IMG/VR virus record: IMGVR_UViG_2600254997_000004
Source of the DNA: a virus
Lineage: Duplodnaviria; Heunggongvirae; Uroviricota; Caudoviricetes
Strand: one strand, 5' to 3'
Length of the DNA: 18,257 nucleotides
In this document: positions 1 to 18,257 of the stretch, piece by piece
How positions within the stretch are numbered: position 1 is the first letter of the stretch
How the letters are laid out: every line of letters starts with the position of its first letter
The notes under the pieces: generated by a model
Told to the model about the DNA's origin: nothing
Database searches by the model: none
What the model saw: only the letters and a program-made list of their open reading frames with translations
Translations under genes and position numbers: made by a program

Positions 1-614
1 CAGTTGTTCAGGAATATGGTGCAGCAGCTCGCCGTCGCCGCAGTAAATTGCGGCGTGATTCGGCACCGATGAACCAAAACAGCACAGCAGCACATCGCCC
101 GGCTGCGCCGCTGACAACGGCACCTGATACAGCCCTGTGGCCTCCAGATTATCCAGATAGAGATTCTGACCGTTACGCCACCAGTCATCCTCACGATGAA
201 AATCCGGCATCTCAATCCCCGCCAGATGGTAAGCGTCCCGGAACAGCGTGTAACAGTCCGTCACCCCGTGCTCAAAGCGCCGCCCGGTAAGATGTGGCAC
301 ACAGCGGAACTTGTGAATCGCCCCCGGCAGACCAGCCACCACGGCAAATCACTCTGCACCTGCAACCGCCGGTCAGCCTCACTCAGCCAGGGCAGACCAC
401 CGGGGTGGCTGTGGACCAGCGCCACAATCTCACCCTGCATCTCTGCCTGCAGCCAGTCCTCCGGAGCCATCCGGAAATAATCCTCCGGCTCACCGGAAAT
501 ATTCACGCAGGGAAAATATCTTTCCCCTTCCGGCGTTCTCACCACGAAGCCGCACGACTCCGCTGGCGCACATCGCCGGGCGTGCGCCAGAATCTCTGAT
601 TCTGTCTGTGTCAT
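1..614 (-). pseudogene. K: Tail assembly protein K (MPN/JAMM domain plus NlpC/P60 domain), split by an apparent 1-nt frameshift near 318-324; the 3' end runs off the window
   Basis: ATG at 614..612 opens a frame encoding MTQTESEILAHARR... with a JAMM-like motif (HSHPGG...SEAD) that stops at 263..261. A second frame (-1 relative to the first) is open from 348 to position 1 and encodes IHKFRCVPHLTGRRFEHGVTDCYTLFRDAY...AIYCGDGELLHHIPEQL, an NlpC/P60-like segment with Cys and His residues. In lambda both domains are one polypeptide. Confidence 0.7.
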
Positions 615-618
615 GGGA

Positions 619-1317
619 TTACTGCGAAAGTTTGTTAATGGAAAGGAAGCCGCCAAAGTTGCCGACGTTATTGCGAAACTTACAGCCGCTCAGGCATTTG
701 CTGCATTTATCCTTCGTGATATCGGACGTCGGCTGGTCATATTCATCCGCGACAGCCGGACCGTGATAACCACACTCATCACCGCGATAGGTCCAGGTGC
801 AGGTGTTGGCCAGCATGATACGCCCCGGAAAAACAGCACCATCCGTTTCCGTCGGTGTGGACAACACAAAGGAGGCACTGACCGCACTCAGTTCGCTGCA
901 CTGCTCGATGCGCCAGCGGCTGATCACCTCCTGCTCCGGATCGGCGTCGCTGTTTCCGTTGACGAAGTTCACCGCATCCAGAAAACGGGCGTAAACCTTA
1001 CGCCTGACCACCGTTCCGCCGACCAGACTCTGCAGGTCTTCCGCCATCCCCGTGACCATGCCGTGCAGGTTAGAAACCGTCAGTGTCGGACGGGCAGCAC
1101 TGCCCTTGCCGTTCAGTTCAAATCCTGTCCCCTGAATGGGGTATGCCTGATACTGCCGCCCCTGCCAGGTAACCGGCTCACCTTTTTCGTTCTGCTCATT
1201 ACAGAAAAAATAACGTTCACCACCGACCTCTGTCAGATCGATTTCCCAGAGCACCACCTGGGCTGACTGAGTGAGGCGTGTCGTCTCATGATGTGTTTCC
1301 TGTGGAATATCCTGCAT
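619..1317 (-). CDS. L: Minor tail protein L (lambda gpL-like, 232 aa)
   Basis: ATG at 1317 preceded by AGGAGG with 6-nt spacing; same length as lambda gpL with a Cys-rich C-terminus; sits between M and K as in lambda. Confidence 0.85.
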   Translation of the reverse strand: MQDIPQETHHETTRLTQSAQVVLWEIDLTEVGGERYFFCNEQNEKGEPVTWQGRQYQAYPIQGTGFELNGKGSAARPTLTVSNLHGMVTGMAEDLQSLVGGTVVRRKVYARFLDAVNFVNGNSDADPEQEVISRWRIEQCSELSAVSASFVLSTPTETDGAVFPGRIMLANTCTWTYRGDECGYHGPAVADEYDQPTSDITKDKCSKCLSGCKFRNNVGNFGGFLSINKLSQ

Positions 1318-1326
1318 CAGAGCCTC

Positions 1327-1656
1327 CTATGCCACGACCTGTTCAAAATCTGCCGTTATGGTTACCCACAGCGCCCCCACGCTTGCCGACCATTTACGAC
1401 AAACCACCCTAATCGGTTTCCAGTCATAAGGTGGCGTCCACTGAAATGCGCGGACGCCACCGTGCCGTTCCAGAAAGGCTTTTAAAGATGGGTGTTCACA
1501 TTTACGAACACGTATCGTCACGCTGTAAGTCGACAACTGGTTATTCAGTCCCGCCGCACGACGCTGTTCATAACCATCGCCCAGCTTCACTGTCACCACT
1601 TTCGGCTCTGATACCACATTCATATCCGGGCGCACTTTCCAGTGAAACGTCTCCAT
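1327..1656 (-). CDS. M: Minor tail protein M (lambda gpM-like, 109 aa)
   Basis: 109 aa, the lambda gpM length; its ATG overlaps the tape measure stop (TAATG); conserved position between H and L. Confidence 0.85.
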   Translation of the reverse strand: METFHWKVRPDMNVVSEPKVVTVKLGDGYEQRRAAGLNNQLSTYSVTIRVRKCEHPSLKAFLERHGGVRAFQWTPPYDWKPIRVVCRKWSASVGALWVTITADFEQVVA

Positions 1657-4600
1657 TACCGATATGCTCCACTTAACCGACCACCATCACGGGCCTGCTG
1701 TTGCATAAAGTCCGCTGCCGCTTTTTTCCCGAGGTCATAAACCGCCTTCAGGGCAGCCGGACCTATCTGCCCGTTCGTGCCATCGTTATTGATCTCGATG
1801 TTGTACTGCGGGGAAAACATCGCCATACCTGAACCCCCAATATCCGCCACAACCCCCAGCTTACCGTCAGCACCACGACGCAATGGCAGAATGGCTTCAG
1901 GTCCCGCTTCCCCCATCACACCTGCACCTTTTGCAAAAGCAAAAAACGTCGGACGGTTAACCACCGTGCCACTGTAGCGACTCAAATCAGCAGACTGATA
2001 AACACCACCATCAGCATTGGGCGTCACACTGGCAGTTGCTGCACTCCCCCAGCCAAACGCCGAACCAATCCCCTTAACTGCCTGCATCATGGACATCTGA
2101 GCCATGATTTTTGCCAGATCAGAAAGGAGCGAGGCGGTAAAAGATTTGAAGTTCAGTTTTCCGGTGGTACAGAATGTAGCCAGTGCATTACCTGCACTAT
2201 TAAATGCCGCTGTAAGCATCTGCTCCGCAGTGCCTGCCGCATTATCCGCATCTGCCGTGAAATTCTGAAACGCCCGCATGGCACCGTTTTTCCAGTTACC
2301 CTGAGCAATTTCAAGCTGTTGCCAGTAACGGCGATTCTCATTCAGTTGCCTGTTCAGGCTCTCCGTCAGCGCCTGCTCGGCCTTTCTGTAGTCATCCGTG
2401 TTATATGTCCCTTTCTGCTCACTATCCCGCCTCAACTGCTCCAGCTGTTGCTGGTATTTCTGGCGAAGGCTCAGTTGTACCTGATATCGCTGCCGCTGCT
2501 GATCACCCATACCCACCGTGGCGATATCCAGGTCATGTTGCTGACGCTGAGCGCGCTCTTCTTCAGCCAGTTGACTGGTCAGCTGAATTGTTTTTTTCTT
2601 CAGATCGTTGAGTGCCGTCTGTTTCTGAAGCTCCTGCTGTTTTACATCCAGCAGCGTCAGTGCCTGAATCAGTTCATCTTTACGGGCCAGCACACTCTTT
2701 TCATCTGCCGTCAGTTTTTTCCCGTCCAGGTCGCTGATGCGCTGCTGCAGAGCCAGAAGCTGTTTATGCGCTTCTGTCATCCTGTCAGTGGCAATGCCTG
2801 CTGACTGTCTGGCAGCAGCAATCTGTCCTTCCACCTGTGCCTGTTGCTGGCTGTACTGCAGCAATAACCGGGTGGCCTCATCATTACGGGTTTCGCGTGT
2901 TTTTTTCTTACCGGATGCCAGGGCTTTCTCGTAACGTTCATTTTCACGTTGTATCGCCGCATCCCTGACAGCCTGATCGGCGTACTGCATGGCATTAATA
3001 CGCGCAATTTCACGCTGATGTCGTGCTGCTTCCGTTTCATTCATCCGGTTCAGTGCAGCATTTTCAGCATTACGGCGTTTCTGTTGCTCCTGATAATTCC
3101 GCTCTGCCTGCTCTTTTGCATCCTGCAAATCCTTCTGGCGTTTTTTCTCCTGAAGCTCGTTAAGACGCTGCTGATCGTATTCAACCTGAGAAGATGATGC
3201 CGTCCAGGGGAGTCTTTTCGCCCGCGATACTTTCTCCTGCAAAGTGGCAATCTGCGCATCCAGCGAATCTTCACGACCAATATTCATGGCCGCATCCCAG
3301 AACTGCTTCCACCAGTCAGACAAGGTTTGCAGCGTACTACCCAGCGCATTGAGGTTATTATCAATATCCGCAGTACGCCGACCGGTTTCCTCTGCCAGTG
3401 CAGACATGGCTATCCGTGCCGCATCACTGGACCGCCCCTGCTCTCCAAGGATGCGTATCTGCTCAAGCTGAGTGGCAGTAAGAAAATGCAGCTCATTGTC
3501 CAGAGCCTTCGCGGCATTTACAGGATCATCCTTCAGCCGCTTAAACTGATTTATGGTATCGCTGATCGACTGGCCAACCGATCGCTCCATCTGTGCGGCA
3601 GCTCTCGCCACCATACCGATATCGTTTCCACGAAATGCACCACTCCCCACCACCTGAGCCAGCGCACCGGCTGCAGCATGTTGCGTGATACCATTCCCGG
3701 AAATAGCACGACTGAGCGTCCACAGCTGCCCGGCAGTGACTCCGGCATAATGCCCCGTCAGCGACAGCTGGCGGTTAAATTCTTCCCCCTCCTTCTGACC
3801 GTCATACCAGGCTTTACCCAGACCATAGACAGCCGCGGCAATACCGCCAATAACCCCGCCCAGCATCATGCCTTTCGGTGACATCAGTGTGTCTATCCAT
3901 CCGGCACGGTTAGCCAGCGTTATCCCGGATCCCCTCAGCGCCCCTAAATTGCCGCGGGCCAGTTCACCTATCAGAACGCCTATCTCCTGGCGGGCCGCTG
4001 CACTTTTCAGACCCAGCGAATGCGTGGCTTTTCCTGCCCGCTCCATTTTGCGGATATACACTTCTGCAGCACTGCTTACCCCCAGCTGGGCAGCCTTAGC
4101 ACGAAGCAACTCAGAAGATGAAAGATTCTGGCGGGTTGCCTGCTCTTTAAGCTGACGGATAAACGCCACTTTCTGTCGGGTACCCTCTTCCTCAGCCTGT
4201 GTAAGAACACGGGTTTTCGCCGTAACCTCAGAAATCAGCGCCAGATAATCCTGCTGACCAATCCCGCCACTGTTTCTGGCCTGTCGGATCTGCTGCTGAA
4301 TACGCTGTAATTCCTGCAGCCCCGCATTGGCCTGTTTCACACTGTCAATCTGACGATAAAACGCAGCAGCCGCTTTATCCTGAGCCTCCGCCAGAGCCAT
4401 GGCCTGCGCCTGTTCCTCGCGCATTTTCTGGCTCAGCGCCTCCATGCGCTGGCGGGTTTTCTCCACCTCGCGGGCCATGCGTTCATGAGCCTGTGCGTTC
4501 TTCTCCACCGTCTGCGCATGGACGGATGCGGCTGTTGCAGCCGAAGAAGCCGCCTGCGTTGTCTGCCGGGCGGCCTGAGTCTGACGCTCCATAAAACGCT

Positions 4601-4730
4601 GCATACGGGCAGAAGACCGTTCTGCATCGCTGGCTGCACCATTCAGAAGGTTTTTGATACGGGGGATTTCATTTTTAAACTCTGCCGCATCAATCCCCAA
4701 ATCAATGACCAGGTTGGCTATCTGGTCCAT
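1656..4730 (-). CDS. H: Tail tape measure protein (lambda gpH-like, about 1024 aa)
   Basis: Long coiled-coil-rich ORF; C-terminus NNDGTNGQIGPAALKAVYD matches the lambda gpH C-terminal motif. Start placed at ATG 4730 (MDQIANLVIDLG, GGAGGTG upstream); the ORF-track start at 4760 is a TTG extension. Confidence 0.9.
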   Translation of the reverse strand: MDQIANLVIDLGIDAAEFKNEIPRIKNLLNGAASDAERSSARMQRFMERQTQAARQTTQAASSAATAASVHAQTVEKNAQAHERMAREVEKTRQRMEALSQKMREEQAQAMALAEAQDKAAAAFYRQIDSVKQANAGLQELQRIQQQIRQARNSGGIGQQDYLALISEVTAKTRVLTQAEEEGTRQKVAFIRQLKEQATRQNLSSSELLRAKAAQLGVSSAAEVYIRKMERAGKATHSLGLKSAAARQEIGVLIGELARGNLGALRGSGITLANRAGWIDTLMSPKGMMLGGVIGGIAAAVYGLGKAWYDGQKEGEEFNRQLSLTGHYAGVTAGQLWTLSRAISGNGITQHAAAGALAQVVGSGAFRGNDIGMVARAAAQMERSVGQSISDTINQFKRLKDDPVNAAKALDNELHFLTATQLEQIRILGEQGRSSDAARIAMSALAEETGRRTADIDNNLNALGSTLQTLSDWWKQFWDAAMNIGREDSLDAQIATLQEKVSRAKRLPWTASSSQVEYDQQRLNELQEKKRQKDLQDAKEQAERNYQEQQKRRNAENAALNRMNETEAARHQREIARINAMQYADQAVRDAAIQRENERYEKALASGKKKTRETRNDEATRLLLQYSQQQAQVEGQIAAARQSAGIATDRMTEAHKQLLALQQRISDLDGKKLTADEKSVLARKDELIQALTLLDVKQQELQKQTALNDLKKKTIQLTSQLAEEERAQRQQHDLDIATVGMGDQQRQRYQVQLSLRQKYQQQLEQLRRDSEQKGTYNTDDYRKAEQALTESLNRQLNENRRYWQQLEIAQGNWKNGAMRAFQNFTADADNAAGTAEQMLTAAFNSAGNALATFCTTGKLNFKSFTASLLSDLAKIMAQMSMMQAVKGIGSAFGWGSAATASVTPNADGGVYQSADLSRYSGTVVNRPTFFAFAKGAGVMGEAGPEAILPLRRGADGKLGVVADIGGSGMAMFSPQYNIEINNDGTNGQIGPAALKAVYDLGKKAAADFMQQQARDGGRLSGAYR

Positions 4731-5052
4731 AACGCACACCTCCGGAAATACCTTCCCCAAGATGCATCAGTTCTTCGTCCGTTCGCTCCGGTATCCCGTT
4801 CTCTTCCGGTAAAAGGCTGAAATCAGCCACCGCAGCATCACTGCTGCCGGACACCATTCTCACGATCAATGCCTTCAGCGAGGCAAACTGCGCATCCATC
4901 CACACATCACTGAAGCTCTGCATCCGGAAATAATCGCCCCACTCACCAAGCTCAGTGGCCGACATTTCCGACAGCATCCGCCGCCAGTCTGCCCGCCGGA
5001 ACTCCCGGGCAAGCCGCATGACAAACTGCATTTCCCGCGTCAGGACTTTTCC
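4702..5052 (-). CDS. T: T segment of the G-T tail assembly chaperone, reached by programmed -1 frameshift from G
   Basis: The frame encoding ...MQFVMRLAREFRR... is open from 5064 to the stop at 4702 and lies -1 relative to G. It overlaps the last G codons at heptamer G GAA AAG (5052..5046), analogous to the lambda G GGA AAG slip site. Confidence 0.75.
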   Translation of the reverse strand, partial: GKVLTREMQFVMRLAREFRRADWRRMLSEMSATELGEWGDYFRMQSFSDVWMDAQFASLKALIVRMVSGSSDAAVADFSLLPEENGIPERTDEELMHLGEGISGGVRYGPDSQPGH

Positions 5053-5429
5053 GGCGTCAGCGCCTCATGCTCATCATCCCCGGCATTATCAATGGTCCCC
5101 ATACCGCTCAGCGACAGAACCATCTCCGCCCCCGCACCCAGGGCATCATACGACCATGTTGTAATAACGGATGCGCAAAGCGTCTCTACATCCTTAGACT
5201 GATCCGCATTCCACAGTGAGCGGGAAACCAGCCAGGCATTGATATCCATCCCCATCCGCAGAAAAGCAATCTGTCGTTCAGCCTCCGGCAGTTCTCCCTC
5301 TTCGGCATCAAACTTTGCCGTTCGCTGCTGAACAAACGCCAGATATTCAATTCTCTGCAGCCCGGACAGCTCACTGAGCACCACGGACTGCTTTTCATAA
5401 TTAAACGTGCCCTGTTTCAGAAACATCAT
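5040..5429 (-). CDS. G: Tail assembly chaperone G (lambda gpG-like)
   Basis: MMFLKQGTFNYEK...LSELSGLQRIEYLAF resembles the lambda gpG N-terminus (MFLK...); GGTGGAG Shine-Dalgarno upstream of the ATG pair at 5429/5426; acidic C-terminal tail; the ORF-track start at 5468 is a TTG extension. Confidence 0.85.
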   Translation of the reverse strand: MMFLKQGTFNYEKQSVVLSELSGLQRIEYLAFVQQRTAKFDAEEGELPEAERQIAFLRMGMDINAWLVSRSLWNADQSKDVETLCASVITTWSYDALGAGAEMVLSLSGMGTIDNAGDDEHEALTPEKS

Positions 5430-5441
5430 GTTCTCCACCTG

Positions 5442-5466
5442 AAAAAAAGCCCCGGATAACCGGGGC
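5442..5466 (-). terminator. Intrinsic terminator-like hairpin after major tail gene V
   Basis: On the minus strand GCCCCGG-TTAT-CCGGGGC (7-bp GC stem, 4-nt loop) is followed by 7 U; lies between the V stop (5487) and the G ribosome binding site. Confidence 0.6.
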
Positions 5467-5486
5467 AAATGATGAGTATCGTCCTG

Positions 5487-6230
5487 TTAACCTGCGGCGC
5501 TGACAGCCACCGTAGCCACTGCCACAAAATCGCCGTCAGAAGTCATGCCCACAATGCTGACACTGCCCTGCTTCACGCCTTTCACCGTGGCCACAAGCCC
5601 GTTCAGGGTCACCGTGGCAGTCTGTGGATCTGTCGAATGCACACTGATCGCTTTGCCACTGGCTCCGTCAGGTTTTACTGTAAAGGTCAGCGTGGTGGTT
5701 GCTCCCACTTTTACACTGGCAGATGCCGGTGCCACCGTCAGCCCGGTAACGCCCACGGTTTCAGTGCCTTCCTCTGCCAGATACGGACGCCCCACACCGC
5801 TGATTTTCACTGTGCGGGTCATCACGTCTTTTGAGGCAATGGTTTTACCCAGTGAGCTCAGCCAGCCACGGAAAACATCAACAGTGCCGTTGGGATATTT
5901 GATACGAAACGCGCAGACTTCACCGGAGTCGAACAACTGAACCAGTTTTTTCTGCCCGCTGTCACCCGGACGCCAGGCCAGCGTCGCCGAAGTATCACCA
6001 ACGGATTCCTGCCCCTGGGTTGTCGTTTTCCAGTCTGCATCTTCATCATCGAGATAAGTGTCATCTTCTGCATCAGCGGTCATTTCGCCAGGTTGCAGAT
6101 CCTTCACCATCGCAAGACGCAGCCAGTCAGTGTCCGACAAAGGGTTCGCAAATGCGTCGCCGTTGCCGGTATACATCCAGAACGTCGTTCCCGCACCTTT
6201 CGTTTTTGCCAGTGGATTTGGTGTGGTCAT
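5487..6230 (-). CDS. V: Major tail protein V with C-terminal Ig-like (Big_2-type) domain
   Basis: Start at ATG 6230 (MTTPNPLAKTKGAGTT) preceded by AAGGAGG; N-terminus resembles lambda gpV (MPVPNP...KGAGTT); Thr/Val-rich C-terminal Ig-like segment. Confidence 0.9.
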   Translation of the reverse strand: MTTPNPLAKTKGAGTTFWMYTGNGDAFANPLSDTDWLRLAMVKDLQPGEMTADAEDDTYLDDEDADWKTTTQGQESVGDTSATLAWRPGDSGQKKLVQLFDSGEVCAFRIKYPNGTVDVFRGWLSSLGKTIASKDVMTRTVKISGVGRPYLAEEGTETVGVTGLTVAPASASVKVGATTTLTFTVKPDGASGKAISVHSTDPQTATVTLNGLVATVKGVKQGSVSIVGMTSDGDFVAVATVAVSAAG

Positions 6231-6240
6231 TACCACCTCC

Positions 6241-6642
6241 TTAATTCGTGTACGTGATCTGGTACGTGATTTCCGCCATCGCCCAGGTGGCCATCTCATT
6301 ATCACGTTGATAGTTAAAACCGAGTGGGATCAGGGTGTCGATGAGTCCGGAAAGTGCCGGTACATCATTCAGGGCCGGGAAAATGGTGCTCTCCATCCAC
6401 ATATCCAGCTCTGAATCCGGTGCTTGTGCCCGGATGAAGACAGCAATATGCAGAACAGCCTGCCAGTCATCTTCATCCGTCATTTTTCCGGTGTACTGAG
6501 CATCACTCAGCCACACCGACACGGCAGGCAGTTCCTGCGCATCAACAAATGCCGGAAGCCCGTCAAAAAACGTGGCGCTGTCTCCACACTGTTCCCGAAG
6601 GCGTGCCAGTACGACCTGGCGGATTTGTGTATGTCGGTTCAT
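6241..6642 (-). CDS. U: Tail terminator protein U (lambda gpU-like)
   Basis: MNRHTQIRQVVLARL...ATFFDG resembles the lambda gpU N-terminus; its ATG overlaps the Z stop as ATGA (translational coupling). Confidence 0.85.
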   Translation of the reverse strand: MNRHTQIRQVVLARLREQCGDSATFFDGLPAFVDAQELPAVSVWLSDAQYTGKMTDEDDWQAVLHIAVFIRAQAPDSELDMWMESTIFPALNDVPALSGLIDTLIPLGFNYQRDNEMATWAMAEITYQITYTN

Positions 6643-7217
6643 CGGGTCAGCCATAACCTCAGTTGTTGTTTCAGTGCATAACCCAACTGTTTCGGCATTT
6701 CCGCAGCAATGATGCGGTCGCGGGCATCTTCAAATGCCTGTGTCAGCGGTCCGGACAACGGGATTTTCACCACATCAATGGGGTAACGATTTTTGCCATC
6801 AATACGCCGCATCACATGCCAGCGACCATTCGCCAGTTGCTGAATAAACGCATCCCGGAAAAGATATTTACCCACCTTCAGCACACTGCCACGGTACTGC
6901 AGTTTTCCACCACGCCGGGCCAGTCTGACCCGGGCTGTCCCCAGCTTAATGGCGGGCAGATTGCCCCGGTTGACGCGGATCCTGGCCGTCATTTTTCCTG
7001 ACGGACTGGCTTTAAACACCCGGACACGCTGACGTACCAGTTTCAGGGGTATCCCTTTCACCTGGTTATCTCCCGCAACGGTATTCCCGGCAACCTGCCG
7101 GGTGGCAACCGAGACCGCTTTCTGTGCCACACGGTTTATCGCCCATGCGCTGGCCTGTGGCACCATACGGGTATCAAGGCTGTTCAGATTGCGGATGGCA
7201 TTCTCAAGCCCCTTCAT
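6639..7217 (-). CDS. Z: Tail completion protein Z (lambda gpZ-like, 192 aa)
   Basis: 192 aa, same as lambda gpZ; motifs IKLG.ARV and NGRWHVM.R..GKNRYPIDVVKIP match my recollection of gpZ; AGAGGTG upstream of the ATG. Confidence 0.85.
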   Translation of the reverse strand: MKGLENAIRNLNSLDTRMVPQASAWAINRVAQKAVSVATRQVAGNTVAGDNQVKGIPLKLVRQRVRVFKASPSGKMTARIRVNRGNLPAIKLGTARVRLARRGGKLQYRGSVLKVGKYLFRDAFIQQLANGRWHVMRRIDGKNRYPIDVVKIPLSGPLTQAFEDARDRIIAAEMPKQLGYALKQQLRLWLTR

Positions 7218-7228
7218 CCCACACCTCT

Positions 7229-7468
7229 TTACTCAATAAAGATCATTGGCTTACCGTTAAAGCGTTCATGCCGTGTGACCGTCCAATGTTGTCCGTCATA
7301 AACAACGCGATCCCCGCGCCGTGGGCGGTATCCCAAAGAAAACACCACCAGAGAGACAGCAGGTCCGGACAGAGCATTCAGCTCTGCCAGTGTTTCGCCC
7401 GGGATCACAGCCATATCGACATCATTAATCGAGGGCTGTCTTTCCCATCTTTCTGACCGTGATCGCAT
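7229..7468 (-). CDS. Small head-tail connector or head completion protein (FII-position gene), 79 aa, function not recognised
   Basis: ORF with ATG start, tightly packed between the upstream small structural gene and Z in the same orientation; no recognisable motif. Confidence 0.5.
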   Translation of the reverse strand: MRSRSERWERQPSINDVDMAVIPGETLAELNALSGPAVSLVVFSLGYRPRRGDRVVYDGQHWTVTRHERFNGKPMIFIE

Positions 7469-7497
7469 CCATACGCGCTGCCAGCCGAGAAAAGGGA

Positions 7498-7821
7498 TCA
7501 GACATTGAGTTTTACCGGCACTTCTTCTGCACTGGTTCCGGCATCTGCCCAGACAACCCCGACCAGCGGATCAGAGCCGCTGTTAGTCAGCTGAACTTTT
7601 CCGGACTTCAGATAAACCTTCTTACCCGTTTTCATGTCATCCGTTTTCAGCTTAGGCAGGATAAACACACCTTCGGTCATGCCGTCGCCTGTTTCACCCT
7701 GTGGAATATCGGTCAGCGCCACCGCAAAAACATCACCCACCTGCACCAGATCTCCGCTGCTGATGGCTGCACTGGCAACAATCGCCACCGTTTTTCCTTC
7801 TTCTACAAAATTCTTTGCCAT
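7498..7821 (-). CDS. Small capsid-associated protein (DUF2190-like; possible head decoration or connector protein)
   Basis: Start at ATG 7821 (MAKNFVEEGK) with GGAG 6 nt upstream, placed just downstream of the capsid terminator; Gly/Val-rich beta-type sequence of a kind often found right after major capsid genes. Confidence 0.6.
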   Translation of the reverse strand: MAKNFVEEGKTVAIVASAAISSGDLVQVGDVFAVALTDIPQGETGDGMTEGVFILPKLKTDDMKTGKKVYLKSGKVQLTNSGSDPLVGVVWADAGTSAEEVPVKLNV

Positions 7822-7864
7822 AACTGTCTCCGCACAGCCCCGTTCAGGGGCTGATTTCAGGTAC

Positions 7865-7883
7865 AAAAAAAGCCCTTACGGGC
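7865..7883 (-). terminator. Intrinsic terminator-like hairpin after the major capsid ORF
   Basis: On the minus strand GCCC-GUAA-GGGC (GNRA-type loop) is followed by 7 U, 25 nt after the capsid stop at 7908. Confidence 0.55.
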
Positions 7884-7907
7884 CATCAGAGTTGTTGTCT
7901 GCGACGT

Positions 7908-9866
7908 TTACGCCGTACATTTCACCAGACCGCGGTGATCAACTGGCGCGACACCGGCGTCAATACGCACTTTCGTTGTCACGCCATCCACACTGAAGCC
8001 CTCCATCTGATCAATATATGGCGTATCCACACCGTTGAGATAAGCCACTTCAATCGTATCGGAGCCTTTGGACGCAGCCAGGTAGAAGGTGGTCTGGCTG
8101 TTATCATCAAGACGAGGCTCTGCAATAACGGTCGCAAAATCTTTCACCGGGTTAATAATACCGGCGTTAATGTCAGCCCCCTTGACACTTGAGGAGCGAA
8201 TGACCTGGTTAGCAACAGACTCCATCGCCGTCGGTACCAGTACGAACGCAGGACGAATATTCAGATGACGCTCCCCCTCTTTCTGAACGCGCATCAACTG
8301 GCGGGCTTTATCCAGCGATGCCACGTCCATTGCAGCGCTCTCCAGTACGTTTGCATGTTTCGCTTTATCGAACAGACTTACATTATCTGTGGAGATTTTC
8401 GGGTTAGACGTCAGAATGGCATAAACCAGATCGGCAATAGTGGATTTCGCCGCACGGCCCAGTTTCATCGGGACATCGGTCAGCATATTCAGATCATCAT
8501 TGATAATGGCCTGACGGGTGATACTGAACAGCTCGCCATAGGTCGCCAGTGCAATAGTGGCCTGTTTATCTCCGGTGGTGACGTATTTATATTCCGCCCC
8601 TTCACGCACCTGACGCAGAGCACTGAAGCCCCCCATACCCACACGATGGGCAATTTTAAAATCAGACAACTGACCTTTCCGCGTCCACTGTTCATAGGTT
8701 TCAGGGGCATCTTCCCAGCCCTGCAGAATGGCTTTGTTCGCAACATCCAGCAGAATATTACCGAAGTCAGACGTACTGTGTGTGAACGCCGCACCGACCA
8801 TCTGCATCGGGTTATAACTGGAAACCCCAATACCCCGTTCAGTCAGTGACATACGGGCATATTCACGCAGGGTCATCCCGTTGTAGACATTATCACGTTC
8901 GGTTTTTTCAAATCCGGCACGCGCCATCAGCGCCTGGCGGATCCCGTCCCCCACAAAATTACCGTTACCGGCATAAATATGAGCCGGGGTATTTTTATTG
9001 GATGGCGTGGACTCGCGCCCCATCTCGTTCAACAACTTTTCGCGGGCCTGCTCCAGCGAACATTCAGGATCGGCAAGACACTGAGCCTGCAGCGTCTGAT
9101 AACGCCCGCCAAACATGGCAAACAGATCATTAATACCGTTTACACGCGCTTTTTGCTCTGCCAGTACCTGCGCACGGATACTGTTTTCATCCACCACGGG
9201 TGCTGCTGCCTGCACTGGCGTCCGGGAGGCTGCAGGTTCATCATCCTGTACGCGTGGAGCACTGTTGCGTGGCGGAGTAATCATGTTTCGAATGGATTCC
9301 GGCATCTTTTTAAATTCCTCTGTACGTTTTGACTGAATACATGCCATTGCCTTAACGGCTGGCGTTACCTGATCAGCAAATCCCTGTGCCAGACATTCGG
9401 CACCGGACATCCAGGTCTCATCCGCCAGCATGGCAGCAATTTCATCGGTGGTTTTCCCGGTTTTCTGTGCATAAGCGGGTAACAGAACCGCCTCAACCTT
9501 ATCGAGCAGGTCGGCATAGGTGCGCATGTCCTCCGCATCACCGCCCGTAAAGCCAAATGGTTTATGAATCATCATGAAGGTGTTTTCCGGCATAATGACC
9601 GGGTTTCCCACCATCGCAATGACCGACGCCATTGACGCCGCCACACCGTCGACATAAACGGTAATGGACGCACCATGTGTTTTCAGCGCATTAAAAATGG
9701 CGATGCCTTCAAAGACATCGCCACCCGGTGAATTAATATGGAGATTAATGTGGGTGATATCGCCCAGTGCATTCAGATCACTGATAAACTGCTTCGCTGT
9801 AACACCCCAGAAACCAATCTCGTCATAAATATAAATATCCGCGTCACTCTGGTGACCAGCCTGCAT
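7908..9866 (-). CDS. Prohead protease (ClpP/S14-like), scaffold-like linker and HK97-fold major capsid protein in one ORF
   Basis: N-terminal part has ClpP-like motifs (INSPGGDVFEGIAIFNAL, SMASVIAMVG, MMIHKPFG); an Ala/Gln-rich linker follows; the C-terminal roughly 370 aa look like a major capsid protein. Start placed at ATG 9866 (MQAGHQSDADIYIYDEIG) after the portal stop; the ORF-track start at 10127 overlaps the portal. Confidence 0.75.
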   Translation of the reverse strand: MQAGHQSDADIYIYDEIGFWGVTAKQFISDLNALGDITHINLHINSPGGDVFEGIAIFNALKTHGASITVYVDGVAASMASVIAMVGNPVIMPENTFMMIHKPFGFTGGDAEDMRTYADLLDKVEAVLLPAYAQKTGKTTDEIAAMLADETWMSGAECLAQGFADQVTPAVKAMACIQSKRTEEFKKMPESIRNMITPPRNSAPRVQDDEPAASRTPVQAAAPVVDENSIRAQVLAEQKARVNGINDLFAMFGGRYQTLQAQCLADPECSLEQAREKLLNEMGRESTPSNKNTPAHIYAGNGNFVGDGIRQALMARAGFEKTERDNVYNGMTLREYARMSLTERGIGVSSYNPMQMVGAAFTHSTSDFGNILLDVANKAILQGWEDAPETYEQWTRKGQLSDFKIAHRVGMGGFSALRQVREGAEYKYVTTGDKQATIALATYGELFSITRQAIINDDLNMLTDVPMKLGRAAKSTIADLVYAILTSNPKISTDNVSLFDKAKHANVLESAAMDVASLDKARQLMRVQKEGERHLNIRPAFVLVPTAMESVANQVIRSSSVKGADINAGIINPVKDFATVIAEPRLDDNSQTTFYLAASKGSDTIEVAYLNGVDTPYIDQMEGFSVDGVTTKVRIDAGVAPVDHRGLVKCTA

Positions 9867-9912
9867 CCTGAACCAGGAATTATTCTTCGGACTGGTCGTC
9901 GGTGTACTGCGG

Positions 9913-11388
9913 CTACTGTCGTTTCGTTGCGGCACTGCTGCCTCCTTTATCACTGGCCGGATCGGTATCAAATACCAGATCCAGCTTGCGGTTTTCATCA
10001 ATTTCGGCCTTGCGCCGACGTTTGACATCATCCGGATTACGACCACCTGCACGTACCCAGTCTGATTCTGTCGCCGCTCCACCACGAATCTGGATTTTCC
10101 AGGCCTCAGCCTCCTTAACAGGGTCAATCCACGGCATCACTGGTCCGGAATACACCGCGGTATACAGTGAAGAACGGTCAAGATCGCGGGGTAGCCTGAT
10201 AACACCGGATGCCACAGCCTGTTTCAGCCAGGCACGATACATCGGGCGGGTGACGGCACCAATAAACCAGTCCTGCAGGATCAGGTAGCCATCAGTAGAC
10301 TCAACCAGTTCCTGACGCTGGGCGCTGTAAGTGCCGTTATAGTTGCGTGCCGTACTGGAAAAACTCAGACGACTGCCCGCCGCCACGGCACGCAACTGAC
10401 CATTACGAAAAGTTTCAAGGTTAGGATTGGGACGATCCGACTTCACCATTCCGATTTCTTCGCCGGGTTTCAGATCGTCGTAAATAATGCCTGGCTGAAT
10501 GGTAAGCTCGCGTTCATTCTCCTTGCTGTAATTACCATCCGTTTCATAGCTCTGTCCGTCGCCTTTGCGGATGTACATCCCCAGAGCAGCGGCGACCCTT
10601 GCTGCAGTCAGCTCAGAATCTTCATACTCTTTCAGGGCGCTGAGGCGGATCAGCACACCGGACAATAAAGACGTCCCGCGCATCTGGTGCAGACGGCGAA
10701 CAAATTTAAGATGCAGCATTCGCTCTGCATCCACTTCTTTGGTTTCCATCTGCCGTCCGGATACGGGACGGCTTTTATACACCAGATATTTTTCGGGACG
10801 CCCCCAGTCATCAACAAACACGCCCTGATTCAGCCTGTTGCTCTCATCACTGGTCATGGGAATAAAGTCCGGCTCGAGCGCCTCCAGCCAGAAATGAACA
10901 CCGGCAGAAGGCGTCAGGCTGTTTATGCGCCCGGAAACCATCTGGGCAAACACCTCACCATCGCGCAGCCAGGTACGCAGCATCAGACGTTCCAGCATCG
11001 GACGGGTAAACTGCCCGGTGACTTCCGGACTGACAGACCATTCACTCCATCGGGTGCGTATCTCCGCTGCCAGATCACGGGCAATGGCCCCATTGCGTAA
11101 TACCGGATGTGGCTCGACAATAATCCCGTTTTTCCCCACCACCCGTTCTTCCAGCTTGTCAAATACACCAATAACCAGATCGTGGTTGTTATCAAGGTAA
11201 CGGGCCTGCTCACGTAACGACACGGCCCCGTACTGGCTTAACTGGTCGGCAGTTCGGTTTTCCCGCCGGGCTTTGTGTGTCCGCGTCGTTTTTACGGCCT
11301 CATAAGCCTGGATCACCGCACGGGAACGCAGCCTTGCCGCTTTCCATCCTGGTGAAAAAACGCCAATCACATCATCAAGAATTGCCAT
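9913..11388 (-). CDS. Portal protein (lambda gpB family)
   Basis: About 490 aa between W and the protease-capsid gene; start at ATG 11388 (MAILDDVIG) overlapping the W stop (TGATG). Confidence 0.8.
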   Translation of the reverse strand: MAILDDVIGVFSPGWKAARLRSRAVIQAYEAVKTTRTHKARRENRTADQLSQYGAVSLREQARYLDNNHDLVIGVFDKLEERVVGKNGIIVEPHPVLRNGAIARDLAAEIRTRWSEWSVSPEVTGQFTRPMLERLMLRTWLRDGEVFAQMVSGRINSLTPSAGVHFWLEALEPDFIPMTSDESNRLNQGVFVDDWGRPEKYLVYKSRPVSGRQMETKEVDAERMLHLKFVRRLHQMRGTSLLSGVLIRLSALKEYEDSELTAARVAAALGMYIRKGDGQSYETDGNYSKENERELTIQPGIIYDDLKPGEEIGMVKSDRPNPNLETFRNGQLRAVAAGSRLSFSSTARNYNGTYSAQRQELVESTDGYLILQDWFIGAVTRPMYRAWLKQAVASGVIRLPRDLDRSSLYTAVYSGPVMPWIDPVKEAEAWKIQIRGGAATESDWVRAGGRNPDDVKRRRKAEIDENRKLDLVFDTDPASDKGGSSAATKRQ

Positions 11389-11600
11389 CAGAACCTCGCC
11401 AGCCGGTACCCGGGATGCCCCCGTCGTCGTGTAATCAGAGCCGCAAGGCGGCGCTCCCACTCCTGCCGTCCCTGCCGGATCTCAGATAAGTTTTCCATTG
11501 TCATCTGCTGACCATTAAAGGTGACGGATTTTCCGTCCAGCACCGCCATTTCAGCTTCCGTATAACGCTGAATCATGGCTTCGATATCATTCTGGTTCAT
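11388..11600 (-). CDS. W: Head-tail joining protein (lambda gpW-like, 70 aa)
   Basis: Small protein ending ...ITRRRGHPGYRLARF, comparable to the gpW C-terminus; its ATG at 11600 overlaps the terminase stop (ATGA) with GGAGG 6 nt upstream. Confidence 0.75.
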   Translation of the reverse strand: MNQNDIEAMIQRYTEAEMAVLDGKSVTFNGQQMTMENLSEIRQGRQEWERRLAALITRRRGHPGYRLARF

Positions 11601-13699
11601 AACCATCCTCCGGAAGTCAGCCAGGGGTTAACATCGTCAGTTACTGTTTTCTTCCGTTTTTGTTTTTTAACAGGCGTGGATACCGGTTCCGGTGAGGGTG
11701 ACGGTTCGGTACTGTCCGGGACACACTCCAGCCAGGTTTCCCGGCTCGCCCACTCCGGTGCATCCGGCCAGCGGATCTTTTCGTATCCATGCAGAATGAC
11801 CAGAGCCTCGGCATACACCATCAGGTCAAAAGCTTCGTTGGCACCGCGACCCGGCTTACTCCATTTCCCGTCACTACTCCGCTCTTCATACGTCAGTTCG
11901 TCGTAAAACCAGCTCCCCAGCCAGTCAGGGAAATGCACATAGCCGGGACCTGGCGAGTCACGCCATAACGCGTTATTCACCCGGTCTTTCAGGGCATCCG
12001 TCTGAAGAAGCCAGAGCGGCACATCACCTGCGGCCTGCGCCCGTCGGCCCGTTCGTCCGGTGTTATCAGGGAATGTACGGGTGATCAGTTTTGCGCGCCG
12101 GATGCTGTCGCCCTTAAACAGGTAAATACGTTTACCAAGGCCATCACGACGGCAACGACGCCAGAATTTATAGGCATTATCAGTGACCCCGTCTTCACCG
12201 CCGGAGTCCACCGCCATTGCCATCAGTCGCATTTGTTGAGAAGGATCGGAGGCCAGCGGCCAGCTTTTATGAAAAACATCCGTCAGCAGGACATCCCAGT
12301 CTTCCGGATAGCTGGCCGGATCAATTCGCTGGCTCTCCCCGTCGCTGTCACCGCGCAATGACTGCGTGATGTTGTAACGATCAATAATCCAGCGTTCGCC
12401 ACGGCTGCCATAGCCCGTTACCTGAACCACAAAACGGCGATGACGTCCCGCCTGCACATCAACTGTCGCCACCAGGAAATTAACGCCATCCGGCACACTG
12501 CGGGAAGGAACTGGCTCTGCCCGCTGCTCAAGCAGTTCACTTTTTCGTTGCTCCATGCTGGCACGGGGAAGATAAGGTAATCCCCAGTCGGTATTGATAA
12601 CCGTCTTGAGTGTTTCTTCACTTCCGGTTGTCTCGTATTCCTGTTCTGCAGTAAGCAGTTTGTAAACGAGTTGCGAGAGTGTCTGGTAAGCAGCTGCCGG
12701 ACCCTCCATCCAGAATGACGCAATACGTGAGCGTCGGGGATCACCATAACGACTGCCATCCGCATTGATGGATTCACCATCCCGCAACCAGACCCCACGT
12801 CCGTTCAGCTCACGTTTTTGTTCAGGCATAATCCGTCCTGAACAGGAAGGACACTGAATATAAGCCGCCTCACTTGCCAGCACGGGATCGGCAATATCAC
12901 GGAAACCAGCAACCACATCGCCGCAGGGCTGAAAATACTCACCACAGTGTGGACAGGGCCAGTACCAGCGACGGCGATCGCCACGGTTATAGAGCGACAG
13001 TATCCCCGTGGTTGGTGGAGCCTCATGCGGTGAAGTCCGTCGCCATTTCACATCCTTCACATCCCTGCCGGGGGAACTCTCCACCAGCGTCATACCACTG
13101 GACATAAATGTGGTGGTACGTTTTGAGGCAAGAGAGAAGGCATCCCCCTCGCCATCAATATCTTCCGGAAAACGGTCATAATCCGTCAGCGCCACGCATT
13201 TATAATCTGATGAGGACATGATATTGACTGACGGCCAGCCGATTTTCAGGTAGTTGCCAGCAAGGAATGTTCTGTCATAAACGTTGTTGTCATTTTTGTT
13301 CGGACTCAGGCGACTGACCACTTCCGGGCTGACGCGAAACGTTCTGGCAAGTCGTTTTTTGGAGTGTTCGCGGGCTTTTTCCTCCGTCATCTGAATGATC
13401 AGCATATCAGCAGGATCGCAAATCACATTGTAAATCACCCAGCCGTCAATCAGGCCGATAGTCTTGCCAGTTCGTGCCGGGCCAACAAATATCACTGCGT
13501 CGTATTCACGCGAGGCCAGGCAGTTCATCGGCTCAATAACATACGGTGCCACCAGCGGATCCCACGGGACTGAATTCCCGGCCCCCATGGGCACCCGCAT
13601 ATACTGAGCAACGGCATCAGCAACCCGCATTCGTCTCGGTGCGCGAAGGATATAACCTGAATCGGTTCGTGCTGCCTTTGCGGTTTCCTGATTCAGCAT
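11597..13699 (-). CDS. Terminase large subunit (lambda gpA family, 700 aa)
   Basis: 700 aa with a Cys-rich CPHCGEYF...CPSCSG segment like lambda gpA (CPHCGEE...); start overlaps the Nu1 stop (TAATG) with AGGAGGAG upstream. Confidence 0.9.
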   Translation of the reverse strand: MLNQETAKAARTDSGYILRAPRRMRVADAVAQYMRVPMGAGNSVPWDPLVAPYVIEPMNCLASREYDAVIFVGPARTGKTIGLIDGWVIYNVICDPADMLIIQMTEEKAREHSKKRLARTFRVSPEVVSRLSPNKNDNNVYDRTFLAGNYLKIGWPSVNIMSSSDYKCVALTDYDRFPEDIDGEGDAFSLASKRTTTFMSSGMTLVESSPGRDVKDVKWRRTSPHEAPPTTGILSLYNRGDRRRWYWPCPHCGEYFQPCGDVVAGFRDIADPVLASEAAYIQCPSCSGRIMPEQKRELNGRGVWLRDGESINADGSRYGDPRRSRIASFWMEGPAAAYQTLSQLVYKLLTAEQEYETTGSEETLKTVINTDWGLPYLPRASMEQRKSELLEQRAEPVPSRSVPDGVNFLVATVDVQAGRHRRFVVQVTGYGSRGERWIIDRYNITQSLRGDSDGESQRIDPASYPEDWDVLLTDVFHKSWPLASDPSQQMRLMAMAVDSGGEDGVTDNAYKFWRRCRRDGLGKRIYLFKGDSIRRAKLITRTFPDNTGRTGRRAQAAGDVPLWLLQTDALKDRVNNALWRDSPGPGYVHFPDWLGSWFYDELTYEERSSDGKWSKPGRGANEAFDLMVYAEALVILHGYEKIRWPDAPEWASRETWLECVPDSTEPSPSPEPVSTPVKKQKRKKTVTDDVNPWLTSGGWL

Positions 13700-14193
13700 T
13701 ACTCCTCCTGCTGTAATTCCTCCTCATCATCCGCACCTGCTTCAGTCACCCGCAGGGCTATCTGATCGCGCAGATCATCAATAATGGACAGAACACGGCT
13801 CACAGCGGCAGGCTGCAGACCGCAGTCACGTTCCAGAATATCCGGTAATGTCTCCAGCACCTGCACGACCGCTTTTGCCCAGATGGCAAACTCCCGTCTG
13901 ACATCACTGGCCGGAATGAGTTGTGCCGTTTCCTGTTCGAACTTAAGACGCTCACGTTCAGACTGATACCAGGCTTTGCGCTCATGCGCGTCCATTTCGC
14001 CTTCTGCAACCGGCGGTGGCAATGCCAGAAATGCCGACACAATATCAACCACCCGATAAAGCTTGAGGTTGCTTTCATGCCCCCCTGCAACGGGTAGATT
14101 TTGCAGCCTTGCCGCAGCAGTCTGGCGATGTACACCTGACAGTGCCGCCAGTTGACTGATATTCAGCGTCAGATTTTTTAACTCTCGATCCAT
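13699..14193 (-). CDS. Terminase small subunit (lambda Nu1-like, 164 aa)
   Basis: N-terminal HTH-like segment NISQLAALSGVHRQTAAARL; about 175 bp downstream of the putative cosN; GGAG upstream of the ATG. Confidence 0.8.
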   Translation of the reverse strand: MDRELKNLTLNISQLAALSGVHRQTAAARLQNLPVAGGHESNLKLYRVVDIVSAFLALPPPVAEGEMDAHERKAWYQSERERLKFEQETAQLIPASDVRREFAIWAKAVVQVLETLPDILERDCGLQPAAVSRVLSIIDDLRDQIALRVTEAGADDEEELQQEE

Positions 14194-14379
14194 ACCCGCT
14201 CCAGAATGTTTTAAACATGCATCTTGCGAACAACTTTAGGCAAACGGTGTTAGTGATGAACAAAAAACAATCAAAATCGACACCGCAAAAATAAAACTAC
14301 TGCAATATCAATCAATTACAGCAGTGGTGATGACGAATGAAATTTCAAAAACTAGCCTTTTTCCGCGACGCTCCCGCCC
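14194..14379 (-). other. cos site: putative cosN (14368-14379, GGGCGGGAGCGT on the minus strand) plus the cosB-like region extending to the Nu1 start
   Basis: Minus-strand sequence ...GACGGGTCCT...CACG GGGCGGGAGCGT CGCGGAAAAAGG...TTCGTCATCACC... parallels the lambda right end and cos (ACGGGTCCT...TACG GGGCGGCGACCT CGCGGG...TTCGTCATAACT) as I remember it; spacing to Nu1 is similar; GTGATGA repeats at 14255 and 14325. Confidence 0.65.
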
Positions 14380-14550
14380 CGTGGCAGGCCACCCCACCAG
14401 GAGGACCCGTCAGCCTGACAGCCATGACGAACGTCTGATACAGCGCCCTGCATGAATGGCATCGGGATAATCCAGAAAGGAATAGCATCGTACCTACAAG
14501 AATCTGTGTGAGCGTCCTGTTTCTTCCACCCCCGCACAGGACTGGCGAGC

Positions 14551-14727
14551 ATGAGGGACAAACCCACGAATCATAAACGCGGTAAAAACCCGGTGTGCAT
14601 CGTTTTTGATTATTCCCGCACACTCACGCAGAAGGAATTCCCCGTCGGGCTACGATCATGGTTAATGCGGGAATACGGCGACGATACAGCGCATGATGTG
14701 TCAGGCTTGAATACCTTTATCCGTTAA
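14551..14727 (+). CDS. Hypothetical 58-aa basic protein, convergent with rha
   Basis: ATG-initiated ORF MRDKPTNHKRGKNPVCIVFDYSRTLTQKEFPVGLRSWLMREYGDDTAHDVSGLNTFIR; weak ribosome binding site; below the ORF-track length cutoff. Confidence 0.25.
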   Translation: MRDKPTNHKRGKNPVCIVFDYSRTLTQKEFPVGLRSWLMREYGDDTAHDVSGLNTFIR

Positions 14728-14808
14728 AAGGGATATCAGTTAAGTTATCCCGTGCAGGGTATAAGCCATTATCAAGCCCACCCGTAGATAGGCTTTGTAA
14801 TGACATCT

Positions 14809-15333
14809 TCAATTAATCAGCAGTTCAGGCTGTGTCACCTGCAAAATGTATTCATGCTCGACAGCCAGGACACGCTTCTCTTTCTTCCGTTCGTTCATTA
14901 ACCGACTGCCGATCGTACCTTTCAGCTTTGAGCGTGTTTCTTTGATGGCGTAGCGGTGCTGCATTTCTTCGCCAATTGCCATGCGGCGGCTCAGTTGCTC
15001 TGCCATCCAGTTGAATGCTGCGATATAGCTCTCCTTGATTGCCGCAGCAGCTTTCCCGGTGAACCCCATCACAACCATGATCCAGCCATCTTTCGTCAGG
15101 CTGTACATCGGGCGAACCTTGCCCTGCTCATCGATATAATCAGCCGACGCAAAATTGCGTTGGCTAAACTCACGCGAGCAATCAGCCTTAACCTGCTCGA
15201 TTTTCCTGAGAACATCACCGTGTCGCTTGCCGAAGTACTTGGCAATTTTTCTGGATGTGGTAACGACCTCTCCGTTTTTGGCTTGCACCATTTCTCGGAA
15301 GTCGAAGGCTGGAATAACTGAATGATTATTCAT
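14809..15333 (-). CDS. rha: Rha-family phage regulatory protein
   Basis: Start at ATG 15333 (MNNHSVIPAFDF...) with AAGG upstream; IAKYFGKRHGDVLRKIE resembles the Rha family signature (FGKRHD.VLRDI); the ORF-track N-terminal extension overlaps Rz and a terminator. Confidence 0.65.
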   Translation of the reverse strand: MNNHSVIPAFDFREMVQAKNGEVVTTSRKIAKYFGKRHGDVLRKIEQVKADCSREFSQRNFASADYIDEQGKVRPMYSLTKDGWIMVVMGFTGKAAAAIKESYIAAFNWMAEQLSRRMAIGEEMQHRYAIKETRSKLKGTIGSRLMNERKKEKRVLAVEHEYILQVTQPELLIN

Positions 15334-15476
15334 AGCGTCTTTACCTTTTAGAAAGTGAGCCTGTCTCACAGAAAAGCCGCCCGAGAGAGGTCGCCACCTA
15401 TAACGGCATTTCTCAGGCTCGCTTACTGAAAGGCTCTCGTTAATATGCGCGTGAGATGCGCGTTTACTGCGGACAT

Positions 15477-15499
15477 AAAAAAGCCCCGCATCGCGAGGC
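15477..15499 (-). terminator. Intrinsic terminator-like hairpin after Rz/Rz1
   Basis: Minus-strand RNA GCCUCGC-GAU-GCGGGGC (7-bp stem with one G-U pair) followed by 6 U, 32 nt after the Rz stop. Confidence 0.55.
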
Positions 15500-15530
15500 T
15501 CATTAAATTGACTTTGTGATTTGCAAAAAA

Positions 15531-15998
15531 TTATTTCAGGCATTGCGTCCTGATGTACTCCTGAAGCGTTCTCAGTGCTGTTTGGTCACGGATAATTCCG
15601 TCCCGGATACCGAGAACGTTTCGTCCAGCAACTGAAGAGAGTTCGACGGTGGCATCATTGCCCATGCCGGAGGAGCTGGAGGTTTTGGCTGAGGCTGGCA
15701 CAGGGCATTTTCCTTTGACGAGCACCCGACCACCATTATCAAGCTTACGCCGAAGAGCATCATTTTCAGCTTTCGCATTGGCTAACTCCTTCGTGTATTT
15801 AGCATCGAGTACATCAGCAGCACGCTGGCGTTGCTGCATGTCAGTAATGGTGGCGGTCGCCTGCTTCAGCTCACTGACTTTTTTATCACGCTGCTCTTTG
15901 TAGGCGATGGCGTTATCACGGTAATGATTAACAGCCCATGACAGGCAGAGGATGATGCAAATAACCAGAGCGGAGATAATCGCGGTTACCCTGCTCAT
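15531..15998 (-). CDS. Rz: Spanin, inner-membrane subunit (Rz-like)
   Basis: [34 protein letters not shown] closely matches the lambda Rz N-terminus as I recall it; ATG overlaps the endolysin stop (ATGA). Confidence 0.9.
15572..15778 (-). CDS. Rz1: Spanin, outer-membrane lipoprotein subunit (Rz1-like), embedded in Rz in the +1 frame
   Basis: [19 protein letters not shown] with lipobox Cys, then a Pro-rich mature region ([12 protein letters not shown]), like lambda Rz1 (MLKLKMML...VVGC...PPPPAW); lies entirely inside Rz. Confidence 0.85.
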
Positions 15999-16492
15999 TG
16001 CTGCCCCCACAAACAGACTTCACGCTCAATATCACGACGGGTCATCAGCCCTTTCCATTGCTTACCGCCAGCGTATGTCCAGCGACGTAGCTGGTCACAT
16101 GCGCCTTTGATATCACCCTGGTTTATTTTGCGAAGAAGCGTCGATGTTCTGAAATTACCAGCGCCCACGTTGTAAACGAACGAGTAAAGAGCGCCGCGCG
16201 TTGTTTCCGGTATATCGACTTTGATGTACGGGTTAATTTGTCTGGCGACCATGGCAAGGTCTTTATTCAGGAGGGCTTTGCATTCTGCTTCGGTATACGT
16301 TTTACCGGGAATGATGTCTTTTCCGGTGTGTCCGTGACATACAGTCCATACGCCAACGATATCTTCGTATGGTATGTAGCTGACACCTTCCTGGCCATCG
16401 TCACCACTCGGACCAGTGATGAGCACAGACGCTATGGCAACAGCCCCACCACCAATAGCAGCAGCAACAGCCTTGCGTAATGATGGCGACAT
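15995..16492 (-). CDS. R: SAR endolysin (phage 21 R-like lysozyme)
   Basis: N-terminal Gly/Ala-rich SAR segment ([20 protein letters not shown]) followed by a lysozyme core ([16 protein letters not shown]); very similar to R21 as I recall it. Confidence 0.9.
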
Positions 16493-16707
16493 TATTCACC
16501 TCTCGCAGCCTTACGCTTATCTTCTTTAATCTTGAAATAAAGGTTTGTCAGATACGTCAGCAAGCCAAACACCAGGCTACCCAATACGCCTATTGCCACC
16601 CACTGGGATGGGGAGACTTTGTCCAGCAACTGCAGTAGCCAGTATCCCGTCCCCACCGCTGACGTGGTGTATGACACACCTGTTGTTATTTTTTCCATCT
16701 GGTACAT
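16492..16707 (-). CDS. S: Pinholin (phage 21 S-like) with dual-start motif
   Basis: [10 protein letters not shown]...[40 protein letters not shown] resembles S21; Met1 and Met4 give 71-aa and 68-aa forms; GGGAG upstream of the ATG at 16707. Confidence 0.9.
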
Positions 16708-16807
16708 ACCCCGTCTCCCGTTATCCGGAAGCTGACAACAATAAAAAGCCACCAGTTAATTCCTGATGGCCCTGATGCATAAACGTCATAATACCTGACT
16801 GTTATGA

Positions 16808-16935
16808 TTGACAATAATGATAATGTTTATATAGAAAGGTTCCCGATGTGTGTTACATATCATTTCTCCACGGGGAATATCCCCACGCCAGCGCAGACTC
16901 TTTTACCCGTTCTCTTCTGCGCTGGCTCTTTTTTA
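16808..16935 (+). ncRNA. Candidate small RNA: sigma70-like promoter (TTGACA-N16-TATAGA, 16808-16835) plus two stem-loops and a U-tract terminator (to 16935)
   Basis: -35 TTGACA at 16808-16813 and -10 TATAGA at 16830-16835; hairpin GGGGA-ATA-TCCCC (16872-16884); perfect 11-bp inverted repeat GCCAGCGCAGA/TCTGCGCTGGC (16887-16926) followed by TCTTTTTTATT; antisense to the tR'-to-S spacer. Confidence 0.3.
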
Positions 16936-17115
16936 TTATGCTGCTGCATTTACCTCTGGCACCATGCTTTCTATCTCAACACAATACGTGGTACTTCTTG
17001 TAACCAATATCATAACGATTAATCGACATAGAATTTCTCCCGTGTACAGGAACAGAGTTAAAAAGCCGGAACCGGAATCAAATCACAGGATGACCATCTG
17101 CCAGTGGCAGGTCAT

Positions 17116-17142
17116 AAAAAAAAGGCCGCGCCATGCGCAGCC
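17116..17142 (-). terminator. Strong intrinsic terminator (tR'-like) about 410 nt upstream of the holin gene
   Basis: Minus-strand RNA GGCUGCGC-AUG-GCGCGGCC (8-bp stem) followed by 8 U; its position relative to S mirrors lambda tR'. Confidence 0.7.
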
Positions 17143-17296
17143 AGAACTCACAAGGAAAATGATAGAAGGAAATAACATTAGTGATGTACGCATGGCGCCT
17201 CCCGCTAAGTTCTGCAATGATCAAACAGAATTCGCTACGTGCCCTTAAAACTCAATCATTTAGCCCCTCCAAGGAGGATTCACCATGCGGTTGATT

Positions 17297-17325
17297 TTTT
17301 AATAAACAGTAAACAAAAAAGTCAA
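17297..17325 (-). promoter_or_regulatory. Candidate late promoter (pR'-like) about 170 nt upstream of the tR'-like terminator
   Basis: Minus-strand TTGACT (plus 17320-17325) followed after 15-16 bp by TATTAA/ATTAAA; AT-rich upstream; spacing to the terminator is like the lambda pR'-6S-tR' arrangement. Confidence 0.3.
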
Positions 17326-17328
17326 GGA

Positions 17329-17439
17329 TTATTCATTCTGTTTTTTCATCATCGGCCACAGCAATACCACAATGCCGCAGACCAGAGCGCCATCAGTCAG
17401 TACCAACATTATCCTGCTGGTGAAATCCATCATCACCAT
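17329..17439 (-). CDS. Hypothetical 36-aa hydrophobic peptide (single predicted transmembrane helix, basic C-terminus)
   Basis: ATG at 17439..17437, stop TAA at 17331..17329; MVMMDFTSRIMLVLTDGALVCGIVVLLWPMMKKQNE; no clear Shine-Dalgarno; ends 4 nt before the candidate -35. Confidence 0.3.
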   Translation of the reverse strand: MVMMDFTSRIMLVLTDGALVCGIVVLLWPMMKKQNE

Positions 17440-17573
17440 CACTAAAAAGCAGGATCACAACAGCAAGCAGACACAGTTTATAAAACAATGTTCAGAAAAC
17501 GCATTCAGCATGCCTAAGGTTCTATTCCTACGAATAGCCAACTTGCAACTTAAAATATTATTTATGCAGCCAA

Positions 17574-17813
17574 TTAAATTCTGGTCCTTACAATATCAAC
17601 CTGAAGATTCTTATCTTGTGCTGATTGATAAATGACAAACCTTTTACTACCTGCATTGAAAGAAGTAGACAAAACCAGACAATTATCATAACGAGCAAGA
17701 ACATAATACCAACCATCATTATAATTAATCATTTCATATTCTTTCTTAAACTGCGGTTTGTAATATCCTGTCAGAAATGAAAAAAGCCAGAAATATGCCA
17801 CAAAAGCAATCAT
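17574..17813 (-). CDS. Hypothetical 79-aa protein with N-terminal hydrophobic segment, encoded in the AT-rich island
   Basis: ATG at 17813 (the ORF-track start at 17816 is GTG); MIAFVAYFWLFSFLTGYY then a polar domain; surrounding DNA is far more AT-rich than the rest of the prophage; weak ribosome binding site. Confidence 0.45.
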   Translation of the reverse strand: MIAFVAYFWLFSFLTGYYKPQFKKEYEMINYNDGWYYVLARYDNCLVLSTSFNAGSKRFVIYQSAQDKNLQVDIVRTRI

Positions 17814-17865
17814 CACAATCTCAAAAAAATGTTTTTTATAAATGGCTTATCATAGAAGCATGATA

Positions 17866-18257
17866 CTGATGAATCCCCTAATGATTTTTATCAAAATCAT
17901 TAAGTTAAGGTAGATACACATCTTGTCATATGATCAAATGGTTTCGCCAAAAATCAATAATCAGACAACAAAATGTGCGAACTCGATATTTTACACGACT
18001 CTCTTTACCAATTCTGCCCCGAATTACACTTAAAACGACTCAACAGCTTAACGTTGGCTTGCCACGCCTTACTTGACTGTAAAACTCTCACTCTTACCGA
18101 ACTTGGCCGTAACCTGCCAACCAAAGCGAGAACAAAACATAACATCAAACGAATCGACCGATTGTTAGGTAATCGTCACCTCCTCAAAGAGCGACTCGCT
18201 GTATACCGTTGGCATGCTAGCTTTATCTGTTCGGGCAATACGATGCCCATTGTACTT
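17866..18257 (+). mobile_element. IS10 (IS4 family, Tn10-type) outside end and 5' portion; continues beyond the window
   Basis: From 17866 the sequence reads CTGATGAATCCCCTAATGATTTTTATCAAAATCATTAAG..., which I recognise as the IS10 terminal inverted repeat, followed by the IS10 transposase start; abrupt junction with the AT-rich island. Confidence 0.85.
17973..18257 (+). CDS. IS10 transposase, N-terminal part (truncated by window end)
   Basis: ATG at 17973 (IS10 bp 108) opens MCELDILHDSLYQFCPELHLKRLNSLTLACHALLDCKTLTLTELGRNLPTKARTKHNIKRIDRLLGNRHLHKERLAVYRWHASFICSGNTMPIVL, open to the end of the window. Confidence 0.85.
   Translation, partial: MCELDILHDSLYQFCPELHLKRLNSLTLACHALLDCKTLTLTELGRNLPTKARTKHNIKRIDRLLGNRHLLKERLAVYRWHASFICSGNTMPIVL

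What the first reader, a model, noticed from the sequence alone, without database searches (positions are those of the whole stretch)
1..614. Tail assembly gene K is split across two reading frames
The MPN/JAMM-like N-terminal domain frame stops at 261, while the NlpC/P60-like C-terminal domain continues in the -1 frame, open from 348 to the window edge. The junction falls near a G-run around 318-324 and is consistent with a single-nucleotide deletion relative to an intact gene. K is required for lambda tail assembly, so a real frameshift would make the tail module defective unless the frameshift is corrected during translation. A sequencing error in the homopolymer is also possible.
Basis: partly seen in the sequence, partly recalled or inferred. 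Interest (0 to 1): 0.45.

Follow-up and report, generated by a model that had tools for sequence, protein, structure and literature searches.

The report
One-base frameshift in prophage tail gene K
A lambda-type prophage tail-assembly gene (K) in a draft E. coli contig is broken by the loss of one G from a run of six; this is an ordinary sequencing miscall or recent inactivating mutation, not a special coding mechanism.

Summary
K lies on the minus strand. It starts with ATG at 614 and carries a Prok-JAB domain in frame 0, which stops at TGA 263-261. The NlpC/P60 domain continues in the -1 frame, open from 348 to the window edge.

Intact homologues, including lambda, read CCGGGGGGCG. The window reads CCGGGGGCG, a G5 run at 321-325. 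Adding one G back gives an open 205-codon frame, 203/205 identical to an intact 247-aa K.

Intact K is always a single frame. The G6 form occurs at 3747 places in complete E. coli genomes and in 39 phage records. The G5 form occurs at 22 places in 16 genomes, in no phage record, and in unrelated sequence backgrounds. NCBI's PGAP annotation pipeline labels those checked "frameshifted". There is no slippery heptamer and no unusual downstream RNA structure.

The window is a whole draft contig, ALNX01000084.1, from EPEC strain E851/71. It carries four more one-base run-length changes relative to a near-identical E2348/69 prophage, and three of them break reading frames.

The frameshift is therefore not programmed. 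A sequencing miscall (about 50%) and a real recent pseudogene (about 45%) cannot be separated without reads. Interest is low.

The parts
264..614 (-). 5' part of the lambda-type tail assembly gene K in frame 0. It has 117 codons. Residues 1-98 are authentic K: a Prok-JAB/MPN domain with Glu19 and the JAMM motif H68-x-H70-x7-S78-x2-D81. Residues 99-117 are out-of-frame tail.
   Evidence: ORF and translation; PF14464, E=8.9e-15, residues 3-97; motif read directly from the translation.
321..325 (-). G5 run (C5 on the plus strand). This is the site of the missing base; intact homologues have G6 here (codons CGG GGG GCG = Arg97-Gly98-Ala99). It lies in the linker between the JAB and NlpC/P60 domains.
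   Evidence: alignment A1; coordinates; repair restores the frame; the only run of 5 or more in the K segment.
261..263 (-). Premature TGA stop met by frame 0 after the shift.
1..348 (-). The -1 frame, open to the contig edge. Bases 320 to 1 encode K residues 99-205, the NlpC/P60 papain-like peptidase domain including the Cys of 'GVTDCYT'. The last ~42 codons of K lie beyond the contig end. No credible independent start was found.
   Evidence: translation; PF00877, E=1.1e-10; matches intact K residues 99-205.
619..1317 (-). Intact minor tail protein L gene (232 aa) immediately upstream of K. This is the expected lambda order M-L-K.
   Evidence: ORF; PF05100 Phage_tail_L; synteny in E2348/69.
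529..568 (.). Mosaic crossover inside K. Window 570-1850 is identical to the E2348/69 prophage at 1.06 Mb. Window 1-527 is identical to a different K allele (the FDAARGOS_1059 type, also found in the E2348/69 prophage at 0.76 Mb) except for the missing G.
   Evidence: lists of mismatch positions.

Best explanation
The split is a non-programmed one-base contraction (G6 to G5) of a homopolymer in the linker codons Arg97-Gly98-Ala99 of an otherwise normal lambda-type K gene (JAB plus NlpC/P60, 247 aa when intact). The gene sits in a lambdoid prophage of EPEC strain E851/71. My slightly favoured reading is that the missing G is a homopolymer-length miscall in this draft contig, so the real gene is probably intact. 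Shown: the deletion, its position, the single-frame state of homologues, the rarity and scatter of the G5 form, and the other run-length changes in the contig. Inferred: that the cause is sequencing or assembly rather than mutation.
For: 1. The window is the complete 18,257-bp contig ALNX01000084.1 of draft assembly GCA_000754045.1, which is E. coli E851/71 according to PMC3897749. The site is 321 nt from the contig end, in a gene present at a median of 3 copies per E. coli genome.
2. Bases 1-527 are identical to an intact K allele except for the missing G, so there is no other sign of decay in the gene.
3. Compared with 2-4 close relatives, the contig has four more window-specific one-base run-length changes: 7433-7435 GG to GGG, 15525-15530 A7 to A6, 17444-17448 A4 to A5 and 17832-17837 T7 to T6. 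Several sit in stretches with zero substitutions over 3-4 kb. Three of them break reading frames.
4. In complete genomes the G5 form clusters by genome: 22 places in 16 genomes, up to 3 in one genome, and 5 genomes with at least 2. It can sit among runs of other 'frameshifted' genes, as in SCU-306 where L, K, I and J are all flagged. In an assembly with the record prefix UGEE01, the E and Z genes are also split. Two of the five IMG/VR contigs with G5 come from one genome. This pattern points to causes at the level of the assembly.
5. No isolated phage record carries G5, against 39 with G6.
Against: - I did not find the sequencing platform of this assembly, and no reads were available.
- Real decay is common in this prophage lineage. 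The finished E2348/69 genome has frameshifted tape-measure and J genes in the sister prophage.
- The window's prophage carries an IS4-like insertion.
- Homopolymers are also natural slippage hot spots.
- G5-type 117-aa products occur in several other assemblies.
- One G5 carrier, MS6198, is clearly a deleted prophage remnant.
Confidence: 0.5

Rival explanations
1. The G deletion is a real and very recent slippage mutation. K is then a pseudogene. It would yield a 117-aa JAB-only fragment with a 19-residue nonsense tail and no NlpC/P60 domain. The prophage could not build tails, because K is needed for lambda tail-tip assembly (established lambda genetics, from my own knowledge). The prophage would be one more decaying lambdoid element in an EPEC genome.
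For: The sister prophage in the finished E2348/69 genome has its own frameshifts in H and J. The window's prophage has an IS4-like element inserted in a late-region gene, and two complete O111:H11 genomes contain the same IS-gene junction sequence. The same G6 to G5 change recurs in unrelated backgrounds, including a prophage remnant with a large deletion. PGAP treats such copies as pseudogenes.
Against: There is no other change across 527 nt of K. The ratio of one-base indels to substitutions against E2348/69 is unusually high, with indels lying in kilobase stretches that have no substitution. All five one-base differences are homopolymer-length changes. The site lies near a contig end in a multi-copy repeat.
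Confidence: 0.44
2. The G5 sequence is real and K is still made. Either a low-level -1 ribosomal slip on C-GGG-GGC before the CGA codon produces full-length K, or the JAB domain and a separately initiated NlpC/P60 domain work as two polypeptides. K is absent from virions and may be needed only in small amounts.
For: The shift falls exactly in the interdomain linker, so both domains are left whole. K was not detected in lambda virions by mass spectrometry (PMC10721106). NlpC/P60-only versions of K exist in some prophages (PMC1779556). GTG codons at 342-337 lie in the -1 frame (read).
Against: No X_XXY_YYZ heptamer lies in frame 0. The downstream RNA fold is no better than shuffled sequence (z = -0.16). 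The two-frame state is not conserved: 22 of about 3770 places and 0 of 39 phage records. Each of the four 117-aa frameshift products checked (P0001, P0123, P0124, P0129) is recorded on a single contig. I saw no convincing ribosome-binding site before the GTGs. PMC1779556 itself suggests the NlpC-only forms are degenerate.
Confidence: 0.03
3. The G-run acts as a slippage-based on/off switch (a contingency tract) for prophage tail production.
For: The same tract changes length recurrently in independent backgrounds.
Against: The tract has only 6 bases. The off state makes up about 0.6% of copies. Related K alleles encode the same position without a G6 run: GGGGTGAG in E2348/69 and GGGGAGTG in RM12579. 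So the run itself is not conserved.
Confidence: 0.02

Closest known systems
Bacteriophage lambda tail tip assembly protein K (gpK/TAPK; 'C40 family peptidase' in PGAP)
   Same: The gene sits directly after L. It has the N-terminal Prok-JAB domain with the JAMM motif and the C-terminal NlpC/P60 domain (PMC1779556). It is 96% identical in DNA to lambda-group K genes. After repair it is 200/205 identical in protein to a lambda-group K.
   Different: One G is missing from the G6 run, so the record encodes two frames rather than one 247-codon ORF. The last ~42 codons are beyond the contig end.
PGAP-annotated 'C40 family peptidase, frameshifted' pseudogenes in E. coli prophages (for example CR540_RS12895 in 14EC047, CXG97_RS07000 in ExPEC XM, APEC2908_RS24850 in BEN2908)
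   Same: They show the identical G6 to G5 contraction at the same codons and are annotated as frameshifted.
   Different: They lie in different prophage backgrounds. The five IMG/VR contigs with G5 are 89-93% identical to the window, so these are independent events and not a shared lineage.
Lambda G/GT programmed -1 frameshift (tail assembly chaperones)
   Same: It is a two-frame arrangement in the tail module of the same kind of phage.
   Different: From my own knowledge, G/GT has a conserved slippery heptamer and the two-frame arrangement is conserved across phages. In K there is no heptamer and homologues are single-frame.
The stf frameshift of laboratory lambda
   Same: It is a non-programmed frameshift that disrupts a tail gene (PMC10721106).
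   Different: stf is dispensable for plaque formation. From my own knowledge, K is required for tail assembly.

Membership tests
Lambda gpK / TAPK (JAB + NlpC/P60 tail assembly protein) | N-terminal prokaryotic JAB/MPN domain with the JAMM metal-binding motif (E ... HxHx7Sx2D) | tested here: met
   PF14464, E=8.9e-15, residues 3-97. E19, H68, H70, S78 and D81 read from the translation.
Lambda gpK / TAPK (JAB + NlpC/P60 tail assembly protein) | C-terminal NlpC/P60 (papain-like, C40) peptidase domain | tested here: met
   PF00877, E=1.1e-10, on the -1 frame. It covers profile positions 1-81 of 105 because the contig ends. The Cys in 'DCYT' is present.
Lambda gpK / TAPK (JAB + NlpC/P60 tail assembly protein) | Gene order L - K - I - J in the tail module | tested here: inconclusive
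   L lies immediately upstream. I and J would lie beyond base 1 of the contig. Relatives show L-K-I-J.
Lambda gpK / TAPK (JAB + NlpC/P60 tail assembly protein) | Both domains in one continuous ORF of about 247 codons | tested here: not met
   Frame 0 stops at 263-261 and the second domain is in the -1 frame. One added G restores the single frame.
Programmed -1 ribosomal frameshift | Slippery heptamer X_XXY_YYZ in the zero frame within the frame overlap | tested here: not met
   None found anywhere in the K segment. The zero-frame codons at the site are CGG GGG CGA.
Programmed -1 ribosomal frameshift | Two-frame arrangement conserved among homologues | tested here: not met
   G6 single-frame form: 3747 places and 39 phage records. 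G5 form: 22 places and 0 phage records.
Programmed -1 ribosomal frameshift | Stimulatory RNA structure downstream of the slip site | tested here: not met
   The 96 nt downstream fold at -29 kcal/mol against a shuffle mean of -28.5 (z = -0.16).
Sequencing or assembly homopolymer miscall | Reads or an independent sequence of the same strain show the full-length run | not testable with these tools
   No reads were available. The window's exact tape-measure protein was found on only this one contig in the whole collection, so no independent assembly was found.
Sequencing or assembly homopolymer miscall | Other run-length discrepancies in the same contig relative to near-identical relatives | tested here: met
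   Four more one-base run changes, three of them breaking reading frames. This is also compatible with real decay.

The most novel reading that the evidence does not exclude
The G5 allele is real and K activity is kept. This could happen through occasional -1 slippage of tRNA-Gly on the G-run before the poorly decoded CGA codon. It could also happen through separate JAB and NlpC/P60 polypeptides, which would show that the two peptidase domains of K need not be covalently linked for tail-tip assembly.
Probability: 0.03. Interest if true: 0.45.

Novelty: already known. Interest (0 to 1): 0.08.

Why it matters
It matters little. If the deletion is real, this E851/71 prophage cannot make tails and is one more defective lambdoid prophage in an EPEC genome. 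If it is a miscall, it is an annotation nuisance. There is one practical point. The G6 run in the K linker recurs as a site of one-base loss in public E. coli assemblies, at about 0.6% of copies. This draft contig also carries several such run-length changes. Frameshifts in it should therefore not be read as biology without read support.

Tried and rejected
- Programmed frameshifting: there is no slippery heptamer, the downstream fold is unremarkable, and the arrangement is not conserved.
- Looking for the same allele elsewhere: an exact G5 30-mer gave 0 hits in metagenome contigs. It gave 5 IMG/VR contigs, all only 89-93% identical to the window. A pattern accepting either run length found only G6 among the species-representative genomes.
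- Exact look-up of the 117-aa product found nothing on record. The source's gene caller had called a 69-aa ORF instead. Looking that up found only the source contig and one other assembly, which has further split genes.
Only the strain name was recovered.
- The GGGAAAG heptamer next to the second frameshift (7440-7446) is at chance frequency, and a -1 slip there would not correct a +1 insertion.
- A contig-end chimera as the explanation for the right end was rejected. That end is an IS element whose junction with the interrupted gene also occurs in complete genomes.

Full report
**What is there.**
All genes in the window run on the minus strand. They form the late region of a lambdoid prophage: lysis genes, terminase, an HK97-type head, then lambda-type tail genes ending in H, M, L and K.

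K starts at ATG 614-612, five bases after the stop of L (619-1317). Frame 0 reads 117 codons and stops at TGA 263-261. The -1 frame is closed by TGA 351-349 and is then open from 348 to base 1.

Pfam finds Prok-JAB (PF14464, E=8.9e-15, residues 3-97) in frame 0 and NlpC/P60 (PF00877, E=1.1e-10) in the -1 frame. An intact homologue carries both domains in one 247-aa protein, at residues 4-98 and 111-224. The JAMM motif (E19, H68-x-H70-x7-S78-x2-D81) is intact. Two details need adjusting: the gene is on the minus strand, and the run is at 321-325.

**The lesion.**
I aligned the window with four intact K genes: a lambda-group phage, two E2348/69-type alleles and a pig isolate. All four read TGC CGG GGG GCG ATT (Cys-Arg-Gly-Ala-Ile) with six G's, and the window has five.

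Adding one G gives an uninterrupted 205-codon frame to the contig edge. That frame is 203/205 identical to the intact K of strain FDAARGOS_1059 and 200/205 identical to the lambda-group K. The shift falls after Gly98, in the linker between the two domains.

**Are homologues two-frame?**
They are not. K is annotated as a single 744-nt ORF in the relatives I checked.

I searched with 41- and 42-nt probes built so that any seed match must span the whole run. The counts are:

| Form | Complete E. coli genomes | Phage records |
|---|---|---|
| G6 (single frame) | 3747 places in 2497 genomes | 39 |
| G5 (two frames) | 22 places in 16 genomes | 0 |

- All five G5 places I opened are annotated 'C40 family peptidase, frameshifted'.
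- IMG/VR holds five G5 contigs, all only 89-93% identical to the window.
- Metagenome contigs hold no G5 copy.
- Among species-representative genomes, only G6 was found.
- The protein database holds a handful of 117-aa products with the same nonsense tail (...CRGRFTSSAVC...ALSTG). Each sits in a different background and on a single contig.

The contraction is thus recurrent, sporadic and not inherited. That is the opposite of a conserved recoding signal.

**Recoding tests.**
A -1 shift would be needed to restore the frame. The K segment has no X_XXY_YYZ heptamer in frame 0; the codons at the site are CGG GGG CGA. The 96 nt downstream fold no better than shuffled sequence (z = -0.16). Related K alleles encode this position without a G6 run: GGGGTGAG in E2348/69 and GGGGAGTG in RM12579. 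The tract itself is therefore not under selection.

**Where the window comes from.**
The window's tape-measure protein occurs on exactly one record. That record is NCBI GCA_000754045.1, contig ALNX01000084.1, length 18,257 bp, so the window is that whole contig. PMC3897749 gives ALNX00000000 as E. coli E851/71, an EPEC strain.

The closest complete relative is a prophage of EPEC E2348/69 at 1.06 Mb, 98.8% identical over 17.9 kb.

The right end of the contig (about 17,850-18,257) is the end of an IS4-like element (ISVsa5 family). It interrupts a 247-aa membrane-protein gene. The same junction exists in two complete O111:H11 genomes. The left end stops inside K, which is a multi-copy gene with a median of 3 copies per genome.

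**Artefact or real mutation?**
The evidence points both ways.

Evidence for a miscall:
- Against E2348/69, RM12579 and two IMG/VR relatives, the contig has four more window-specific one-base run-length changes. Details are in the table below.
- Between 4,500 and 17,873 there are only about 25 substitutions, many of them clustered. Several of the indels sit in 3-4 kb stretches with no substitution.
- Bases 1-527 are identical to an intact K allele apart from the missing G.
- In complete genomes G5 clusters by genome. Five of the 16 genomes have at least 2 places and one has 3.
- G5 often sits next to other 'frameshifted' genes.

| Position | Change | Effect |
|---|---|---|
| 7433-7435 | GG to GGG | Splits a conserved 91-aa head-tail gene into 26- and 79-codon ORFs |
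| 15525-15530 | A7 to A6 | Intergenic |
| 17444-17448 | A4 to A5 | Splits the DUF3927 gene |
| 17832-17837 | T7 to T6 | Lies in the IS-truncated gene |

Evidence for a real mutation:
- The finished E2348/69 genome has its own frameshifts in the tape-measure and J genes of the sister prophage.
- The window's prophage carries an IS insertion whose junction also occurs in two complete genomes.
- One G5 carrier is a plainly deleted prophage remnant.
- Homopolymers are natural slippage sites.

I put a miscall at about 0.50 and a real recent pseudogene at about 0.44. Functional two-frame readings together get about 0.05.

**Consequences.**
If the deletion is real, the product is a 117-aa JAB fragment with 19 nonsense residues, and the NlpC/P60 domain is not translated. 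I found no credible start for that domain; the GTGs at 342-337 have no convincing ribosome-binding site.

K is a non-virion assembly factor (PMC10721106). It is thought to act with the ubiquitin-like protein I (PMC1779556). By classical lambda genetics (my own knowledge, not tested here) tail-tip assembly needs it, so the prophage would be tail-defective.

**Comparison and novelty.**
This is lambda K with an ordinary homopolymer indel, the kind PGAP flags routinely. It is not a new kind of element, and nothing here would surprise a phage specialist.

Noticed in passing
window 7229-7505 (- strand), run at 7433-7435: There is a second frameshift in the same contig. The conserved 91-aa head-tail gene (annotated 'DNA breaking-rejoining protein' in relatives) is split into 26- and 79-codon ORFs by GG to GGG. 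All four relatives compared have GG.
   Followed up: partly
window 17329-17488 (- strand), run at 17444-17448: The small DUF3927 gene (52 aa in E2348/69 and RM12579) is split into 31- and 37-codon ORFs by an A4 to A5 change (T-run on the coding strand).
   Followed up: partly
window ~17850-18257: The contig ends in the terminus of an IS4-like element (ISVsa5 family). The element interrupts a 247-aa membrane-protein gene, of which only the C-terminal ~90 codons remain, and these carry a further T7 to T6 change at 17832-17837. The same IS-gene junction occurs in two complete O111:H11 genomes.
   Followed up: partly
window 529-568 (inside K): There is a mosaic junction. Window 570-1850 is identical to the E2348/69 prophage at 1.06 Mb. 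Window 1-527 matches a different K allele, that of FDAARGOS_1059 and the E2348/69 prophage at 0.76 Mb. This is either natural recombination between co-resident lambdoid prophages or an assembly join in a repeat near the contig end.
   Followed up: partly
window 14411-14418: An 8-bp tandem duplication (CAGCCTGA before CAGCC) relative to E2348/69. It lies in the non-coding stretch upstream of the small terminase gene, near the expected cos region.
   Followed up: no
window 2618 / L005 8600: The tape-measure gene is intact in the window (1024 aa). In the finished E2348/69 genome it is frameshifted by a one-base deletion at a non-homopolymer site. This shows real decay in the sister prophage.
   Followed up: partly
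window 2000-2300 and 3140-3340: The tape-measure gene contains two highly divergent patches with many substitutions and in-frame-looking indels relative to E2348/69. The rest of the gene is near-identical, which suggests recombinational mosaicism.
   Followed up: no
L137 (UGEE01000003.1, GCA_900449745.1): Another assembly encodes the identical 69-aa frameshifted K fragment in a lambda-head-type prophage. Its major capsid gene E and tail gene Z are also each split in two.
   Followed up: no

Follow-up and report, generated by a model that had tools for sequence, protein, structure and literature searches.

A phage rha gene stands behind a widespread, apparently structured RNA leader that also precedes other accessory genes of the lysis-packaging interval

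Analysis of an 18,257 nt stretch of viral DNA (Caudoviricetes; IMG/VR record IMGVR_UViG_2600254997_000004), referred to here in its full length as the window, revealed that its rha gene belongs to a large set of interchangeable cargo genes, preceded in common by a conserved and apparently folded 5' leader that follows a terminator. In the window this leader is a non-coding segment of 143 nt and of the type found in phage phi80 (15334-15476, minus strand), which lies between the terminator and rha and ends exactly at the rha ATG. A preliminary description of this DNA had proposed the same interval for promoter mapping; what we found there instead was the conserved leader. On the basis of comparative sequence data, the leader is apparently a widespread and unannotated structured RNA, a cassette junction that keeps one long hairpin by compensatory changes.

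The rha gene occupies 14809-15333 on the minus (late) strand, with its ATG at 15333 and its stop codon ending at 14809, and encodes 174 amino acids, so that the coordinates, strand and length in the preliminary description were correct. Its assignment of the product to the Rha family, for which it suggested a search of Pfam and TIGRFAM, was also borne out. The product matched Pfam PF09669 (Phage_pRha) with an E-value of 2.2e-28 and 99.1 bits against a cut-off of 29.9, covering 90 of the 91 profile positions, and NCBIfam TIGR02681 ("phage regulatory protein, Rha family") with an E-value of 3.8e-33 and 113.8 bits against a cut-off of 45.95; it also matched phrog_518 ("Rha-like transcriptional regulator", E 4e-78). 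With both curated cut-offs passed, far beyond chance, the 174-aa product belongs to the Rha family. A protein search returned Rha homologs in 243 clusters across Enterobacterales; PF09669 was present in 120 of the 120 clusters listed, and among those listed nearly all that had a name given by their source were called "Rha family transcriptional regulator". RefSeq uses this same name for a gene of identical size (525 nt) in a lambdoid prophage of the enteropathogenic E. coli (EPEC) strain E2348/69, which is 99.3% identical to the window over 14194-15560. The rha gene of the window is a routinely annotated gene and already known, and there is nothing new in the gene itself.

The genes surrounding rha lie on a single strand in the order holin, lysozyme, Rz/Rz1, terminator, rha, cos and terminase. 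This order is shared with phi80 and P22, in which rha likewise follows the lysis genes in the late operon. The lysis cassette comprises a P21-type holin (16752-16492, minus strand), a lysozyme (16492-15995, minus), the i-spanin Rz (15531-15998, minus; Pfam Phage_lysis, E 2.9e-28; phrog_13, Rz-like spanin, E 1e-71; "lysis protein" in the RefSeq annotation of E2348/69) and, embedded in Rz, the o-spanin Rz1 (15572-15778, minus). Rz is the final gene of the cassette and lies directly upstream of the rha unit. The terminator that the preliminary description placed after Rz was recovered in our terminator scan as an intrinsic-terminator-like hairpin, GAGCCTCGCGATGCGGGGCTT, with nine pairs, six of them GC, followed by TTTTTT (15501-15481, minus); phi80 has the identical sequence, annotated as a "putative rightward transcription terminator".

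Downstream of rha, the predicted, lambda-like cosN with its 12-nt cohesive end GGGCGGGAGCGT (14368-14379, minus) marks the left end of the packaged chromosome. Position 14379 is 430 nt past the end of rha, and the gene does therefore lie between the spanin genes and cos, as had been described. We placed cosN by the starts of the phage cdtI and phage Tritos records, base 1 of which corresponds to window position 14379 read on the minus strand; over bases 1-33 (GGGCGGGAGCGTCGCGGAAAAAGG...) cdtI does not differ from the window, read from 14379 towards lower positions, and the DUF1441 gene of cdtI begins at base 185. These two phages served as markers because the end of the mEp460 record, which we tried and rejected, is away from cos, 25 nt before the terS ATG. 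The flanks of cosN here (CACG/GGGCGG.../CGCGG, with slashes at the breaks) resemble those of lambda cosN. Between cosN and the small terminase gene, 50-60 nt past cosN, lies a perfect IHF consensus, TATCAATCAATTA (14306-14318, plus strand), the sole zero-mismatch match in the window, which sits where lambda cosB has its I1 site. The small terminase subunit gene is of the DUF1441 type (13699-14193, minus; Pfam DUF1441, E 5.6e-40; phrog_141, terminase small subunit) and is followed by a large terminase gene of the gpA type (11597-13699, minus; Pfam GpA_ATPase and GpA_nuclease).

This region also holds a plus-strand ORF of 58 aa (14551-14727), convergent with rha, within the stretch 14513-14808 that accompanies rha in phage 2B8; neither Pfam nor PHROG gave a match to it, and no similarity to phi80 gp52 was found. 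A Cys/Arg-rich ORF of 92 aa on the minus strand (14345-14623) overlaps the cos region; the records of mEp460 and its relatives list it as a hypothetical protein. It showed a marginal PHROG match (E 0.0012 across 15 residues) and is unlikely to be a gene.

The founding member of the Rha family, phi80 rha (NC_021190 43739-44293), stands in the same Rz-terminator-leader-rha order on the late strand, and the two proteins share 73% amino acid identity over their full length. Judged from the sequences, the window gene is the positional ortholog of phi80 rha. The similarity is very unevenly distributed. From about 15560 to 15292, a block consisting of the 3'-terminal 30 nt of Rz, the terminator, the leader and the first 14 rha codons is 97-100% identical to phi80, whereas outside it Rz is about 40-70% and the remainder of rha about 45-90% identical, with the central Rha domain diverged to about 55-65% nucleotide identity. 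The leader itself is about 100% identical to those of phi80 and 2B8, while identity in the flanking coding DNA falls to 55-75%. Codons 1-14 of rha (MNNHSVIPAFDFREMV; 15292-15333, minus) fall inside the near-identical block and divergence begins immediately after them, which would fit either a recombination junction or a regulatory constraint inside the coding start, for example the IHF-like site at 15315-15327 discussed below. The two loci differ in the interval from rha to cos, which in phi80 holds further genes together with another copy of the leader and in the window is the short stretch given above.

Similarly, P22 rha (ORF201) and ES18 gene 79 are Rha-domain genes that directly follow the spanins and a terminator and precede the packaging genes, as here, behind a leader which has the same architecture as that of the window but is of another sequence type. 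Given that phi80 (Rz-terminator-rha), P22 (gene 15/Rz1-rha) and ES18 all have the gene in this place, the slot is canonical for the family; the preliminary description was right about the position of rha, but to call it inserted there makes it more unusual than it is.

The start codon merits some attention, since the ATG at 15333 is the inner start of a longer open reading frame (14809-15543). The 244-aa reading from the ATG at 15543, which overlaps the Rz stop codon, traverses the leader and the terminator. We rejected it as a chance open frame or artefact, both because it runs across a terminator and because a 1-nt difference in the T-run in phi80 and 2B8 puts the ATG at 15543 out of frame. 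There are two in-frame start candidates for rha, GTG 15369 and ATG 15333. In other types of leader the frame that begins at the GTG does not stay open, since it meets a stop (in E212-type leaders) or is interrupted by 1-nt indels, and ATG 15333 is thus the conserved start. The database entries of phi80 rha (L001 1858-2412 in our locus numbering; 184 aa) and P22 rha (L137 1026-1631; 201 aa) each begin with a GTG inside the conserved leader, in phi80 12 codons upstream of the conserved ATG with which the window gene starts; the conserved ATG gives 172 and 178 aa, respectively. Because they lie inside the leader, while the ATG is conserved across all cargo types, the annotated GTG starts of both genes are probably too far upstream.

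A confident AlphaFold2 model of Rha built from 36 homologs (pLDDT 85.3) shows a b-b-a-a-a-b-b-a domain (residues 17-88) and a 47-residue helix (94-140) that packs on a second helix (144-167). The protein is thus predicted to consist of an N-terminal Rha domain (about residues 14-116) that is winged-helix-like, followed by a long helical hairpin (residues 94-167). A Foldseek search with the model gave weak structural matches, none at E <= 0.001. The C-terminal tail gave no match to the Pfam model ORF11CD3 (PF10549) at E <= 0.01, in contrast to Rha of the P22 and Stx types and some KilA-N proteins of the same slot, in which this tail is present; when window-type tails were aligned to ORF11CD3-type tails with hhalign, the register was as expected and the score (E 0.015, probability 3%) was not significant. 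The ORF11CD3-type tail, of about 55 aa (...ASxxGRxLxxWGxxxKPxL...Q..IPGLP), is common to Rha- and KilA-N-domain cargo in loci L006, L008, L011, L013, L129 and L137, which points to swapping of N-terminal domains on a common C-terminal module.

While the predicted fold would suit a DNA-binding protein, Rha has also been named an antirepressor, in which case it would bind and inactivate a CI-type repressor, that of its own phage or of a co-resident prophage, and not DNA. Several Rha-domain PHROG families are labelled anti-repressor or Ant (phrog_15204, 373, 63), RefSeq names P22 rha "anti-repressor", "the Rha antirepressor of phi80" is the wording of PMC4936722, and a protein with a KilAC/ANT domain is found among the other cargo of the slot. 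However, the labels are annotation transfers and not experiments, and the N-terminal domain in the model resembles a DNA-binding winged helix. Moreover, a gene of the late operon that lies behind a terminator is made after the lytic decision, and so Rha could not trigger induction of its own phage. We therefore consider an antirepressor function unlikely, and the reading of Rha as a DNA-binding regulator preferable.

The leader extends well beyond the phages considered so far. We detected homologs with 80-100% identity in 254 phage records (Escherichia, Salmonella, Klebsiella, Enterobacter and Hafnia). Of 5426 complete E. coli genomes, 953 (about 18%) contain the leader, and none of these has anything annotated over it; being so frequent and never annotated, it is a candidate for a new RNA family. 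A search of window positions 14100-16100 against Rfam 15 gave a best E-value of 0.26 and no family matching the leader, and the P22, phi80 and ES18 loci gave nothing at E <= 0.1. The leader is non-coding, as indicated by 1-nt indels between its variants. For the same reason we rejected the small ORF annotated within it as gene 63 of phage c341, since such indels disrupt any frame.

In every case examined the 3' end of the leader coincided with the ATG of the next gene, while the identity of that gene varied. It encodes Rha in phi80, BHUENT6, the Stx2a phages, yong1 and RCIP0114, a KilA-N protein in S135, E212, SE10 and pPE4, and a T5orf172/MUG113 (GIY-YIG-like) protein in HK106 and c341. In a census of 132 leader loci, identified by scanning viral contigs for the motif, the cargo was a short Rha at 80 loci and a long Rha at seven, with a truncated Rha ORF at one more; 22 loci carried a KilA-N-like protein, 14 a T5orf172 protein, four an unassigned protein of 198 aa, three a KilAC/ANT protein and one an HNH protein.

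Minimum free energy folding and RNAalifold agree on two elements in the leader. At its 5' end there is a small hairpin, GCGC-AUCUCAC-GCGC (15447-15461, minus strand), paired in 99% across 94 copies, for which covariation is uninformative because the sequence is almost invariant. We considered whether this hairpin might be a nut boxB, or the leader an RNA like put of HK022, and set both aside, given that the loop does not resemble that of boxB and that the terminator precedes the element instead of following it. The second element is a long irregular hairpin (15343-15434, minus) made up of the helices GCCUUU/AAAGGU, AG/CU, AAG/CUU, GAGCCUG/CAGGCUC, AGAAA/UUUCU and GCCGUU/GGCGGC and an apical AGGU-GGCG-ACCU. 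The only Shine-Dalgarno-like motif of the leader, the purine run AAAAGG (15344-15349, minus), ends 10 nt before the ATG and pairs in the predicted fold with GCCUUU (15434-15429) in the basal helix; it would serve as the ribosome-binding site.

The window leader alone, with an MFE z-score of only -1.5, and the phi80-type leaders alone, which are too conserved for a pairing test and yielded one covarying pair, say little about this fold. More distant copies were found with a covariance model trained on phi80-type leaders only. The window leader scored 157 bits against this model, P22-type leaders, including those of P22 and ES18, 35-67 bits (E 1e-6 to 1e-13), and leaders of a third type with a short apex 54-82 bits, while matches on the opposite strand scored at most 28 bits. 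In the resulting set of 94 copies from three sequence types, 96.0% of the cells held a standard pair, compared with 82.2% after shuffling and 36-49% when the 3' partner was slid by 1-3 columns; 24 of the 31 pairs were changed on both sides, compared with 13.8 in shuffled and 5-9 in slid alignments. Cells changed on both sides numbered 399 against 143 after shuffling, although the independent events are fewer than these cell counts suggest, given that the copies were aligned to the model itself and the signal lies largely between three clades. None of 500 shuffles reached the observed values, several positions use three to five pair types, and in the basal helix all three of three pairs have changed on both sides and are kept.

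The P22-type leaders provide a separate view of the fold, as an alignment of these alone (MAFFT, RNAalifold) gave the same architecture with compensatory changes of its own, for example GCCUUUG/CAAAGGU versus GCCGUUG/CAACGGU. In addition, G-U pairs are frequent and are compatible with the sense strand only. The independent P22-type fold, the sense-only G-U pairs and the low scores of the opposite strand count against the fold being an artefact. In P22-type leaders, on the other hand, there is a second AAGG outside the helix, and sequestration of the Shine-Dalgarno sequence may not be general.

These data also bear on whether the leader is conserved only as a patch of homology for recombination between modules, with a hairpin that has no function. 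The sharp boundaries of identity, about 100% inside and 55-75% outside, are typical of mosaic junctions, and the same leader precedes unrelated genes. A recombination linker requires identity and not pairing, however, and the three sequence types differ at most stem positions yet keep the helices, with compensatory changes and sense-specific G-U pairs. That recombination alone accounts for the conservation is thus quite unlikely; the two roles may coexist, and we retain the structured leader as the better reading.

Evidence that a related leader is transcribed comes from P22, for which the accessible part of a recent report (Noncoding RNA 2026;12:21, PMC13397905) describes P22F, an 89-nt sense-strand RNA found in infected cells only and checked by RT-PCR, with its 3' terminus 6 nt upstream of the rha ATG. 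There P22F is treated as a free-standing sRNA with an identical sequence kept in other phage genomes, and not as the cis-leader of variable genes (PMC13397905). Its place on the P22 sequence is the upper portion of the P22-type hairpin, to which 15343-15420 corresponds in the window. The detection of P22F indicates that the P22-type leader is transcribed and that at least part of it accumulates as a stable fragment; it is reported for P22 only and as an sRNA, whereas the leader of the window is of the phi80 type. The authors of that report draw an analogy to IsrK of Salmonella Gifsy-1, a prophage RNA directly upstream of a regulatory gene for which control of translation was proposed (PMC13397905). 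We found no similarity between IsrK and the window leader in sequence or Rfam model, and the genomic context is another, so that IsrK is an analogy only.

While the window has a single leader, the covariance model detected second copies in other loci, a few kb from the first and of the third, short-apex sequence type. The second copy of phi80 (L001 797-925, minus strand) lies directly upstream of an N15-gp59-like gene that precedes cosQ, and other short-apex copies are at L171 7796-7925, L016 8499-8625, L030 3245-3373, L158 1100-1243 and L178 1039-1196. All but one of the second copies examined end at the ATG of a further ORF, the products including HNH_3-like endonuclease-like proteins and small proteins; the exception, in L116, has no open frame after it. 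In each of two IMG/VR contigs (L164 and L179), a pair of P22-type leader motifs is separated by about 2 kb, suggestive of cassettes arranged in tandem, each with a leader of its own. A terminator-like hairpin with a T-run was present within 70 nt upstream of the leader in 82 of 94 copies by a heuristic test. Given this and the repeated copies, the repeated unit looks like terminator, GCGC hairpin, long hairpin with ribosome-binding site, and ATG, a reusable front end for accessory genes in the lysis-packaging interval.

With regard to expression, the preliminary description expected rha to be expressed late or from a promoter of its own, and counted Rha-family proteins among frequent moron cargo. 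Our data support the first of these alternatives. A scan of the minus strand from Rz to the ATG (15333-15530), which covered the sigma-70 consensus only, gave no sigma-70-like promoter, inspection by eye revealed no -35/-10 pattern conserved across the leader types, the 5' part of the leader included, and the terminator scan found none just below 14809, directly after rha. The lack of a sigma-70-like promoter makes late read-through likelier than an autonomous moron; Q and pR' lie beyond the end of the window, judging by the annotation of E2348/69. Lambda bor and the classical morons share with rha the Rz-cos interval and the character of accessory, non-essential cargo. Classical morons, however, come with a promoter and a terminator of their own and are active in the lysogen, whereas rha has neither signal by the consensus scan and lies on the late strand behind a terminator, and is thus not a self-contained moron in this sense. 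On the other side, Henthorn and Friedman reportedly found in 1995 a low early expression of Rha in hosts lacking IHF, which would imply some transcription independent of Q, and the slot is a known cargo site with highly variable cargo. That rha is an autonomous moron, transcribed in the lysogen from its own promoter and of benefit to the host (through superinfection exclusion or defence, for example), is nevertheless very unlikely in view of the missing signals and of the harm to phage growth that PMC4936722 reports for Rha over-expression.

An IHF-consensus-like site, AATCATTCAGTTA, with one mismatch to WATCAANNNNTTR, is present in rha codons 3-7 (15315-15327, minus strand), although the 14 such matches in the window against 13.2 expected put it at chance level. 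Henthorn and Friedman are said to have described in 1995 two possible starts for rha, with IHF sites flanking the start. PMC4936722 and PMC4541283 describe rha of phi80 and P22 as an IHF-regulated gene of the late operon whose product prevents the phage from growing when the host lacks IHF, a phenotype known only for these two phages; both papers trace the work on Rha to Mozola & Friedman 1985 and Henthorn & Friedman 1995. The phi80 rha record likewise carries the note "DNA synthesis inhibition in IHF- hosts".

The explanation that best accommodates these observations, and which we consider likely, is that the window carries an intact phi80 rha ortholog in the standard accessory slot, with antiterminated late transcription and leader-limited translation, whose product is a dimeric DNA-binding regulator. 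By analogy to lambda, ordinary RNA polymerase would stop at 15501-15481, and only terminator-resistant transcription from pR', by polymerase modified with Q, would reach rha; transcribed by the late polymerase alone, the gene would presumably be silent in the lysogen. Translation would in turn be limited by the leader hairpin, which would pair the Shine-Dalgarno-like run until it is opened or cut. RNase III would be suited to such a long imperfect duplex, although the ends of P22F reported in PMC13397905 are unlike a simple RNase III product. Once made, Rha would act as a dimeric winged-helix DNA-binding regulator, and its over- or mis-expression would arrest phage development, as the literature on phi80 and P22 has it.

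It is tempting to extend this reading to the leader as a whole. We tentatively propose that it represents an undescribed family of cis-acting structured RNAs, a portable terminator-hairpin-ribosome-binding-site adaptor of the late operons of lambdoid and P22-like phages, which would silence potentially toxic cargo (Rha, KilA-N, T5orf172/GIY-YIG-like, ANT and HNH proteins) at the level of translation until the hairpin is melted or cut in response to a late signal. The leader might at the same time serve as a junction for cassette exchange, and P22F might be its processing product. If true, a translational gate of this kind would provide a concrete handle on the reported deregulation of rha in IHF-deficient hosts, and it would explain how genes for harmful DNA-binding proteins and nucleases can be accommodated in phage late operons.

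Follow-up and report, generated by a model that had tools for sequence, protein, structure and literature searches.

The prophage small RNA EcOnc32 upstream of a lambdoid holin gene: a probable trans-acting relative of Esr41

The plus-strand element at positions 16842-16935 of a Caudoviricetes sequence (IMG/VR record IMGVR_UViG_2600254997_000004; the whole stretch of 18,257 nucleotides is hereafter called the window) is EcOnc32, an already catalogued small RNA (sRNA) that has been named, Hfq-bound and northern-detected since 2014 and is not a discovery of this study. The best explanation of its nature, to which we assign a probability of roughly 0.7, is that EcOnc32 is encoded by the prophage, depends on Hfq, acts in trans by base pairing and is a diverged relative of Esr41. 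Few Hfq ligands of EHEC and EPEC exceed this RNA in abundance, but in RefSeq it is annotated as a protein, and its link to entC, which comes from two independent interactome studies, is contained in supplementary tables only. An initial annotation, made from the letters of the window, had proposed a plus-strand sRNA with its own promoter and terminator at this place; the identical sequence yields an abundant, Hfq-bound and northern-detected RNA, so that this proposal was right and a sequence-only reading can pick out a genuine sRNA gene.

Organization of the sRNA unit

The element is situated in the late region of a lambdoid prophage, which is encoded on the minus strand. The features of this region (positions in the window) are as follows:

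16492-16707, minus strand: class II (S21-like) holin gene, the first gene of the lysis cassette (list of open reading frames; RefSeq annotation of the related locus L001)
16745-16773, minus strand: hairpin resembling a terminator, on the late strand and located between the holin start and the sRNA promoter (scan)
16795-16800 and 16819-16824, plus strand: overlapping alternative promoter CTGACT / GATAAT (consensus scan)
16808-16813, plus strand: -35 hexamer TTGACA of the sRNA promoter (direct reading; aligns with the TTGACA upstream of Esr41; no coding sequence on either strand at this site)
16830-16835, plus strand: -10-like hexamer TATAGA after a spacer of 16 nt, without the usual T at position 6 (TATAAA in variants)
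16842-16935, plus strand: sRNA gene EcOnc32 (identity with Sakai, Hfq-CRAC peak, RIL-seq and CLASH ends, covariance-model match)
16845-16861, plus strand: SL1, the 5' stem-loop GAUGUGU / ACAUAUC (folds)
16862-16871, plus strand: single-stranded anti-Shine-Dalgarno seed of 10 nt, AUUUCUCCAC (unpaired in the fold of every variant)
16872-16884, plus strand: SL2, stem-loop GGGGA AUA UCCCC (folds; homologous hairpin in Esr41)
16887-16934, plus strand: intrinsic terminator with an 11-bp stem, a C/U-rich loop of 18 nt and the tail UCUUUUUU (reading and fold)
16936-17004, minus strand: residual 3' end of a sialate esterase gene of the nanS-p type, the ancestral moron (Blast)
17116-17288, minus strand: convergent sRNA PasD1 / EcOnc13, STnc100-like (PasD1 alignment, probe match)

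The -35 and -10 hexamers, the 16-bp spacer, the hairpin, the 11-bp repeat and the U-tract, all described in the initial annotation, are present on reading the sequence. [quoted passage not shown] An RNA that starts from the TTGACA/TATAGA promoter is predicted to be about 91-94 nt long; the alternative promoter CTGACT/GATAAT, whose -10 is better in the variants, predicts one of about 104 nt. Folding of the RNA, proposed earlier as a check, was carried out with RNAfold on 16842-16936 and resulted in three hairpins with -34.9 kcal/mol, compared with a mean of -15.8 +/- 2.9 kcal/mol for shuffled sequences (z = -6.6; none of 200 shuffles was as stable).

A consensus scan of the region for promoters and terminators listed neither the TTGACA/TATAGA promoter nor the sRNA terminator, the former because its -10 lacks the T at position 6, the latter because the loop of 18 nt exceeds the loop limit of the scan; the scan is therefore usable neither for nor against the promoter-terminator unit. 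Promoter-like sites in this AT-rich region are no commoner than in shuffled sequences (6 found, 6.0 expected), and no tRNA, tmRNA or Rfam family at gathering level was found at the sRNA site. Taken alone, the sequence is suggestive of an sRNA unit, short of decisive. As the scans fail to single out the unit, the case that it is more than a chance arrangement leans on the z-score of the fold, on conservation and covariation, and on published data for the identical sequence.

Identity with EcOnc32 and published data

Over positions 16576-17230, the window shows 100% identity with prophage Sp3 of E. coli O157:H7 Sakai, where the sRNA element maps to 901672..901579 on the minus strand. For this prophage, Table S2 of Tree et al. 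2014 (PMC4104026) contains an Hfq-CRAC peak of EcOnc32 at 901574-901662 (-), which passed in 5/5 Hfq-CRAC datasets and carries the flag for a Rho-independent terminator. With 64.7 million, its AUC is exceeded among the table rows covered here only by that of AgvB1 (77.8 million), EcOnc32 thus ranking second among the orphan Hfq-binding sites of these rows. The northern band given in the same row is about 112 nt, i.e., above the length of 91-94 nt that the TTGACA/TATAGA promoter predicts. The published EcOnc32 entry consists of a table row only, and in the Sakai genome the sRNA is mis-annotated as the 5' part of CDS ECs_0817.

An identical element is carried by prophage PP4 of EPEC E2348/69, where it is mis-annotated as the start of CDS E2348C_1013. 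In the data of Pearl Mizrahi et al. 2021 (PMC8550237), E2348C_1013 has a baseMean of 2064 and a log2(delta-hfq/wt) of -2.91 (padj 1e-23), i.e., its RNA is down about 7.5-fold without Hfq; the value for the validated sRNA PasA is comparable (-2.78). The same study lists eight RIL-seq interactions of E2348C_1013, in all of which it occupies the RNA2 (sRNA) position. In the four rows of the RIL-seq table considered here, the RNA2 fragments end at NC_011601 1060613, which corresponds to window position 16935, the end of the U-tract, and the partners are the entC 5'UTR (263 chimeras, p 4e-165), the start-codon region of rpoS (537 chimeras), the dnaK 5'UTR (28 chimeras) and an nleB-pseudogene region (72 chimeras). 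Concerning EHEC, the RNase E-CLASH supplement of Waters et al. 2017 contains a hybrid of the entC 5'UTR with EcOnc32 901660-901579. The mRNA half of this hybrid is identical to the annotated upstream sequence of entC; the sRNA half includes the seed segment AUUUCUCCAC and has its 3' end where the U-tract stops.

All of this experimental evidence is transferred from the identical sequence in strains other than the window's own host. The published data on that sequence show that the RNA exists, binds Hfq very abundantly, requires Hfq for its usual level, ends at the predicted terminator and becomes joined in vivo to the entC 5'UTR, on Hfq as well as on RNase E. EcOnc32 thereby has the attributes of the Hfq-dependent sRNA class (Hfq binding, reduced abundance without Hfq, terminator with U-tail), an assignment that rests on the published data for the identical sequence and, for the terminator, on what can be read in the sequence. 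A search of the literature under EcOnc32, ECs0817, E2348C_1013 and "Esr41-like" yielded no characterisation or function in the searchable text, and the papers found contain no reporter, deletion or compensatory-mutation test of regulation by EcOnc32.

Relationship to Esr41

The Rfam model of Esr41 (RF02676) matches window positions 16847-16936 (+) over its full length in cmscan, with 32.3 bits (E 6e-4) compared with a gathering score of 102 bits and 108.6 bits for true Esr41. The variants of the element reach 29.8-39.3 bits, equally below the gathering score. From the -35 to the U-tract, 76/104 bases (73%) are identical in an alignment with Esr41, whose score of 42 corresponds to z = 8.7 against dinucleotide shuffles (best shuffle 26). 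In the reverse direction, a covariance model built from window-type sequences only recovers Esr41 at full length (27 bits, E about 1e-4). The similarity is significant and the Rfam score is below the threshold, and EcOnc32 is therefore regarded as a diverged relative and not as a member of Esr41.

Both sRNAs possess a TTGACA promoter, a 5' hairpin, a single-stranded U/C-rich seed (UUUCUCCA in Esr41), a GGGG/CCCC hairpin, a GCC(A/G)GC terminator and a U-tail, and the three-hairpin layout is identical in the minimum-free-energy folds of all intact variants and Esr41. Esr41, which is also catalogued as EcOnc14, is likewise Hfq-dependent, and its RNase E-CLASH targets are iron-related; it represses chuA, cirA and bfr and affects ler and fliC. 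Despite this general similarity there are differences between the two: the terminator loop comprises 18 nt in EcOnc32 and 7 nt in Esr41, and the sequence of SL1 differs as well. EcOnc32 is situated between PasD and a lambdoid holin gene, whereas Esr41 adjoins iha in SpLE1 (O-island 43/48). The documented partner is entC for EcOnc32, whereas chuA, cirA and bfr are documented for Esr41.

Distribution, conservation and covariation

Among 5426 complete E. coli genomes, 603 carry the element, 565 of them with at least 99% identity and the other 38 in a more diverged form. It was also found in one deposited phage, Evi, and, by clustering, in 71 of 75 IMG/VR contigs that were fetched. A scan of species-representative genomes with a degenerate 17-base pattern returned almost only chance matches in unrelated phyla, plus one Shigella Esr41. 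In the variant loci the orientation is kept and the element is located upstream of lysis genes, in some of them downstream of stx2 and convergent with a bona fide STnc100.

Concerning conservation in related prophages, a further check proposed with the initial annotation, the -35 TTGACA is invariant in all intact variants, and the repeat stem exhibits compensatory changes. The promoter spacer differs at 13-29% of its positions and the downstream flank at 43-48% across variant types, compared with only 1-3 differing positions in the 40 nt of SL1, seed and SL2. The seed AUUUCUCCAC shows 0-1 differences among variants, some of which were found by means of a search pattern in which the seed is partly fixed, and it is common to Esr41 (UUUCUCCA).

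Concerning the stems, 3/7 pairs of SL1 are changed on both sides across variants and Esr41, and the terminator stem contains compensatory C-G to U-A changes in variants. In the model-fitted alignment, 94.5% of the cells are paired, compared with 31-54% when the partners are slid. Six pairs carry double changes, a number reached by one of 500 shuffles; these counts come from only 9 distinct sequences aligned to the model. The copy in the Stx2i phage (locus L008), which is without the promoter and SL1 and fails to fold (z = +0.4), was treated as decayed.

Neighbours of EcOnc32 and similar prophage loci

The intact relative L001 is 99.7% identical to window positions 16700-17300. In the lysis cassette of the window, endolysin and spanin genes come after the holin gene. 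A hairpin analogous to the late-strand one at 16745-16773 is found at the corresponding place in PasA and PasC loci. On the other side of the sRNA, the esterase remnant is 81-82% identical to the 3' ends of esterase/yjhS genes in Blast, and its minus-strand translation VEIESMVPEVNAAA, which ends in two stops, matches the esterase C-terminus VEIESLMLEINAPAA, which ends in one. Around 20 esterase codons are left on the minus strand, so that an esterase moron was deleted in the lineage of the window.

PasD1 of E2348/69 agrees with window positions 17288-17116 at 169/173 nt, with an exact match of the northern probe. STnc100 (RF02076) matches 17113-17318 (-) at low stringency only (32.5 bits, gathering score 47), and variant loci pair the Esr41-like sRNA with a bona fide STnc100 at 130-149 bits. 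The promoter-like element of PasD is TTGACT-18-TAAAAA. In the table of Tree et al. 2014 (PMC4104026), EcOnc13 is given at Sakai 901332-901382 on the strand opposite EcOnc32, and the 3' ends of the two sRNAs face each other about 180 nt apart; in sequence, PasD/EcOnc13 belongs to a family unrelated to EcOnc32. Convergent sRNA pairs downstream of PR' are reported for eight O157 prophages including Sp3 (Tree et al. 2014, PMC4104026), and a 2026 preprint (Zhu, Shabalina and Storz) reports that Esr41 cmscan matches are frequent near PasD, but in other respects regards PasD loci as solitary.

In its slot and orientation, directly upstream of the holin gene on the opposite strand, EcOnc32 is similar to PasA and PasC of EPEC E2348/69 (Pearl Mizrahi 2021; Zhu, Shabalina and Storz 2026 preprint), which are equally Hfq-dependent. 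EcOnc32 and PasA/PasC loci are homologous in the GCCAGCG...CGCTGGC terminator and, downstream of it, in the esterase 3' end; the terminator stem and the sequence behind it are common to PasC and the second PasA unit. The RNA body was compared with PasA/PasC as well and shows no significant homology (z 0.8-3.1, model E-values 0.07-0.13). According to the preprint, PasD1-type loci have no PasA/PasC partner; contrary to this description, EcOnc32 fills the PasA/PasC slot at a PasD1-type locus.

Base pairing with host mRNAs and alternative explanations

In RNAduplex, the seed AUCAUUUCUCCACGGG is predicted to pair with UUUGUGGAGGAUGAUA of entC, covering the region from the Shine-Dalgarno sequence to the AUG, with -16.3 kcal/mol; this energy is equalled by 0.4% of 500 shuffled targets (about 2). 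For the Shine-Dalgarno region of dnaK the predicted pairing amounts to -12.0 kcal/mol, which 3% of shuffled targets equal. The UUUCUCC seed was also considered as an explanation of the partners rpoS and nleB pseudogene and was rejected for them, their duplexes being no better than those of shuffled targets. Given the entC chimeras from RIL-seq and CLASH and this seed pairing, the model with the best support is an sRNA that acts in trans, is associated with Hfq and RNase E, and occludes ribosome-binding sites, foremost that of entC. Chimeras indicate proximity on Hfq or RNase E and not repression, so that repression of entC is a prediction only.

According to this model, the TTGACA promoter would drive transcription of EcOnc32 in the lysogen, in a direction convergent with PasD/EcOnc13, and the RNA would be loaded on Hfq by its U-tail and terminator hairpin. 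The single-stranded AUUUCUCCAC between SL1 and SL2 would then pair with Shine-Dalgarno regions, that of entC being the clearest case and that of dnaK perhaps another, and this pairing would block translation and recruit RNase E. The prophage might thereby retune iron acquisition of its host, comparable to Esr41 with chuA, cirA and bfr. If EcOnc32 does repress enterobactin synthesis, it would constitute another instance of prophages rewiring the iron uptake of the host.

The initial annotation had suggested instead that the RNA controls late or lysis genes in cis. In such a case, the RNA or its transcription would damp or time the expression of holin and lysis genes, either via duplex formation and RNase III cleavage or via convergent transcriptional interference, which could also be added to a role in trans; as the main function we consider this unlikely, and the data covered here do not support it. 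It is suggested by geometry: gene and late operon are on opposite strands, the -35 being about 100 nt away from the holin start codon on its upstream side, and read-through late mRNA therefore carries a perfect complement of about 94 nt, situated around 130-230 nt upstream of the holin start. From this complementarity to the Q-antiterminated late transcript, a cis effect is possible on geometric grounds. Moreover, convergent sRNA pairs recur at the same site in many lambdoid prophages, and for PasA, the analogue by position, RIL-seq places target sites in the adjacent esterase gene, at its 3' end. However, the interaction rows covered here (RIL-seq and the CLASH row) contain the trans host partners entC, dnaK and rpoS and no partner from the late operon. 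The latter is a weak argument because the cultures were uninduced and the late transcript was scarce. A trans role is indicated by the pattern of conservation, which centres on a short single-stranded seed and the hairpins on either side, a signature of trans-acting sRNAs that a cis-antisense RNA does not need, and by Esr41, which has kept the same body in the non-lambdoid SpLE1, with nothing equivalent on the opposite strand. The shared slot points to a further possibility, namely that the main task of EcOnc32 is to titrate a core sRNA and not to regulate mRNAs, as in the anti-sRNAs AsxR and AgvB of Tree 2014 (Sp5, Sp10, Sp17), whose genes are likewise convergent and occupy the moron site that follows PR', and which occur on Hfq in very large amounts. 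In line with this, EcOnc32 combines heavy Hfq loading with few mRNA partners (about 808,000 other chimeric fragments, compared with 8 significant interactions). Nevertheless, such a sponge function is improbable, even more so than the cis role: AsxR and AgvB, sponges for FnrS and GcvB, form an unrelated family of 51-60 nt with a common, conserved 3' region of 42 nt, whereas EcOnc32 has an Esr41-type body of around 91-112 nt and no Rfam match to AsxR/AgvB at its position. In addition, the RIL-seq rows covered contain no sRNA partner, and the best-supported partner is the ribosome-binding site of an mRNA.

The homology of the terminator, and of the sequence just downstream of it, to the esterase 3' end of PasA/PasC loci could also mean that the RNA is a functionless by-product, in which a bidirectional terminator left over from the deleted esterase gene is combined with a fortuitous promoter and yields a stable RNA that sticks to Hfq, and the searchable literature indeed contains no phenotype. 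This appears very improbable, as -35, SL1, seed and SL2 are far better kept than the flanks and the stems show compensatory changes; besides, Esr41 keeps the common body and has proven targets and phenotypes, and entC was recovered in two pathotypes by two methods. The least credible alternative, with hardly any probability, is that the annotated gene of a 132-aa protein (ECs_0817 / E2348C_1013 / WP_012578864.1; 16850-17248, plus strand), found in the RefSeq annotation of many genomes, is real and that its mRNA gives rise to the RNA signal. With its end at 16935, the RNA extends only about 85 nt into this open reading frame, which crosses the intrinsic terminator, the esterase remnant and, in antisense, the PasD gene with its terminator. 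The only Pfam match is at 18.8 bits (threshold 27), and the frame is shifted or truncated in variant loci. The earlier view that the overlapping plus-strand frames are non-coding thus agrees with the absence of a Pfam family above threshold, with the broken 132-aa frame of the variants and with its antisense course through another sRNA.

Returning to the trans-acting sRNA, a more far-reaching scenario, to which we give a little less than even odds, is that EcOnc32 is a relative of Esr41 that was copied between a non-lambdoid island and the lambdoid moron slot and represses enterobactin synthesis via the ribosome-binding site of entC; the late transcript, upstream of the holin gene, may be an additional target in cis, and PasD1-type loci would then carry a different sRNA in the slot. 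If this is true, around 1 in 9 complete E. coli genomes (603/5426) would possess a phage-borne override of siderophore production.

Terminators of the late region

Concerning the late strand, the initial annotation had placed the sRNA between tR' and the holin gene, a label that is doubtful for the terminator in question (17142-17124, minus strand). According to the PasD1 alignment and the exact probe match, this is the terminator of PasD/EcOnc13, and a promoter-like element belongs to PasD as well. Gene Q of the intact relative L001 is directly followed by a promoter-like site and a terminator (4818-4735, minus strand), and this pair looks more like PR'/tR' than the PasD terminator does. In the window, the upstream region is interrupted by IS10.

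Features surrounding EcOnc32

Concerning the surroundings of the sRNA gene EcOnc32, the following features are situated in the window:
16745-16773 (-, the late strand), terminator-like 11-bp hairpin with a T-run
16850-17248 (+), WP_012578864.1 (ECs_0817 / E2348C_1013), 132 aa, RefSeq annotation
16936-17004 (-), remnant of a sialate O-acetylesterase gene of the nanS-p type, about 20 codons from the C-terminal end
17116-17288 (-), PasD1 / EcOnc13 sRNA gene, with 169 of 173 bases identical to PasD1 of E2348/69
17142-17124 (-), terminator of PasD1 / EcOnc13
about 17325-17296 (-), promoter-like element of PasD1 / EcOnc13 itself, TTGACT-18-TAAAAA
17897 to the right end, IS10 / ISVsa5-type element, based on an RNA-OUT match

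The initial annotation had considered the stretch now assigned to PasD1 / EcOnc13 to be the PR' leader, which is probably wrong. The sRNA gene is equipped with a promoter-like element of its own. To the STnc100 family model, this gene scores 32.5 bits, which is under the threshold. The open reading frame of WP_012578864.1, annotated in hundreds of genomes, starts within EcOnc32, passes through the EcOnc32 terminator and then continues antisense to PasD; as a protein, it is almost certainly spurious.

In related prophages, a moron gene is located between PasD and the holin-proximal sRNA, and the esterase remnant, which is still in frame and exhibits a 3-nt deletion, is the trace of the deletion of such a gene. 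The terminator-like hairpin lies immediately upstream of the holin start, just past the sRNA promoter, and has a counterpart in the same position at the loci of PasA and PasC, the sRNAs of E2348/69 prophages; a possible role is to protect the lysis cassette against read-through that lacks Q modification. At the right end of the window, the RNA-OUT match (17911-17980, -) is full-length and reaches 97 bits, such that an element of the IS10 / ISVsa5 type can be assigned. Its insertion site is a homologue of the membrane-protein gene ECs_0816, between gene Q and PasD, and the junction is shared by just two complete genomes, both of O111:H11 strains (98.6% identity).

Related loci and the rpoS interaction

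Among the interactions listed for EPEC, the commonest RIL-seq partner of EcOnc32 is the start-codon region of rpoS (537 chimeras; NC_011601, 3102402-3102473, -). The UUUCUCC seed fails to account for this partner; the C/U-rich terminator loop of 18 nt might constitute a second pairing site.

Downstream of PasA in prophage PP2 of E2348/69, a second promoter-to-terminator unit is found (L003 2745-2900, -), consisting of TTGACA, around 70 nt, GCCAGCG...CGCTGGC and a U-tract. It is the terminator of this unit that is homologous to those of PasC and the window element, and the unit matches the 'minor' PasA species of 236 nt ending at 743264.

Directly downstream of stx2B, some Stx2 prophages, the Stx2i locus L008 among them, carry the Esr41-like sRNA paired convergently with a genuine STnc100, which scores 130-141 bits (L007 1542-1900; L008 1473-1837). 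The Esr41-like copy of the Stx2i phage has lost the promoter and the 5' hairpin.

Follow-up and report, generated by a model that had tools for sequence, protein, structure and literature searches.

The question raised by this locus is whether a promoter, a short leader RNA and a strong terminator lying in front of a lambdoid lysis cassette form the pR'-6S RNA-tR' late control region of a prophage whose Q antiterminator gene is missing, or a transcription unit of another kind. In the window, i.e., the whole stretch of DNA analyzed here (18,257 nt), the late genes and all features of the unit are on the minus strand and follow one another, 5' to 3', in the order IS10 end, remnant of a membrane-protein gene, DUF3927 gene, TTGACT element, terminator, P21-type holin, lysozyme and Rz. 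The intrinsic terminator (17116-17142, minus strand), located by pattern scan and folding, has the form GGCUGCGC-AUG-GCGCGGCC followed by U8; its 8-bp stem (17142-17124; 7/8 pairs G-C) closes a loop of three nucleotides, the U-run extends down to 17116, and the local fold has a free energy of -17 kcal/mol (z = -2.8). TTGACT is found 178 nt upstream of the terminator stem. The lysis cassette opens with the gene for the class II (P21-type) holin (16492-16707, minus strand; PF04971, E = 1e-32; the homologue is annotated likewise in RefSeq), whose start at 16707 is 409 nt downstream of the U-run. From TTGACT to the IS10 end there are 541 bp, which hold only the 3' remnant of the membrane-protein gene and the DUF3927 gene, and no Q gene was found among the ORFs and domains of this interval. 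A sequence-only reading of this DNA had described the terminator, the TTGACT element, the holin gene and the IS10 end, with every coordinate and distance correct, and both the strength of the terminator upstream of the holin gene and the absence of Q between the unit and the IS10 end were borne out. It had gone further, proposing that the unit corresponds to pR'-6S-tR', that Q is missing or displaced and that, with the late genes blocked, the prophage is defective.

The closest relative bears on each of these proposals. In a megablast search with the whole window, prophage PP4 of EPEC E2348/69 aligned at 98.8%, without the IS, and identity to PP4 is 99.7% over the 1.17 kb that separate the IS end from the holin gene. 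The uninterrupted E2348/69 locus reads Q (207 aa), a 252-bp gap, a 247-aa membrane-protein gene, DUF3927 (tciB), pasD1 and holin. In the window, the membrane-protein gene (E2348C_1012, or gp68 of phage 434, with a PF27470 TfpB-like N-terminus) is reduced to a 292-bp 3' remnant (17574-17865, minus strand), recognized by alignment to the E2348/69 PP4 and phage 434 loci, which has an A6 run where E2348/69 has A7. The small membrane-protein gene tciB (17329-17488, minus strand; PF13064 in the intact homologue) is split by a +1 frameshift, with a T5 run at 17448-17444 versus T4 in the relatives.

The segment between TTGACT and the end of the terminator has a published counterpart. PasD1, a 173-nt RNA listed at NC_011601 1060260-1060432 in PP4 (Table S6 of Pearl Mizrahi et al., 2021; PMC8550237), maps to 17288-17116 of the window (minus strand), and the two copies are identical at 171/173 positions, both substitutions being in the 5' domain. 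The Northern probe for PasD1, CATGCGCAGCCAGAACTCACAAGG (PMC8550237), matches exactly at 17132-17155; the published seed, UGUGAG, lies at 17152-17147, single-stranded in the predicted fold and just 5' of the terminator; and the terminator itself is of the PasD1 type (GCAUGGCGCGG), not of the PasD2/434 type. According to the folds, the 5' domain is structured and closed by pairing between GCAUGGUG and CGCCAUGC. In E2348/69, PasD1 was validated by Northern blotting and found to be Hfq-dependent, with Hfq RIL-seq chimeras at 1060384-1060434 that stop at the PasD1 terminator; in EHEC the homologue is EcOnc13 (PMC8550237), a name for which our literature search returned no match. Given the 173-nt match, the probe site, the seed and the terminator, the unit is an sRNA gene that has already been described, and there is nothing new in its identity. 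Of the two PasD sRNAs of E2348/69, PasD1 and PasD2, it is PasD1 that the window copy matches, down to the promoter.

PasD has been described as a structural relative of STnc100, with the Q gene, Esr41-like matches and the holin/lysozyme operon as typical neighbours (Zhu, Shabalina and Storz, 2026; 10.64898/2026.05.13.724894). The neighbourhood in the window agrees as far as it extends: DUF3927 is directly upstream, and an Esr41-like sRNA and the P21-type holin and lysozyme genes are downstream, as at the PasD1 locus, while Q is outside the window and was seen in the relatives; the window differs from that locus in the membrane-protein gene cut by IS10, the frameshifted tciB and the two substitutions in the 5' domain. 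An Rfam scan matched STnc100 (RF02076) from end to end at 17318-17113 of the minus strand with 32.5 bits (E = 8e-5), and the related locus L002 scored 37.7 bits, both matches being full-length but below the gathering score of 47 bits. The window sRNA is, then, a structural relative of STnc100 without membership by the Rfam threshold. STnc100 itself, looked up by BLAST of the Rfam consensus against the phage collection, follows stxB in Stx phages and also occurs in Salmonella prophages; it shares with the window the 5' sequence GCAUGGUGAAUCC, a C-rich hairpin, the CCGGGAGGCNCC hairpin, the closing helix, the terminator, the layout of the promoter and a position in the late leader, before nanS-p or holin. 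The central part and the seed region differ, and BLAST does not link either RNA to the other. A scan of genome_contigs with a 15-base STnc100 motif gave chance matches only, in unrelated phyla.

The promoter deserves separate consideration. Its elements (17297-17325, minus strand) are the -35 hexamer TTGACT (17325-17320), a 17-nt spacer and the -10-like hexamer TTAAAA (17302-17297); the published 5' end of PasD1 (NC_011601 1060260) maps to G17288, which we number +1, 8 nt after TTAAAA. As a -10 hexamer, TTAAAA is poor. A consensus promoter scan called no promoter at TTGACT/TTAAAA, because TTAAAA lacks the required A at position 2 and T at position 6, and TTGACT alone is within chance expectation, whereas the terminator is clearly above it. 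The reality of the promoter rests instead on the published RNA 5' end and on conservation in the family. Eleven copies from 10 loci (the window, E2348/69, phage 434, Stx2a, Stx1 and Stx2c phages, PhiR12_3, 716R1 with two copies and a Klebsiella phage among the loci compared) keep the arrangement TTGnCn-17/18-(TTAAAA/TTAGAA/TAGATT)-7/8-GCATGGTGAATCC, in which GCATGGTGAATCC is invariant and the spacing of the hexamers is fixed, while neither the spacers nor the upstream genes are related. The helix that closes the conserved 5' domain starts at +1, where GCAUGGUG pairs with CGCCAUGC or CACCAUGC. Moreover, an RpoD ChIP-exo signal has been reported at STnc100 promoters in Salmonella LT2. TTGACT-17-TTAAAA is very probably PasD1's own σ70 promoter and not the Q-loading late promoter, there being a small chance that the published 5' end is a processed one. 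What had been seen as a promoter, short RNA and terminator is therefore a real unit, with a constitutive-looking promoter and a terminated RNA of ca. 173 nt, but the promoter is that of PasD1, and the unit is not pR'-tR'.

Where, then, is the Q-loading promoter? In the relatives, E2348/69 included, Q is identical to lambda Q at 203/207 positions (98%; PF03589) and, where the locus is uninterrupted, lies 1.25 kb upstream of the pasD1 unit, the pasD1 promoter being separated from the Q stop codon by 1,244 bp and two genes. In these uninterrupted relatives a lambda-like promoter is found 40-70 bp after Q, ca. 1.2 kb upstream of the pasD1 promoter. Behind the Q stop codon there is DNA that can be aligned with lambda pR', starting upstream of the -35 element, as far as about +12, and that then diverges completely; it has the same TTGACT and a near-identical -35/-10 spacer, with GAAACT versus TAAATT in lambda and AATAAT versus the pause-inducing AACGAT of lambda. 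Lambda Q binds between the -35 and -10 elements of pR'. By its sequence, the lambda-like promoter directly after Q is the Q-loading promoter; by inspection, neither the spacer of the pasD1 promoter, TTTTTGTTTACTGTTTA, nor its initial transcribed sequence, GCATGGTGAATCC, has any likeness to the lambda Q-binding or pause elements.

The distribution of the module leads to the same conclusion. The membrane-protein/tciB/pasD module also follows a Q82-type Q (PF06323), in phage 434 and other prophages, and an STnc100 homologue follows stx2B or stx1B in Stx phages; being found after lambda-type Q, Q82-type Q and stx genes, the module is independent of the type of Q and is not a Q-specific site. In phage 434, which is viable, the same module is located between the Q82-like Q and the lysis genes. 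The reading of the unit as pR'-6S-tR' with a defective prophage does account for several features: the geometry is lambda-like, with a promoter, an RNA of ca. 170-190 nt, a terminator and ca. 400 nt to holin, Q is absent within the window, and in the uninduced relative the PasD1 terminator stops nearly all transcription before holin. Set against these are the lambda-type pR' after Q, the unlike spacer and start region, the several Q and stx contexts of the module and, as detailed below, an intact Q beyond an identical IS junction in two genomes. We regard this reading of the unit as already largely refuted and, as an explanation of the locus as a whole, as very improbable.

Expression data published for E2348/69 allow a second alternative to be weighed, in which PasD1 has no promoter of its own and is the Hfq-protected 3' end of a longer transcript, from pR' or from pOUT of IS10, with TTGACT coincidental. 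Many Hfq-bound sRNAs are derived from 3' ends, and lambda pR' is a constitutive promoter. In the E2348/69 lysogen there is transcription of the membrane-protein gene, the lambda-Q lineage yielded no intrinsic terminator between pR' and pasD1, and the -10-like hexamer is weak, all of which would suit such an origin. However, the RNA-seq baseMean values for E2348/69 (Table S2) are 6 for Q, 147 for the membrane-protein gene, 8652 for pasD1 and 5.4 for holin, or about 0.01, 0.2, 50 and 0.025 reads per nt, respectively. The read density of pasD1 is thus ca. 250 times that of the gene just upstream and falls ca. 2000-fold from pasD1 to holin, which places pasD1 far above any upstream transcript and means that transcription essentially ends before holin. 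The -35/-10 hexamers held at a fixed spacing behind unrelated upstream genes (stx2B, stx1B, tciB and others) and across differing spacers, and the RpoD binding at STnc100 promoters, also argue against a coincidental TTGACT. We consider an origin of PasD1 solely by processing to be improbable, if somewhat less so than the pR' reading.

It could also be asked if the RNA has a coding function, as a small mRNA or alongside its role as an sRNA. A 36-aa ORF (MRTSLMLFPSIIFLVSSGC...) starts with an ATG at 17193, preceded by a strong Shine-Dalgarno sequence (GGGAGG-4 nt-ATG), and runs through the terminator, so that it would be completed only on read-through; across the same stretch, the phage 434 record has an annotated 62-aa 'putative membrane protein'. 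A 1-nt indel inside the ORF separates the PasD1 type from the PasD2/434 type, however, and neither the frame nor the start is conserved; a conserved hairpin loop contains GGGAGG in the STnc100 relatives, where an unrelated ORF follows. A coding function is, of the explanations considered here, the one to which we give the least credence. A small lipoprotein-like ORF in pasD1 was rejected on the grounds that its reading frame is not conserved between PasD1 and PasD2/434.

With these alternatives weighed, we are confident, short of certainty, that 17288-17116 is a pasD1-type sRNA gene of the PasD/STnc100/EcOnc13 family, with its own promoter and embedded in a late leader. The identity of the element, its anatomy and its synteny come from the sequence, and its expression from work on the near-identical prophage E2348/69 PP4. 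In the model that we propose, σ70-dependent transcription would start at G17288, and the strong terminator at 17142-17116 would end a 173-nt Hfq-binding RNA, which would act in trans through the UGUGAG seed just 5' of the terminator. pasD1 is a self-contained unit within the late-operon leader of a lambdoid prophage akin to E2348/69 PP4. The order in uninterrupted relatives is lambda-type Q, pR', membrane-protein gene, tciB, pasD1, the antisense Esr41-like sRNA, holin, lysozyme and Rz.

The remaining question is what IS10 has done to this order. The window ends inside the element, of which it holds the outer end (17866-18257; transposase on the plus strand), identified by RNA-OUT (RF00240, 97 bits) and by identity to IS10-Left: the 392 nt show one difference from IS10-Left of Tn10 in R100 and seven from IS10-Right, and all six IS10-Left-specific substitutions are present. 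pOUT/RNA-OUT, at 17980-17911 of the minus strand, reads outward, towards pasD1. IS10 adjoins TATCATGCT (17857-17865, minus strand) inside the first moron gene, that for the membrane protein; TATCATGCT as a 9-bp target duplication at this insertion site was seen on both sides only in L002, the window showing one IS end. The lack of Q in the window is explained by what lies in between, IS10 and the two moron genes, and by the end of the window falling within the IS.

Two complete O111:H11 genomes carry IS10 at exactly the same site and in the same orientation, as an element of 1329 bp with a 9-bp duplication of TATCATGCT, its inside end facing Q and its outer end, with pOUT, facing pasD1. In both, Q is intact and has the protein accession of the E2348/69 copy; its gene ends 712 bp from the far end of the IS, with pR' coming next. 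Thus, the proposal that Q is missing or displaced is contradicted in the genomes with the same junction; the finding that the sequence-only reading had itself named as counting against it, an intact Q directly adjacent on the far side of IS10, is made in these two genomes, but at 0.7 kb and not directly adjacent. Judging from these relatives, Q is probably present beyond the IS in the source strain as well. An exact 43-nt pattern across the junction of the window had no match in genome_contigs or metagenome_contigs, and exact matches to the proteins of window-specific ORFs led only to unrelated or very small contigs. The O111 copies of the IS are of the IS10-Right type, and that of the window is of the IS10-Left type, so that the insertions may have been independent events at a preferred site. 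The element in the window could also be a complete Tn10, placing Q about 10 kb away.

The insertion would put at least 1.3 kb between Q and pR' on one side and pasD1 with the lysis genes on the other, but pasD1 retains a promoter of its own. In lambda, polymerase that Q has modified passes over intrinsic and Rho-dependent terminators for long distances, and the IS10 insertion alone therefore need not block late expression. A pattern scan for an intrinsic terminator that could block late transcription found none inside IS10 in the late direction, and the element would be expected to be read through by Q-modified polymerase. When Q is absent, transcripts from pR' would run into the IS, while pOUT would read towards tciB and pasD1. 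With Q intact beyond the same junction in relatives and an insertion that need not be a block, the suggested defect in lysis and particle production is without support, though the source strain itself may still have one; that Q is lacking in a window which breaks off in an IS element is no evidence of a defective prophage.

That the terminator is a barrier to late transcription is a part of the sequence-only reading that very probably stands, the holin gene having almost no reads in E2348/69. In phage 434, the hairpin terminator after the Q82-type pR' has -13.3 kcal/mol (z = -3.9), and in the homologous 434-type tR' sequence of the lambda-Q lineage this hairpin is lost (z about 0). A simple pattern scan, restricted to intrinsic sites, found no further terminator between pR' and pasD1 in the lambda-Q lineage. 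Since tR' is degenerate and no other intrinsic terminator precedes pasD1, in this lineage of prophages the PasD1 terminator is probably the first one after the lambda-type pR' to be effective. Unmodified polymerase from pR' would then halt there, and the terminator would be the barrier that Q-modified polymerase crosses on induction; a second hairpin of the terminator kind, located 38 nt ahead of the holin start codon (16745-16773, minus strand; -16.6 kcal/mol, z = -2.9), is a possible backup. A fuller scenario is possible, and we put it forward tentatively, as having distinctly less than an even chance of being right: in the lambda-Q lineage, recombination destroyed the tR' hairpin and the PasD1 terminator took over as the Q checkpoint, so that in the lysogen constitutive transcripts from pR' would provide for expression of both morons, the membrane-protein gene and tciB, stop at that terminator and add 3'-derived PasD1 to the pool; IS10, with pOUT facing pasD1, would uncouple or rewire this supply.

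Comparison with the known leader RNAs helps to place the unit. It resembles lambda pR'-6S RNA-tR' in having a constitutive TTGACT promoter, a similar RNA length and distance to holin, and a terminator that needs read-through, and differs from it in being away from Q, in having no homology to 6S RNA and in giving rise to an Hfq-dependent, trans-acting sRNA. StxS, reportedly described by Sy et al. in 2020, is said to be the pR'-tR' short transcript of Stx phages and to act as an sRNA. Like PasD1, StxS is reported to be a short, terminated late-leader RNA of a lambdoid prophage, made in the lysogen and acting as an Hfq sRNA, but it reportedly starts at pR' itself, whereas the promoter of PasD1 is a different one, over 1 kb further downstream. 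For annotation, it follows that a promoter, a short RNA and a terminator before a lambdoid lysis cassette are not automatically pR' and tR': an Hfq sRNA gene of the PasD/STnc100 type, transcribed independently, occupies this place in phage 434, in Stx phages and in many prophages of EPEC and EHEC, and the Q-loading promoter is next to Q. The only point that is mildly new is that the terminator of the sRNA probably doubles as the late-operon checkpoint in the lambda-Q lineage.

Finally, the late leader contains a second candidate sRNA gene. The Esr41-like match (16847-16936, plus strand; RF02676, E = 1e-3), which has its own terminator and scores 32 bits against a gathering score of 102, points towards pasD1 in convergent orientation and runs antisense to the late leader. 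In E2348/69, the interval corresponding to 16894-16935 yields Hfq RIL-seq chimeras, which are listed as 'E2348C_1013' (baseMean 2064) and are Hfq-dependent. RefSeq annotates a 132-aa 'hypothetical protein' on the plus strand at 16850-17248, overlapping the Esr41-like sRNA gene and antisense to pasD1; this protein is probably spurious.

Antisense to the late leader, the plus strand of the window carries an Esr41-like sRNA gene (16847-16936; RF02676, 32 bits, under the gathering score), which has its own terminator and is convergent with pasD1, the gene for an Hfq-binding sRNA. A promoter-like element, CTGACT-18-GATAAT, is found near it, at 16795-16824. The Esr41-like gene of this locus looks like an expressed sRNA, because the equivalent region of the EPEC strain E2348/69 yielded chimeras in Hfq RIL-seq and is listed, under the CDS label E2348C_1013, with an Hfq-dependent baseMean of 2064; apart from this label, no name for the E2348/69 counterpart was found in the sources consulted. 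The region is also covered by a plus-strand ORF of 132 aa (16850-17248), a 'hypothetical protein' in RefSeq relatives (WP_012578864.1), which spans the Esr41-like sRNA and, in antisense, pasD1; this ORF is probably not a real gene.

The late leader itself contains a second terminator-like hairpin (16745-16773, minus strand), formed by a 10-bp stem and then UUUUUAUU, which lies 38 nt before the start codon of the holin gene and may be an additional barrier within the leader. Comparison of locus L001 (4341-4390) with lambda (L003) places the mosaic junction, where the lambda Q/pR' module gives way to the 434-type leader, near position +12 of the RNA made from pR'; the 434-type tR' hairpin was lost at this junction, and the -10 element of this pR' reads GAAACT, the lambda counterpart being TAAATT. 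In Stx phages, a second hairpin, rich in G+C and with an A-run in front of it, comes directly after the terminator of the PasD relative STnc100 (L125 5205-5235, and the equivalents in L126 and L128); on the opposite strand, this second hairpin would terminate transcription. The PasD1 copy has no such hairpin.

The IS end at 17866-18257 is of an IS10-Left variant, with one mismatch to the IS10-Left of R100 Tn10 and seven to IS10-Right. The two complete O111:H11 genomes have an element of the IS10-Right type, yet its insertion site and orientation are identical to those in the window; separate insertions, gene conversion or a complete Tn10 in the window strain are possible explanations. The 52-aa ORF of tciB/DUF3927 (17329-17488) is split by a T5 run (17444-17448, minus strand), the same position being T4 in E2348/69, the O111 genomes and phage 434; either a homopolymer sequencing error or a true frameshift would account for the T5. 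At an A6/A7 run (about 17830-17835, minus strand; loci L132-L137), the membrane-protein gene, whose N-terminus is TfpB-like (PF27470), is often split, and since hundreds of assemblies annotate its 79-aa C-terminal ORF separately (829 index blocks), this moron is frequently phase-variable or a pseudogene.

Follow-up and report, generated by a model that had tools for sequence, protein, structure and literature searches.

The DUF3927/TciB family is already known: it has entries in Pfam (PF13064) and PHROGs (PHROG 1470), and it is annotated in hundreds of Escherichia coli genomes. The name Tci (tellurite/colicin/cell-division) was given, according to record notes and later papers, by homology to a neighboring TerB-like gene of phage P1. 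In P1, tciB (P1_gp075; DUF3927, PHROG 1470) is the middle gene of tciA (TerB-like)-tciB-tciC, in which stop and start codons overlap, and the group lies outside any Q-holin slot. P1 TciB shares two hydrophobic segments, a DFTS motif, and a DG.LV...WP core with the family members discussed below (about 42% identity overall, 53% within residues 21 to 52). Direct experiments on any TciB were not found in the searchable literature.

The closest described genes are those of phage 434 (CPT_434_69, annotated as TciB) and of EPEC E2348/69 (WP_000499456.1 in PP4; E2348C_0687 in PP2). In both, tciB is intact, starts with TTG, and encodes 52 aa, and the gene order is that of a 247-aa membrane protein, tciB, a PasD small RNA (sRNA), and a holin. 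At the homologous position in E2348/69, a 159-nt coding sequence (CDS) is annotated as “DUF3927 family protein.” Stx2 phages carry stx2AB and STnc100 at the same kind of cargo site, ahead of the lysis genes in the late region; the STnc100/PasD-family sRNA lies 75 nt after stx2 in these phages and 41 nt after tciB in E2348/69. The cargo of the Stx2 phages is a toxin, whereas the cassette studied here consists of two membrane proteins without toxin identity.

We analyzed an 18,257-nt stretch of DNA from a member of the Caudoviricetes (IMG/VR record IMGVR_UViG_2600254997_000004), which is referred to here as the window. Over 17.9 kb it shares 98.9% identity with a lambdoid prophage of EPEC E2348/69, and the same gene lies at the same position as in E2348/69 and phage 434. 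An initial annotation, made from the sequence alone, had proposed a 36-aa hydrophobic peptide gene near the end of the window, resembling a type I toxin or a small membrane peptide and ending just before a late promoter. The open reading frame (ORF) does exist. It lies on the minus strand, from an ATG at 17439-17437 to a TAA stop at 17331-17329, and encodes 36 aa (MVMMDFTSRIMLVLTDGALVCGIVVLLWPMMKKQNE), or 37 aa if a GTG at 17442 is taken as the alternative start. The peptide has a single hydrophobic stretch (maximum 11-residue Kyte-Doolittle mean, +2.9) followed by a KKQNE tail, in agreement with the hydrophobic helix and charged tail originally described. The annotation was also right that a clear Shine-Dalgarno sequence is missing, as there is no canonical GGAGG upstream of the ORF. 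The sole elements there that pair with the anti-Shine-Dalgarno sequence are GUGAUC/GGUGAU, of which GGUGAU stands immediately 5' of an ATG at 17430 and has a calculated duplex energy of -10.0 kcal/mol with the 16S rRNA 3' end.

ORFs of at least 36 aa are common locally (12 in the six frames of the 1.1-kb segment 16751-17867, versus 5.1 +/- 2.1 in mononucleotide shuffles), and ORF length alone is therefore no evidence for a gene. Despite this local abundance, a chance ORF is ruled out by homology. The 37-aa ORF matches Pfam DUF3927 with an E value of 2.7e-14 (53.3 bits; cut-off, 25) and PHROG 1470, “TciB-like,” with 57.9 bits. The Pfam match covers ORF residues 3 to 35 on profile positions 17 to 49 of 53 only. 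The conserved core MDFTSRIMLVLTDGALVCGIVVLLWPMMK (D-F-T, then D-G..L-V......L-W-P..K) is present and in frame in the window, and D21, F22, and T23 are invariant in all 26 aligned sequences. The peptide is identical to the PP4 protein of E2348/69 over codons 17 to 52 and differs from the phage 434 protein by one residue (K48E).

E2348/69, phage 434, and O111:H11 strains carry intact 52-aa genes at this position; each of the intact 52-aa variants is recorded on between 691 and at least 1,000 contigs. In these intact relatives, the frame runs 16 codons further upstream and starts with TTG (M/L-FYKLCLLAVVILLLVMVMMDFTSRIM...KKQNE). The 36-aa ORF corresponds to the 3' two-thirds of a known 52-codon tciB and is most likely a frameshift by-product rather than an evolved peptide gene. 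Judged by its sequence, the window copy is a disrupted family member (a putative pseudogene) that retains the core and the genomic context of the family and lacks the full-length product of 50 to 55 aa. The features of the locus are collected in Table 1.

Table 1. Coordinates of features in and around the tciB locus of the window
Feature	Position	Strand	Description
Class II (S21-type) holin gene	16492..16707	-	From E2348/69 homologue annotation and ORF list; downstream boundary of the M247-tciB-pasD1 cargo slot
PasD1 homologue (STnc100 family)	17116..17288	-	171/173 identical to PasD1 mapped in E2348/69
TTGACT-15 nt-TATTAA	17299..17325	-	Precedes the estimated 5' end of PasD1 by 11 nt
36-aa ORF	17329..17439	-	tciB (DUF3927) codons 17-52: DFTS motif, second hydrophobic segment, KKQNE tail, stop codon
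Frameshift site	17444..17448		A5 on the plus strand (T5 on the coding strand); A4 in all relatives examined
Displaced tciB 5' end	17446..17488	-	TTG start (17488-17486) and first 14 codons (MFYKLCLLAVVILL, first hydrophobic segment)
247-aa gene (M247), 3' remnant	17574..17867	-	About 98 codons; PHROG 1521, “STM1630 family” in some records; precedes tciB
IS10 end, start of transposase ORF	17868..18257	+	From the junction and Rfam RNA-OUT
RNA-OUT	17911-17980	-	Rfam, 97.3 bits; points out of IS10 towards the tciB remnant

The sole difference between the window and E2348/69 across tciB is one extra base. It shifts the frame after codon 14, and the frame that starts with TTG is now a 31-aa out-of-frame ORF (17393..17488) ending at 17393. 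An 81-nt query centered on the insertion site was searched against 5,426 complete E. coli genomes; of the 1,211 copies found (in 682 genomes), none was identical over 81 nt. The 40 best of these 1,211 copies match the query with a one-base gap (80-nt span, 98.8%), which corresponds to the A4 allele. Likewise, all 108 loci collected from fetched viral contigs and genomes, using a pattern that permits either run length, have A4 and intact ORFs of 52 to 55 aa. An allele search of species-representative genomes gave a single match, again A4, on a 3-kb contig of a “Veillonella sp.” metagenome-assembled genome (JAIITD010000172.1); this contig carries an E. coli prophage tciB and is probably mis-binned. 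The separate 36-aa ORF thus exists only through a private 1-nt insertion, and the proposal of a stand-alone peptide gene does not hold.

Two database entries of 36 and 37 aa are identical to the 36-aa peptide except for K48E (residue 32 of the peptide). Because one 36/37-aa entry lies on the chromosome of an E2348/69 derivative, with the same coordinates and identity as in E2348/69, at least some of these entries appear to be alternative starts called on intact alleles.

Programmed recoding and transcriptional slippage were considered as the shift falls in a T run and its CUU-U context resembles that of prfB. Both were rejected as designed features, since no other copy has the extra base and the A-site codon is a normal Phe codon. 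A 5-base run is also too short for appreciable slippage by RNA polymerase.

Because the insertion lies in a homopolymer, it may be a sequencing or assembly error, in which case the true allele would be A4, tciB would be intact (52 aa), and the 36-aa ORF would be the product of a homopolymer miscall. This is the main alternative to a genuine mutation, although we consider it unlikely. Consistent with an error, the insertion in this 4/5-base run is unique among about 1,300 copies examined, and the window shows two more homopolymer-length changes relative to its nearest relatives, T6 for T7 at 17832-17837 in the M247 remnant and A6 for A7 at 15525, just 3' of the stop codon of an Rz-type lysis gene. 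Also, G3 instead of G2 at 7435 frameshifts a conserved 91-aa virion gene (approximately 7229-7505, minus strand), annotated in E2348/69 as “DNA breaking-rejoining protein”; the window reads MRSRSERWERQP... versus MSDPFSRLAARMDAITVRKMGKTA..., and the frames rejoin at SINDVDMAV.... This is a second, apparently private frameshift in the window prophage. On the other hand, real indels favor homopolymers too, and a prophage hit by IS10 plausibly gathers such mutations. Moreover, the large genes of the window are uninterrupted (1034 aa at 1656-4760, 700 aa at 11597-13699, and ORFs of 739 and 515 aa). The 1034-aa ORF, on the minus strand, is the tape-measure gene, whose E2348/69 homologue is annotated as frameshifted; at 2618, this frameshift belongs to E2348/69 and not to the window. 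Two further differences from E2348/69 were observed, an indel patch around 2021-2197 in the tape-measure gene and an 8-bp insertion at 14411-14418 (CAGCCTGA, a near-duplicate of the adjoining sequence) in a stretch that is gene-free in the E2348/69 annotation.

Comparison with distant homologues defines the unit that is conserved. Members of the family are 50 to 55 aa long and share one start column and the invariant DFT motif. The TciB proteins of P1 (54 aa), Evi (55 aa), and LMessi (51 aa) and about 20 database homologues can be aligned gap-free through column 47, and the start column, K4, and D21-F22-T23 are common to these three proteins and the 26 aligned homologues. The tciB start codon overlaps the stop codon of tciA (ATGA/GTGA) in the lineages of P1, Evi, and LMessi, and this overlap falls in the alignment column that holds the TTG of 434-type tciB. 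When 1.84 billion cluster representatives were searched with the family profile, 88 members were identified (E <= 1e-3); 72 of them reach 45 aa or more, and most begin their match at profile positions 1 to 15. A few short entries of 30 to 39 aa contain only the C-terminal part and resemble fragments or broken genes.

Between lineages, dN/dS values of 0.13 to 0.31 over codons 21 to 47 indicate that the frame is conserved under purifying selection; lack of such conservation had been named in the initial annotation as grounds for abandoning the ORF. Codons 2 to 20 evolve much faster (dN/dS, 0.15 to 1.7), with length, frame, and hydrophobicity kept. The first hydrophobic segment contributes less than 1 bit to the Pfam score, and the ancestral TTG start has no Shine-Dalgarno sequence; given these properties of the N-terminal part, the 52-aa form may not be the sole product with a function. 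Thus, the description as a small phage membrane peptide was partly correct: the ORF is coding sequence for such a protein, but the unit comprises 50 to 55 aa and has an additional N-terminal hydrophobic segment.

AlphaFold2 predicts the intact 52-aa form as one continuous helix spanning residues 2 to 51 (mean pLDDT, 82.5; pTM, 0.45) instead of a helical hairpin, although the actual protein may still adopt a hairpin or another topology. Fusions of TciB with TerB or other domains (Rosetta-stone proteins) were rejected, as the five longer matches look like frameshift read-throughs or chimeras. In four Escherichia albertii family members, one to three tandem 7-aa units (LEAGGWR) lie within the second hydrophobic segment, a repeat expansion in a small membrane-protein gene.

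In 79 of 80 related loci, the cassette between Q and the holin gene shows one of two architectures: (i) a 247-aa polytopic membrane protein (PHROG 1521), 88 nt, and then tciB (72 loci) or (ii) a TerB-like tciA that overlaps tciB (7 loci). tciB is operonic in all lineages, and in other phages it is the translationally coupled second gene of tciA-tciB. In the window, the upstream partner is itself interrupted, since M247 is cut by IS10 at 17868; Q lies beyond IS10, outside the window. The site and the orientation of the IS10 insertion are shared with two bovine O111:H11 genomes. Because these IS10-bearing relatives have A4 and T7, the A5 and T6 of the window are either later events or errors. 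The IS10 sequence of the window differs from the O111:H11 copies at 8 of about 390 positions, including a cluster (TTTTTATCAAAAT versus TTTTGGTAAAAAT). Searches with PADLOC and NCBIfam gave no matches for TciB or the 247-aa protein, and membership in a defense system was rejected.

Taken together, the window copy is probably an inactive tciB pseudogene in a decaying prophage, with the 36-aa ORF as a by-product of the frameshift. Intact TciB is a prophage membrane protein of 50 to 55 aa whose two hydrophobic segments are joined by the invariant DFT(S); its gene comes second in a cargo cassette flanked by Q and the holin gene, after that of the 247-aa protein (in the lineage of the window) or tciA. 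We infer that it probably works in the inner membrane as a small partner of whichever protein the preceding gene encodes, TciA or the 247-aa protein, in an accessory, lysogen-expressed envelope function. Knock-down of P1 tciB gave a plating efficiency of 0.99, and the gene was scored as nonessential (PMC10695390). In the window, the extra T in the T4 run of the coding strand cuts the core off from its TTG start and first hydrophobic segment. With the partner gene cut by IS10 as well, this copy would most likely have lost its function.

Two points speak against inactivation: the conserved core (DFTS...DG.LV...LWP.K) remains an open frame with in-frame ATG and GTG codons, and GGUGAU precedes the ATG at 17430. 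It is thus conceivable, though quite improbable, that a peptide of 33 to 37 aa is still made from starts in the ATG cluster at 17439-17430 and is membrane active, with a dominant-negative or mildly toxic effect. Transcription would come from read-through of IS10 pOUT or from residual late transcription. The pOUT promoter of IS10 transcribes outward into flanking genes, and RNA-OUT, hence pOUT, faces the tciB remnant. The C-terminal-only entries of 30 to 39 aa and the annotations of intact alleles in which the 36/37-aa ORF is called as a gene would also fit such a product. However, a canonical Shine-Dalgarno sequence is lacking, much of the sequence surrounding the ATG cluster is base-paired in the predicted local fold, and the short database entries resemble fragments or broken genes. 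Internal Met codons are not kept across the family either (P1 has LVDFTS and LMessi has AIDFTS). Since the allele is private, selection has not retained a truncated peptide.

More broadly, the allele might not be silent, either through a pOUT-driven fragment of 33 to 37 aa started at the ATGs at 17430-17439 or through a +1 slip that restores the 52-aa protein. In the latter case, a few ribosomes started at TTG would slip at CUU-U and regenerate ...ILLLVMVMM.... The GUGAUC-CUG-CUU-U context resembles the prfB shift site, with an element that pairs with the anti-Shine-Dalgarno sequence 3 nt upstream. Both routes are speculative and, taken together, very improbable; neither is conserved, because the allele is private. 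An inactive pseudogene is still the reading that we prefer.

The likeness to a type I toxin was not borne out. A type I toxin-antitoxin reading would call for an antisense or adjacent sRNA that represses a small hydrophobic toxin; this is the weakest of the readings, and we regard it as extremely improbable. The ORF resembles type I toxins (Hok, TisB, Ldr, Ibs, ShoB, Zor, and DinQ) in its size class (<60 aa) and in having a predicted hydrophobic membrane helix with a polar or charged end, which is a generic feature, and it adjoins an abundant Hfq-dependent sRNA, PasD1. However, PasD1 is co-directional with the ORF and does not overlap it. Even at its best, PasD1 pairs with tciB mRNA no more stably than with shuffled versions of that mRNA (z = -0.63), and without excess complementarity it was rejected as an antitoxin. 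The STnc100 sRNA family also follows unrelated cargo (stx2) in Stx phages, and the coupling of tciB to tciA in other phages marks it as operonic, unlike stand-alone type I toxins. An overlapping antisense RNA, suggested as a check on the toxin proposal, was not found either: the strand opposite the ORF has neither promoter- nor terminator-like sites within 17300-17520, and no Rfam antitoxin family was matched. No known toxin family was found in the Pfam scan, in which DUF3927 was the sole match. The accessible part of the EPEC RIL-seq tables contains no entry for the paralogue E2348C_0687, in sense or antisense.

The sequence downstream of the ORF, described in the initial annotation as a late promoter with a pR'-like -35, was misassigned. 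The TTGACT hexamer at 17325-17320, 4 bases past the ORF stop, lies just upstream of the PasD1 homologue, whereas in intact relatives the cassette is preceded by Q and a pR'-like sequence. The stop codon of Q is followed in E2348/69 by TTGACT-N17-GAAACT, an element that resembles pR' of phage 82. In phage 434, a terminator is annotated right after Q. The position of Q in intact relatives places tciB inside the late region and not before its promoter. The TTGACT-TATTAA pair was not reported by a promoter scan with spacers of 16 to 18 nt; nevertheless, its position makes it more likely a pasD1 promoter than a pR' -35.

PasD1 was mapped in E2348/69 as an abundant Hfq-dependent sRNA (NC_011601 1060260-1060432; PMC8550237). 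The homologue in the window begins about 40 nt past the tciB stop. Its 3' end is a strong terminator (stem 17142-17124, GGCTGCGCATGGCGCGGCC, followed by T8), the published Northern probe maps to 17132-17155, and the PasD1 seed sequences are also present. The two differences from E2348/69, at 17254 and 17231, are outside the published seed. The Rfam STnc100 model is matched over its full length with 32.5 bits, below the cut-off of 47; a subthreshold STnc100 match for PasD and the PasD-STnc100 link agree with a 2026 preprint (10.64898/2026.05.13.724894). In EHEC, the PasD1 homologue is named EcOnc13.

In published RNA-seq data from uninduced EPEC (PMC8550237 table S2), the intact cassette genes show clearly higher transcript levels than Q and the holin genes: the DESeq2 BaseMean is 36.7 for the DUF3927 paralogue and 226 and 147 for genes of the 247-aa protein, compared with 6.0 for Q and 3.5 and 5.4 for the holins, and pasD1 reaches about 8,650. 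The gap between the cassette and pasD1 suggests that pasD1 has its own promoter.

Two other annotated ORFs in this region were reconsidered. A 62-aa “putative membrane protein” of phage 434 (CPT_434_70) corresponds to 17083-17271 on the minus strand of the window; there, stop codons interrupt its frame and it shares sequence with PasD1, so that it is unlikely to be a gene. An Esr41-like sRNA lies upstream of the holin gene but on the opposite (plus) strand, at 16847-16936; its sequence is identical to that of E2348/69. The full-length Rfam Esr41 model matches it with 32.3 bits against a cut-off of 102, and the match closes with a long-loop terminator and a T run. In EPEC, RIL-seq chimeras occur at the homologous 3' end (NC_011601 1060613-1060654, minus strand) and are filed under CDS E2348C_1013, which has a BaseMean of 2064 and a log2 fold change of -2.9 in the differential-expression table of that study (PMC8550237). 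This evidence for an sRNA implies that the annotated 132-aa plus-strand ORF at 16850-17248, antisense to PasD1, may be spurious.

In itself, the finding is of little weight, as it concerns a disrupted copy of a known and widely annotated family. It does correct the local map, in that the supposed -35 is not that of pR' and stands a short distance 5' of the mapped sRNA PasD1. Because a single homopolymer indel created an apparent peptide gene here, a short hydrophobic ORF from a prophage late region ought to be checked against its relatives before it is called a toxin. The intact allele of TciB/DUF3927 is a fair target for small-protein work, being conserved, transcribed in lysogens, and located in a cargo position like that of the Shiga toxin genes.

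Follow-up and report, generated by a model that had tools for sequence, protein, structure and literature searches.

The AT-rich segment close to the end of the analysed stretch of viral DNA (18,257 nucleotides, in the following called the window) is read, with high confidence, as the 3' remnant of a cargo gene of the TfpB/STM1630 family that was cut by IS10, with the antiterminator gene Q lying outside the window. The observed basis of this reading is homology, the junction with IS10, the truncated state of the gene and the place that Q takes in relatives. The window contains an insertion-disrupted copy of a catalogued prophage cargo gene, an event of a known kind. Several points temper the reading: the IS10 variant in the window differs from that found in E. 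coli O111:H11 at the same site, a 79-aa ORF corresponding to the open part of the remnant has been called separately on several hundred contigs, and the homopolymer indels described below are possibly assembly errors.

Composition and gene order of the window

GC content is 32.2% at positions 17440-17865 (426 bp), and no 426-bp stretch across positions 1-16750 is as low (mean 53.4%, sd 2.8, minimum 46.0). The initial annotation, made from the sequence alone, had described an AT-rich segment unlike the rest of the prophage, and this description was borne out (32% GC against 53% elsewhere). The late genes are on the minus strand, the direction of the late operon being fixed by the holin gene, which starts the lysis cassette (Table 1). 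Rz is followed along the minus strand by Rha, terminase, portal and head genes. No tRNAs were found in the window.

From 9743 to 17866 the window aligns end to end with a prophage of E. coli E2348/69 at 99.5% identity. Over these 8.1 kb, the differences are substitutions, three 1-bp indels and one 8-bp insertion (14411-14418); the 8-bp insertion and one of the 1-bp indels (15524) fall outside the genes annotated in E2348/69. All three 1-bp indels (15524, 17444, 17831) are located in homopolymer runs and two of them frameshift genes; they may represent real decay or assembly errors.

Table 1. Features identified in the lysis-proximal part of the window and in the adjoining IS10 end
Feature	Position	Strand	Basis and remarks
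Rz	15531-16010	-	ORF list and annotation of collinear loci
Lysozyme	15995-16492	-	ORF list and annotation of collinear loci
Class II holin gene	16492-16707	-	PGAP annotation of the collinear E2348/69, 2022H047 and A25 loci, and ORF list; start of lysis cassette
Esr41-like sRNA gene	16847..16936	+	Rfam RF02676, full model, 32.3 bits (far below gathering score 102), E 3e-4
STnc100/PasD-like sRNA element	17113..17318	-	Rfam RF02076, full model, 32.5 bits (below gathering score 47), E 2.4e-5
tciB-like/DUF3927 small membrane protein gene	17329..17488	-	Alignment to E2348/69; 52 aa when intact
3' remnant (last ~97 codons) of TfpB/STM1630-family inner-membrane protein gene	17574..17865	-	Collinear with intact 744-bp gene of E2348/69
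IS10 outside end, running off the window	17866..18257	+	Outside end CTGATGAATCCCC begins at 17866
RNA-OUT	17911-17980	-	Rfam RF00240, 97.3 bits

The 79/80-aa ORF and its parent gene

The ORF that ends at 17574 on the minus strand comprises 79 codons from an ATG at 17813 or 80 codons from a GTG at 17816, and its product begins with the hydrophobic stretch MIAFVAYFWLFSFLTGYY. The ORF list and the translation agree in this respect with the initial annotation, which had reported a 79-aa ORF with a hydrophobic start at 17574..17813.

In 564 complete E. coli genomes there is a match to at least 80% of the 1.1 kb that separates the holin gene from the IS10 end, with identities of up to 99.6%. At the E2348/69 locus, the minus strand encodes a 207-aa antitermination protein which is followed by a 252-bp gap, a 744-bp gene annotated as "hypothetical protein" and a 159-bp DUF3927 gene; next come a plus-strand hypothetical ORF and the holin gene. 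The 744-bp gene is annotated as "STM1630 family protein" in strain 2022H047. An uninterrupted copy is present in E2348/69 (99.6% DNA identity), in phage 434 and in hundreds of E. coli prophages. In a base-by-base alignment, the window is collinear with the 3' end of this gene until 17865/17866, where IS10 begins, and a 1-bp indel is the sole difference over the remnant. The product of the ORF and residues 169-247 of the 247-aa E2348/69 protein have the same sequence, which covers the fifth transmembrane helix (TM5) and the C-terminal beta domain. The full-length family architecture is absent from the window, as no more than the last ~97 codons precede the IS10 end and only 79-80 of these are open.

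A first AlphaFold run with 24 close homologues gave an unusable model (pLDDT 58), while a second run to which distant homologues had been added (41 homologues) reached pLDDT 83 and pTM 0.76 for the intact protein. In the latter model, the hydrophobic start of the ORF corresponds to helix 155-181, the fifth of five long helices, which is followed by a small five-strand domain. What had been taken for an N-terminal hydrophobic anchor is thus an internal transmembrane helix of a larger protein and not the start of a gene. It had also been stated that the protein belongs to no recognisable family and that the segment contains a single convincing ORF. The first of these statements is superseded by the match to a catalogued family (PF27470 TfpB, "STM1630 family protein", phrog_1521), of which the ORF represents a 3' fragment, and the second by the presence of the frameshifted DUF3927/TciB-like gene. 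Judged from the alignment, the 79/80-aa ORF constitutes the final third of a gene of the TfpB/STM1630 family (238/247 aa) that was cut by IS10. The window holds a gene fragment of this family rather than a member protein, and the remnant presumably makes no functional product.

The IS10 insertion and the position of Q

No ORF in 16753-17865 matches the Q families PF03589, PF06323 and PF06530, and the profile search of ORFs therefore confirms the earlier observation that there is no Q-like ORF between the late region and the IS10 end. Q is missing from the window most probably because the window stops 392 bases into IS10. In the O111:H11 strains 88.0502 and 88-19539, IS10 is present at the identical junction. 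The element of 88.0502 has a length of 1329 bp (L003 9308-10636) and is flanked by a 9-bp target duplication (AGCATGATA), with a C-terminal and an N-terminal gene fragment annotated by PGAP on opposite sides of it. On the far side, the N-terminal fragment is followed 250 bp further by a 207-aa Q (PF03589, E 1.2e-57).

Every relative examined has Q and a lambda-like pR'/qut ~250 bp upstream of the intact gene. Q is found immediately upstream of the TfpB-family gene in E2348/69, 2022H047, A25 and phage 434 (Q82-type), and likewise at ten further E. coli loci and in Yersinia enterocolitica (PF06530-type Q). Directly after Q, E2348/69 has ATATTGACTTTTTGAATAACTTTGGGGAAACT (TTGACT-N17-GAAACT, like lambda pR'), and this stretch is ~90% identical to a segment of HK97-, HK022- and mEp-type phages that bears the annotation "promoter / similar to lambda Qut site".

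These comparisons revise the initial annotation in several respects. The segment had been thought to occupy the place of Q, which in intact relatives lies directly upstream of the full-length gene; it had been considered a remnant left after the loss of Q, which at the identical junction in O111:H11 is found on the far side of the IS element; and a pR'/tR'-like region had been placed downstream of the island, where in fact pR'/qut is upstream of it, right after Q and beyond IS10. A comparison with related intact prophages had been set beforehand as the refuting test, and these carry the same island next to Q. The N-terminal half of the gene, pR'/qut and Q of this genome most likely lie beyond IS10 or Tn10, outside the window. 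Q would not have been replaced, and its apparent absence would be an effect of the window end in an ordinary case of prophage decay.

The 392 IS10 bases in the window are 99.7% identical to IS10-left of Tn10 in plasmid R100, the copy on the gltS/jemABC side of Tn10. The element may thus be a whole Tn10, which would put Q ~10 kb away. Over these 392 bp, 8 differences separate the window from the IS10R-type copy that O111:H11 carries at this site. The insertions in the window and in O111:H11 may be separate events at one site, or a single event followed by conversion between IS copies, or a full Tn10 may be present here.

In our best explanation, IS10 (of the IS10-left type, possibly as a whole Tn10) transposed into approximately codon 151 of the 247-codon frame. 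The last third of the gene is left on the near side, where internal Met and Val codons create the apparent 79/80-aa ORF, and two 1-bp homopolymer indels further break the tfpB-like remnant and tciB. A simple insertion would place the duplicated AGCATGATA, then CCGATAAAAATCGCC, then Q, beyond the element. As RNA-OUT is on the minus strand, pOUT points into the tfpB-like remnant. Transcription from pOUT of IS10 can read outward into flanking DNA, and here it may run through the remnant and tciB as far as the terminator at 17142-17124.

An alternative explanation is that Q is truly gone, so that IS10 or Tn10 marks a deletion or rearrangement in which pR' and Q were lost together with the 5' half of the gene and a Q-less cryptic prophage was left. 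Tn10 and IS10 can promote adjacent deletions and inversions, the IS10-left type is typical of Tn10, and the two frameshifts represent other decay nearby; with the far side of IS10 outside the window, a loss of Q by such a deletion or inversion would be compatible with what is seen. However, the junction base is the same as in the simple insertion of O111:H11, where the 9-bp duplication AGCATGATA is intact and Q is found beyond it, and the late genes (9743-17866) are distinguished from those of E2348/69 by substitutions and by the two indels outside annotated genes. We consider a true loss of Q improbable.

Frameshifts, alleles and split copies

Compared to both E2348/69 and O111:H11, the window has a 1-bp deletion in a homopolymer at ~17831-17836 (A7 to A6 on the coding strand), which shifts the frame of the codons between the 79/80-aa ORF and the IS10 end, and a 1-bp insertion at 17444, which breaks the 52-aa tciB-like frame. 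Both cassette genes are inactivated in the window. The segment is present in 682 complete E. coli genomes; the exact in-frame A7 allele was found in 546 of them and the exact A6 allele of the window, which PGAP marks as frameshifted, in only 8.

On 411 contigs an identical 79-aa sequence bears the annotation "membrane protein", and a separate PHROG (phrog_3985) exists for it. In ten places where this ORF was called separately, Q is the upstream gene in all ten, and a PF27470 N-terminal fragment (86-167 aa) is located between Q and the ORF in nine. The N-terminal fragment and the ORF are thus two pieces of a single gene that has been split. Several of these split calls were made on assemblies in which many other genes are fragmented too. 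A phase-variation switch at the A7 run, by which a split protein would be produced, was considered and rejected, given the origin of these calls and the 8 of 682 genomes with the exact A6 allele.

It is extremely unlikely that the 79-aa ORF is a gene by itself which encodes a functional small membrane protein and constitutes a separate moron, as could be argued from its in-frame ATG and GTG starts, its separate annotation and PHROG, and an IS10 pOUT that faces it and could transcribe it, because Q and mostly also the N-terminal fragment precede it, the full-length A7 allele by far outnumbers the frameshift allele, homologues down to 14-27% identity keep the five-helix plus beta-domain architecture, and the starts are preceded by a weak GAG with no clear Shine-Dalgarno sequence in their upstream region.

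A two-gene cassette as portable cargo

The AT-rich stretch is best explained as the promoter-distal part of a cargo cassette of two genes which lambdoid prophages carry after Q/pR' and before the lysis genes. One of them, of the tfpB/STM1630 family, is predicted by the structural model to encode an inner-membrane protein with five helices and, at its C-terminus, a small beta domain; the other, tciB/DUF3927, specifies a 52-aa membrane protein, and the cassette ends with a PasD/STnc100-like sRNA and a strong terminator. In the window, a 37-aa ORF (17329-17442) to the left of the frameshift in the tciB-like gene still matches PF13064 (DUF3927) with an E-value of 2.7e-14, the intact form giving 1.4e-14. 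The gene also matches phrog_1470 ("TciB-like"), and its counterpart in phage 434 is annotated as TciB. The name "Tci" is derived from the P1 tciABC operon and not from an experimentally shown function.

The cassette has a GC content of 36-37%, compared to 51% in Q. The Q gene that precedes this ~1.1-kb unit is of the lambda type in E2348/69, of the Q82 type in phage 434 and of the PF06530 type in Yersinia, and the genes downstream of the unit differ as well. Phage 434 shares the E2348/69 locus (L001 7560-8684, covering tciB, the tfpB-like gene and 117 bp upstream) at 98.8% identity. The characteristics of a moron are found, namely a position between Q and the holin gene in relatives, a deviant GC content and a presence that is independent of the neighbours. 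The earlier proposal of a horizontally acquired moron holds for an AT-rich portable cargo cassette that is associated with three Q families, but not for a stand-alone 79-aa gene or a remnant of Q loss.

Upstream of the intact gene there are weak sigma-70-like matches only, and they do not outnumber those in shuffled sequence. In E2348/69, no strong hairpin is present in the 180-nt leader that connects pR' with the gene (z -0.17), and the stretch that corresponds to the annotated terminator in the leader of phage 434 is degenerate in the lambda-Q context. It is thus possible, although speculative, that a constitutive pR' transcript covers both cassette genes in lysogens.

Our best guess for the intact protein is a membrane-located accessory function in the lysogen or in early late transcription, for example lysogenic conversion or exclusion. 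A more specific idea, which we regard as rather doubtful, is that the intact tfpB/STM1630 and tciB genes form a functional membrane module which heads the late operon and serves superinfection exclusion, defence or host interaction. This idea is consistent with the orphan copies near sseJ in Salmonella and near eltAB in ETEC, and with the relatives in Neisseria and Pasteurellaceae; if true, the window would represent a natural knock-out allele.

Small RNA elements and terminators

The STnc100-like element is located directly 3' of the DUF3927 gene and ends in a strong intrinsic terminator (17142-17124, minus strand), which was found in a terminator scan, consists of GGCTGCGCATGGCGCGGCC followed by T8, and closes the cassette. 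The Hfq-bound sRNA PasD of E2348/69 has been described as structurally homologous to STnc100 and as being near Q and the holin operon (bioRxiv 10.64898/2026.05.13.724894); the element at 17113-17318 is therefore probably a copy of PasD.

The Esr41-like sRNA gene is convergent with the late operon. Its core, CAUUUCUCCA-GGGG...CCCC, is conserved, and it has its own hairpin (CCAGCGCAGA...TCTGCGCTGG) with a T-run terminator as well as a TTGACA upstream at 16810. A 132-aa plus-strand ORF (16850-17248), annotated by PGAP as a hypothetical protein, was rejected as a gene, as it has no family and its first 90 bases contain the Esr41-like sRNA and terminator; it is probably spurious. A second terminator-like hairpin (16745-16773, minus strand), AGGGCCATCAGGAATTAACTGGTGGCTTT with a T-rich tail, is found ~40 bp upstream of the holin start codon, and past the cassette, late transcription must consequently traverse two or more terminators. 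The corrected map of the locus in intact relatives thus reads, along the minus strand, Q, pR'/qut, the tfpB-like gene, the tciB-like gene, the PasD/STnc100-like sRNA with its terminator, the convergent Esr41-like sRNA, and holin.

The TfpB/STM1630 family

The intact E2348/69 protein matches phrog_1521, a PHROG of unknown function, with an E-value of 1.9e-154, and residues 169-247, which correspond to the ORF in the window, match phrog_3985 (E 2.8e-49). Precomputed PF27470 (TfpB) assignments are present on 104 of 104 homologues from a set of 5.8 billion proteins. Searches of Pfam (in a copy predating PF27470), NCBIfam and PADLOC returned no family for either the intact protein or the 80-aa ORF. 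A profile search of PDB sequences gave no match at E-values up to 1, and the five-helix plus beta-domain model had no fold match in PDB or BFVD.

Full-length members, 236-240 aa long, were found in E. coli, Shigella, Citrobacter, Cronobacter, Klebsiella, Enterobacter, Salmonella and Yersinia. A profile search against 1.84 billion cluster representatives retrieved further relatives with the same length and layout at 14-27% identity, and these distant relatives, all annotated as hypothetical, are from Neisseria, Actinobacillus, Avibacterium, Pasteurella and Mangrovibacter. Conservation within the family peaks at an N-terminal motif (GWGSAYFYGWG.S.YYGFPWW...D..ARSL) and around YKPQ.KKEY...WYYVLARY..L.LS, where the C-terminal domain starts. 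The TfpB family is real, and from E. coli to Neisseria and the Pasteurellaceae its conserved form is the full-length protein of ~238 aa.

Copies outside prophages, next to sseJ or eltAB, are informative by association only. The Salmonella member adjoins a single Sif plus GDSL-lipase gene (sseJ), which is the position of STM1630. On ETEC contigs (L007-L010), a TfpB-family gene with 59% identity (5001-5714) lies ~870 bp from eltAB in divergent orientation; it has IS elements on its flanks, and an STb enterotoxin gene is ~3 kb away. The contigs with these eltAB-side copies are rich in IS elements and are presumably plasmids; one of them is a complete record of 112 kb. The arrangement may have been left over from a lambdoid late region in which the toxin genes once resided.

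STM1630 belongs to a gene set that is co-regulated with SPI-2 (PMC2639726). An STM1630 deletion was hypermotile in one screen (PMC4219756), and a follow-up, in which the deletion was made again without the resistance cassette, suggested that some effects of the earlier screen were indirect and polar (PMC4534456). No macrophage replication defect was found for an STM1630 deletion (PMC6785131). Literature searches for TciB and TfpB mostly returned unrelated acronyms. The family is common, with about 680 of 5,426 complete E. coli genomes carrying this TfpB/STM1630 variant; it is conserved and shares the niche of phage-borne toxins, without having an assigned function or a fold relative. The interest centres on the role of the intact TfpB/TciB cassette and little on the window itself.

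Comparison with known systems

As an insertion mutation, the event resembles other IS10/Tn10 insertions, with a canonical outside end, RNA-OUT and, in the O111:H11 relative, a 9-bp target duplication. Nothing about it is unusual. The usual hotspot consensus of IS10 is NGCTNAGCN, and the target AGCATGATA matches it only in part.

Within the TfpB family (PF27470, phrog_1521), the ORF of the window matches residues 169-247 of the E2348/69 member at 100% identity, but the copy in the window is the last third only and does not include the strongly conserved N-terminal motif.

Compared to the morons found between Q and S in lambdoid phages, such as stx, the cassette differs in that it encodes no toxin but a polytopic membrane protein, for which PDB and BFVD gave no fold match. 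It resembles them in occupying the niche downstream of pR', in its foreign composition and in being portable between different Q genes.

The closest counterpart is provided by CPT_434_68 (putative membrane protein) and CPT_434_69 (TciB) of phage 434 (GenBank OL657226), which are the same two genes with 98.8% DNA identity and which likewise are located before the lysis region, after Q and an annotated terminator. The contexts differ, as in phage 434 the Q is of the Q82 type and the cassette is followed by a SASA-family esterase gene, whereas the relatives of the window have a lambda-type Q and a cassette that almost directly abuts the holin gene. Unlike in phage 434, both cassette genes are broken in the window.

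Follow-up and report, generated by a model that had tools for sequence, protein, structure and literature searches.

The stretch analysed here (18,257 bp in its entirety, hereafter the window) is the whole of draft contig ALNX01000084.1 of GCA_000754045.1. The accession ALNX00000000 belongs to Escherichia coli E851/71 (PMC3897749), an O142:H6 enteropathogenic E. coli (EPEC) strain that, like E2348/69, has been used in volunteer challenge (PMC3502317). Positions 1-17865 align end to end and collinearly with a prophage of E2348/69, at 98.9% identity over 17.9 kb, and gene calls and Pfam families on the source contig place the holin, endolysin, Rz, terminase, portal, head and tail genes on one strand in collinear order. 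The lysis cassette occupies 15531-16707 on the minus strand and comprises a class II holin gene (16492-16707), a lysozyme gene (15995-16492) and an Rz-like gene (15531-15998), as indicated by gene calls, Pfam and homolog annotation. Upstream of the cassette in the sense of transcription, and therefore at higher coordinates, lie two terminator-like hairpins, a small DUF3927 gene, the remnant of a larger membrane-protein gene and, at the very end of the contig, one end of an IS10 element.

Several differences from the E2348/69 prophage are spread along the contig. All single-base indels (at 321, 7433, 15524, 17444 and 17831) fall in homopolymer runs, and they are probably draft sequencing errors rather than signs of true pseudogenes. 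Through them, the DUF3927 gene and a small head gene at about 7211-7486 (91 aa in E2348/69, Pfam Gifsy-2, annotated 'DNA breaking-rejoining protein') read as frameshifted, and a 244-aa Rha ORF arises (14809-15543, minus strand), which in the gene-position index occurs on ALNX01000084.1 only. In parallel, 108 of the 161 mismatches are concentrated in the 2-4 kb interval, within the tape-measure gene. Small indels are also clustered there, at about 2021-2055, and this interval looks like a mosaic patch when the two sequences are compared. The tape-measure ORF itself is intact in the window (1034 aa) and annotated as frameshifted in E2348/69, and the window carries an extra 8 bp, CAGCCTGA, at 14411-14418.

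The segment 17866-18257 on the plus strand corresponds to the first 392 bp of IS10 counted from its outside end, interrupted by the end of the contig. It belongs to the IS10-Left type (PGAP name 'IS4-like element ISVsa5 family'). Indeed, when the two arms of Tn10 in plasmid R100 are taken as references, namely IS10-Left adjoining gltS/jemA and IS10-Right adjoining tetD/tetC, 391 of 392 bases are identical to the former and 385 of 392 to the latter, and the window has the IS10-Left base at all six positions that distinguish the arms in this stretch (IS nt 24, 25, 27, 47, 83 and 107). The sole private change relative to IS10-Left, at IS nt 319 (His71Leu), lies 74 bp short of the contig end and is possibly an error. 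The 23-bp outside-end repeat CTGATGAATCCCCTAATGATTTT has a single exact match in the window, at 17866-17888 on the plus strand, and none in 200 shuffles; homology to the empty site breaks off exactly at 17866, the boundary of this repeat. The position of the outside end proposed in the earlier note was thereby borne out, and the match is not confined to the terminal repeat, an outcome the note had named as evidence against itself, as it extends over 392 bp. Equally upheld was the transposase start at 17973, since this ATG is IS nt 108, the same offset as that of the annotated transposase CDS in homologous copies. The window shows the first 95 codons of the transposase gene (17973-18257, plus strand), of which homologous IS10 copies contain the complete 402-aa DDE (DDE_Tnp_1) ORF. 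A Pfam search of the 95-codon fragment returned no match because the DDE domain lies beyond the contig end. Similarly, no inside-end repeat is found within the window, which stops inside the IS at 18257. The contig stops there as the draft assembly is broken inside IS10, which is repeated in the E851/71 genome, so that the other IS end, the second target copy, the Q gene of this strain and the question of Tn10 lie beyond the reach of the window. The element is commonplace, as 1860 of 5426 complete E. coli genomes contain similar sequence.

The outside end also carries the regulatory parts of the element. The Rfam model of the antisense RNA gene RNA-OUT (RF00240) matches the minus strand from 17980 to 17911 over its full length (1-70), with 97.3 bits against a gathering score of 41 and E = 1.4e-19, and the RNA is predicted to fold into the canonical stem-loop at -21.3 kcal/mol, compared with -23.9 for the IS10-Right version. 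The 45 bp upstream of the RNA-OUT 5' end (17981-18025, minus strand) are assigned to the pOUT promoter region. All the sequence upstream of the RNA-OUT start, as part of IS nt 108-318, is identical to IS10-Right of R100, a functional element, and a TAAAAT hexamer can be read 7 nt upstream of that start. The direction of pOUT is fixed by the RNA-OUT match on the minus strand and its integrity by the identity to functional IS10-Right; judged from sequence, pOUT is thus intact and directed towards lower coordinates, so that its transcripts are sense for the remnant ORF and for the lysis and late genes, just as the earlier note had it. A simple promoter scan of the window did not pick up pOUT, and the call rests on the RNA-OUT match and the IS10-Right identity rather than on a consensus match, its activity being taken from published work (PMC9330008, PMC5006887). 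Two of the differences between the IS10 types, at IS nt 83 and 107 (window 17948 and 17972), are both located inside the 35-nt overlap of RNA-IN and RNA-OUT, which implies two mismatches in antisense pairing between types, and cross-regulation may be weakened between IS10-Left and IS10-Right types in genomes holding both. RNA-IN begins at IS nt 81, which makes IS nt 83 its third nucleotide.

The DNA that received the element can be reconstructed from empty sites in E2348/69 and phage 434. In the former, the insertion point lies within a 744-nt ORF encoding a multi-pass membrane protein of 247 aa (WP_001302581.1), and the insertion falls after codon 153. The IS is accordingly inside a gene and not at the boundary of the late region, where the earlier note had located it, and the empty site is coding DNA rather than the non-functional DNA that the note had considered as a counter-finding. 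The E2348/69 ortholog of this gene matches phrog_1521 (222/222 positions, E = 1.9e-154), which PHROGs lists under "unknown function", and the 247-aa protein is assigned to Pfam PF27470 "TfpB" in precomputed tables; NCBIfam and the local copy of Pfam gave no match for it, and the literature on TfpB function yielded only unrelated uses of the acronym. Gene order is shared by E2348/69, O111:H11 and the expert-annotated phage 434, and runs from Q through a terminator, the 247-aa gene, a DUF3927/TciB-like gene and variable DNA to holin, lysozyme and Rz, with Q and the late promoter about 250 bp upstream of the 247-aa gene in all three. In these homologs, the 247-aa gene is the ORF that comes next after Q and its terminator, which places the IS by homology within the late transcription unit, and Q is left untouched.

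What is left of the target gene in the window covers residues from about 151 to 247 (17574-17865, minus strand), as seen from its translation against E2348/69 and from phrog_1521, phrog_3985 and PF27470, and it falls short of a full-length match to phrog_1521. As assembled, the window copy is a pseudogene fragment, and this accessory gene is knocked out. The 79-aa ORF at 17574-17813, treated in the earlier note as a gene of its own, is the C-terminal remnant, namely residues 169-247 read from an internal Met, and phrog_3985 covers exactly these residues. One nucleotide of a homopolymer at 17831 is missing from the remnant. Many genomes in which the 247-aa gene is broken by frameshifts in a neighbouring A7/T7 run also have this 79-aa ORF annotated and, given its own PHROG (phrog_3985) and this repeated annotation, it is recurrent gene debris. 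In many complete genomes the gene is present as two ORFs (about 86-167 aa plus 79 aa), split at or near the A7/T7 pair at the equivalent of about 17820-17840, which points either to a spot prone to frameshifts or to an error that recurs in long-read assemblies. Next to the remnant lies the DUF3927/TciB-like gene for a small membrane protein (17329-17488, minus strand, 52 codons), whose E2348/69 ortholog matches Pfam PF13064 (E = 1.4e-14) and phrog_1470. It is apparently frameshifted in the window, with A5 at 17444 in place of A4 in E2348/69. This frameshift and the deletion at 17831 may both be sequencing errors, so the state of the DUF3927 gene and of the remnant is uncertain.

Between the DUF3927 gene and the holin gene, a terminator scan returned two sites on the minus strand. 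The first, T1 (17116-17142), is an intrinsic terminator of the form GGCTGCGC-ATG-GCGCGGCC followed by T8, with an 8-bp stem of which 7 pairs are G-C; a folding energy of -17 kcal/mol is predicted for the surrounding 55-nt stretch, and the E2348/69, O111:H11 and phage 2B8 loci all have the hairpin in conserved form. The distance from the IS end to T1 is 724 bp, and the holin start at 16707 follows T1 after about 410 bp. The second, T2 (16736-16773), is a terminator-like hairpin that ends in a T-rich tail and directly precedes the holin gene; a 65-nt stretch around it folds at -19.6 kcal/mol, and it is conserved in the empty-site locus of E2348/69 and the filled-site locus of O111:H11. The phage 434 record has a terminator annotated at the T2-equivalent position upstream of S, and the exact T2 hairpin sequence was not found in phage 434. 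In the same interval, a plus-strand 132-aa 'hypothetical protein' at 16850-17248 has only a sub-threshold Pfam match to Sid-5 (18.8 bits against a cut-off of 27) and no other family, and its opposite strand holds the strong intrinsic terminator at 17116-17142; the ORF may be spurious or an antisense accessory gene. A further IS is annotated in this region elsewhere, as E. coli F2_81 (NZ_CP043542.1:1655871-1658135) has an IS903B in the stretch homologous to window 16700-17897, that is from the holin gene to the IS10 insertion point, and different IS families may have struck the accessory region between Q and the holin gene.

The presence of these two sites bears directly on what pOUT can do. 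RNA-OUT is a 69-nt transcript that normally ends at IS nt 47 (PMC5006887), and read-out from pOUT amounts to about 10% of the reference promoter PlacUV, with activation of adjacent genes known (PMC9330008) and reported for IS10 elsewhere as well (PMC4574204). Polymerase starting at pOUT does not pass the Q-loading site and should for this reason terminate, so that unmodified pOUT transcripts are predicted to stop at T1 and T2. The outward promoter thus does face the lysis genes, as the earlier note held, and that it drives the lysis and late genes is unlikely in view of T1, T2 and the end of RNA-OUT inside the IS. The remnant and the DUF3927 gene may receive low constitutive transcription from pOUT, and trace read-through into S may occur as terminators are rarely 100% efficient.

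The junction itself can be assessed from the target site. The 9-mer AGCATGATA at 17857-17865 adjoins the IS and is single-copy in the empty site of E2348/69, and it represents the left copy of the expected target-site duplication. In O111:H11 strains 88.0502 and 88-19539 (both closed) and CFSAN001630 (draft), a complete 1329-bp IS10 occupies the identical position in the identical orientation; AGCATGATA is duplicated around it, flanking both IS10 ends in 88.0502, and the inside-end repeat and the 9-bp duplication are both present. On the strength of this complete IS10 with its duplication at the identical site, sequence comparison confirms the window junction as a genuine transposition junction. 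Among complete E. coli genomes only two have the filled site, both O111:H11, and the 37-bp junction had no exact match in genome_contigs, viral_contigs or metagenome_contigs. Three other draft contigs that end within the 247-aa gene (L012, L013 and L017) do so in plain phage sequence at other positions and are therefore uninformative on IS insertion.

The two insertions share the point, the orientation, the 9-bp target AGCATGATA and the module from Q to the holin gene, and differ in several others. The O111:H11 element is an IS10-Right-type copy that departs from the window at 8 of the 392 bp, with 6 of these differences within the first 107 bp; the prophage backbone has another terminase, Iss and Rz region; the left flank has 3 SNPs, the nearest 112 bp from the junction, at all of which the window agrees with E2348/69; and the host lineages are distinct, O142:H6 EPEC for the window and O111:H11 for the other. 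As IS type, backbone, flank SNPs and host lineage all differ, independent insertions appear somewhat likelier than a single ancestral event followed by module exchange and gene conversion of the IS. The target AGCATGATA departs from the classical consensus NGCTNAGCN and, at one position, also from the relaxed consensus NPuCNNNGPyN (PMC4574204), and it may be a context-dependent IS10 hotspot. The right flank of the target seemed to resemble the IS10 end, with a BLAST match running 32 bp into IS10 (to 17897). This resemblance is attributed to chance, as its score is reached by 66 of 2000 shuffles for the IS10-Left type and 1014 of 2000 for IS10-Right, and other nearby 45-mers score higher. A further reading, that AGCATGATA is a recurrent and orientation-biased IS10 target in lambdoid prophages whose insertions are kept since the lysogen benefits, is very doubtful; if true, the benefit would come, for example, from pOUT-driven constitutive expression of the DUF3927/TciB-like gene or from damped late and lysis expression.

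Taken together, these observations are probably best explained by a simple IS10-Left-type insertion in an accessory gene of the late unit of a lambda-like prophage of E851/71. An IS10-Left-type copy would have transposed into the prophage after codon 153 of the TfpB-family gene. Its transposase gene runs opposite to the late operon, its outside end (pIN, pOUT and RNA-OUT) is on the side of the lysis genes, and the late transcription unit would thereby be lengthened by foreign DNA of at least 1.3 kb. Polymerase modified by Q reads through terminators, as established for lambda. Q-dependent transcription would enter at the inside end of the IS, cross the transposase gene in the antisense direction and exit at 17866. 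In the complete IS10 of the O111:H11 locus, a simple scan found no minus-strand terminator-like site and, as Q-modified polymerase ignores terminators, it would be expected to read through the IS, so that late expression after induction is probably preserved. In parallel, pOUT would produce the 69-nt RNA-OUT ending at IS nt 47, and the minor fraction reading out would cross the remnant and the DUF3927 gene and should stop at T1 and at T2 behind it; for this reason, the lysis and late genes are not expected to be switched on by the IS. A simple insertion further predicts the right junction, where the inside end ...GGGGATCTCTCAG would stand beside AGCATGATACCGAT, and where the 1329 bp of the IS would be followed by AGCATGATA and CCGATAAAAATCG..., which is the N-terminal half of the gene, and then by Q. 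Ten fusion ORFs predicted for this junction (inside or outside end, IS10-Left or IS10-Right, three start codons) were searched for by exact look-up, and none was found for the E851/71 assembly; the only one of the ten on record is the IS10-Right inside-end version, from O111:H11 CFSAN001630. By analogy, we infer a simple insertion for the part beyond the contig end.

The main structural alternative is that a complete Tn10 (IS10L - jemA/gltS ... tetR tetA tetC tetD - IS10R) is inserted here, with the IS10 end as its left arm, which would put about 9.1 kb rather than 1.3 kb between Q and the lysis genes. The presence of all six IS10-Left-diagnostic bases agrees with this reading, the outside end of IS10-Left is the part that abuts target DNA in Tn10, and the junction between IS10-Left and the Tn10 interior occurs in 361 E. 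coli records. However, IS10-Left-type ends at 99% identity or more are found in 1092 records, about three times those with the interior junction, most genomes being multi-copy, and E. coli AR_0085 contains a solo 1329-bp copy identical to IS10-Left in a perfect consensus site, with its own duplication CGCTCAGCT. The IS10-Left-type sequence is, on this comparison, compatible with Tn10 and not diagnostic of it; as the O111:H11 insertion at the same site is a simple IS, and an outside-end fusion ORF at the right junction is not on record, a complete Tn10 is considered unlikely. The absence of a right-junction fusion protein for the assembly, even though the database has its gene calls, can also be read as a sign that the IS10 marks a rearrangement breakpoint, arising by adjacent deletion, inversion or IS10 x IS10 recombination, at which the N-terminal half of the gene, Q and the early region were lost or displaced. 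Adjacent deletions and inversions by IS10 and Tn10 are established knowledge (Kleckner reviews cited in PMC9330008), and in this case the late genes would belong to a decapitated prophage remnant; the contrasting uninterrupted arrangement would have an IS10 end joined to AGCATGATACCGATAAAAATCG and continuing into Q. That absence weighs little, as one SNP or homopolymer error defeats an exact look-up and such errors are present in the draft, and the late region is collinear with the E2348/69 prophage at 98.9% over 17.9 kb, so a breakpoint seems distinctly improbable. That the junction is an assembly chimera, with no IS10 inserted here at all, is extremely unlikely. The contig does end in a repeat and drafts can mis-join at repeats, but the join falls exactly at the first base of the IS10 terminus and directly after the 9-mer of which independently closed O111:H11 genomes have a copy on each side of a complete IS10, and the IS10-Left-diagnostic bases lie no more than 107 bp from the junction, within the reach of a single read.

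A further alternative is that pOUT read-through is biologically meaningful, with constitutive expression in the lysogen of the DUF3927/TciB-like gene or even of S-R-Rz. The orientation is right, pOUT is intact by its identity to IS10-Right, published cases show IS10 activating neighbouring genes (PMC9330008, PMC4574204), the DUF3927 gene stands ahead of the first terminator and the independent O111:H11 insertion has the same orientation, although two same-orientation cases carry no statistical weight. Against this, two predicted intrinsic terminators precede the holin gene, RNA-OUT mostly ends inside the IS (PMC5006887), the DUF3927 gene is frameshifted as read here, and constitutive holin and endolysin would be lethal, a poor fit to a stably maintained strain. 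We regard such a role as improbable. The reading preferred here is still that of a simple insertion with lysis and late genes not switched on.

All in all, this is a known element with known behaviour, an ordinary IS10 in the accessory slot between Q and S. Indeed, pOUT and RNA-OUT have been characterised since the 1980s, and IS hits in the Q-to-S region of lambdoid prophages are well documented. The case is mildly unusual only in that the same non-consensus target was hit, again in the same orientation, by another type of IS10 in an E. coli lineage unrelated to this one. The main value lies in annotation, as the insertion explains why the contig stops and shows that an annotated 79-aa "membrane protein" is debris. 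In addition, E851/71 is a classical EPEC challenge strain, and an IS between the prophage Q and late promoter and the lysis and structural genes is relevant to tests of inducibility.

Comparison with known systems places the insertion among familiar examples. With IS10-Left of Tn10 the window shares 391 of 392 bases, including every IS10-Left-specific base, together with the outside-end repeat, the transposase start, RNA-OUT and the upstream promoter region, and it differs from it in one private base, with 392 of 1329 bp visible. The activation of acrEF in Salmonella and of cat in pSU vectors by pOUT involves the same outward promoter by the outside end facing downstream genes (PMC9330008, PMC4574204). 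In those cases, however, the activated gene lies immediately behind the IS and there was selection for the insertion, whereas in the prophage studied here two predicted terminators and more than 1.1 kb separate the IS from the lysis genes, and no selection is evident. A parallel in position is nmpC::IS5 in the cryptic prophage DLP12 of E. coli K-12. It resembles the present case in having an IS in an accessory gene between the Q antiterminator gene and the S-R-Rz cassette of a lambdoid prophage, and differs in that the element is IS5 rather than IS10, the target is a porin gene and the prophage is defective.
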